A DNA stretch of 29,280 nucleotides from the NCBI GenBank assembly GCA_035686805.1, contig DASRZD010000350.1:1-29280 (forward strand), written 5' to 3'. How positions within the stretch are numbered: the first letter of the stretch is position 1; every line of letters starts with the position of its first letter. The translations under genes and the position numbers were made by a program. The DNA comes from Armatimonadota bacterium (GTDB lineage Bacteria; Armatimonadota; UBA5829; DTJY01). Positions 1 to 29,280 of this stretch are shown here, piece after piece. The notes under the pieces were generated by a model. It saw only the letters and a program-made list of their open reading frames with translations, had not been told where the DNA came from and did no database searches.

Positions 1-255
1 CTCGGCGGCCATCTCCGCCAGTTCCCTGTGCCGGATGTTCTCAGAGCCGATGACGACAGCATCAATGTCCGCCTCCACGAGCGCCTGATAGCTGGGGAAG
101 TATTTCGTCTTGAACTGATGCGCGATCTTCTGGCCGCGCTCGGGATCGTGGTCGGCGATCCCGACCATCTCCGCCTGGGGCATTTGATTGATGCACGCCG
201 CGTAGCTGGACGAGTGCATATGTGCAAAACTCATCATTCCGATCTTGACTGCCAT
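1..255 (-). CDS. Gfo/Idh/MocA-family NAD(P)-dependent oxidoreductase, N-terminal fragment (gene continues past the window start)
   Basis: Absent from the ORF track because it is open at the window edge. My translation from ATG 253-255 (minus) is MAVKIGMMSFAHMHSSSYAACINQMPQAEMVGIADHDPERGQKIAHQFKTKYFPSYQALVEADIDAVVIGSENIRHRELAEMAAE. This is a Rossmann-type N-terminus typical of the family and paralogous to the next gene. GGAGG (262-266) lies 6 nt upstream of the ATG. Confidence 0.75.
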   Translation of the reverse strand, partial: MAVKIGMMSFAHMHSSSYAACINQMPQAEMVGIADHDPERGQKIAHQFKTKYFPSYQALVEADIDAVVIGSENIRHRELAEMAAE

Positions 256-268
256 CTTCAACCTCCGG

Positions 269-344
269 AATGGTCCAATGGTCTAATGGTCGTATGGTCT
301 GATGTGATTTGACCATCTGACCATCCCTCACCATCTGACCATCA
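269..344. repeat. Segmented palindrome: four tandem 8-nt units (nATGGTCn) facing four inverted units (GACCATnn) across a short spacer
   Basis: Read directly: aatggtcc aatggtct aatggtcg tatggtct gatgtgattt gaccatct gaccatcc ctcaccatct gaccatca. It fills the whole gap between the stop of the 342-1355 gene and the SD of the 1-255 gene. It would fold as a long hairpin of 5-7 bp helices separated by small internal loops. Confidence 0.7.
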
Positions 345-1355
345 GGCACTCAGTGTGATTGGTTTTCCTGTGCGTATGGATTCGAGCGCTGCCAGGGATA
401 TCTCAACTGCCCTGAGTCCATCCTCGGGCGTGATGCTTGGCTTATTCCCGGTCTCCACGCAATCAATGAAGTGCTCCAGCTCCAGGAAATACGGGTTCTG
501 GGCGGTCGGGCTCTCAGGGATCGCGACGCCAGCGGCCACTTTGTCTGATTCCTTGCGTGCAATCATCAATGGCACCGCGTTCTTGTTAACGAAATCGAGC
601 AGGCCTTTGTCGCCGGCGACCTCGAACTTGACCGCGAATCCCGCGGGCATCGCCCAAGTACCCTCGACGTGCGCGATTACCCCGCTCTTGAACCGGATGG
701 TCACCAGTGCGTAGTCGAGGTGCTTGAGCTCTCGATCAACCAGCCCCTTCGCGAAGACGCGCTCAGCATCCCCGAAGCACCAGCGCAGCCAATCGAAGTC
801 GTGGATAATCAGGTCGAGGGCCACCCCGCCGCTCCAGTCGAAGTTCGCATACCAATCATTCCAGCCATGCGGGAATCCGCCGCCCCTGGTGGTTCGAACG
901 ACCGCCGGACTCCCAACCGCCCCTGCGTCTACCTGTGCCTTCGCCGCCGCGAACTCGGGGAAGTATCGGAGGACATGCGCAACCATGAACGTCACGCCGG
1001 CGCTCTTGGTCGCATCTATCATCGCCTTGCAGTCATCGAGCGTGCGGGCCATCGGCTTCTCGGTCACGACGTGCTTGCCCGCCTCGGCGGCCTTGACGAC
1101 GTACTCCTTGTGCCAGGGGGTGGGGACGCACACATCCACGACCGTCGGCTTGGCAGTCTTCAGCATTTCCTCGAAATCCCCGAGGGATCGGGGCTGGCAG
1201 GTAAACGCCTGAGCATCATGCGCCGTCGCAAGCTCATTGGCGGCGTCCTCGCGAATATCCATGATGGCGACCGGCTCGGCGTTCAGCATATTCGCATAAG
1301 CCGCCGCATGGACCTTCGCCATATGCCCCGCCCCGACTATTGCAACCTTTTGCAT
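342..1355 (-). CDS. Gfo/Idh/MocA-family oxidoreductase
   Basis: 337-aa ORF. The N-terminal dinucleotide-binding motif is MQKVAIVGAGHMAKVHAAAY, and EKPMA sits at the usual position of the family signature. GGAGG (1363-1367) is upstream of ATG 1353-1355. Confidence 0.9.
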   Translation of the reverse strand: MQKVAIVGAGHMAKVHAAAYANMLNAEPVAIMDIREDAANELATAHDAQAFTCQPRSLGDFEEMLKTAKPTVVDVCVPTPWHKEYVVKAAEAGKHVVTEKPMARTLDDCKAMIDATKSAGVTFMVAHVLRYFPEFAAAKAQVDAGAVGSPAVVRTTRGGGFPHGWNDWYANFDWSGGVALDLIIHDFDWLRWCFGDAERVFAKGLVDRELKHLDYALVTIRFKSGVIAHVEGTWAMPAGFAVKFEVAGDKGLLDFVNKNAVPLMIARKESDKVAAGVAIPESPTAQNPYFLELEHFIDCVETGNKPSITPEDGLRAVEISLAALESIRTGKPITLSA

Positions 1356-1374
1356 GGTCTGTCCTCCTTCGGAT

Positions 1375-1450
1375 GCGGAGTAATGGAGTAACGGAGTGAT
1401 GGAGTACTGGGCATTTCCAACACTCCACTACTCCAACACTCCAATACTCC
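1375..1450. repeat. Segmented palindrome: four tandem 8-nt units (nnGGAGTn) facing four inverted units (annACTCC)
   Basis: Read directly: gcggagta atggagta acggagtg atggagta ctgggcatttcc aacactcc actactcc aacactcc aatactcc. It starts 1 nt after the pyrE stop codon (1452-1454, minus) and ends just before the SD of the 342-1355 gene. Confidence 0.7.
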
Positions 1451-1451
1451 A

Positions 1452-2012
1452 CTATGTTTCAATGAGCGGAATCCCCGCCTTGCAGAGCGGACATTCCGAG
1501 GGTTCATACTTGTCAACCTTGAGGGAAAGCAGCGCCTCGGTCTTGACGCCGAAATTCGTCTCGCCGCCGGTCCGATCAACGAGGAGTCCCACGCCCACGA
1601 GGGTACCGCCGTGCTGTTTCAGGATCTCGATGGTGTCCCAGACCGAACCGCCGGTCGTGAGCACATCATCCACGACGAGCACATTTTCTCCAGGACTGAT
1701 CTTGAATCCCCGCTTGAGCACTCGGCCTCCATCGCCCTTCTCGGCGAATATGCCTCTCGTACCAAGTTGTTTTCCCACCTCATAAGCCAGCAGCACACCC
1801 CCGGTCGTCGGGCCGAGGACGAGCTGAATGCCGTCATCTTTGAACCGCCCAGCCATCTCGGCGCACAACTTCTCCACATACCATGGGTATTGCAGCACCT
1901 GGAACTTCTCGAAGTATGTATCGCTGTGCAGGCCCGAAGCAAGCTTGAAATGGCCCGAAAGCAGTGCCCCCGAGTCCTTGAAGATCTGAAGAACCTCGTC
2001 TTGGGTGAGCAT
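1452..2012 (-). CDS. pyrE: Orotate phosphoribosyltransferase
   Basis: 186-aa ORF with the PRPP-binding loop VLVVDDVLTTGGS. Length and the N-terminal GHFKLASGLHS motif are typical of PyrE. GGAGGG lies immediately upstream of ATG 2010-2012. Confidence 0.88.
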   Translation of the reverse strand: MLTQDEVLQIFKDSGALLSGHFKLASGLHSDTYFEKFQVLQYPWYVEKLCAEMAGRFKDDGIQLVLGPTTGGVLLAYEVGKQLGTRGIFAEKGDGGRVLKRGFKISPGENVLVVDDVLTTGGSVWDTIEILKQHGGTLVGVGLLVDRTGGETNFGVKTEALLSLKVDKYEPSECPLCKAGIPLIET

Positions 2013-2049
2013 TTTCCCTCCATCTGCGTCTATCGGCGTTCATCGGCGG

Positions 2050-3399
2050 CTAAACAAGAAGCTGATTCGGCGCTTCCAGCATCTCCTTGACGTTTGCCAG
2101 GAACTGAGCCGCCGGTGCGCCGTCCATCACCCGATGATCGAACGACAAGCACAGGTTCATCATCGAACGAATGAGGATCTGCCCGCCCACGACCACCGGC
2201 TTGTCGGCGATCCTGCACACCCCCAGGATTGCGCTCTGGCCGGGAGTTATGACCGGGTTGAAGATGTCAATTCCGTATGCTCCCAGATTGGTAATGCTAA
2301 ACGTCCCGCCGGAAATCTCCCGGCCCGAAAGTTTTCCAGCCCGCGCCTTCTCCGCCAATTGCTTGGTCTCCAGGGATATCTCGGGCAGGCTCTTCCTGTC
2401 CGCATTATGGATCACCGGCACGATCAAACCATCGTCCAATGCCACTGCCAGGCCGACGTTCACTTCGCCGTGGATTCGGATCTGATTGCCCTCGAGGCTC
2501 GCATTGACGATCGGATGATCGAGGATCGCCCGAGCGACGGCCTTGGTGATAAGGTCCGTGAAACTCAGCCGCACCCCGTATTTGCGCTCGAACTCCGGGA
2601 GAACCTGGGTTCGCAGCTTGACCGCCTCGGTCATGTCAACTTCGGCAGTGAGAGTCACGTGAGGGGCAGTCTGAGCGCTCTTTGCCACGGCATCTGCCAC
2701 CATCTTCCGCATGCCCGTGAACGGGATGATCTTCTCGGTGAGGGTCGCCAGTCGAGGAGCCGTCACCGCCTGAAGCACATCCTCGCGAGTCACCTTCCCA
2801 TGAGGCCCCGACCCAACGATCTCCCGCAGATCAATCCTCTTGTCTGTGGCGATTTTCGCGGCAAGGGGAGTTGCCTTGACCTTGGACAACTCGCGAGTCA
2901 TGGCTGCATAGGCGAGGACGTCTTTCTCAGTGACCCGCCCGCTGGGGCCTGTGCCTTTGCCTGCAAGAGCCTCAACGGGAATGCCGTGTTCCTTTGCCAG
3001 CCTCTTAGCTCTCGGTGAGATGAAGACTCGTGAGGTCGGGACTGCCGTCGGCTTGGGCTCCAATACTTCCAATACTATAGATGGGGTGGGGGATACGGCT
3101 TCCGGTGTCTCAGCCCTTGATGGCGCTTCCGATTCCGACAGGAGATCGTCTATCGGCTCATCGGCGGTTCCAATGATGGCAAGTAGCTCCATCACCGGGA
3201 TGGTCTCCTCTTCCTGAGCGACTATCTTCCTGAGGATTCCCGAAGCAGGCGATTCCACCTCCATATTGACCTTGTCGGTCATGACCTCGACGAGCGGCTC
3301 GCCCTTCTCGACGGCGTCGCCCTCCTTCTTAAGCCATTTGGTGATGGTTCCCTCTTCCATCGTCTGCCCCAGCATGGGCAGGATGAACTTCATTGCCAT
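2050..3399 (-). CDS. Dihydrolipoamide acyltransferase (E2 component of a 2-oxoacid dehydrogenase complex)
   Basis: 449-aa ORF. It has an N-terminal lipoyl domain with the lipoyl-lysine motif EVMTDKVNMEVE. Two peripheral-subunit-binding-like segments follow (ISPRAKRLAKEHGIPVEALAGKGTGPSGRVTEKDV and ATPLAAKIATDKRIDLREIVGSGPHGKVTREDV). The C-terminal catalytic domain carries DHRVMDGA. Substrate specificity is not deducible. Confidence 0.9.
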   Translation of the reverse strand: MAMKFILPMLGQTMEEGTITKWLKKEGDAVEKGEPLVEVMTDKVNMEVESPASGILRKIVAQEEETIPVMELLAIIGTADEPIDDLLSESEAPSRAETPEAVSPTPSIVLEVLEPKPTAVPTSRVFISPRAKRLAKEHGIPVEALAGKGTGPSGRVTEKDVLAYAAMTRELSKVKATPLAAKIATDKRIDLREIVGSGPHGKVTREDVLQAVTAPRLATLTEKIIPFTGMRKMVADAVAKSAQTAPHVTLTAEVDMTEAVKLRTQVLPEFERKYGVRLSFTDLITKAVARAILDHPIVNASLEGNQIRIHGEVNVGLAVALDDGLIVPVIHNADRKSLPEISLETKQLAEKARAGKLSGREISGGTFSITNLGAYGIDIFNPVITPGQSAILGVCRIADKPVVVGGQILIRSMMNLCLSFDHRVMDGAPAAQFLANVKEMLEAPNQLLV

Positions 3400-3652
3400 G
3401 ATCCTCTACTCCCACAACTGCCTTGCCTCGCCGTCTCCCGCTTTCAGACGGGATCCCGCCAACGGCGGGAGAATGGCGAGTCTACAATCGTATTCAAGCA
3501 GGCTGAAGCAGGCTCGAAACACTACCGTCAGCTCGCCTTGGCTTGCTTCCTCCCGCTTGTAGCCTGGGGATTCGATTCCCAGGCTGTTTGTTGCTACCGA
3601 TTTCGATTAGCATACACGAAAACGCTCAGAGGGCGCAAGTGAGCATGAGGTA

Positions 3653-5611
3653 TCAGAGGTGCACGCCTGGGAATTTTCCGGAGAGAGCTTGAACAAGCTT
3701 GGGGTTGGGTGTGCCGCCGTACTCTCTGCAAAGCTGGACCTCCCGGAGCGACTGCTCATAGTTCTCATTCATATATAATGCGACCGCATAGTTGCCGTGG
3801 ATAGCAGCGTTGTCAGGCTTCAGGCGAATCGCTATCTTGAACTCGCTGATTGCTTCCTCCGTGCGGCCAAGGTTGTCGTAGAGCACTGCCAGGTTATTAT
3901 GGGCCGCCACCAGATTAGCATCAATGCGGATCGCTTCCTTGTATTCCTTTATCGCCTCTTCCCTTTGTCCGCGTGATTGAAGGATTACCCCGTTGTTCAC
4001 GTGGGCAGGGGCAGAGTTCGGCTTTGCCCGCTTCTGAAGTCTCTGTGCAAGCGCCGCCTCTACCCGACTCTGCCGGATGGCGGTCAGCCGGTCTTGAGCC
4101 TGACTAAGTTTCGGATCAACCGCCAACGCCTCCTGGTACTGCTCGACCGCCTCCTCAATCCGCCCAAGCTTCGCGAGGGAATCTCCGTAGTCACAGCGGA
4201 CGTGCGCCTCATCCTGGCGCATCGCCAGCGCCTTCTCATATTCGGCGACAGCCGGCGCATAGTCGCCCTTGTCGGCATAAGCCCGCCCCAAGTTCGAATG
4301 GGCAGGGTAGTTGTTCTCCGGCGACACCGCAAGGGCATGCTCGAAAAGGACAATGCTGTTCCGCCAATACCCCACCTGAAGCCAAGTCTGCACTGCAAGT
4401 GCGACAATGGCAAGGCTGGCGACCGCACCGAGTATCTTCCTTTTCCCCTTTCTCCCTTTTTCTCCGATACCCCATGCCAGCATTATAAATACGCCAATCA
4501 ACGGCACATAGGTATATCTATCCGCCATCGCCTGCGACCCGACCTGCACCAGGCCGATGACCGGAATGAGCGTAATGACGTACCACAGCCAGCCTACCAG
4601 CAGATACGGACGACTCCGTCGTTCCCTGATGGCGATCAGGCTGATACCTACCAGCACTAGAGCCGACAAGACGATCAGCCAGGCCGATATGGTGTCTCGG
4701 GGATGCGGGTAGAAGACCGCCAGGTCTTTCGGCCAGACCATCTTAACTATGTAGCTGAGATAGCTTACCAGGGCGTTCGAGACTCTCATCCCGACCGAGC
4801 ACGCTGCCAGGCTGCTGGCGGCATGTCCTCTATGCTGGGCGATCATGGTGATGACGCTGGATGCTGCGGCAAGAATGAGCATCGGCGACTTCTCGATCAC
4901 CAAGCGCGTCAGGCCGGCGCTTTTCAGCCGCCGTGAAGGCCAGTAATCCAGCATCAAGAGCACTAGCGGAAGGCTTACGAGCATCGGTTTTGCCATTAGT
5001 CCGAGGGCGTAAAGCAGCACAACCGCCGAGTATCTCTTCCAGCCGGGCCTCTCAGCATAGAGGACGTATGCGCCCATCGTCAGCATCCAGAAGACCGTGC
5101 TCAGGACATCCTTGTGCTCGGCAATCCAGGCGACTGACTCCACGTGGAGAGGATGTATCGCGAACAAGGCAGCGACAAAGAAGCTTTGCCAAACCGATCT
5201 CGTTGTCCGCATCAAGATTAGGAACAGCAGGATTATGCTCGCCAGGTGAAGCAGCAGGTTCGTCGCGTGATGGCCGAGCGCATTCGTGCCCCAAATCCGG
5301 TAGTCTACCATATGGGATATCCACGTCAGCGGATGCCAGTTCGAGTTGTAGCCGACATTGAATGCCCACAGAAGGTTCTTGACGCTCAATTGCTGCACGT
5401 GCGGATTCTGGGTGACGTATATGGGGTCATCATAGTTCACGAAGCCGCACTTGGCGAGCCGCGAATAGGGGATAAGCGTAACGATAACCAGCAGCACGCA
5501 GACGAGCAGGATGCGGGCTCTCGGTGTCTCCTTCAGTGTCCCGGGTCCGGCATCTTCTCGGCGAGCGCCTGCAGGAAGCCTGGATGAGGAGTTCCGCCCT
5601 GACTTCGGCAC
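3653..5611 (-). CDS. TMTC-like GT-C glycosyltransferase (PMT_2/DUF1736-type membrane domain) with C-terminal TPR array, paralog 1
   Basis: 652 aa. After TM1 comes the acidic loop FVNYDD, then NWHPLTWISHM, FAIHPLHVESVAWIAEHKDVLST, LGLMAKPMLVSLP, LDYWP and VQVGSQAMADRYTYVPLIG. TPR repeats follow, with the tail CREYGGTPNPKLVQALSGKFPGVHL. The start is GTG 5609-5611, preceded by AAGGAGG (5619-5625) at 7-nt spacing. It overlaps paralog 2 by 79 nt. Confidence 0.85.
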   Translation of the reverse strand: MPKSGRNSSSRLPAGARREDAGPGTLKETPRARILLVCVLLVIVTLIPYSRLAKCGFVNYDDPIYVTQNPHVQQLSVKNLLWAFNVGYNSNWHPLTWISHMVDYRIWGTNALGHHATNLLLHLASIILLFLILMRTTRSVWQSFFVAALFAIHPLHVESVAWIAEHKDVLSTVFWMLTMGAYVLYAERPGWKRYSAVVLLYALGLMAKPMLVSLPLVLLMLDYWPSRRLKSAGLTRLVIEKSPMLILAAASSVITMIAQHRGHAASSLAACSVGMRVSNALVSYLSYIVKMVWPKDLAVFYPHPRDTISAWLIVLSALVLVGISLIAIRERRSRPYLLVGWLWYVITLIPVIGLVQVGSQAMADRYTYVPLIGVFIMLAWGIGEKGRKGKRKILGAVASLAIVALAVQTWLQVGYWRNSIVLFEHALAVSPENNYPAHSNLGRAYADKGDYAPAVAEYEKALAMRQDEAHVRCDYGDSLAKLGRIEEAVEQYQEALAVDPKLSQAQDRLTAIRQSRVEAALAQRLQKRAKPNSAPAHVNNGVILQSRGQREEAIKEYKEAIRIDANLVAAHNNLAVLYDNLGRTEEAISEFKIAIRLKPDNAAIHGNYAVALYMNENYEQSLREVQLCREYGGTPNPKLVQALSGKFPGVHL

Positions 5612-7281
5612 AGGTACACCTCCTTCCAGGCATCGGCGTAGTCTCCCTTGAAGTAATACACCAGGGCCAGGTTGTTATGCGCTGCGGGGAAATCCGGTCT
5701 TATGCGGATCGCTTCCTGATATTCCCTCACCGCGCCATCGAGGTCGCCGCTCTGGTGCAGAACCAATCCGGTATTGTAGTGCGTCTCGGCGGACTGAGGG
5801 TTCATCTTGGAAGCCTGCCGGCTGATCTCCGCAGCCTCATCCAGTCTGCCAGCCTTCTGAAGCTGGCTGGCGAGATTCGACCGGGCAGGCGTATAGTTGG
5901 GATTAATGTTAACTGCTTGCCTGTATTCCTCTAGTGCGTCTTCAGCCTTTCCAAGTTCCGCATATGCGCTTCCGAGGCTATTGTGCGCAATGTAGTTGTC
6001 CCGGGTTACCGCGATAGCATGCTTGAAAAGAGTCACGCTATCCCGCCAATATCCCACTTGAACCCAGGTCACAAGAGCTAGGGCGAGCACTACCGCTAGT
6101 CCTCCGCCGGCAATCGTCCTTTCTCCCTTTCTCCCTTCTCCAATGAACCATACAGCCGCTATGAACAGGCCTATCAGCGGAATATAGGTGTATCTGTCAG
6201 CCATCGCCTGACTCCCAACCTGTACCAGGCCAATGACAGGAACGAGGGTCCCAATAAACCAGAGCCATCCGAACAACAGGTAAGGTCTCCTCCGGCTTTC
6301 TCGTATCGCCGCATAGGTCAGCGCCGAGAGGAGGATAAGGGCGCCTGCCACTGCCAAAGATGAAAGGCTGTCCCCAGGGTGGGGATATGCCGCCGCCAAG
6401 TTCCTAGGCCAGATCATCTTGAGAAAGTAGCTCGCATAGGAGACAACGCCGTTTGACACACGCACTCCCAATTGCACGGCCTCGAATCCGCTGACCGCTC
6501 CACCTGTCTTTTGAGCAAGATAGGTTAGCACACTCGAACCGCCAGCCATGACGATGAGGGGCAGCTTCTCCCAGATCAATCTCCACCCCAGCCTGATTCG
6601 GTCGAGCGGCCAATAATCCAGCAACAGCAGCACGAACGGCAGCGTAACGAGCATCGGCTTGGCCATCAACCCAAGGGCGAACAGCCCCATCACCGGCAAG
6701 TACCTCACAGCGCCGGGCTTCGCGGCGTACCTCAGATAGGCGAGTATCGTCAGCATGAAGAAAAGCGTGCTGAGGACGTCTTTGCGCTCGGCCACCCACG
6801 CCACCGATTCTACGTGGAGCGGGTGTACGGCGAACAATGCTGCAACGAAGGCGCTCTTCCACATTGAGCCTGTCATTCGAGCGAATATCAGAAGCAGCAG
6901 CAGAGTATTCGCGATGTGAAGCAGCAGGTTGACCAGATGATGCCCCAGCGGATTAGACCCGAACAGGCGATAGTCCATCATGTGAGACATCCACGTCAAA
7001 GGATGCCAGTTCGAGGTATATCCGATGTTGAACGCCCAGCCCACATTCTTCCAGGTCAGGTGCTGGACGTGTCGATTTGCCGTCACATAGTCGTCGTCAT
7101 CAAAGTTGGTGAATCTGCACCTGAAAATTTGTGAGTATGCCGTCAGAGTCAATACAGCCAGGACCAGGCAGATCAGCAGGAGATGGCGTTTGTTGATCGC
7201 CTCTAGCTTCCTGGGTCCGGCATCTTTTCGGACAGAGCGTTCAGGAAGTCCGGTATGGGACTGCCGCCGTACTTTTGGCAC
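5533..7281 (-). CDS. TMTC-like GT-C glycosyltransferase with TPR array, paralog 2
   Basis: 582 aa with the same motif set: FTNFDDDD, NWHPLTWMSHM, HPLHVESVAWVAERKDVLST, LLDYWP, ADRYTYIPLIG. The tail is CRSQGGTPHPGFLQALAEKMPDPGH. The start is GTG 7279-7281 with AAGGAGG (7289-7295) 7 nt upstream. It overlaps paralog 3 by 79 nt. Confidence 0.85.
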   Translation of the reverse strand: MPKVRRQSHTGLPERSVRKDAGPRKLEAINKRHLLLICLVLAVLTLTAYSQIFRCRFTNFDDDDYVTANRHVQHLTWKNVGWAFNIGYTSNWHPLTWMSHMMDYRLFGSNPLGHHLVNLLLHIANTLLLLLIFARMTGSMWKSAFVAALFAVHPLHVESVAWVAERKDVLSTLFFMLTILAYLRYAAKPGAVRYLPVMGLFALGLMAKPMLVTLPFVLLLLDYWPLDRIRLGWRLIWEKLPLIVMAGGSSVLTYLAQKTGGAVSGFEAVQLGVRVSNGVVSYASYFLKMIWPRNLAAAYPHPGDSLSSLAVAGALILLSALTYAAIRESRRRPYLLFGWLWFIGTLVPVIGLVQVGSQAMADRYTYIPLIGLFIAAVWFIGEGRKGERTIAGGGLAVVLALALVTWVQVGYWRDSVTLFKHAIAVTRDNYIAHNSLGSAYAELGKAEDALEEYRQAVNINPNYTPARSNLASQLQKAGRLDEAAEISRQASKMNPQSAETHYNTGLVLHQSGDLDGAVREYQEAIRIRPDFPAAHNNLALVYYFKGDYADAWKEVYLCRSQGGTPHPGFLQALAEKMPDPGH

Positions 7282-9110
7282 AGGTGCACCTCCTTCCAGG
7301 CCTGAGCATATTCTCCCTTGAAGTAGAGGGCGACCGCGAGATTGTTGTGTGCCTCCGCCAAGTCCGGTCTCAGGCTGATAGCTTTATTATACTCCGCTAT
7401 CGCCTCATCGGTCTTATCCTGTTGCTTCAGCGCCAGGCCGAGATTCGAGTGAGCCTCCGCGAACTTCGGGCATATTCTGATTGCCGCTCTGAACTCCTGT
7501 ATGGCCGCATCGATGTTTCTCTGATCGTAGAGTACGCCGCCCTTCTCATAGTGCTCCACCGCCTCTTTCGAAGGCGGCTGAACGCCGGGCTGCCTGGAAG
7601 ACCTTTGCCTGGCGAGGGTAATCTCCATGTTCTTGCGGGCATCCTCCATATTAGGGTCAACGCTGAGCTCCCGGGAATAGGCGTCTATCGCCTCATCATA
7701 CTTGTGAAGGGCGAAGTACGCGTTCCCGAGGCTGAGATAATACACCGGCATGTCGGATCGCAGCTCAATAGCTTTTGTCAGGAGATCCACCGCCGGCTGA
7801 TACTTCCCTTGTCTCGCCAAAGCAGTTCCCAGACTGGAGTAGGCGACATAGTTGTTCTTCGTAACCTTTAGCGCATGGCTGAAAAGAGTTACGTCATTCC
7901 TCCAATGCCTGACTTGGTTCTGTGTGAGGATTGCCAATGCCAGGACAATCACGCCGGCCCCTGCCGAGAGGGCAATCGGCCTCTTGCCGAGTACTTCGGG
8001 GATACCCCATGCTAGAATGATAAAGATGCCGATCAGGGGCACATAGCTATACCGATCCGCCATGGATTGTGCGCCAACCTGCACGAGGCCGATGACAGGC
8101 ATCATAGTGCCTACGAACCAAAGCCACCCGACAGCCAGGTAGGGCCTTTTCGCACGGAAGACGAGATAGGATAACAAGATCAGGATGAATGTTGCGCCCA
8201 GGGCCTGCCATGCGGGCGGCTTCACCAAAGGATAGAAGACGGCCAGCTTAGCCGGCCACACTGTCTTGAGCAGGTAACTTACATAGGAGACCAGAGCATT
8301 GGAAAGCCTGTGAGCCATCGGCACTCGCGTGAGAGTGCTCATGGCCATTCCCTGATTCTGTGCCATGCAAGTGACCACGCTCGAGCACGCCGACAGGGCA
8401 AACAGCGGTATCTTCTCGACAATCAGCGCCTGTAACCCCTTTTCCTGCTTCTTCGTCTTGCCGAATCTCAGTCGCCCCAGCGGCCAGTAGTCAAGCAACA
8501 GGAGCACCAGCGGCAGCGTAACCAGCATCGGTTTCGACATGAGGCCAAGTGCAAACAGTGCCATCACGAGAGCATATCTAGATACCCCCGGCTTCTCTGC
8601 ATAACTCACATACGCCCACATGGTGGTTAGCCAGAAGAATGTGCTCAGCACATCCTTGCGCTCGGCTATCCAGGCGACCGACTCCACATGCAGCGGATGG
8701 AGGGCGAACAACCCGGCCACGAATGCACTCTTCCAGAGCGATCCCGCCTGCGGCGAGCCCGGTCGAGCCGTCATCCGCCTGAGAACCACCAGCAGAAGAA
8801 CGGTATTCGCCAGGTGGAACAGAAGGTTCGTCAGATGGAAGCCCATCGGATTCAGGCCATACAGCCCCTTATCCACCATGTATGACAGCCACGTCAGCGG
8901 ATGCCAGTTCGCCAAGTCGAAGGTCGTGAAGGCATACTTGATGCCGGCAAACGGCAGGTCGGCTTTGAGGGAATGATTGTCGCTTACGTACTTGTCGTCA
9001 TCGTAGCTGATGAACTCGCCTTGAAGAGCGCCGTGATAGGCCGCGGCAGTCACCAGGAGCAGGCCGACCGCAATCAGATGGAATTGATGCTTGTTCAGAA
9101 ACTTCTTCAT
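7203..9110 (-). CDS. TMTC-like GT-C glycosyltransferase with TPR array, paralog 3
   Basis: Same motif set: FISYDDD, NWHPLTWLSYM, HPLHVESVAWIAERKDVLST. The tail is CQKYGGSPIPDFLNALSEKMPDPGS. I prefer ATG 9108-9110 (MKKFLNKH, AGGTGA 5 nt upstream) over the track's GTG at 9119, which would overlap the paralog 4 stop. Confidence 0.85.
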   Translation of the reverse strand: MKKFLNKHQFHLIAVGLLLVTAAAYHGALQGEFISYDDDKYVSDNHSLKADLPFAGIKYAFTTFDLANWHPLTWLSYMVDKGLYGLNPMGFHLTNLLFHLANTVLLLVVLRRMTARPGSPQAGSLWKSAFVAGLFALHPLHVESVAWIAERKDVLSTFFWLTTMWAYVSYAEKPGVSRYALVMALFALGLMSKPMLVTLPLVLLLLDYWPLGRLRFGKTKKQEKGLQALIVEKIPLFALSACSSVVTCMAQNQGMAMSTLTRVPMAHRLSNALVSYVSYLLKTVWPAKLAVFYPLVKPPAWQALGATFILILLSYLVFRAKRPYLAVGWLWFVGTMMPVIGLVQVGAQSMADRYSYVPLIGIFIILAWGIPEVLGKRPIALSAGAGVIVLALAILTQNQVRHWRNDVTLFSHALKVTKNNYVAYSSLGTALARQGKYQPAVDLLTKAIELRSDMPVYYLSLGNAYFALHKYDEAIDAYSRELSVDPNMEDARKNMEITLARQRSSRQPGVQPPSKEAVEHYEKGGVLYDQRNIDAAIQEFRAAIRICPKFAEAHSNLGLALKQQDKTDEAIAEYNKAISLRPDLAEAHNNLAVALYFKGEYAQAWKEVHLCQKYGGSPIPDFLNALSEKMPDPGS

Positions 9111-9111
9111 T

Positions 9112-10851
9112 CTATTCACCTGGATCAGGCATCTTCTCCAGGAGCGCCTGGAGGAACTCGGGGTTCACGGCCGTACCATTTTTCTCCGCGAGTTGTACTT
9201 CACTCCAAGCCTCATCGTAGTTGCCGGCTGAATACAACACCACAGCCAGATTGTTGTGAGCCGGCCCCAAGTTAGGCTTCAGCCGAATCGCCGCCCGATA
9301 CTCTCCTATTGCCTCGTCAAACTTGCCCTGGTTTTGCAGGGCCATCCCGAAATTGTAGTGTACCAGCGAAGTGTCAATGCCGAGCTGTAAGCTCTTCTGC
9401 GCGTCTTCCAGATCCGGATTGGCGCTCAGTCCCCTGGCATACGATTGGGTGGCCTCCGCATACTTGCCCAGGGTGAAATACACATTTCCCAGGCAGAGAT
9501 GATAGTGAGGCATGTCTGACCTTATTGCGATGGCCTTAGTGAGATACTCGACCGCCTGCTGGTAATCCTCTTCCGCTGCCAATGCCGCCCCCAGGTTGGC
9601 GTATGCGATATAGTTATTCTTCGTCACCTTGATTGCATGGCCGAAGAGGGCAATATCGTTCCTCCAATATCGTACCTGAAACCAGGTCCCAACTGCCAGA
9701 CCGAGTATCACGAGGCAGGCGACCGCTGCCAGAGCATTCCGGGGCTTTTCCCCCCACCGTTTTGTCTCTACGACTAGATCAGGCATCAGCCAGGCGACTG
9801 CTATGAACAGACCTATCAGGGGCACATAGGTATACCTGTCCGCCATGGACTGCGCCCCTACCTGGACGAGTCCGATCACGGGAACCATCGTGCCCAGGAA
9901 CCAAAGCCATCCGACGGTCAGGTAAGGCCGCTTCGCCCGAATGACCAGATAGGACAATGCGATCAGCATGAGCAATGCACCCAGCGCCTGCCATGCGGGA
10001 GGTTTCACCAATGGGTAGAAAACGGCCAGCTTCGCCGGCCAGATAGTTTTCAGCAGATAGCTCGCGTAGGAGACGACGGCATTGGATAGCCTTTGGTCCA
10101 GAGGCACTCGACCGAGAGTGTTTAGAGCCTGCCCCTGACTCTGAGCCATGCAAGTGATGATGCTGGAGCATACCGATAAAGCAAGCAGTGGAGCCTTCTC
10201 CAGCACCAGACTCGGCCACGGCTTGTCTCTCTTCAGCGGCCAGTAGTCGAGCAGCAGCAGCACAAAGGGAAGAGTAACCAGCATTGGTTTCGCCATCAGC
10301 CCGAGGACGAATAAACCGACTACGAGCGCATACCGGGCCGCCCCCGGCTTCCCCGCATAACTGATGTACGCCCACATGGTCAGAAGCCAGAAGAACGTGC
10401 TGAGAACATCCTTGCGCTCGGCTACCCACGCCACCGACTCCACGTGCAGCGGATGAACCGCGAACAGCCCCACCACGAACGCACTCCTCCAGAGCGATCC
10501 CGCCTGCGGCGAGCCCGGTCGAGCCGTCATCCACCTAAGGACTATTAGCAAGAGAAGGGTGTTCGCCATGTGGAACAGCAGGTTCGTCAGATGGAAGCCC
10601 ATGGGGTTCAGGCCGTAGAGTCCCTTGTCCACCATATATGACAGCCACGTCAGCGGATGCCAGTTCGCCTGGTAGAACGTCGTGAATGCCCACTTGACTC
10701 CGGCGATCGGCAGCCCGGCCTGGAGAAACGGATTGTTGGTCACGAACCTGTCATCGTCAAAGATGACGAACCCATTCGTCCACACTCCCCAATAGGTGGC
10801 GAGCGTGAGGACGACGAGGGCCAGTATGACGACGACCAGGTTCTTTTTCAT
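9112..10851 (-). CDS. TMTC-like GT-C glycosyltransferase with TPR array, paralog 4
   Basis: Same motif set (FVIFDDD, NWHPLTWLSYM, HPLHVESVAWVAERKDVLST). It is the closest relative of paralog 3. The tail is AEKNGTAVNPEFLQALLEKMPDPGE. The preferred start is ATG 10849-10851 (MKKNLVVV), 1 nt after the paralog 5 stop. The track's TTG at 10908 adds a non-homologous extension. Confidence 0.85.
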   Translation of the reverse strand: MKKNLVVVILALVVLTLATYWGVWTNGFVIFDDDRFVTNNPFLQAGLPIAGVKWAFTTFYQANWHPLTWLSYMVDKGLYGLNPMGFHLTNLLFHMANTLLLLIVLRWMTARPGSPQAGSLWRSAFVVGLFAVHPLHVESVAWVAERKDVLSTFFWLLTMWAYISYAGKPGAARYALVVGLFVLGLMAKPMLVTLPFVLLLLDYWPLKRDKPWPSLVLEKAPLLALSVCSSIITCMAQSQGQALNTLGRVPLDQRLSNAVVSYASYLLKTIWPAKLAVFYPLVKPPAWQALGALLMLIALSYLVIRAKRPYLTVGWLWFLGTMVPVIGLVQVGAQSMADRYTYVPLIGLFIAVAWLMPDLVVETKRWGEKPRNALAAVACLVILGLAVGTWFQVRYWRNDIALFGHAIKVTKNNYIAYANLGAALAAEEDYQQAVEYLTKAIAIRSDMPHYHLCLGNVYFTLGKYAEATQSYARGLSANPDLEDAQKSLQLGIDTSLVHYNFGMALQNQGKFDEAIGEYRAAIRLKPNLGPAHNNLAVVLYSAGNYDEAWSEVQLAEKNGTAVNPEFLQALLEKMPDPGE

Positions 10852-10852
10852 G

Positions 10853-12868
10853 TCAGTTATCGTCCAGGCGCTTGAGACCGGCCATAGCCTCCCGGCACGA
10901 TGGGTCAATCTCCAAAGCCCGGCGATATTGCTCGGCGGCCTCGCTTAGTTTGGCCTGTCCCTCCAAAGCTTTCCCCAGGCTATAATACGCATTTGGCAGG
11001 TCAGGATTGCATGCAATGGACTTGCGATATTCCGGGATAGCCTCATTGACCTTGCCCTGGCCGGCCAGCGCCAGACCCAGATTGAGATGGGCCATGGCAT
11101 GATCAGGCTCGATCTCCAGCGCTTCCCTGAATTGCGCTATCGCTTCATCTATCTTGCCCTCGTTGACCAGAATGATCCCCAGATTGTTGTGCGGCGGGGC
11201 CATTTGGGCGTTGAGGGTCATAGCTTTCAAGTACTCTGCCTTTGCCTCATTGGGCTTTCCCTGCAAATCGAAAACAAGGCCGAGGTTATAGTGAGCCAGG
11301 GAGTAATTCGGATAGAGGGCGATCGCCGTCCGAAACTCATCCGCGGCCTCGTCGAATCTCCCCTGATCCATGAGAGCGCCTCCGAGGCAGAAATGCGCCA
11401 GATCGTTCTCGCTCTTGATCTTTAGAGATTCCCGATATTGCCTCATCGCCTCGCCATACTCCTTTTCGTCCTCGTGCGCCATGCCGAGGTTGATATGGGC
11501 GAGGTAGTTGTTTCTGGTCACATCCACAGCATGCTGGAACAGCATACGGCTGTCCCGCCAATATCCCACCTGAACCCGCGTGGCCGCTGCCAACATGATT
11601 ACGATCGCACACGCAACTATGACTAGAGCGTTCCCAGGTGTTTCACCCCATCGCCCCATCGCCCCATCGCCCCGTCGCTTGGTCTCCCTGGCAAGATCGG
11701 GGAGAAGCGAGGCAACTATCAGGAAGAGACCTATCAGCGGGAAATAGGTATACCTGTCCGCCATCGCCTGCCTACCTACCTGCACCAGGCCGATAACCGG
11801 TATGAGCGTGATGACAAACCAGAGCCATCCTACTGCCAGATAGCGCCGTTTTCGTCCATAATAGAACACTAGACTGGTAATCGCTGCCAGGATGACCGCC
11901 GAGCCGGCGATCTGCCACACTGCGAGCGTATTGCCGGGGTGAGGGTAGAAGATCGCCAGATTATGGGGAAAGACCGTCTTTCCGACATAGCCCGCGTAAG
12001 CGACGATGGCATTGGCCACACGGACTCCGATCGGATAGTTCTGGAATGAACCGACGGCGCCTTCCTTATTCTGGGCTGTGAAGGTTATTATTGCCGAGCC
12101 GGCGGACATCGCCAGAAGCGGCATCTTTTCCAATATGAGCTTCAATTTGCCTGACTTCTCCATGCGCCCGAGAGGCCAGTAATCCAGCAGGAGGAGTATG
12201 ATCGGCAGCGAGACCAGCATGGGCTTGGACATCAGCCCGAGGGCGAACAGAAGGATCACCGGCACGTACCGCTTAATGCTCGGCTTCTCAGAGTAGAGCA
12301 CATACGCGCCCATGGTGAGCATCCAGAAGAACGTGCTGAGCACATCCTTGCGCTCGGCCACCCACGCCACGGATTCCACGTGAAGCGGATGGAGGGCGAA
12401 CAACGCCGCAACAAAGGCGCTCTTCCATGATGAGCCTGCCTGCATCGAGCCGGGTCGAGATGTCATCCGTCGAAGCACGAGGAACAGCAGGACCGTGCTT
12501 GCCATGTGGAAAATCAAGTTCGTTGCATGATGGCCAGCCGGGTTATCCCGGAAGAATTGGTAATCCGCCATGTGCGACATCCACGTCAGAGGATGCCAGT
12601 TGCCCGCATAACCGACGTTGAACGCCCAGGCAAGACTCTTCGCGGTCAGCCCCGCCTTTACAAAGGAGTTCCTGTACACGTAGACGTCATCGTCATAGTT
12701 AATGAAGGCGTTTCGGAATACCGGCATGTAGACGGCGAGCGTCACCACCAGGAGGACGAGGCATATCAGCAGCACTTGCTTGTTTTCGTTTAGCGGCCGG
12801 GCGGAGGCATCTTTTCGGATAGCAGCCTTATGAACTCCGGGTGCGGGCTTCCTCCGTATTTTCGACAC
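10853..12868 (-). CDS. TMTC-like GT-C glycosyltransferase with the longest TPR array, paralog 5
   Basis: Same membrane motifs (FINYDDD, NWHPLTWMSHM, HPLHVESVAWVAERKDVLST). It is the only paralog lacking the EKMPDPG tail, ending instead in EIDPSCREAMAGLKRLDDN. I prefer GTG 12866-12868 with AAAGAGG (12876-12882) 7 nt upstream, which is homologous to the paralog 1/2 starts and gives the same 79-nt overlap. The ATG at 12884-12886 (track start) is the alternative. Confidence 0.8.
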   Translation of the reverse strand: MSKIRRKPAPGVHKAAIRKDASARPLNENKQVLLICLVLLVVTLAVYMPVFRNAFINYDDDVYVYRNSFVKAGLTAKSLAWAFNVGYAGNWHPLTWMSHMADYQFFRDNPAGHHATNLIFHMASTVLLFLVLRRMTSRPGSMQAGSSWKSAFVAALFALHPLHVESVAWVAERKDVLSTFFWMLTMGAYVLYSEKPSIKRYVPVILLFALGLMSKPMLVSLPIILLLLDYWPLGRMEKSGKLKLILEKMPLLAMSAGSAIITFTAQNKEGAVGSFQNYPIGVRVANAIVAYAGYVGKTVFPHNLAIFYPHPGNTLAVWQIAGSAVILAAITSLVFYYGRKRRYLAVGWLWFVITLIPVIGLVQVGRQAMADRYTYFPLIGLFLIVASLLPDLARETKRRGDGAMGRWGETPGNALVIVACAIVIMLAAATRVQVGYWRDSRMLFQHAVDVTRNNYLAHINLGMAHEDEKEYGEAMRQYRESLKIKSENDLAHFCLGGALMDQGRFDEAADEFRTAIALYPNYSLAHYNLGLVFDLQGKPNEAKAEYLKAMTLNAQMAPPHNNLGIILVNEGKIDEAIAQFREALEIEPDHAMAHLNLGLALAGQGKVNEAIPEYRKSIACNPDLPNAYYSLGKALEGQAKLSEAAEQYRRALEIDPSCREAMAGLKRLDDN
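11646..11677 (-). repeat. 8-nt tandem repeat inside the paralog 5 coding sequence
   Basis: Plus strand reads ccccatcg ccccatcg ccccatcg ccccgtcg, which is 3 perfect units plus 1 degenerate unit. It encodes the loop RRGDGAMGRWGE. The unit length is not a multiple of 3. Confidence 0.8.
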
Positions 12869-14787
12869 AATTCTACCTCTTTCCATGCCTGGGCATAGTC
12901 GGCCTTTTCATAGTAGATCACTGCGAGATTGTTGTAGGCGGGGGCTAGGTTGGTTCTGAGGCACACAGCCTGATCGTATTCCTCTATCGCATCATCGAGC
13001 TTCTGCTGCTCCTCAAGCATCACCCCAAGGTTATAATGAGCGGCCGCCGACTGAGGATCCAGATTGAGCGCTATCTTGATCTCTCGAATTGCTTCGTCCA
13101 GTCTGCCTTGCTTGTGGAGTACGGATGACAGACTGGTGTGCGCCTCGACCAGACTCGGATCTATGTGCAGAGCGGCTTTGAACTCGTCCTCCGCCTGCTT
13201 GCCCCTGCCTTGCTCGGCATAGATATTGCCAAGGTTGTTGTGAGAGTTGGCGTCGTCGGGCCGGATGCTGAGCGCCTTTTTATACTCGGTGATCGCCTCC
13301 TCGACATCCCCCTTGAAGGTAAGCGCCTTCGCAAGATTATAGTGGGCCACGGCGAATCGAGGATTCAGGCGTATGGCTTCACGGATCTCACGAATGCCCT
13401 CATCAAATCCTCCCTGGACCGCAAGGACCATCCCCAGGTTGTTGTGAGCCGGCGGGTAGGTGGGGTCGATCTTCATAGCAGCCCTGTAGTGAACAGTCGC
13501 CTCGTCGAACTTCCCTTCGCCGGCCAGTGTTCGGCCAAGGCAATCCTCCATAACAAAGTTATCGGATGTGCAATCCAGCGCGTGCTGGAACAAGGTCTCG
13601 CCATCCTGCCAGTAGCCGACCTGGATTCGCGTCACTATGCCCAGGACCAGCAGCACGGCAATGCCCACAGCCGGAGCAAGCAAGGCCGCCCTCTTCCCCC
13701 TGACGTAGTCCGAGACCGCCCATACCACCATTATGAAGATGCCGGTCAACGGCATATAAGTATACCGGTCCGCGATGGCTTGCCCGCCCACCTGCACCAA
13801 TCCGATGACAGGCACGAGCATTCCAAGAAACCACAGCCAGCCGACCGTCAGATATGGCTTCTTTCGGCGAAGTGAGAATACGAGGAGCGATATACCGATC
13901 AGCAGGATTGCCGAAGCCGCCACTTTCCACGTCGCGAGGTCCGCGCCGGGGTGGGGGTACATGAGCGCCAGGTTATGCGGCCACACGGTTTTCCACAGGT
14001 AAGTCACATATCCTACCAGGGCATTGGCGATTCTGACCCCGAGAGAGAATTCCTGAAGACTTCCGAGAGCATTCTTGGTACCCTGGGCGATGACCGTCAT
14101 GACGCATGAAGCCGCCGCCAGGACCATCAGCGGGATCTTCTCCAGGACGAGGCCCGGCCATCGTGCCTTCCGGCCCAAAGGCCAGTAATCGACTAGTAGG
14201 AGCACGAACGGCATGGTAACGAGCATGGGTTTGGACAGCAGCCCCAGCGCGAATGCAGCGAGCACCGGCAAGTATCGGCCTATGCTCGGTTTCCTGGCAT
14301 ACCTCCGATAAGCCAGCATGGTCAGCAGCAGGAAGAAAGTGCTGAGCAGATCCTTGCGTTCGGCCACCCATGCCACCGACTCCACGCGAAGCGGATGAAC
14401 GGCGAACAGCGCCGCCACAAGCGCGCTTCTCCAGTAGCAGCCGGTCATCAAAGAGAGTAGAAGGAAGAGAAGGAACGCATTGGCGGCGTGGATCATCAGG
14501 CTGGTTAGATGGTGGCCGCCGGGGTAGGTGTTGTATAGTCCACAGTCGGCGGCGTGGGATATCCAGGTTAGCGGATGCCAGTTCGCAGCTCGGACGGCGG
14601 TAAATGCCCAGCGAACCGTCTTCATAGTCAGCCCTGCCTGGATATGCGGGTTATTGGCGACGTACTCGCCATCGTCATAGTAGATGATGAAGTCGTGCCC
14701 CAGCATCGGCCAGTAGGCAAGCAGAGTCGCCGTGATCAGAACAAGAGTGATAACAGCTTTCAGATGGCTTTTCATGAATTCTATCAT
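12790..14787 (-). CDS. TMTC-like GT-C glycosyltransferase with TPR array, paralog 6
   Basis: 665 aa with motifs FIIYYDD, NWHPLTWISHA, HPLRVESVAWVAERKDLLST and LVDYWP. The tail is CRKYGGSPHPEFIRLLSEKMPPPGR. The start is ATG 14785-14787, or the in-frame ATG 14773-14775 (MKSHLKAV). Confidence 0.85.
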   Translation of the reverse strand: MIEFMKSHLKAVITLVLITATLLAYWPMLGHDFIIYYDDGEYVANNPHIQAGLTMKTVRWAFTAVRAANWHPLTWISHAADCGLYNTYPGGHHLTSLMIHAANAFLLFLLLSLMTGCYWRSALVAALFAVHPLRVESVAWVAERKDLLSTFFLLLTMLAYRRYARKPSIGRYLPVLAAFALGLLSKPMLVTMPFVLLLVDYWPLGRKARWPGLVLEKIPLMVLAAASCVMTVIAQGTKNALGSLQEFSLGVRIANALVGYVTYLWKTVWPHNLALMYPHPGADLATWKVAASAILLIGISLLVFSLRRKKPYLTVGWLWFLGMLVPVIGLVQVGGQAIADRYTYMPLTGIFIMVVWAVSDYVRGKRAALLAPAVGIAVLLVLGIVTRIQVGYWQDGETLFQHALDCTSDNFVMEDCLGRTLAGEGKFDEATVHYRAAMKIDPTYPPAHNNLGMVLAVQGGFDEGIREIREAIRLNPRFAVAHYNLAKALTFKGDVEEAITEYKKALSIRPDDANSHNNLGNIYAEQGRGKQAEDEFKAALHIDPSLVEAHTSLSSVLHKQGRLDEAIREIKIALNLDPQSAAAHYNLGVMLEEQQKLDDAIEEYDQAVCLRTNLAPAYNNLAVIYYEKADYAQAWKEVELCRKYGGSPHPEFIRLLSEKMPPPGR

Positions 14788-14793
14788 GCCAGC

Positions 14794-14967
14794 TTAACCC
14801 CCAGGATTCTTAGGCCAGAGCATCTTCTCCCCATAAGTTACGTGCGATACGAGGGCATTGCCGATTCTCTCGCCAGGGGGGAGCGCTTCCACTCTCCAGT
14901 AGGCGGCGACTGTCACAAGGCAGAGCACCGCTGCAACCAGAAAGAGATTCCTTGAACCCCTATTCAT
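14794..14967 (-). pseudogene. 57-aa relic of a seventh TMTC-like paralog (TM1 fused directly to a mid-protein segment)
   Basis: Below the ORF-track size cutoff. My translation is MNRGSRNLFLVAAVLCLVTVAAYWRVEALPPGERIGNALVSHVTYGEKMLWPKNPGG. The first half matches the paralog TM1 (for example LVVVILALVVLTLATYWG). The second half matches the internal segment RVSNALVSYLSYIVKMVWPKDL of paralog 1. Its ATG (14965-14967) overlaps the GT2 stop in an ATGAATAG arrangement. Whether it is translated is unknown. Confidence 0.55.
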
Positions 14968-15712
14968 ATCTAGGGAACAGCTCCGATTTCACGAGCCGCC
15001 ACTTCGCCAGACGGAACTTCAGGGCAGTCCCCAGGCACCCAAATCCATATTTGACACTGCGCTTGAAGTTGATCGAGGAGGCGTCCGGAGAGTAGCGGGT
15101 CGGGCAGCTTACTTCGCCGATAATATGTCCAAACCAGAGGATCTGCGCCAGCATCTGGTTGTCGAAGACGAAGTCGTTATCGTTCTTCTCCAGCGGCAAC
15201 TGCTCCAGCAATTCCTTGGAGAACGCCCGGTAACCCGTATGGTATTCGGAGAGCTTGGCAGACATCAAGACGTTCTCTGCAAGGGTCAGAAAGCGGTTTG
15301 ATATATAGCGCCATGCAGGCATTCCCTCTCTGAGGGCTCGTCCTCCCAGGATCCTGGAGGCAATCACGCAGGGGTACAATTCGGCTGCAATCAGCGATGC
15401 CATCGCCGGGATCAACTTCGGCGTGTACTGGTAATCCGGATGGACCATGATCACTATGTCTGCGCCCTCCTCCAGGGCGAGCCTATAGCAAGTCTTCTGA
15501 TTGCCGCCATACCCCAGGTTATTGGTATGGGTGTGGACTTTGGTATTCGGCAGAGTCCTTGCGATATCCGTGGTCTCGTCATGGCTCGCGTCATCCACCA
15601 CTATCACCAGGTCCACAATGCCGTGTGACATCACCTCGTCATAAGTCTTTTTAAGTGTCTGAGCCGCATTATAGGCAGGCATGATTACCACAATTCTCTT
15701 GCCTTGAAACAT
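14960..15712 (-). CDS. Family 2 glycosyltransferase, polyprenyl-phosphate sugar synthase-like (DPM1/ArnC/GtrB-like)
   Basis: The N-terminus IVVIMPAYNAAQTL and VIVVDDASHDET form the classic GT2 (GT-A) signature, and the protein is short and soluble-looking. I prefer ATG 15710-15712 (GGAGG 7 nt upstream) over the track's TTG at 15715. Confidence 0.85.
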   Translation of the reverse strand: MFQGKRIVVIMPAYNAAQTLKKTYDEVMSHGIVDLVIVVDDASHDETTDIARTLPNTKVHTHTNNLGYGGNQKTCYRLALEEGADIVIMVHPDYQYTPKLIPAMASLIAAELYPCVIASRILGGRALREGMPAWRYISNRFLTLAENVLMSAKLSEYHTGYRAFSKELLEQLPLEKNDNDFVFDNQMLAQILWFGHIIGEVSCPTRYSPDASSINFKRSVKYGFGCLGTALKFRLAKWRLVKSELFPRYE

Positions 15713-15726
15713 CAAATTGCCTCCAC

Positions 15727-17379
15727 TTAGTCTTTTCTCTTGAGCACCATAATGAAATCGGAGCTTGTCGGCAGATACCCCTCTACATCCTCATCCCACA
15801 AGTACATCACGTTATCCTCCGACTCGAACTCCACCATTCCGACCATGTGATAGTATGTTTGCAGGTATTGCTTCGCCCAAGTGAATATAGTCGTATCTGA
15901 GTCCGGCCGAGCCAGCCATGACGGTGGGATTCTAACGAAAACCATATACTTCGGACGGCTGGTTTCCAGTTCTCGGATTGTATCCTTCAGCATCTGACGA
16001 GCGTACTTCTGGTGCTCCATCAACCCGTAGGTGTATATCATCCCTGTTGCCGAGCGCCTGTGTGCATAGAAGAACGTCTCGGGCTCGGATCCCAAAATAC
16101 CTATGACGTCATTCTTGTTGGTGTGGGCTTTCAAATACTTGGCGACCTCGATCATTTCGGGGAAGGGGTTGCTGCCGTATTCCAGGCGGGCTGCATCTGT
16201 AGGTGACGGCGCGAACCAGAACGGCCGATTACCGGCTGCTCCGAGGAACAGCGTCATTGCCGCGAGCACCAGCGGAATACCTCTCAAGTGAGCAGTGTAT
16301 CTGCATCTCGACATCCATCGCTGGCATGAGCTTACGGCCACTCCCGCCAGAAGCCCTATCGCGGCCAGGAACGGCACGAAGTAATGCGGCCTGAAATAGA
16401 ACCCGGGGCAGACTATCAGGGCGGCAAACAAAGCAAAGCCCCCAAGGAAAGCCCGTTTCTCCTTCAGCCTTCTGTCCAGGAACACGATGATGAGACCCAC
16501 TCCCGCAAGACCCCACAACCATACGAATGGACCCGTTATGCGGCCTATCTGGTGGCTGAAATTGGCCCATATCATCCTGCCTGTCGTCTGCGACTCGTAC
16601 TCTCTCGCGTAGTGGAACACCCAGAACCAGAACTTCGCAAAGACTCCGGCCTTATAAAGAATCAGGCAGGTAACTGCGAAGGGGATGACCGACCCTGCCA
16701 TGAGCAGGAGTTCCTGCCTTACTAAGCTTTTCCAGGCGATCGGCCGGGCCGCAAGATTTGCCCAGATGACATATAGAGCGGCGAATGCTACGAAGATAAT
16801 GGCATGCTGCTTCATGATGAATCCCAATCCCAGCAGCAGCCCACTCACGAAGAATAGATACGGTCTTTTCGACTCCAGGCCTTTCAGCATGAGAAGCATC
16901 CCGCCAAGCGCGTACGGCATAATGAAATGCGTCGCGTGAGCAGACGTCCCCTGCACACTCATGCTTATTGAGTTGAGCCCGTATGCTCCTGCCGCCACAA
17001 CAGCCGCCAATGGATCAACCAGCCGCTTTGCCAGTAGAAACAGGAGAACGATGGCAACAAGGTTAATCAGCAGTAGCCCCAGGTGGATTGCCACAATCGT
17101 CTGCCCGAAGACCGCCATAATAACGGCGTAAGACGCATAAACCCCCGGGAGCTTCATGTTGTAGGCAATCTTATACGGCGGGATGTGGTCGAGCATAAGC
17201 TGGCCCATGTAGGCAAATTCGCCTTCATCTCGCTCGAGGGGGATCGAAAGCATCCTGACTCGAATCAGGGTGACGGTCAACAGGATTACCGTGAGAACTA
17301 CCCACGCCCAGAGGTTCGATGTCTTGGCAGGAGTGCGACTAGCCGATTTCCTGGTTTTTCCCTTGTATTCTGCTGACAT
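15727..17379 (-). CDS. ArnT/PMT-like GT-C family membrane glycosyltransferase (GT39/GT83-like)
   Basis: 550-aa polytopic membrane protein. After TM1 comes the acidic first-loop motif PLERDEGEFAY typical of lipid-phosphate-sugar-dependent GT-C enzymes. A soluble C-terminal domain follows. It is the first gene of the cluster. Confidence 0.75.
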   Translation of the reverse strand: MSAEYKGKTRKSASRTPAKTSNLWAWVVLTVILLTVTLIRVRMLSIPLERDEGEFAYMGQLMLDHIPPYKIAYNMKLPGVYASYAVIMAVFGQTIVAIHLGLLLINLVAIVLLFLLAKRLVDPLAAVVAAGAYGLNSISMSVQGTSAHATHFIMPYALGGMLLMLKGLESKRPYLFFVSGLLLGLGFIMKQHAIIFVAFAALYVIWANLAARPIAWKSLVRQELLLMAGSVIPFAVTCLILYKAGVFAKFWFWVFHYAREYESQTTGRMIWANFSHQIGRITGPFVWLWGLAGVGLIIVFLDRRLKEKRAFLGGFALFAALIVCPGFYFRPHYFVPFLAAIGLLAGVAVSSCQRWMSRCRYTAHLRGIPLVLAAMTLFLGAAGNRPFWFAPSPTDAARLEYGSNPFPEMIEVAKYLKAHTNKNDVIGILGSEPETFFYAHRRSATGMIYTYGLMEHQKYARQMLKDTIRELETSRPKYMVFVRIPPSWLARPDSDTTIFTWAKQYLQTYYHMVGMVEFESEDNVMYLWDEDVEGYLPTSSDFIMVLKRKD

Positions 17380-17418
17380 GAACGGTGTCCAAACACTATG
17401 TATAACGGCAGTATCAAT

Positions 17419-17447
17419 ACTTTATCATTAGTAGGTCACAGAGTCAA
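17419..17447 (-). promoter_or_regulatory. Candidate sigma70-type promoter of the glycosylation cluster
   Basis: The minus strand reads TTGACT-17 nt-TAAAGT, about 35 nt upstream of ATG 17379, in the only AT-rich gap upstream of the cluster. Confidence 0.4.
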
Positions 17448-17525
17448 TGAGACGATGTGTGCCGCCTGCGCATTTCATCGAATATCTGGTGGGCTCGCCG
17501 CAGCGAACTGTCAAGTAATAAGCAC

Positions 17526-19355
17526 CTACATCATCTTCATGCAGTAGATCAGATCGTTGGTGCTGGGGTGGTCTTCCAGAGTCAGTTGGAAGATGCACTC
17601 GCGCTCGGCGTAAATGGAGATACTCTTCCGAGGAATCTCGGGGTGTTCGGATGCGATCTTGTCCAGGAACTGCTTGGCAGCATTGGAAACAAGCTCGTCC
17701 ACTTCCTTGGGATGCGTCAACATGTACTGATATGCTTGGTCGGCAGGCATATCCTTAAACTCCTTGGGGACGCTGTCCATCAGGTTTGCTGATCCCAGGA
17801 CATGCGCCTGAGCGACCGCAACTAAGGAGGCGCCTCCGGGCCCTTGATCCTGAATACTGAACTGCGCTTTTTGAGGCCAGGAGGCATCCTTTGCCTGGGC
17901 GTAAGTTGGCCTCGATTTGATTTCGAATGCCTGCATGAAAAGAACCTGCTGCTCCGGCTTCAAGGAGGAAACATTGATCCTCACTCCACTCCATACCGTC
18001 CGCTGCTGGGTTGGGTTCAGCGACGCATACAGCTTCAATGGGTACTCGCATCGAGCAATCTCCGAGAGGTCGGGCATACCAAGCCAGTAGCGCGCATTGT
18101 TTATTGTCCCGCGAACCTGTCCCCAACTCATGCTTCCCATTTCAGCGAGGGCGTCGAACGTGGGGTAGGGCAGACCGGCGCTCGATGCCTGCCAGCGGCG
18201 GATCGTTGCCTCGGGCAACTCTCGGTCTTTCATCCGATGCCATAGGGCATACTTGGCTAGCAGGAAGTCACCGTCCCGCTCGATGATGAACTTGTGCTGT
18301 GCACACAGTTGAGCCAGCCTCTCCCCAGCCTTGATCGCCGACGGCAAAGCCGGCTGATACTCGCTTATGTATTGCGCGACCACCGGCGTTTCTATCGCCT
18401 GAGCGATTGGAAGGAGCCCGTCGCTCATGGTCGCCGGGGTCGCTCCCGATCCCTCGCCCGGCTTCGAGACTTCCTTGATCGCCTTCTCCTCGTCTTTCAG
18501 CGCAGGCAAGTCCTTTGCAAGCGCCGTGTCTTTCAGCAGAGCTTCATTCGCTGACTGCACCACTTTATCGTATCTGGAGTCATCGAAGAGCGCCATGGTC
18601 AGGAGTACCCAATCCTTCGGCTCCATCGCCGGCTGTGCCGACCCCTGCAGCAGATAGCCCGCCAGCGAAGGCTCTATCCAGAATCTGAACGATGTTGCCT
18701 CAGGATAGTGCTTCTTCGCTTCCTCTGCGATTGCGCCTCCGGCGAAAGTCAGCTCTTTGCCGCCGAATAAGTCCTTCCGCTCGGATTCCGAAAGATTGAG
18801 AAACTGCAGAACCATCGCACCGCCATCAGGCGATCGAGTCGCGTACCATCGCTGCCCCAGTCGCCAGTATTCATCCATGTTCTGCCCCTGAACATACGGC
18901 GGTCGCTGGAATTGCTGATCCGAGCGAAGATACGTAGCAGTGGCCTGAAGTTCGGTATCGAACTGCTTGAGGATCGCCAGGTAGTCGTCATACTGCCGCT
19001 GGCGGATTGCCGCCGATGAGTCCCTGTCCGTGCACAGTCGAAGTGATCTGACGCTCCCAATCTCGGATTCCGCCCAGCATAGGTTGAAGCAGTGCGCCAG
19101 GGCTTTCAGGACATCCCTGGCCGGCTTGTTCTTAACGTAAACGGCTGCCTTGTCATCGCCGATCTCCCGGTCGGGACGAAGCCTGCCCCCCGTCTCGGCC
19201 TGAACCTTATCCAGCACTTCCCGAATCTGCGCCGCCCGCAAAGTCAGGCTGATCGGCTTGTCCAATTCCGGCTTGCTGTCCAATGCCGCCGTCCGAACAT
19301 CCGACTCGGCCAAGGCCGCGCTGCAGATTAGCAGCAGAAATGCTATGTATCTCAA
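17526..19355 (-). CDS. Secreted protein of unknown function
   Basis: 609 aa with the signal peptide MRYIAFLLLICSAALA/ESD. I recognise no domain. The start is TTG (19353-19355) with GGGAGG inside the last codons of the upstream hydrolase gene, 7 nt upstream, which suggests translational coupling. Confidence 0.75.
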   Translation of the reverse strand: MRYIAFLLLICSAALAESDVRTAALDSKPELDKPISLTLRAAQIREVLDKVQAETGGRLRPDREIGDDKAAVYVKNKPARDVLKALAHCFNLCWAESEIGSVRSLRLCTDRDSSAAIRQRQYDDYLAILKQFDTELQATATYLRSDQQFQRPPYVQGQNMDEYWRLGQRWYATRSPDGGAMVLQFLNLSESERKDLFGGKELTFAGGAIAEEAKKHYPEATSFRFWIEPSLAGYLLQGSAQPAMEPKDWVLLTMALFDDSRYDKVVQSANEALLKDTALAKDLPALKDEEKAIKEVSKPGEGSGATPATMSDGLLPIAQAIETPVVAQYISEYQPALPSAIKAGERLAQLCAQHKFIIERDGDFLLAKYALWHRMKDRELPEATIRRWQASSAGLPYPTFDALAEMGSMSWGQVRGTINNARYWLGMPDLSEIARCEYPLKLYASLNPTQQRTVWSGVRINVSSLKPEQQVLFMQAFEIKSRPTYAQAKDASWPQKAQFSIQDQGPGGASLVAVAQAHVLGSANLMDSVPKEFKDMPADQAYQYMLTHPKEVDELVSNAAKQFLDKIASEHPEIPRKSISIYAERECIFQLTLEDHPSTNDLIYCMKMM

Positions 19356-19357
19356 CT

Positions 19358-22300
19358 CTAAACCTCCCGAATCCCGTCTCCATACTGGGCCAGCACTTTG
19401 GCATCCTTGCCGAGAAGGAACATCAGCGCCCGCTGAGCCGGCAACTTGATACTCAGCGTCTTCTGGCTGAATGAATCGGTCAGGCTGAACTCCTTATTCG
19501 CGTCCGTCTCAGACACAATGGAATACAGAACGGTCTCCTCGAAGAACTGAGGCCGAATAAGGATTCCGGGGTCTGCCTTATCCACCCTGAACGGCGGCTC
19601 GATGCCGGCCTGCTTGAGCGCATACTGATACAGCGCCGCCACCGGCTCCACATTATCCGCAAGCTCGAATGGAAGCGGCGTGAAGATCAGCTTGCCGTCG
19701 CCCTTCGCCTCTGCCTTCACGAATCCGCTCTGCCCGCCGACGACCGCCTTATCAATCCGATTGATCTTGTCGCCGCCGAAACTCAGCCGATAGCTGGTCC
19801 CGAACACGATCACGTCCTCTTCTCTTGTGACAGGCGCGATCGTGCTTTGGTTCCCCAGCCTTTCGACCGGCCGCCAATACTCGTCCCAATCAATCGGCCC
19901 TGTCACCAGCAGCACTGCGCCCGCCTCAACTGCCTTTATCAGCTTATCCCACGCCTGCTGACTAAGCGTCCTCGGCGACGGCAGCACGATCAATCGGCAA
20001 TTCCCCAGGTTCTCCAGGGTATACTCTCCAACCGCCCGCATGGGCATCCCGCAATGATAGTGCATCACCCGCACGCATGCCCTTGTCGCCGCCGACGCAT
20101 GGTTTCGGACCGAGAACATGTTCGAATGAGGGATCACCATGCAGACGTTCTCGGGCTTGCGCCCGGATGATCGAGGCTCACCGCGCTTGGTGAGGTACTG
20201 CCTCGCCTCCCTCCAGAACGTCGCCATGGGCAGGAGGACCTCCAACTCGGGCTTGATGGTCAGGTCTGCCCTGTTGAAGCCTATCGCCACCTCATTGTCG
20301 CTGGTCATGTAGACGTTCGTGTTCCAGATCCATTGAATGACCCCCGCCGCCCCTGATGCGAATCCCATCACGAATTTCCGCTCGAGCAGGTTTCGGCAAT
20401 CCTTCTCTGTCCGCCGATAGGTTCGATCCGGATTCTCGGCGAACATGATGCCGGTTTCCTCGATCACATTCGGCTTCTCCGGCGTCTTGCTGACCAGCCC
20501 GTCCCAGAGAAGATCATCGTTCAGCCACCACGTGTGCATGCATGTGAAGTCCATGTCCTTCCAATGGAACTGCGGATTCGGCCGCTCGAATGCACCGCCT
20601 TCCTCCTGGCCGACGGTGATTAGCTGCTTCGGATTGCCGTTTTGCCGAATGACTTCGCTCATCTCCCTCACCCAGCGATTGAAGATCTCCTGCGAGAACA
20701 ATCGGAAATCCAAAGCTCGCATTGGATGTGAGTTCTCAAATATCTGCCGATCATCGAAATCGCTGGTTGCCGGAAGCTCATCTGCATTTCGAGGAGTGGT
20801 TCTCCAGGCTTCTTCTCGATCCGGGCGTTCTTGAAGCCATTGTTCCCATTCTCGTTTTTCGAACTCATCGAAGTTAGGGCGGCAGCACCATCGGCGGCCG
20901 GAACTCTGAAATACCGGTTCGTTTATTAGATCCCACATCAGGTTGTTGAAATTGCTGAATCGCCTTGTGAACGCGGCGATGAATTCCTTTTGAGCCTTGA
21001 TGGCCCTCGGATCGAGATATGGGTTTTCGCCTTCCCACATCTCGGGCGTGAAACTGAAGAATGTGAAGATCACCGGCAGCTCGTACTTTACGGCGGTGAG
21101 CATGAATGCCATGAATGCCCGAATCACCCCTTCGTCGGGAGCGCCCGGATCGAGCATTGTTTTTCGAAATGCCGTCCAGATTCCTGTCCTCAGTATGTTT
21201 ACGCCCGCCGCGCTGATCTCCGCAAGATCCCTATTCCAGACGGCGGCGTTCGGCTCGAAGAGGAACTTCCGGTGCACGTCCGAGGCCATGTACGTCGTCC
21301 CCACCACAGGCACTTGCTTGTCGGTTCGCATGAAGAAGTCCTTTCCCGCGAGGAGGGGCTGAGTTCGGGAGACCATCGCAGCGTCGTAGCACCAGAAGCC
21401 GGTAGTGTGGTATGAGGCGAACTTATCGCTGAGGCCGGGATCGCCGGTCGAGAGCCTGGCCTCGACTATGTAGAGTCCCGGGCTGAGAGGAATCTCGATC
21501 GGTATGTCCATATAATACGGCGACTGGAAGTCCTTGATCTCGATGTTCTGGCTGGCGATGGTTATACTCTCTTTGCGGATGGTCAAATAGAGGTCCACCT
21601 CTCTGGGGGCTTTCTCCGGCTGGCTCGCATGGATGATCAGTGACGTCCGCTCATCCGGGTAGTAGCAGGCGAATGAGGGCCGAACCTGCAACTCCGACGG
21701 GCCCATCGCGGCGAATCCCCCGAGCCGGAAGAGTATCTCCTTCCTCAGCGCTTCGTCCGATGTGAAGTTTGCCAGCACCCATCGGCCCCCCGCGAACGGT
21801 CCGAACACCCGGTCAATGGCGATCACCGGGGCGACGAGCCTCTTGCCCTCATTATCCTCGCCGTAGAGCAGCGGCCGGAGGATGGCATCACGCGTGCCAG
21901 ATGTGCCCAATTCGTTCGGATGATCGTCCTTGCTCGTGAGGCGGACCTGCAGCTCGAAGACCTTGCTGCACGCGAAGTCCTCGATCAGGCCCGACAGGAG
22001 CGGTTCGGTCGTTATCGTGTCGTACTTCTTGACCCCGGCAGTCTCCACCGGGAACGCCTGATTGATCATCAGCTCCTGGTGATACTGCGTCTGGCGGATC
22101 TCCTGACGCCAGCCGTCTCCCTCACGCCGAACCGGGATGCTGAATGGCGCGCCGCCCAGGTTGAGGAAGTTCCCACCGGCCGCCAGGAAGTCATATATCT
22201 CCGGCCAGGCGTCTTTCGGGAATACCGAGCCGTATGGGTTGATGAACAGATCAACCGACGCCCGCTTCAGCAGCTTCTTCATGTCGGCGACGCCGGCGAA

Positions 22301-22411
22301 CTTCACCGACTCCATCGGCGGCAGCGCCTCGACGAGCTTCTGATGGTTGATCTCTGAAGTATCTACGAAGGGGAAACCGTCTTCCCTGAAGATGAGCACA
22401 CGAGCATCCAT
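19358..22411 (-). CDS. Large clan GH-A-like glycoside hydrolase (GH5/GH42-like TIM barrel with flanking GATase-like domains)
   Basis: About 1017 aa. The central region carries GVNILRTGIW, LMWDLINEP (the NEP acid/base motif of clan GH-A) and a later VIEETG candidate nucleophile. The C-terminal LIVLPSPRTLSQQAWDKLIKAVEAGAVLLVTGP resembles a GH42 trimerisation/GATase-like domain. GGAGGA abuts the first ATG (22417), so the ATG at 22409-22411 (MDARVLIF) is the better-spaced start. Confidence 0.7.
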   Translation of the reverse strand: MDARVLIFREDGFPFVDTSEINHQKLVEALPPMESVKFAGVADMKKLLKRASVDLFINPYGSVFPKDAWPEIYDFLAAGGNFLNLGGAPFSIPVRREGDGWRQEIRQTQYHQELMINQAFPVETAGVKKYDTITTEPLLSGLIEDFACSKVFELQVRLTSKDDHPNELGTSGTRDAILRPLLYGEDNEGKRLVAPVIAIDRVFGPFAGGRWVLANFTSDEALRKEILFRLGGFAAMGPSELQVRPSFACYYPDERTSLIIHASQPEKAPREVDLYLTIRKESITIASQNIEIKDFQSPYYMDIPIEIPLSPGLYIVEARLSTGDPGLSDKFASYHTTGFWCYDAAMVSRTQPLLAGKDFFMRTDKQVPVVGTTYMASDVHRKFLFEPNAAVWNRDLAEISAAGVNILRTGIWTAFRKTMLDPGAPDEGVIRAFMAFMLTAVKYELPVIFTFFSFTPEMWEGENPYLDPRAIKAQKEFIAAFTRRFSNFNNLMWDLINEPVFQSSGRRWCCRPNFDEFEKREWEQWLQERPDREEAWRTTPRNADELPATSDFDDRQIFENSHPMRALDFRLFSQEIFNRWVREMSEVIRQNGNPKQLITVGQEEGGAFERPNPQFHWKDMDFTCMHTWWLNDDLLWDGLVSKTPEKPNVIEETGIMFAENPDRTYRRTEKDCRNLLERKFVMGFASGAAGVIQWIWNTNVYMTSDNEVAIGFNRADLTIKPELEVLLPMATFWREARQYLTKRGEPRSSGRKPENVCMVIPHSNMFSVRNHASAATRACVRVMHYHCGMPMRAVGEYTLENLGNCRLIVLPSPRTLSQQAWDKLIKAVEAGAVLLVTGPIDWDEYWRPVERLGNQSTIAPVTREEDVIVFGTSYRLSFGGDKINRIDKAVVGGQSGFVKAEAKGDGKLIFTPLPFELADNVEPVAALYQYALKQAGIEPPFRVDKADPGILIRPQFFEETVLYSIVSETDANKEFSLTDSFSQKTLSIKLPAQRALMFLLGKDAKVLAQYGDGIREV

Positions 22412-22446
22412 ACGCATTCCTCCATACCATATTACAAACGCAGTCT

Positions 22447-22475
22447 ATTCTACATTATGGGCGCTGAGAGCGCAA
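22447..22475 (-). promoter_or_regulatory. Candidate promoter for the hydrolase operon
   Basis: The minus strand reads TTGCGC-17 nt-TAGAAT, about 30 nt upstream of the start codon. It is divergent from the islet promoter. Confidence 0.45.
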
Positions 22476-22513
22476 ATGGCCGATATGGTGGCAAGACAAC
22501 GCCCCAACGACCC

Positions 22514-22542
22514 TTGACTACCGGTCTTCTAAAGGCTAGAAT
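22514..22542 (+). promoter_or_regulatory. Near-consensus sigma70 promoter of the HNH/TIR islet
   Basis: TTGACT (22514-22519), an exact 17-nt spacer, then TAGAAT (22537-22542). The predicted transcription start is near 22549-22551, just before the reading frame opens at 22556. Confidence 0.6.
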
Positions 22543-22588
22543 GTACACAGAGTAATATCGGCGAAAGCCGAGTACTGAAGGATCAGAA

Positions 22589-23734
22589 CTGAGGTTCGCA
22601 GCCATCGCAAAAGGAACTGCAATACCAAAAGAGGTTAGAGATAAGCTGCTTGTAGAGGCCAAACACCAGTGTTCGAAATGCCACGAGAAGACTGCGCATA
22701 TTCACCATATCACCAGTTTGGTAAAGGGCGGCACCAGCGACGAAGACAATCTGATTGTGCTCTGTCCCACCTGCCATGACAATGTGCACCTGGAGCACAT
22801 CACGGCCGATCAGCTTCGTCTTTATAAAAGGGGCTGGGTCGCGGTATGCCGACTCCGCGACATCGGGCTATTATGTGAGGTAGGCGACAGGGAGCTTTCA
22901 GAGATACTTGAACGCATTAGGGATAACTCCCGGCTAGATAGAATGGTTCATATCCTGGGTGAGTTCTCTGGAGGCAGGCGGCCAGCTGTCGTCGATCCAG
23001 TTCCTCAACTGGTGACTACACTGATCGACATCATGGAAAACAGTGCGGGGCAAATGTCGACGACTGCCTCAGTCAAGAAGAGCCTCGCCAAGGAGTTCTT
23101 CACGTTTTACCAACTCTTACATCGCATGAGGAACAATACCCTTCACATCAAGCAACTGCTTGACACGGACAAGCACCTGGATGGGGAACCTACGAATCTT
23201 CATAAGACCGATATGCCAAAGCTCATTCATGACCAGGCTGCTACAGTATTCTCCATGTATAGATTGCTCGTGGAGAAGTGGGAGTTCTTTGAGTTATACA
23301 TTCCGGACTTTTCTTATCATCTCTGGGCTCTGTTCAATTGCAGGGAGGGCATCCTCTGTCCGATCGCCCATGGATGCCACCATCCAGATATGGATTCCGC
23401 TATCACGGTATTCACACGGCTTGACAGCGAGATGATAACTAGGGATTTCGTCCGCTGGATTCCGTTCTTCGACTTGGCAGCCCATAAGGATCACTACCAT
23501 CCCACCGTAAATCATCTATATGACGTTCATGGCTACGAGTTCCTGACGTTCAATGTTGCCATGAAAAACAGTGAGAATTTTCGATTTCTATCTAAGGAAT
23601 TGGAGAGAATTATTTCGCAGTTGACGGATGCGATCAAGAGATTTGGGGAGTTTCTGCGCGAACACTTTGATATGCCTGATATACTAGAAGTAAATAAGAA
23701 TTGTGAATTGAGGAACCCCAGACCATGGGGCTAG
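22589..23734 (+). CDS. HNH endonuclease domain protein with a large uncharacterised C-terminal domain
   Basis: The track ORF (TTG 22718) starts in the middle of the HNH motif. The same frame is open back to 22556 and encodes ...KLLVEAKHQCSKCHEKTAHIHHITSLVKGGTSDEDNLIVLCPTCHDNVH. That is a complete beta-beta-alpha-Me/HNH core with both CxxC pairs. No ATG, GTG or TTG precedes it. The best candidate start is CTG 22589-22591, with GAAGGA (22577-22582) 6 nt upstream. I cannot assign the remaining ~300 aa. Confidence 0.7.
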   Translation: MRFAAIAKGTAIPKEVRDKLLVEAKHQCSKCHEKTAHIHHITSLVKGGTSDEDNLIVLCPTCHDNVHLEHITADQLRLYKRGWVAVCRLRDIGLLCEVGDRELSEILERIRDNSRLDRMVHILGEFSGGRRPAVVDPVPQLVTTLIDIMENSAGQMSTTASVKKSLAKEFFTFYQLLHRMRNNTLHIKQLLDTDKHLDGEPTNLHKTDMPKLIHDQAATVFSMYRLLVEKWEFFELYIPDFSYHLWALFNCREGILCPIAHGCHHPDMDSAITVFTRLDSEMITRDFVRWIPFFDLAAHKDHYHPTVNHLYDVHGYEFLTFNVAMKNSENFRFLSKELERIISQLTDAIKRFGEFLREHFDMPDILEVNKNCELRNPRPWG

Positions 23735-23795
23735 GGGTAATCGATCAGGCCGTCGTTATTCGATCAAGCTGAGCGTGATCTTGCAGGAGGGTAGA

Positions 23796-24677
23796 ATGAA
23801 ACAGTCTGGAATATATGTGATCCAGCCATTCAAAGAAGAATATGAAAGAGTCTTTGCTCTGGTCGCGTCAGCCGCCGCTAAAGTCGGTGTTCCAGCATCT
23901 AACGCAGCATCTTGGCCATTGCAAACTGGTGACATAATGGGGAGGATTCATGAAGCGATACGAACAGCAGATCTCTTGATCGCAGACGCGTCGAACGCGA
24001 ATCCGAATGTCATGTATGAGATTGGCTTTGCTCAGGCGGAGAACAAACCGCTGATTTACATTGCAAGCAGTAGCAGGGTTGTTCCCTTTGACCTTGCTGG
24101 ATACCGTTTCTTAATATATGATCTGGTCAGCCCTACTGAGTTCGTGGATCGACTTGCAAATGCAATTCAGCAAGCACTCAATGAGCCCCAAGCTTTCACT
24201 CTCCCTCGAATCTCTGCCGAAAGAGACAAGCGTCAAAATGTATTTATCAGCTATAGCCATCATGATCGGGAGTATCTGGATCGACTATTGGTTCACCTGA
24301 AACCTTTGGAAAGAGAAGGTCTGGTGGACCTATGGGTGGATACTAGGCTTAAAGCCGGTGATCGTTGGAAAAAGGAGATAGAGAAGGCTCTGAACAGGGC
24401 GACCGTAGCTATTCTGCTAGTAAGCGCGGACTTCCTCGCATCCGATTTTATTACCGGCAATGAATTGCCTCCAATTCTGCGGAACGCAGAGGAAACAGGA
24501 ACTAGAATCGTTCCCGTCATCGTCAAGCCATGCAGGTTCATGCGTGATAAGAGCCTGCGGCACTTCCAAGCGATCAATGATCCAAAGGAATCGTTGATTC
24601 TCCTCAATCCAGGCGAGCAAGAAGTATATTACGATTTGGTGGCTGCGGAAGTTGAAAAAACACTACAGAGAGGCTAG
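23796..24677 (+). CDS. Fusion protein: N-terminal nucleoside 2-deoxyribosyltransferase/SLOG-like Rossmann domain + C-terminal TIR domain
   Basis: The start is ATG 23796-23798 with AGGAGG (23785-23790) 5 nt upstream; the track's GTG 23775 is less likely. N-terminal half: IYVIQPF...IHEAIRTADLLIADASNANPNVMYEIGFAQAENKPLIYIAS, an NDT-like signature. C-terminal half: NVFISYSHHDREYLDRLLVHL...GDRWKKEIEKALNRATVAILLVSADFLASDFITGNELPPIL...IVPVIV, a bacterial TIR signature. It includes the conserved Glu at the position of the NADase catalytic residue (GAA 24462-24464). Confidence 0.8.
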   Translation: MKQSGIYVIQPFKEEYERVFALVASAAAKVGVPASNAASWPLQTGDIMGRIHEAIRTADLLIADASNANPNVMYEIGFAQAENKPLIYIASSSRVVPFDLAGYRFLIYDLVSPTEFVDRLANAIQQALNEPQAFTLPRISAERDKRQNVFISYSHHDREYLDRLLVHLKPLEREGLVDLWVDTRLKAGDRWKKEIEKALNRATVAILLVSADFLASDFITGNELPPILRNAEETGTRIVPVIVKPCRFMRDKSLRHFQAINDPKESLILLNPGEQEVYYDLVAAEVEKTLQRG

Positions 24678-24826
24678 TGCAGTTCCGCCAGAGTAAAGCC
24701 GAATACTCAGGCTGCCACTCTTGGTATCGTTCGAAGCCCGTGCACTCGTGACCATCTGCTGCTGGTCCCATGAACTCTCCGTTGACTTTTTGCCTCTTCC
24801 TGACGTATTGTTTTATAGGCACTAAG

Positions 24827-26572
24827 ATGATATTCGCGACGAAATCCCTTACTCGGCGATTGCTGCCGTTGTTTCTACTGATACTCGCCCTCCCCGTGAG
24901 GGCGGATGATTATACGCAGACCCTGAAGACGGCCGTCTCGAAGCTGGAGTTGGGCCAGTATGACGCGGCTGCCGGCGGGGCTGAGCAGCTCCTCATCCGC
25001 AATCAGAAAGATACCCTGGCTCATATGCTGCTGGGGGTCGTGTACCTGCACGTCGGCCGGTTCGATGAAGCCCAGGCCCAGTTGAAGCAAGTGACTGAGA
25101 ACAAGCCCGACGAGTGGCGGGCATATTATGCCCTCGGTCTGCTGGACGTCCTTCGCAGACGGCCCGCGGATGCCGACATCCATTTTGACTATGCCTGGAA
25201 ATTCCCCGAAGCCCGGCCCGAACTGTCGGCTCTGAGGGGATACCTGGCCTTTCTGGACGGCACGCCGCCCAAGCAGACGGGCGAGACTCCACTGGATAAG
25301 CAGACTGCCGGCATGGCGGCGCTGAAGGCGAAGAAGAAAGACCAGGCCAGGGCGCTCCTTTCCGATATTTTCAAGACGCCCGCCCCGCCGGGGTTTTTCG
25401 AGAATCGCCAGCCGATAGTGACTTTCGATCCCAAGCAGCCCATCGCTCTGCCCGGCGGCAAGCTCACCTGGAAGCCGGTCGCACCCAAGGATGCGCCCAC
25501 GGTCAACGGTGTCGTGACCCTCAAAGCCGATGCGAGCAAAGCCAAGGATACCTATTTCGTCATCGTGTACGTTGACGATGCCATGGCGGGCATGACGAAC
25601 TGCTATCCCTTCGAGTTCCAGTGGAATACCGCCAACTACCCGAACGGCCTGCATCGGATCAAGGTGGAGGCGAAGAACCAGGCAGGCGGCATCGTGAGCA
25701 CGAAGTCGGTATGGGTGACGATTGCGAACCTCGAGCCCAGAAACATTGCGCCTGCGGAACAAGGCGATGTGGCGGACCTCACTCAGCGGCTCTGGGACTG
25801 CATGAGGGTCGGCGAGTCCAAGAAATCCGCCCACTACCGGGTTGCCAGACTGGATCTGGAGGCTGGGGACACCAGGAACGCCATCAAGCAACTGGAGTAC
25901 GTTGCCGCTTACCAGGCGAACTACATGGATGCGACGAAGCTGCTCAATCGCCTTCGAGGCCGGAAGCTGGAATACTCCGAGATCAAGGAGGGCAAGCCCG
26001 GCGGGAAGAGGATCGCGCTTACCTTCGACGACGGCCCGAATGAGAATACGCCCGCGATGCTGGAAGTCCTGGACAAGCTGGGGGTCAGGGCGACATTCTT
26101 CATAGTCGGTTTCCGCGCGGAGGAGCAGCCGGCGCTCGTGCGGGCGATGGTTGCTTCGGGGCATGAGATCGAGAACCATACCTATTCCCATCCCAGGCTG
26201 ACCACCCTGACTCCCGATGAGGCCGAGGCCGAGGTCGCGAAAGGGGCGGCGGTCATAACCGCGATCACCGGCAGGTCCTCCAAATACTTCCGCCCGCCGG
26301 GAGGTCATGCGGACGCCGATACCAAGCAGGCGGCAGGACGCCAGGGATTCACGGGGGTCTTTTGGACACTAAGTGTGAGTGCGTTCGAGGGGGCGCGATA
26401 CGAGGCACTGGCCGACTATGTAATCAAGAACGCCACCGACGGCGCCATCATCGCCATGCACAACGGCGAGCCCGCCACGACCTCCGCCCTCCCGAAGATC
26501 GTCGAGGCACTGCGAGCGAAGGGCTTCCGGTTCGTGACCCTGTCCGAAATGGCCGACGGTTTGACGCACTGA
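24827..26572 (+). CDS. Secreted TPR / Ig-like / NodB-type polysaccharide deacetylase (CE4) fusion protein
   Basis: The C-terminal domain has all the NodB motifs I know: TFDDGP, HEIENHTYSHP, YFRPPGG and IIAMHNG. The N-terminal part is TPR-like helical repeats. The middle has an Ig-like beta segment (VVTLKADAS...HRIKVEAKNQAGG). I prefer ATG 24827 (MIFATKSLTRRLLPLFLLILALPVRA/DDY, a normal signal peptide) over the track's ATG 24770. Confidence 0.85.
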   Translation: MIFATKSLTRRLLPLFLLILALPVRADDYTQTLKTAVSKLELGQYDAAAGGAEQLLIRNQKDTLAHMLLGVVYLHVGRFDEAQAQLKQVTENKPDEWRAYYALGLLDVLRRRPADADIHFDYAWKFPEARPELSALRGYLAFLDGTPPKQTGETPLDKQTAGMAALKAKKKDQARALLSDIFKTPAPPGFFENRQPIVTFDPKQPIALPGGKLTWKPVAPKDAPTVNGVVTLKADASKAKDTYFVIVYVDDAMAGMTNCYPFEFQWNTANYPNGLHRIKVEAKNQAGGIVSTKSVWVTIANLEPRNIAPAEQGDVADLTQRLWDCMRVGESKKSAHYRVARLDLEAGDTRNAIKQLEYVAAYQANYMDATKLLNRLRGRKLEYSEIKEGKPGGKRIALTFDDGPNENTPAMLEVLDKLGVRATFFIVGFRAEEQPALVRAMVASGHEIENHTYSHPRLTTLTPDEAEAEVAKGAAVITAITGRSSKYFRPPGGHADADTKQAAGRQGFTGVFWTLSVSAFEGARYEALADYVIKNATDGAIIAMHNGEPATTSALPKIVEALRAKGFRFVTLSEMADGLTH

Positions 26573-26589
26573 TTCCTCTCTCGTATAAT
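26561..26589 (+). promoter_or_regulatory. Near-consensus sigma70 promoter overlapping the 3' end of the deacetylase gene
   Basis: TTGACG (26561-26566), an exact 17-nt spacer, then TATAAT (26584-26589). The predicted start near 26596 lies immediately 5' of the 26600-26665 hairpin. Confidence 0.6.
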
Positions 26590-26599
26590 ATGCAAGCAA

Positions 26600-26665
26600 G
26601 GGGTTAGGTTATAGGTTCTGGGTTTTGGGGCGCCCTACAACCTAAAACTCAAAACCTAAAACCCC
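26600..26665 (+). repeat. Segmented palindrome: four tandem 7-nt units (GGTTnnn) facing four inverted units (CnnAAAC)
   Basis: Read directly: ggggtta ggttata ggttctg ggttttg ggg cg ccctacaac ctaaaac tcaaaac ctaaaac ccc. GGGG...CCCC closes the stem. It ends 3 nt before ATG 26669. Confidence 0.7.
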
Positions 26666-26668
26666 AGG

Positions 26669-28957
26669 ATGACTATGCCAGAGCTAAAACACGAGCAATC
26701 CTTACTCACTTTTGAGCTGTCCAACGGAGCGCACATTCCAAAGGTATGCCTGGAGAACAAGCAGGTCGTCCTCGACGGGACGGACTTCCTCGTGTTGCGA
26801 ACTCGCGAAGCCGAGATTCCCGTGCTGATCACTCAAGTCACCGGCCGAGAAGTGATCGAGCTGGAGGGCGAGTTCCCGGGGATGCCTGACCTAAAGATTC
26901 AGGTTAAAGTATTGGCGGCAGGGGACTATGCGCCGAGGTTCGACTGGCATATTCAGATAACCAATCTTGGCAGCGACCTCGAATGCGGATTCAGAGTGTG
27001 CTTTCAGGTAGCGGACAAGGGCATCCCTCGATGGATGATTCCCGCCATGTTCTACAAGCACAATCGCCCGGAGAACTGCGTCCGCCGATATCCCCGCTAT
27101 TCGCCGAATGAGAACAAGCCCGAGGAGTTCGTTTCGAGCTACTGGGCATTCAGGTCCGACCGATCCTCGTGCCCGGCGGTCTTCTGCTGGACCGATAACT
27201 ATACCTCCTGCCTCGCAACGCCGGCGCTATTCGCCCAAAACGATTTGAGCGGACTGGCATTTCGCGGTGACGATAGCGGGACGTTCATTATGCTGGATTT
27301 CCCCTATGTCGAAGAGCCGGTGAAATACAGCTTCTTCCGCGAAGATGGGATCGCGCCCGAGAAGACCTATACCGCAGTCCTCCAAAACGGCTCGACGGAG
27401 TTCAGTTTTTCCACCTTCGTTGACGAGCGAGACCTCCATGCCTACGACGGCCTGGTCCGCGACCTCTACGATGAATCCGAGGACGAGACCAACCCCTGGC
27501 TCACGAAGCTCGATGCGGAGGATTTGCTTGCCCATGGACTTCGCCGCTGGCATTATGATCCCGAGCACAAAGTCCTTTATGAGACGTGCGCCTTCGACAA
27601 GTACTTCGGCAAGGGCGAGGGGCAGGTTGATCGCCCGCACATGCACGTCGCGTGGGTGAGCGGCGCTCCTTATGCCTACGCCCTCTGGAGGCATGGGCAG
27701 GAGTTCGGCAAGCAGGATCAGGTGGACGCCGGCCTCTCGGTGCTGGATAAGATCGCGGACGAGGGGATTTCGCCGTGCGGATTGTTCTGGCCCGAGTGGA
27801 CGCTCGAGTCGGGGTGGGGGACGGGCTGGAATCCGAACCCTGAGTGGATTCAGGCTCGGACGGTCAGCGAATGCGCGTGGTTCTACCTCAAGGCCCTCGA
27901 CTTTGGGAAGGGTCTCGGGACGAGTCGTCCGAACTGGGAATCGGCGGTTCGAAGCAACCTCGAAGCCGCCTTGAAAGTCCAGCGCCAGGATGGGAACTTC
28001 GGCTCTTACTATAACGTAAAAACCAGGGTAGTTGAGGAATGGGACGGGGCCGGCGGGCTGATGTGGATTCCTGCCCTGCTTGCCGGCGCGAAGTACTTCG
28101 GCGAGGGCAAGTATCAGGATGCCGCCGTCAAAGCCGGCGAGTACTACGCCCGGTTCGTGGAGGACGAGTATATCTACGGCGCTCCCGAGGACGTCCATCT
28201 GACGCCGACCTCCGAAGACGGCTATAATGCGGTGATCGCGTATGTCCATCTTTACGAGGCCACGAACGATAAGCGATGGCTCGAACTGGCAAAATCGGCG
28301 GCGGACTGGACTGCCACCTTCCGATGGATATACAACACGAAGTTCCCGGAAGCCAGCATTCTTGGAGAGTACGATTTTCGAACGCTCGGCGGCGACATAG
28401 CTTCGCCGTCGAACAACCATCTCCATAACTACGGCTTGATATGTCATCCCGAGCTACTGAGGCTCTGGCAGTATACCGGCGACACCTACTATCTCAGCCG
28501 AGCGGCGGATCATCTGGCGTGTTTTCACCAGTTCATCGCCCGGCAGGATGGGGATTTCAATGCCAGGATGGGCATGATCACCGAGCAATGGTTCCATACC
28601 GACTGGACCCATGCGAAGGGCTCGATGCTTCAACTGGCGCATGCCTGGTGTGCGGGGCTGATCCTCTATGCCAATGCATATACCCGGGAGTTCGGCGAGA
28701 TCATCATTGATGCCGAGAGCCGCGAGGTCTACGCCCTTGACAGCGTGTGGATCAGGTCAACGGAAGAGGTGGACTCGGACGTGGTCCTGACGCTTGTGAA
28801 TCCCTCGCTCAGAGATCTGAAGATGTCAGTCCGCCATTCGGCCCTGGGGCTTGTCGGGACTGTGGAGATCGGCGGTCTTGAGGAGATCCGCTTGCGCATT
28901 GGCGGGACTCAGCCGAGCGTCGAGGTTCTCAGCCCGGAGAGCGAGTTATGGACATGA
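26669..28957 (+). CDS. Hypothetical protein, probable alpha/alpha-barrel carbohydrate-active enzyme
   Basis: 762-aa ORF with coding-like composition. The C-terminal half is rich in regularly spaced aromatic/helical segments (GNFGSYYN, GGLMWIPALLAGAKYF, YNAVIAYVHLYEATND, HLHNYGLICHPELLRLWQYTGD) reminiscent of (alpha/alpha)6 hydrolase/epimerase folds. The function is not established. The start is ATG 26669 or ATG 26675. Confidence 0.6.
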   Translation: MTMPELKHEQSLLTFELSNGAHIPKVCLENKQVVLDGTDFLVLRTREAEIPVLITQVTGREVIELEGEFPGMPDLKIQVKVLAAGDYAPRFDWHIQITNLGSDLECGFRVCFQVADKGIPRWMIPAMFYKHNRPENCVRRYPRYSPNENKPEEFVSSYWAFRSDRSSCPAVFCWTDNYTSCLATPALFAQNDLSGLAFRGDDSGTFIMLDFPYVEEPVKYSFFREDGIAPEKTYTAVLQNGSTEFSFSTFVDERDLHAYDGLVRDLYDESEDETNPWLTKLDAEDLLAHGLRRWHYDPEHKVLYETCAFDKYFGKGEGQVDRPHMHVAWVSGAPYAYALWRHGQEFGKQDQVDAGLSVLDKIADEGISPCGLFWPEWTLESGWGTGWNPNPEWIQARTVSECAWFYLKALDFGKGLGTSRPNWESAVRSNLEAALKVQRQDGNFGSYYNVKTRVVEEWDGAGGLMWIPALLAGAKYFGEGKYQDAAVKAGEYYARFVEDEYIYGAPEDVHLTPTSEDGYNAVIAYVHLYEATNDKRWLELAKSAADWTATFRWIYNTKFPEASILGEYDFRTLGGDIASPSNNHLHNYGLICHPELLRLWQYTGDTYYLSRAADHLACFHQFIARQDGDFNARMGMITEQWFHTDWTHAKGSMLQLAHAWCAGLILYANAYTREFGEIIIDAESREVYALDSVWIRSTEEVDSDVVLTLVNPSLRDLKMSVRHSALGLVGTVEIGGLEEIRLRIGGTQPSVEVLSPESELWT

Positions 28958-29280
28958 GCGACAGGCCGAGGATAATGGTGATCGGTTCGAGCAACACCGA
29001 CATGTCGGTGAAGACGGACCATCTGCCTCAGCCGGGTGAGACTATTCTCGGCGGGAAGTTCTTCATGGCCCATGGCGGCAAGGGGGCGAATCAGGCCGTC
29101 GCCGCCGCCCGGCTCGGTGGAGAAGTGACGTTCGTCGCGCGAATCGGATCGGACATATTCGGCGACAACGCGATAGAAGGTTTTGAGAAGGAAGGCATCG
29201 ACACCCGGTTCATCGTTCGCGATGCGGACGAGCAGTCGGGGGTCGCACTGATATTCGTGGACCGGGAGGGCGAGAACGTG
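28954..29280 (+). CDS. rbsK: Ribokinase (PfkB family), N-terminal part; continues past the window end
   Basis: My translation is MSDRPRIMVIGSSNTDMSVKTDHLPQPGETILGGKFFMAHGGKGANQAVAAARLGGEVTFVARIGSDIFGD... It carries the ribokinase signatures VIGSxNxD and GGKGANQAVAAARLG. The ATG overlaps the upstream TGA (ATGA). Confidence 0.85.
   Translation, partial: MSDRPRIMVIGSSNTDMSVKTDHLPQPGETILGGKFFMAHGGKGANQAVAAARLGGEVTFVARIGSDIFGDNAIEGFEKEGIDTRFIVRDADEQSGVALIFVDREGENV

Follow-up and report, generated by a model that had tools for sequence, protein, structure and literature searches.

In the 29,280-nucleotide window analysed here, the whole stretch of DNA from an uncultured Armatimonadota bacterium, we identified a single minus-strand cluster (17379-3653) that encodes GTC550, a GT2 enzyme, a relic and six paralogs (W1 to W6) built of a GT-C membrane domain and TPRs. 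In total the cluster comprises a probable lipid-sugar synthase and seven membrane GT-C enzymes, six of which are relatives of TMTC. Profile comparisons and a structure model support the assignment of the paralog membrane domain to GT-C and, specifically, its homology to eukaryotic TMTC1-4. We give about an even chance to the interpretation that the cluster is a periplasmic glycosylation system with a polyprenyl-phosphate-linked monosaccharide as donor and, most likely, proteins as acceptors.

Organization of the cluster

The initial annotation described eight intact genes and one relic on one strand, separated by -79 to +11 nt. With its start codons, the spacings were reproduced as +11, -8, +6, -79, +1, +1, -79 and -79, the -8 being the overlap of the relic with the end of the GT2 gene, and the genes are closely packed or overlapping throughout. 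The starts of the longest ORFs give -97, -56 and -8 at three junctions instead, and the exact values are not fixed because the choice of start codon shifts them. A consensus scan and the sequence revealed a sigma-70-like site (17419..17447, minus strand; TTGACT-17-TAAAGT with TG) 40 nt 5' of GTC550, inside a 146-nt AT-rich spacer. This position would fit a promoter, for which the match alone is weak evidence because matches of equal quality arise at chance frequency in the region. Elsewhere on the contig, nearby, there are a TPR-polysaccharide deacetylase gene and glycoside-hydrolase-like genes.

GTC550 (15727..17379, minus strand; 550 aa) had been called ArnT-like, and this stands: the protein matches Pfam PMT_2 at 46 bits against a cut-off of 26.1 and carries an 'RDEGEF' motif in the first loop of its N-terminal multi-helix membrane domain. 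It has a C-terminal soluble domain of ~150 aa, no TPR and 2192 homologs named GT39 or ArnT-like, and its relationship to the paralogs is remote (hhalign probability 42%). It adjoins GT2 and/or TMTC-like genes in L016, L026, L066, L076, L078, L084 and L085. A secreted protein of 609 aa with a signal-peptide-like N-terminus (17526..19355, minus strand) has no family match in Pfam or NCBIfam, and its gene is conserved immediately 5' of GTC550 in four loci of Armatimonadota (homologs in L084, 91%; L085, 54%; L026, 43%). A role as accessory protein or acceptor is conceivable, its place in the system being uncertain.

The relic of a seventh paralog, a 57-aa ORF (14794..14967, minus strand), joins a TM1-like N-terminal part to the internal segment 'RIGNALVSHVTYGEKMLWPKN', which corresponds to paralog residues ~250-296 and reads R-x-N-A-L-V-S-x-x-x-Y-x-x-K-x-x-W-P; ~220 codons have been deleted and the rest is truncated. 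In the close relative L084 the relic has suffered a 10-nt deletion and a frameshift, and it is therefore a decaying pseudogene. Both the paralog match and this frameshift bear out its earlier designation as a relic.

The six intact paralogs, all on the minus strand, are W1 (12790..14787; 665 aa), with a TMTC-like GT-C domain at ~aa 1-385 and the longest TPR array; W2 (10853..12868/12886), of 671 aa from a GTG at 12868 (-79 overlap) or 677 aa from an ATG at 12886 (-97 overlap); W3 (9112..10851/10908), of 579 aa from 10851 or 598 aa, its ORF being open to 10908, with the shortest TPR part; W4 (7203..9110/9119), of 635 aa from 9110 or 638 aa, its ORF being open to 9119; W5 (5533..7281; 582 aa), the reference for the structure model and profile; and W6 (3653..5611; 652 aa), the last gene of the array, which carries the 'AEHKD' variant. 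Judged from their sequences, such a run of six consecutive ~600-aa genes with a mutual identity of 44-58% cannot be due to chance. W2 is the sole paralog that lacks the C-terminal '...EKMPDPG' cap; its N-terminus 'ME.G..VSK..RKP' is also found in gene 4 of L084, and a related 'MEGGVFVPKARRHPNP' in gene 5 of L085.

The C-terminal parts match Pfam TPR models with strong scores, in line with the initial reading. The membrane domains are 54-58% identical to that of W5 and 49-72% across all paralog pairs, W3 and W4 being the closest (72%), and the TPR parts are 33-57% identical between paralogs. Ortholog pairs in related genomes, in turn, show 66-96% TPR identity. Between W1 and its L084 ortholog, identity reaches 94% for the membrane domain and 96% for the TPRs; for W5 and its ortholog, gene 5 of L085, the values are 72% and 80%. 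W4 has orthologs in L084 (gene 3) and L085 (gene 4), and that of W6 (L084 gene 5) shows the identical -79 overlap. The individual TPR domains are thus retained from species to species, an indirect hint that the paralogs may divide acceptors among themselves.

The membrane domain and its relation to TMTC

We modelled residues 1-400 of W5 with AF2 (pLDDT 84, pTM 0.88) and searched the PDB with Foldseek. Every match at a probability of ~1.0 was a GT-C, with ArnT at the top, followed by Pmt4, STT3, DPY19, PglB, AglB, Pmt1/2 and Emb. Sequence profiles pointed more specifically to TMTC. Human and Drosophila TMTC1-4 sequences, obtained from the supplementary data of PMC7801869, scored 65-91 bits (E 3e-16 to 4e-24 at Z=1e6) against an HMM of the bacterial membrane domain, whereas the aligned ArnT, Pmt1 and PglB segments were not matched by it even with filters off. 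In hhalign, the bacterial domain aligned with TMTC at a probability of 100% (E 2.7e-37) over 380 of 397 columns. The proposed TMTC-like nature of the paralogs is thus upheld. An O-antigen ligase or polymerase was considered as an identity of the membrane domain and is ruled out by the TMTC homology and the GT-C fold matches. PMT_2 itself is reached by one of the six paralogs, W4, at 26.2 bits against the cut-off of 26.1, a margin of 0.1 bit.

All six paralogs carry the motif set first noticed in them, Y/F-DD, NWHPLTW, HPL(H/R)VESVAW-AE(R/H)KD-LST and ADRY(T/S)Y-PL-G, with H/R and T/S variants. Those in common with TMTC are FxxDD, FAVHP(I/L)H(T/V)E(A/S)VA, (G/E)RxD(V/L)L, K-x4-T and A(E/D)RxxYxP(S/L)xG, together with an acidic residue at D222. 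According to the order of helices in the structure model and the alignment to the 11-TM TMTC model, the DD loop and the C-terminal TPRs both face the periplasm.

It is very unlikely that some or all of the paralogs are inactive TPR scaffolds or chaperones that merely retain the GT-C fold. In favour of such a loss of activity, the proposed metal ligands of TMTC are replaced (the Glu of KE(T/Q) by Pro, the Asp of 'DW' by a hydrophobic residue), the 'DNPA' motif is absent, Pfam DUF1736 does not match the paralogs and the seventh copy is by now a relic. However, the residues DD, HPxHxE, RxD, K208, D222 and RxxY are invariant in the six paralogs and in 45 diverse homologs, as one would expect if catalysis were selected for. 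The substituted residues (P209, Y299-P300) do not vary either, and this suggests that the family has a solution of its own and is not decaying.

The bacterial TMTC-like family is very large, with 29,113 clusters at 50% identity (E<=1e-30), and pipelines already label members automatically as GT105, 'protein O-mannosyl-transferase' or GT39. The family had been described as essentially uncharacterised. This holds to the extent that the literature searchable here yielded no experimental work characterising a bacterial TMTC homolog or its targets, but it needs qualification given these labels and given TfpW, a characterised bacterial GT-C with periplasmic TPRs.

The GT2 enzyme and its linkage to the GT-C genes

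The GT2 protein (14960..15715, minus strand; 251 aa), a candidate polyprenyl-phosphate sugar synthase, matches PF00535 at 74.8 bits. Its best PDB sequence match is the Dol-P-Man synthase of P. furiosus (E 1e-7), and its best NCBIfam matches are PpgS, AglJ and Dol-P-hexose transferase. With its AF2 model (pLDDT 88), Foldseek ranks 1-23 were all ArnC, GtrB or DPMS (TM-score 0.60-0.73), followed by soluble transferases of the GpgS/MpgS type. By fold, its nearest relatives are therefore polyprenyl-phosphate glycosyltransferases (ArnC, GtrB and DPMS), in agreement with its initial description as DPM1/ArnC-like and a relative of polyprenyl-phosphate sugar synthases. The GpgS/MpgS-type matches speak against such a role, as do a DxD motif that reads H-P-D and the membrane anchoring: the protein has no transmembrane helix or C-terminal hydrophobic segment, whereas GtrB, ArnC and archaeal DPMS end in membrane helices.

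The order GTC550-GT2-TMTC-like recurs in the Armatimonadota relatives L084 and L085, in L016 (Pirellulales) and in L078 (Phycisphaerales), and in L034 (Chlorobiaceae), L056 (Pirellulales) and nine metagenome loci a TMTC-like gene directly follows GT2. Among the 139 genes immediately beside a TMTC-like gene in 80 genomes, Glycos_transf_2 was the top non-TPR family (7), followed by DUF2911 (6), PMT_2 (5) and GcvP (5); Glycos_transf_2 and PMT_2 were the only frequent families that use or make sugars. Nevertheless, the linkage between GT2 and the arrays is partial across genomes. GT2 was present in 7 of the 80 TMTC-like loci (about 9%; flanks up to 10 kb), and L026, a syntenic locus from Armatimonadetes, lacks it although GTC550 and two paralogs are present. 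Conversely, a GT-C neighbour was seen at 26 of 80 GT2 loci (about 30%), and at two of the 11 that are flanked by 5 kb or more on each side, the other nine having none. Co-occurrence of GT2 with TMTC-like arrays was found in several phyla but in a minority of loci, and the claim that the array has its own donor synthase is supported in part: most arrays lack GT2, and most GT2 orthologs on long contigs have no GT-C neighbour.

We consider it possible, with a probability well below even, that GT2 is instead a widely conserved housekeeping transferase that only happens to adjoin GT-C genes in certain lineages, and that the paralogs obtain their donor from elsewhere. It would then either supply numerous pathways as a general polyprenyl-phosphate-sugar synthase or act on a soluble acceptor. 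Its orthologs share 62-77% identity across phyla and on long contigs mostly have no link to GT-C genes (the nine long-flank loci; L087); the array without GT2 in L026, the lack of a TM helix and the nearness of GpgS-like enzymes in fold also fit this explanation. On the other hand, GT2 lies on the same strand within 300 nt of TMTC-like or GTC550 genes in at least five phyla, far above chance, which we estimate at roughly 1% given a handful of copies per genome. The neighbour ranking and the 23 of 23 best fold matches to polyprenyl-phosphate transferases likewise argue for a link, and a general synthase feeding these GT-Cs would still suit the periplasmic glycosylation model.

Proposed pathway and related systems

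The glycosylation model has three steps, with the logic of DPM1 with TMTC/PMT, GtrB with GtrC and ArnC with ArnT. As suggested by its fold and gene neighbourhood, the membrane-peripheral GT2 would work at the cytoplasmic face, where it would load undecaprenyl- or polyprenyl-phosphate with a single sugar taken from a nucleotide sugar. The lipid-linked sugar would then be flipped to the periplasmic side, a step for which no gene was identified and no flippase candidate was found within the cluster. Finally, the six TMTC-family GT-Cs would pass the sugar to periplasmic acceptors, with the first-loop Asp-Asp, HPxHxE, RxD, K208, D222 and (D)RxxY as putative catalytic machinery. Homology with TMTC and the parallel with TfpW make Ser/Thr residues in secreted or envelope proteins the most likely acceptors, and the periplasmic TPRs would recruit these. 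GTC550 probably takes the same donor and a different acceptor.

The TPRs are no proof of a protein acceptor, since they occur on polysaccharide-export proteins too. A less probable alternative, to which we assign about half the weight of the protein model, is that the same GT-C and polyprenyl-phosphate-sugar chemistry serves lipid A/LPS, peptidoglycan or a capsular or exopolysaccharide, with the TPRs docking onto envelope or export machinery instead of selecting protein substrates. The top structural match, ArnT, is a lipid A transferase, GTC550 carries the ArnT-type 'DEG' loop, TPRs are frequent in polysaccharide secretion (BcsC, PgaA, VexE and PrsT are among the NCBIfam TPR matches), and the deacetylase and glycoside-hydrolase-like genes lie nearby. 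Nor did a pilin, S-layer or other obvious substrate gene recur beside the family among the 139 neighbours. However, LPS or EPS biosynthesis or export genes did not recur there either, the sequence homology is specific to TMTC and not ArnT, and the characterised proteins found with a GT-C and C-terminal TPRs (TMTC1-4, TMEM260 and TfpW) all act on proteins. Six individually conserved TPR domains are also explained more easily by several protein clients than by one glycan.

Several known systems offer parallels. In GtrA/GtrB/GtrC and ArnC/ArnE-F/ArnT, clustered genes encode a GT2 that makes an Und-P-sugar, which is flipped and transferred by a periplasmic GT-C; the present GT2 is nearest to ArnC and GtrB in fold and GTC550 has the ArnT-like loop. 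Those systems differ in that they modify O-antigen or lipid A and encode a small flippase and a GT2 with two TM helices, neither of which is present here. Actinobacterial Ppm1 and Pmt (GT39) likewise pair a GT2 polyprenyl-P-mannose synthase with a GT-C that O-glycosylates proteins outside the membrane, and the catalytic domain of Ppm1 has no TM helices, as is the case for our GT2. Pmt, however, is a TPR-less GT39 encoded by a single gene, whereas the paralogs lie at or below the PMT_2 threshold and group with TMTC.

TfpW of Pseudomonas aeruginosa is a pilin D-arabinofuranosyltransferase of ~646 aa with 11 predicted TM helices (ArnT-based model). Its periplasmic loop 1 contains a DDx motif that is essential, its C-terminal TPR domain lies in the periplasm, and it glycosylates protein Ser/Thr from a polyprenyl-P-sugar. 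The paralogs resemble this bacterial GT-C architecturally, in the loop-1 DD motif and periplasmic TPRs. TfpW adjoins its substrate gene pilA and adds oligo-Araf with a donor from the DPA pathway, whereas the present cluster has a GT2-type synthase and no pilin gene.

The closest relatives are eukaryotic TMTC1-4 (CAZy GT105), Dol-P-Man-dependent protein O-mannosyltransferases of cadherins and protocadherins. Both groups have an N-terminal 11-helix GT-C domain of ~400 aa followed by lumenal or periplasmic TPRs, homology over the full membrane domain with DD, HPxHxExVA, RxD, K-x4-T and (E/D)RxxY in common, and several paralogs within one genome. The present paralogs differ in lacking 'DNPA', 'DW', the Glu of KE(T/Q) and a DUF1736 match. 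They are also bacterial and periplasmic, with a donor lipid that is presumably undecaprenyl- or polyprenyl-phosphate, and are arranged in an operon-like tandem beside a GT2 and a second GT-C.

Organization and evolution of the gene cluster

The ORF table and translations confirmed the gene cluster as it was observed in the initial annotation. On the minus strand, GTC550, a 550-aa membrane protein of the PMT_2/ArnT-like GT-C type (15727-17379), is followed by GT2, a 251-aa candidate polyprenyl-phosphate sugar synthase (14960-15715), a 57-aa relic ORF (14794-14967) and six paralogous GT-C genes with TPR regions, designated W1 (12790-14787), W2 (10853-12868), W3 (9112-10851), W4 (7203-9110), W5 (5533-7281) and W6 (3653-5611). 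The paralogs are 579-671 aa in length. Genes of the cluster are also present on ENA and Logan metagenome contigs, and a protein 100% identical to GT2 is named 'glycosyltransferase family 2 protein' at NCBI (MAG TPA, Armatimonadota bacterium). The 146-nt spacer upstream of GTC550 contains a TTGACT-17-TAAAGT site, a match whose frequency is no higher than in shuffled sequence.

The junction spacings reported earlier (+11, -8, +6, -79, +1, +1, -79 and -79 nt) were reproduced with the start codons chosen there, but they are start-dependent because the longest ORFs shift three junctions to -97, -56 and -8. The long overlaps between the array genes appear to be real, since without them TM1 loses its positively charged cytoplasmic leader. 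Moreover, in L084, one of two loci from Armatimonadota relatives (L084 and L085), the ortholog of W6 keeps the same -79 GTG start ('VPKVRRQSH...'), and the upstream frame stays open in L084 gene 4 (-97; 'MEGGVSVSKVWRKP', compare W2 'MERGRIVSKIRRKP') and in L085 gene 5. Identical overlaps of 79 nt are found at three junctions of the window (12790-12868, 7203-7281 and 5533-5611). [quoted passage not shown] This arrangement suggests that the genes may be translationally coupled.

The view of the 57-aa ORF as a relic was borne out. The ORF aligns to the paralogs in two pieces, the first 27 residues to TM1 and the last 30 to residues ~250-296 ('R-x-x-N-A-L-V-S-Y...K...W-P'), and in L084 a 10-nt deletion has put the two halves in different frames, so that the ORF is a decaying seventh copy. 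On the same grounds, a role as a functional small membrane protein or a flippase was rejected. At the other end of the array, a hairpin with a 13-bp stem (GTAGCCTGGGGAT-TCG-ATTCCCAGGCTGT) lies at 3559-3587 in the 253-nt spacer between W6 and an E2 acyltransferase gene; it is not a canonical terminator of the array because its T-rich tail belongs to the plus strand and the array to the minus strand.

Comparison with L084 and L085 gave orthologous lineages in conserved order: W1 corresponds to L084-1, W4 to L084-3 and L085-4, W5 to L085-5 (and L084-4) and W6 to L084-5. W3 is a younger duplicate in the W4 lineage, and W2 has no clear partner in L084 or L085. Among the six paralogs, the membrane domains are 54-58% identical to that of W5 (49-72% over all pairs) and the TPR parts 33-57%, as against a TPR identity of 66-96% between orthologs. 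This contrast fits a long-standing functional differentiation of the TPR domains. The DNA of the window and L084 is 89-94% identical from 22478 down to 12767, a region that covers a 1019-aa gene, a 609-aa gene, GTC550, GT2, the relic and W1, and the identity drops abruptly at 12767, the W1/W2 boundary, to 65-78% over W2-W6. The drop marks the distal array as a hotspot of divergence or exchange, W2-W6 having changed, by either route, at a far higher rate than the proximal part. The copy number among relatives is two in L026 (a syntenic Armatimonadetes locus), five in L085, at least five in L084 and six plus the relic in the window.

Elsewhere in the window (22718-24677, plus strand), a 338-aa HNH-like protein is encoded, followed by a 300-aa protein that has a nucleoside 2-deoxyribosyltransferase-like N-terminal part and a ThsB-like TIR domain (PADLOC ThsB, E 9e-22). 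The GC content of this segment is low (0.47-0.50 vs ~0.57). Since the same slot in L084 holds different genes, a BsuBI/PstI restriction-modification pair and an EVE-domain gene, the segment looks like a variable defence islet.

Membrane domain of the paralogs

Pfam and NCBIfam were insufficient on their own to place the membrane domain of the paralogs. Pfam PMT_2 scored 18-26 bits against a cut-off of 26.1, which W4 alone reached (26.2). PF02366 and the MIR domain, which would indicate a PMT/GT39 enzyme, gave no Pfam match in the paralogs, and DUF1736 (PF08409), the TM7-TM8 segment, gave none in any membrane domain even at E<=10. NCBIfam returned TPR models only, and the Pfam families TPR_1/2/11 and their relatives matched the C-terminal part of all six paralogs (E 1e-16 to 1e-48). 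When the PDB was searched by sequence, a full-length paralog yielded TPR matches only and the membrane-domain profile yielded none; no TMTC structure was found in these searches.

The fold was more informative. When residues 1-400 of W5 were modeled by AF2 with 45 homologs (pLDDT 84, pTM 0.88), all Foldseek matches at a probability of ~1.0 were GT-C enzymes, with ArnT first, then Pmt4, STT3, DPY19, PglB, AglB, Pmt1/2 and Emb. The acidic motif of GT-C enzymes is represented by D61 and D62 in the first loop, which are invariant in the six paralogs and 45 family members. An O-antigen ligase or polymerase (Wzy_C), which the initial annotation had set against its own reading, was ruled out by the restriction of the fold matches to GT-C enzymes, and neither Pfam nor NCBIfam gave a match to it. 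The number of helices in the model and an alignment to the 11-TM TMTC model would place the TPR array on the periplasmic side; simple hydropathy counting gives too few membrane helices (7-8) and was left out of the topology.

The label 'TMTC-like' was upheld by comparison with human and Drosophila TMTC1-4, whose N-terminal domains are aligned in the supplement of Eisenhaber et al. 2021 (PMC7801869). An HMM of 45 bacterial membrane domains matched the eight TMTCs with 65-91 bits (E 3e-16 to 4e-24, nominal database 1e6), and the ArnT, Pmt1 and PglB segments aligned in the same file, which served as controls, gave no match with all filters off. Alignment of the bacterial and TMTC families by hhalign covered 380/397 columns at a probability of 100% (E 2.7e-37). 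The motifs listed in the initial annotation are present in all six paralogs. The signature FAVHP(I/L)H(T/V)E(A/S)VA-x3-(G/E)R-x-D(V/L)L is common to the bacterial family and TMTC, as are the first-loop DD, K-x4-T, an acidic residue at D222 and A(E/D)R-x-x-Y-x-P, and none of these shared residues varies among 45 diverse bacterial members. When the TMTC motifs M1-M7 (DD, SHKSYRP, RxD, KE(T/Q)xxT, DW, ERxxY) were checked, the set was found to be kept in part: DD, RxD, K..T and (D/E)RxxY are conserved, and 'HPLTW' of the paralogs aligned to 'YRPL' of TMTC.

The two families also differ at several positions. The Glu of 'KE(T/Q)' in TMTC is replaced by an invariant Pro in the bacterial family, and the Asp of 'DW', a metal ligand proposed in TMTC models, by a hydrophobic residue that precedes an invariant Y-P. 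The TMTC 'DNPA' is absent although hhalign aligns the DUF1736 region, and this absence explains why DUF1736 was not matched. We conclude that the paralogs truly belong to the TMTC (GT105) lineage and that their TM7-TM8 loop has diverged; their prediction as TMTC-family GT-C transferases is very probably correct. When the replaced positions are weighed together with the invariant residues, it is most improbable that the paralogs are inactive scaffolds.

Candidate donor synthase and gene neighborhoods

GT2 belongs to PF00535, and its best PDB sequence match by phmmer is the Pyrococcus Dol-P-Man synthase 5mlz (E 1e-7). With its AF2 model (pLDDT 88), Foldseek ranks 1-23 were occupied by ArnC, GtrB and DPMS (E 7e-13 to 1e-9, TM-score 0.60-0.73), and the soluble GpgS/MpgS enzymes ranked behind them. 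The top NCBIfam matches, PpgS, AglJ and Dol-P-hexose transferase, were all far under the cut-off (PpgS 52 bits vs 370). The sugar specificity is not assignable because no curated equivalog (PpgS, AglJ, ArnC or Dol-P-hexose transferase) reaches its threshold. No C-terminal transmembrane helix was found in GT2, in which an amphipathic helix (217-238) precedes the end of the chain at residue 251 and the sole hydrophobic window is the core segment 101-119. Human DPM1 and the catalytic domain of mycobacterial Ppm1 likewise lack transmembrane helices. The DxD position of GT2 (residues 92-94) reads H-P-D, which is invariant in the subfamily and aligns to D-A-D of the Pyrococcus enzyme. GT2 is unusually conserved, with 62-77% identity across phyla.

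GTC550 is a clear PMT_2 GT-C protein (Pfam, 46 bits) and carries an ArnT-like first-loop motif of the D-E-G type, 'RDEGEF' ('LERDEGEFAYMGQLM' vs ArnT 'GPDEGRYAEISREM'). Its 2192 homologs are annotated as GT39 or ArnT-like. Its relationship to the paralogs is remote (hhalign probability of only 42%), and for this reason GTC550 was rejected as a seventh paralog without TPRs. Directly upstream of GTC550 in four Armatimonadota loci is the gene of a 609-aa secreted protein (17526-19355, minus strand, in the window), whose identity to the window protein is 91% in L084, 54% in L085 and 43% in L026. It had no Pfam or NCBIfam match and may serve the system as an accessory factor or acceptor.

The TMTC-like family is far larger in bacteria than suggested by a preprint/review, which places GT105 in prokaryotes 'to a limited degree'. 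A word-indexed search gave at least 8000 candidates, all significant, and the 120th match listed still scored 433 bits; an exhaustive profile search gave 29,113 clusters at 50% identity with E<=1e-30 and 103,530 at E<=1e-3. The family spans at least ten phyla, with genome matches at 45-58% identity in Desulfobacterota, Planctomycetota, Verrucomicrobiota, Acidobacteriota, Armatimonadota, Hydrogenedentota, Fibrobacterota, Chlorobiaceae, Nitrospirota, Gemmatimonadota and others. Tandem arrays are common: two or more copies were found in 24/80 genome loci and three or more in 12/80, with a maximum of six.

Within the flanks of these 80 loci (up to 10 kb, as fetched), a GT2 ortholog was present in 7/80 overall and in 4/12 of the larger arrays, and GTC550 in 5/80. 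The exact order GTC550-GT2-TMTC-like recurs in Pirellulales (L016), Phycisphaerales (L078) and the relatives L084 and L085. Among 139 immediate neighbors of TMTC-like genes, which span 187 Pfam families, Glycos_transf_2 was the top non-TPR family (7), followed by DUF2911 (6), PMT_2 (5) and GcvP (5). The only glycosylation-related families among the top neighbors were GT2 and PMT_2, and no pilin, S-layer or other substrate gene and no polysaccharide-export gene recurred in the 139. The recurrence of DUF2911 and GcvP may represent shared synteny of related genomes, possibly Terriglobia/Acidobacteriota MAGs, rather than a functional link; these counts were pooled over a set including L028, L029, L037, L041, L042 and L044.

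Viewed from the GT2 side, a TMTC-like gene begins within 300 nt downstream in 9/80 metagenome loci, either type of GT-C gene is present in 26/80, and where at least 5 kb is available on both sides a GT-C gene is found in just 2/11. In L026, the 609-aa gene, GTC550 and two paralogs are followed by the same E2 and Gfo/Idh/MocA genes as in the window, and there is no GT2. Thus, the co-occurrence of GT2 and TMTC-like genes, by which the initial annotation proposed to check its idea of an array with its own donor synthase, held with respect to the same order in several phyla and the top rank among neighbors, but not as a general rule, given its presence in only 7/80 loci and its absence from L026. 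The link between GT2 and GT-C genes is real and recurrent but not obligatory. It is probable that GT2 supplies the donor of the paralogs. The alternative that GT2 is not dedicated to the array could draw on the loci without the link and is partly compatible with the pathway proposed below; set against the recurrent gene order, it is rather unlikely.

Two metagenomic contexts of GT2 orthologs were also recorded. In L087 (9646-10786), the ortholog directly follows a 99-aa T2SS-G/pseudopilin-like gene (MAG), away from GT-C genes. In L086 (10001-11529), from another MAG, it overlaps a class-I methyltransferase gene, and a pair made up of a PMT_2 GT-C gene and a TMTC-like gene lies ~5 kb upstream.

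Proposed pathway and relation to known systems

The best-supported model is a three-step pathway of the Gtr/Arn/PMT type. The peripheral GT2 would make a polyprenyl-P-monosaccharide, as suggested by its fold and gene linkage; the lipid-sugar would then be flipped, by a step for which no flippase gene was identified; and on the periplasmic side the TMTC-like enzymes would pass the sugar on to acceptors that their TPR domains recruit. These acceptors are most likely Ser/Thr residues in envelope or secreted proteins. GTC550 probably draws on the same donor for another acceptor. As a whole, the model has about an even chance of being correct. Protein acceptors are favored because the GT-C and TPR enzymes of known function that we found all act on proteins, namely TMTC1-4 and TMEM260 of animals and TfpW of P. 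aeruginosa, a bacterial analogue that shares this architecture and has been studied by experiment. By this analogy, the acceptors are somewhat more likely to be proteins than not. An acceptor other than a protein has a minor share of the probability.

No characterized bacterial TMTC or GT105 member was found in the literature searched. Nevertheless, GT105 is reported in bacterial genomes by CAZyme annotation, and family members carry automated names, 'protein O-mannosyl-transferase' for some at JGI and 'glycosyltransferase family 39' or 'tetratricopeptide repeat protein' at NCBI. Since the family is already annotated automatically and the TfpW analogue is known, the cluster is a well-organized entry point rather than a new type of system. 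Its value is as a way into this very large family. The window cluster, L084, L085, L016 and L078 have the candidate donor synthase beside the transferases and provide a compact set for heterologous reconstitution. If TMTC-like enzymes do glycosylate periplasmic proteins, a large unannotated piece of bacterial envelope biology would be recognized, and substrate recognition by TPRs in the eukaryotic TMTC pathway would become open to study in a tractable bacterial model.

To our knowledge, bacterial protein O-glycosylation dependent on a polyprenyl-P-monosaccharide is established only for actinobacterial Pmt (GT39) and special cases such as TfpW. It is conceivable, as a tentative extension of our model, that bacterial TMTC homologs constitute a very widespread pathway for protein O-glycosylation in the periplasm of diderm environmental phyla, in which a soluble GT2 charges polyprenyl phosphate with one sugar and TMTC-like arrays act as TPR-guided, substrate-specific 'writers'. 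Such a pathway would correspond in prokaryotes to animal cadherin O-mannosylation and might also be its ancestor.

Follow-up and report, generated by a model that had tools for sequence, protein, structure and literature searches.

Two adjacent genes, here called gene A and gene B, would seem from their sequence features to be conflict or defence genes gained by horizontal transfer. Both lie in a window of 29,280 nucleotides from an Armatimonadota bacterium, the window being the whole stretch of DNA that was analysed. An earlier note on this DNA had proposed that the two genes form one coupled, two-gene anti-phage system. Our analysis pointed in another direction. Since gene A and gene B are not partners elsewhere, each is most likely a single-gene module of its own, which makes them two separate defence candidates rather than a new two-gene system. 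The explanation that we favour, with a probability of about 60%, is that both are cargo of a hotspot, two self-contained conflict genes that are merely adjacent. Their adjacency in a low-GC islet would then reflect the shared hotspot and not a conserved two-gene system.

The islet and its genomic site

Between 22514 and 24677, the GC content was 48.1% (0.481), against 57.2% (0.572) in the rest of the 29-kb window, and the lowest value in any other non-overlapping 2164-bp window was 0.524. Taken more widely, from 22418 to 24769, the region had a GC content of 0.486 as compared with 0.572 elsewhere. Gene A had a GC3 of 0.574 and gene B one of 0.466, against a range of 0.67 to 0.77 in 15 other genes of the window. 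The low-GC islet of the earlier note was borne out by both measures, and the dip persisted when computed over the whole region. The left neighbour is a 1019-aa GH5-like gene on the minus strand (19358-22417), from which gene A and gene B are divergent, and a polysaccharide deacetylase gene follows them downstream; the description of a pair flanked by carbohydrate genes and divergent from a hydrolase gene was accurate. Gene A and gene B are co-directional on the plus strand, with a gap of 58 nt in which no terminator-like site was found. PADLOC revealed no further defence genes in the 29-kb window.

The islet is the core of a strain-variable region, 22479-24771, as defined by blastn against two related Armatimonadota, L093 and L094. 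Both relatives have both flanks, with 78-83% nucleotide identity, and homology stops at 22478 (L093) or 22453 (L094) and restarts at 24772 or 24780. They bear different cargo at the site. In L093, it amounts to 3.6 kb, with an MTase/NA-iREase1 fusion and a 422-aa protein of no known kind. In L094, it amounts to 4.9 kb, with an MTase fusion, a pentapeptide-TIR_2 protein and a pair made of an 84-aa protein and a PIN protein. Because these relatives have the same flanks and other cargo, the site between the GH5-like and the deacetylase genes is a variable hotspot for defence-type cargo, as observed by comparison with two related genomes. There is no tRNA at the borders of the islet, or anywhere in the window, and neither PADLOC nor Pfam suggested an integrase at the borders among the window genes scanned. 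The islet locus is fixed, being identical in seven assemblies (this one and six others).

The pair had been credited with its own promoter. A sigma-70-like match (22514-22542, plus strand) is present inside the variable cargo, with TTGACT at 22514-22519, a spacer of 17 nt and TAGAAT at 22537-22542, in agreement at 10 of 12 positions, but an equally good match arose by chance in ~32% of Markov-simulated 2.6-kb regions (~0.39 per region). The predicted promoter is plausible and statistically not compelling. In the presumptive 5'-UTR, a hairpin with a GNRA loop, TCGGC-GAAA-GCCGA, could be read from the sequence (22558-22571, plus strand). A 10-mer of this hairpin, GGCGAAAGCC, recurs in L091, 27 nt 5' of the ATG of P0004, a distant homologue, with marginal significance.

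Local alignment also brought out a degenerate direct repeat on both sides of the genes (repeat family D11, plus strand). The left copy, CAGAGTAA...AAAGCCGAGTACT, lies at 22548-22576, and the right copy, CAGAGTAAAGCCGAATACT, at 24689-24707, 12 nt past the stop codon of gene B. Its alignment score was 33, against 18.2 +/- 3.6 for shuffled sequences, and was reached by 1 of 500 shuffles, for regions that had been picked post hoc; the 13-nt repeat D11 taken alone is expected by chance. A target-site duplication was not retained on these grounds, with D11 at chance level and the longer, gapped repeat marginal, and the repeat is given here as a side observation.

Gene A: HNH core, domain X and start codon

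Gene A (22604-23737, plus strand) consists of 376 codons and a stop, with ATC 22604 as putative non-canonical start, and encodes an HNH domain followed by a region that we call domain X. The HNH core, CxxC...HIHH...N...CxxCH...H, lies at 22670-22789 on the plus strand. Pfam HNH (PF01844) matched at E = 3e-9 with 37.3 bits, for a cut-off of 21.4, and HNH families of PHROGs matched at E = 4e-9. The nuclease core announced in the earlier note, with the beta-beta-alpha-metal signature of HNH endonucleases, was thereby recovered, in a motif that begins 5' of the gene's single canonical start codon.

As for the some 300 aa which had been left unassigned, they correspond to domain X (22880-23734, plus strand), about 285 aa, mostly helical, to which no family or fold could be assigned. 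When all nine members were run against Pfam at E <= 1, the only hit was a single chance match to MauJ. A domain X profile found no match among PDB sequences, an AF2 model (pLDDT 66) found none by Foldseek, and NCBIfam and PADLOC gave nothing on gene A beyond weak HNH-level matches. The family is small. A profile search with domain X across 1.84 billion representative proteins returned seven proteins. The gene A family has about nine members in all, and a search of metagenome and viral contigs for additional relatives gave only the same organism and one contig already known. Domain X is joined to HNH in four proteins, to CHAT in one, to EAD7 in one (25.8 bits, below the Pfam cut-off of 32) and to nothing in three. 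The surroundings of gene A relatives are mobile or variable. The context of one relative includes an nSTAND3 gene and an integrase, that of another IS110 and IS3 transposases together with ParE/Phd, and that of a third a primase-polymerase with DUF4268 and PIN.

This distribution fits a gene made of a variable N-terminal slot for an effector or EAD and of a constant C-terminal domain X. Gene A would define a very rare domain, one that obeys the rules of effector exchange seen in bacterial conflict systems. Domain X may be the regulatory or sensing part of the protein, and the effector would here be an HNH DNase.

The start of gene A calls for comment. Its frame is open only from 22556, and the first ATG, GTG or TTG is TTG 22718, which falls halfway through the HNH motif. 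Gene callers begin the gene at this codon, which cuts the motif in half, and TTG 22718 has no ribosome-binding site. ATC 22604 is the codon aligned with Met1 of the gene A homologues, and GAGG (22591-22594) precedes it, 9 nt upstream. Six other assemblies have the same gene A sequence, ATC included, so the ATC is not a sequencing error. The claim of a complete HNH core stood, the motif residues being all in frame, with the correction that no ATG, GTG or TTG lies upstream of the core. The lack of a canonical start codon makes expression of gene A uncertain, and initiation at ATC would yield very little of the protein, or none.

A possibility was that gene A has lost its start codon and is dead or decaying, which would leave gene B as the one functional gene and make the islet in effect a single-gene insertion. 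The absence of a usable canonical start, with ATC at the Met1 position, speaks for it, and relatives are damaged too: the one in L004 is split by a frameshift and the one in L001 has ATA at the start position. We consider this unlikely, however, as the 376-codon frame is otherwise intact with every HNH motif residue kept, GAGG stands upstream of the ATC, and the locus is fixed in its present form in the seven assemblies. Moreover, the start position is an AUH codon in two of the four HNH-X genes, perhaps because selection has kept translation of the nuclease very low. A recurring AUH codon at this position could in that case be a means to tame a toxic protein.

Gene B: an NDT-like/TIR fusion

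Gene B (23796-24677, plus strand) encodes a protein of 293 aa, with an NDT-like domain and a TIR domain, which NCBI lists as 'TIR domain-containing protein [Armatimonadota bacterium]'. The strong AGGAGG ribosome-binding site attributed to it is found at 23785-23790 (plus strand), 5 nt 5' of ATG 23796, and the AF2 model of the protein had a pLDDT of 82.

The N-terminal domain (23808-24200, plus strand) has an N-glycosidase fold of the NDT/DNPH1/MilB type. Pfam Nuc_deoxyrib_tr (PF05014) scored 28.0 bits (E = 2.7e-6), slightly short of its cut-off of 28.8, phrog_3634 matched at E = 4.9e-21, a profile search of the PDB reached Rcl/DNPH1 at E = 3e-3, and Foldseek returned 8qc0 (NDT) and 8rps (DNPH1) with a probability of 1.00. 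The MYEIG motif of gene B aligns with GYELG in DNPH1 and HVEIG in MilB, with Glu75 (codon 24018-24020) at the nucleophile position, so that gene B has both the flavodoxin-like fold and the nucleophile Glu in x-E-[IL]-G of the NDT superfamily. Among 117 family members, 113 keep Glu75 and 115 keep Asp64. Of the 'NDT/SLOG-like' domain of the earlier note, only the NDT half was retained; no SLOG or LOG family matched in Pfam at E <= 1, and the SLOG reading was rejected.

The TIR domain (24237-24674, plus strand) was matched by Pfam TIR_2 at E = 3.1e-19, and the best PADLOC match of gene B was the ThsB1 model PDLC00420, at E = 8.9e-22. Foldseek paired the domain with the TIR domains of SARM1, BtpA and AbTir. 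Glu223 (codon 24462-24464) aligns with the Glu of YELDG in AbTir and is present in all 117 family members, which confirmed the claim of a TIR domain with a Glu at the catalytic position. Gene B, as judged from these matches, is a fusion of two predicted N-glycosidase-type folds, each of which stands in an effector position in other defence proteins.

We infer the trigger, the enzymatic activities and the defence role as follows. Assembly of gene B triggered by infection would turn on NAD+ cleavage by the TIR domain, leading to depletion or to an ADPR-type product, the NDT-like domain may hydrolyse or bind a pyrimidine (deoxy)nucleotide, and the outcome would be abortive infection. Gene B has no recognisable sensor domain, an observation that counts against our best explanation.

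The gene B family is widespread, strongly conserved and standalone. The protein database held 1839 relatives, the closest being 58-72% identical and belonging to several phyla, and about 290 were found in the 185,579 GTDB species genomes scanned, in more than 10 phyla. We analysed the neighbourhood of 80 of these 290 loci. There was no conserved neighbour, no neighbour cluster was common to more than five loci, and the 134 immediate neighbours with a Pfam match fell into 114 different families, none of which had more than two neighbours. Among 50,697 phage records, 72,556 plasmid records and IMG/VR, we detected no relative spanning the whole of gene B, the matches there being confined to the TIR or to the N-terminal domain. 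In the literature, we found no account of an NDT-TIR fusion, or of PF05014 combined with TIR. PADLOC-specific matches occurred in ~7 of 149 neighbours (~5%) within 5 kb of gene B relatives, counted without a control set; this apparently weak enrichment in defence genes also counts against our best explanation.

In many genomes, gene B relatives sit among housekeeping genes. Together with the weak defence association, this raised the idea that gene A and gene B are not anti-phage at all, and that they are selfish or addiction toxins, or nucleotide-metabolism enzymes, hitch-hiking in a recombination-prone site. The NDT superfamily does contain metabolic enzymes, DNPH1 and MilB, and gene A relatives adjoin transposases and toxin-antitoxin pairs. 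Yet several observations make such a role quite improbable. Bacterial TIR domains in which the catalytic Glu is kept are known, in every case tested, to act as NADases or to generate signals, be it in immunity or in virulence. The same site bears restriction-modification-type and TIR cargo in relatives, and in L015, beside a gene B homologue, an AbiJ_NTD5 protein has an NDT-like module of the gene B subfamily as its C-terminal part, fused in this way to an N-terminal domain of the Abi type. Last, gene B relatives are usually lower in GC than their surroundings, and such a patchy, low-GC spread across phyla is ill-suited to a housekeeping role.

Pairing and comparison with known systems

By tblastn, none of the 80 loci encoding gene B relatives contained a gene A relative, and no TIR gene was present in the readable contexts of gene A relatives. 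The earlier note had itself proposed to look for the two genes as conserved neighbours in other genomes, and the pair was not found together elsewhere. This argues against one coupled system, in which NAD depletion or a signal made by the TIR would trigger cleavage by the HNH nuclease. The other part of its proposal held: the pair matches no named defence system, PADLOC giving only a ThsB-type TIR for gene B and weak HNH matches for gene A, and no ThsA, cyclase, ATPase or methylase partner exists across the 29-kb window.

Given that they share one cargo, one strand, one promoter-like site, a 58-nt gap and a flanking repeat, gene A and gene B may have arrived together and may share their expression, so that a functional link peculiar to this lineage is conceivable. 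Such a link could take the form of a lineage-specific Thoeris-type system, with gene B as ThsB-like source of a nucleotide signal and gene A as its effector, the HNH DNase being set free once domain X has bound that nucleotide. Besides the layout of the pair and the ThsB1 match of gene B, this would agree with the joining of domain X to HNH and CHAT, which are effector classes of signal-activated systems, and with the finding that Thoeris TIR genes swap effectors, predicted DNases included (bioRxiv 10.64898/2025.12.03.692087). We nonetheless find it hard to favour. The count of 0 in 80 loci, the lack of any conserved neighbour of gene B, the TIR-free contexts of gene A relatives, the unequal GC3 of the two genes (0.57 for gene A versus 0.47 for gene B) and the missing canonical start of gene A all stand against it. 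In addition, the EAD7-X architecture suggests a protein-protein adaptor logic instead of a diffusible signal, and the motif strings of gene B do not appear in the accessible part of the Thoeris TIR list of the same preprint. It is more doubtful still that the two genes represent a new Thoeris-like pair, with the NDT-like/TIR protein making the signal and domain X as a new sensor gating HNH here and a CHAT protease in relatives. More probable than this pair, though still tentative, is the idea that the NDT-like/TIR proteins make up a defence system of a new kind, widespread and consisting of one gene.

Keeping to two independent genes as the preferred reading, gene A is best compared with proteins following the EAD principle (Kaur et al. 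2021, PMC8195603). Its family has their constant region, here the C-terminus, and an alternating N-terminal slot, occupied by EAD7, HNH or the caspase-like CHAT, and one of its members lies beside an nSTAND3 NTPase. It differs in that domain X matches no described domain, the family is tiny and the EAD7 match is below the cut-off.

For gene B, no CD-NTase or pyrimidine cyclase of the CBASS or Pycsar kind was present in the window, and the SAVED_TIR and Effector matches of PADLOC covered the TIR domain only, with no SAVED, STING or cNMP-binding sensor recognised on the protein. PDC-S66, a single-gene TIR candidate of PADLOC that appears in the literature only in genome-survey lists, is similar in length and in TIR placement, residues 124-241 of gene B aligning with positions 125-240 of the 282 in its profile; the match is modest (E = 1.8e-10) and restricted to the TIR part, so gene B is not a member. 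A likeness to Abi-type systems, single proteins in which a sensor that varies at the N-terminus precedes a C-terminal toxin, comes from the AbiJ_NTD5 fusion in L015. Its NDT-like module occupies the toxin slot of such proteins, and both TIR and nucleoside 2-deoxyribosyltransferase have been listed as toxin modules fused to AbiJ-NTDs (PMC3710099). Gene B, in contrast, has no AbiJ-NTD or recognisable sensor, and carries two effector-type domains in tandem.

As to Thoeris and to AbTir-type TIR NADases, the TIR domain of gene B matches ThsB1 (PDLC00420), and its closest solved relatives by sequence are AbTir, BtpA and PdTIR, with whose catalytic Glu its own invariant Glu aligns. Unlike these TIR proteins, gene B has an NDT-like domain N-terminal to the TIR, and no adjacent effector of the Thoeris type (ThsA SIR2-SLOG, Macro-TM, caspase-like, SLATT, CMP hydrolase-TPR and others) was found by PADLOC in the window or as a recurring neighbour in the 80 related loci. 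Standalone TIR proteins were explicitly left out of the 2025 systematic survey of Thoeris (bioRxiv 10.64898/2025.12.03.692087).

Another parallel is type VIII Thoeris, described in that survey as a TIR with ThsI, a 'CMP hydrolase + TPR' effector, for which MilB and DNPH1, the structural relatives of gene B, are cited. In type VIII as in gene B, a TIR goes together with a protein or domain of the NDT/CMP-hydrolase/DNPH1 superfamily. In type VIII, however, these are two separate proteins and ThsI has a TPR, whereas gene B is a fusion devoid of TPR; the example type VIII TIR sequences look unlike the TIR_2/AbTir-like domain of gene B. The window encodes no separate ThsI effector, its TPR proteins lying more than 9 kb away and being encoded by genes of the PMT_2/TPR glycosyltransferase type. 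An NDT-like/TIR defence system would be the equivalent of type VIII Thoeris in a 'single-chain' form, or it would sense phage-type modified pyrimidine nucleotides and respond by NAD+ depletion. If the gene B family does act in defence, it would add a widespread single-protein TIR module to the known repertoire, and would tie the NDT/DNPH1/MilB N-glycosidase fold to TIR chemistry in one polypeptide.

Probable independence of the two genes

We read the islet at 22514-24677, with a probability of about 0.6, as two independent single-gene modules lying in a hotspot. An earlier note had proposed a coupled two-gene HNH + TIR anti-phage system, a claim that would fall if the two genes were not conserved neighbours elsewhere. 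In 80 loci encoding relatives of gene B (23796-24677, + strand), tblastn detected no relative of gene A (22604-23737, + strand), and all-against-all clustering of 897 ORFs yielded no neighbour family common to more than 5 of these loci. The 134 immediate neighbours fell into 114 different Pfam families, each matched by at most two of them, and the GC of the gene B homologues was usually below that of their surroundings. Given the lack of a gene A relative or recurrent neighbour and the lower GC, gene B is a standalone, horizontally mobile gene. Conversely, no TIR gene was present in the readable contexts of gene A relatives (L001, an IS110/IS3 context, L098 and L004, all in other genomes). Since neither the 80 gene B loci nor the gene A contexts hold the other partner, the coupled system was not borne out. 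The top PADLOC match of gene B was ThsB1 (E = 8.9e-22), over the TIR part only, and a lineage-specific Thoeris-like pair seems unlikely beside the 80 loci without gene A.

A low-GC islet in a variable hotspot

The description of a low-GC islet stood. GC was 0.481 over 22514-24677 vs 0.572 in the rest of the window, and the lowest value among other non-overlapping 2164-bp windows was 0.524. GC3 was likewise shifted: 0.574 (gene A) and 0.466 (gene B) vs 0.67-0.77 in 15 other genes. On this Armatimonadota MAG contig, gene B has AGGAGG 5 nt before its ATG, and its product is named 'MAG TPA: TIR domain-containing protein [Armatimonadota bacterium]' at NCBI. On the + strand, TTGACT(22514)-17-TAGAAT(22542) was the best match of the region (10/12 positions), a grade found by chance in about one third of simulated 2.6-kb regions; it is a well-placed putative promoter.

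The left flank encodes a GH5-like protein of 1019 aa (minus strand) and the right flank a TPR/Big_7/polysaccharide-deacetylase protein. Loci L093 and L094 from related Armatimonadota genomes carry deacetylase orthologues (79-83% identity). On the left, nucleotide homology to the window ended at 22478 in L093 and at 22453 in L094, and on the right it restarted at 24772 and 24780, respectively, so that the variable segment in the window, promoter-like site included, is 22479-24771. At 3430-6945, L093 encodes an N6_N4 MTase fused to NA-iREase1 (PADLOC MTase_II, E = 1.7e-70) together with an unknown protein of 422 aa. The L094 cargo (1889-6651) comprises an unknown protein of 136 aa, an MTase fusion resembling that of L093, a 357-aa protein with pentapeptide repeats and TIR_2, and a toxin-antitoxin-like pair formed by an 84-aa protein and a PIN protein. 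In a more distant relative (57% identity), the upstream gene order was different and the islet was absent. The site between the GH5-like and deacetylase genes is a variable hotspot, which explains two unrelated modules side by side.

The different cargo between the same flanks supports, by association, a defence/conflict reading of the cargo, and the defence flavour of the pair is supported by domain content and hotspot. Ten other window genes gave no PADLOC match to defence-like genes, and specific PADLOC matches made up about 5% of 149 neighbours within 5 kb of gene B relatives, few and counted without a control set. A non-defence role seems the least probable reading. No tRNA was found in the window.

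A degenerate gapped direct repeat flanks genes A and B (22517-22603 vs 24662-24738), with blocks CAGAGT, AAAGCCGA[G/A]TACT and GTTCG[C/A]AGCC. Its local alignment score was 33 vs 18.2 +/- 3.6 for shuffled sequences, 1 in 500 shuffles reaching 33, with the regions chosen post hoc. It could represent the ends of a cassette that carried both genes together. Elsewhere in the window, six large, consecutive, partly overlapping ORFs occupy 3653-14787 (minus strand). The two scanned with Pfam are paralogous-looking TPR proteins, one with PMT_2. With another PMT_2 gene and a GT2 gene in the vicinity, the region has the look of an expanded array of glycosyltransferase/TPR genes.

Gene A, its start codon and domain X

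The earlier description of the islet was largely right, except for the start codon of gene A and the 'SLOG' label. The frame of the HNH core opens only at 22556, and its first ATG/GTG/TTG is the TTG at 22718, between the two HNH motif halves, which is why gene callers give a 338-aa product (P0001) without a Pfam HNH match. Homologue N-termini (proteins P0004 and P0128 and the L004 gene) read M-[T/A]-K-R-x-A-I-P-K. The window counterpart is I-A-K-G-T-A-I-P-K, with the ATC at 22604-22606 aligned with Met1 and GAGG 9 nt upstream. This start region was identical in six independent assemblies, hence the ATC is no sequencing error. In L001, the start-position codon (about 6095) is ATA, with AGGGGA upstream. 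Thus, AUH occupies the start position in two of four HNH-X genes, those combining HNH and domain X, and AUG in the others. It reflects either very weak non-canonical initiation or a lost start codon; it may serve to keep translation of a toxic nuclease very low, or it may be recurrent inactivation. The remainder of the frame is intact, with all HNH motif residues kept (Pfam HNH, E = 3e-9), and we consider it improbable that gene A is dead and gene B alone functional. The 5' leader contains a GNRA-loop hairpin, TCGGC-GAAA-GCCGA (22558-22571), whose 10-mer GGCGAAAGCC has an identical copy at 77-86 of L091, 27 nt before the ATG that starts P0004, a distant homologue (37% amino-acid identity).

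Domain X, the C-terminal ~285 aa of gene A, is extremely rare. Four proteins came out of a search of 5.8 billion, and seven out of an exhaustive profile search covering 1.84 billion representatives; metagenome and viral contigs, also scanned, gave no further ones. Domain X had no match in Pfam, PDB sequences or Foldseek, and its AF2 model was mostly helical, with low confidence (pLDDT 66). Its N-terminal partners were HNH (four proteins), a CHAT fragment (one, E = 1.2e-7), EAD7 (one, E = 9e-6, below cut-off) or none (three). In the 'EAD principle', a constant region is combined with an N-terminal slot holding an adaptor EAD or an alternative effector, for instance HNH or a caspase-like peptidase (Kaur et al. 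2021, PMC8195603); the gene A family is alike, with a constant X and swapped N-terminal HNH, CHAT or EAD7.

The surroundings of gene A relatives were mobile or variable. In L001, an nSTAND3 NTPase lies directly upstream of the homologue P0002 and an integrase downstream; the NTPase (2944-5898, 984 aa, C-terminal HEAT-like repeats) is co-directional and 65 nt away, and the two may form a two-gene unit on a mobile element. Another relative neighbours IS110 and IS3 transposases and a ParE/Phd pair, and that of L098 a primase-polymerase/AAA_25 gene, DUF4268 and PIN. In L004, a frameshifted HNH-X copy (1667-2843) adjoins a flavodoxin-like gene. Near 1929-1933, the frameshift separates an HNH gene of 104 aa from an X gene of 277 aa; a pseudogene, faulty assembly or a true split may lie behind this.

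Gene B and the nearest known systems

What is new here lies in two uncharacterised families, HNH-X and the NDT-like/TIR fusion of gene B, both built along known lines. For gene B, Pfam gave TIR_2 (E = 3.1e-19) and, at 28.0 bits and so below the cut-off of 28.8, Nuc_deoxyrib_tr. The AF2 model (pLDDT 82) showed two flavodoxin-like domains, one resembling the SARM1, BtpA and AbTir TIRs and the other NDT (8qc0) and DNPH1. In alignments, Glu223 fell on the Glu in YELDG of AbTir, and Glu75 (MYEIG) on the nucleophilic Glu of both DNPH1 (GYELG) and MilB (HVEIG). Conservation among family members was 117/117 for Glu223, 113/117 for Glu75 and 115/117 for Asp64. The family is large (1839 relatives in the protein database and, in a separate count, 290 in GTDB species genomes) and unusually conserved, its best 120 clusters showing 58-72% identity across Armatimonadota, Proteobacteria and other phyla. 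The TIR subfamily is also joined to HTH, GTPase-like and other modules. The NDT-like domain matches phrog_3634 (E = 4.9e-21), a phage family of unknown function, and residues 43-169 share ~30% identity with hypothetical proteins from temperate phages of S. aureus (e.g. OM439673.1, 8228-8584).

Our best guess is that gene B encodes an abortive-infection protein in which the TIR would act on NAD+, consuming or converting it, and the NDT-like domain on a pyrimidine nucleotide, by hydrolysing or sensing it. Anantharaman et al. 2013 (PMC3710099) count TIR and nucleoside 2-deoxyribosyltransferase among the toxins found in fusion with AbiJ N-terminal domains, so that both gene B domain types fill the effector/toxin slot of these proteins. 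The gene that immediately follows a gene B homologue in L015 (7012-7800) encodes a 262-aa AbiJ_NTD5 (E = 1e-29) + NDT-like protein, judged from its domains to be Abi-type with an NDT-like toxin slot; its NDT-like part belongs to the gene B subfamily (E = 5e-24 vs the family's N-domain profile). A Thoeris survey (bioRxiv 10.64898/2025.12.03.692087) left out standalone TIR proteins, and gene B motif strings were not found in the accessible part of its supplement. In the type VIII Thoeris that it describes, the TIR makes canonical cADPR, which activates a 'CMP hydrolase + TPR' effector. This is the nearest described logic to gene B, although the effector there is on a separate protein.
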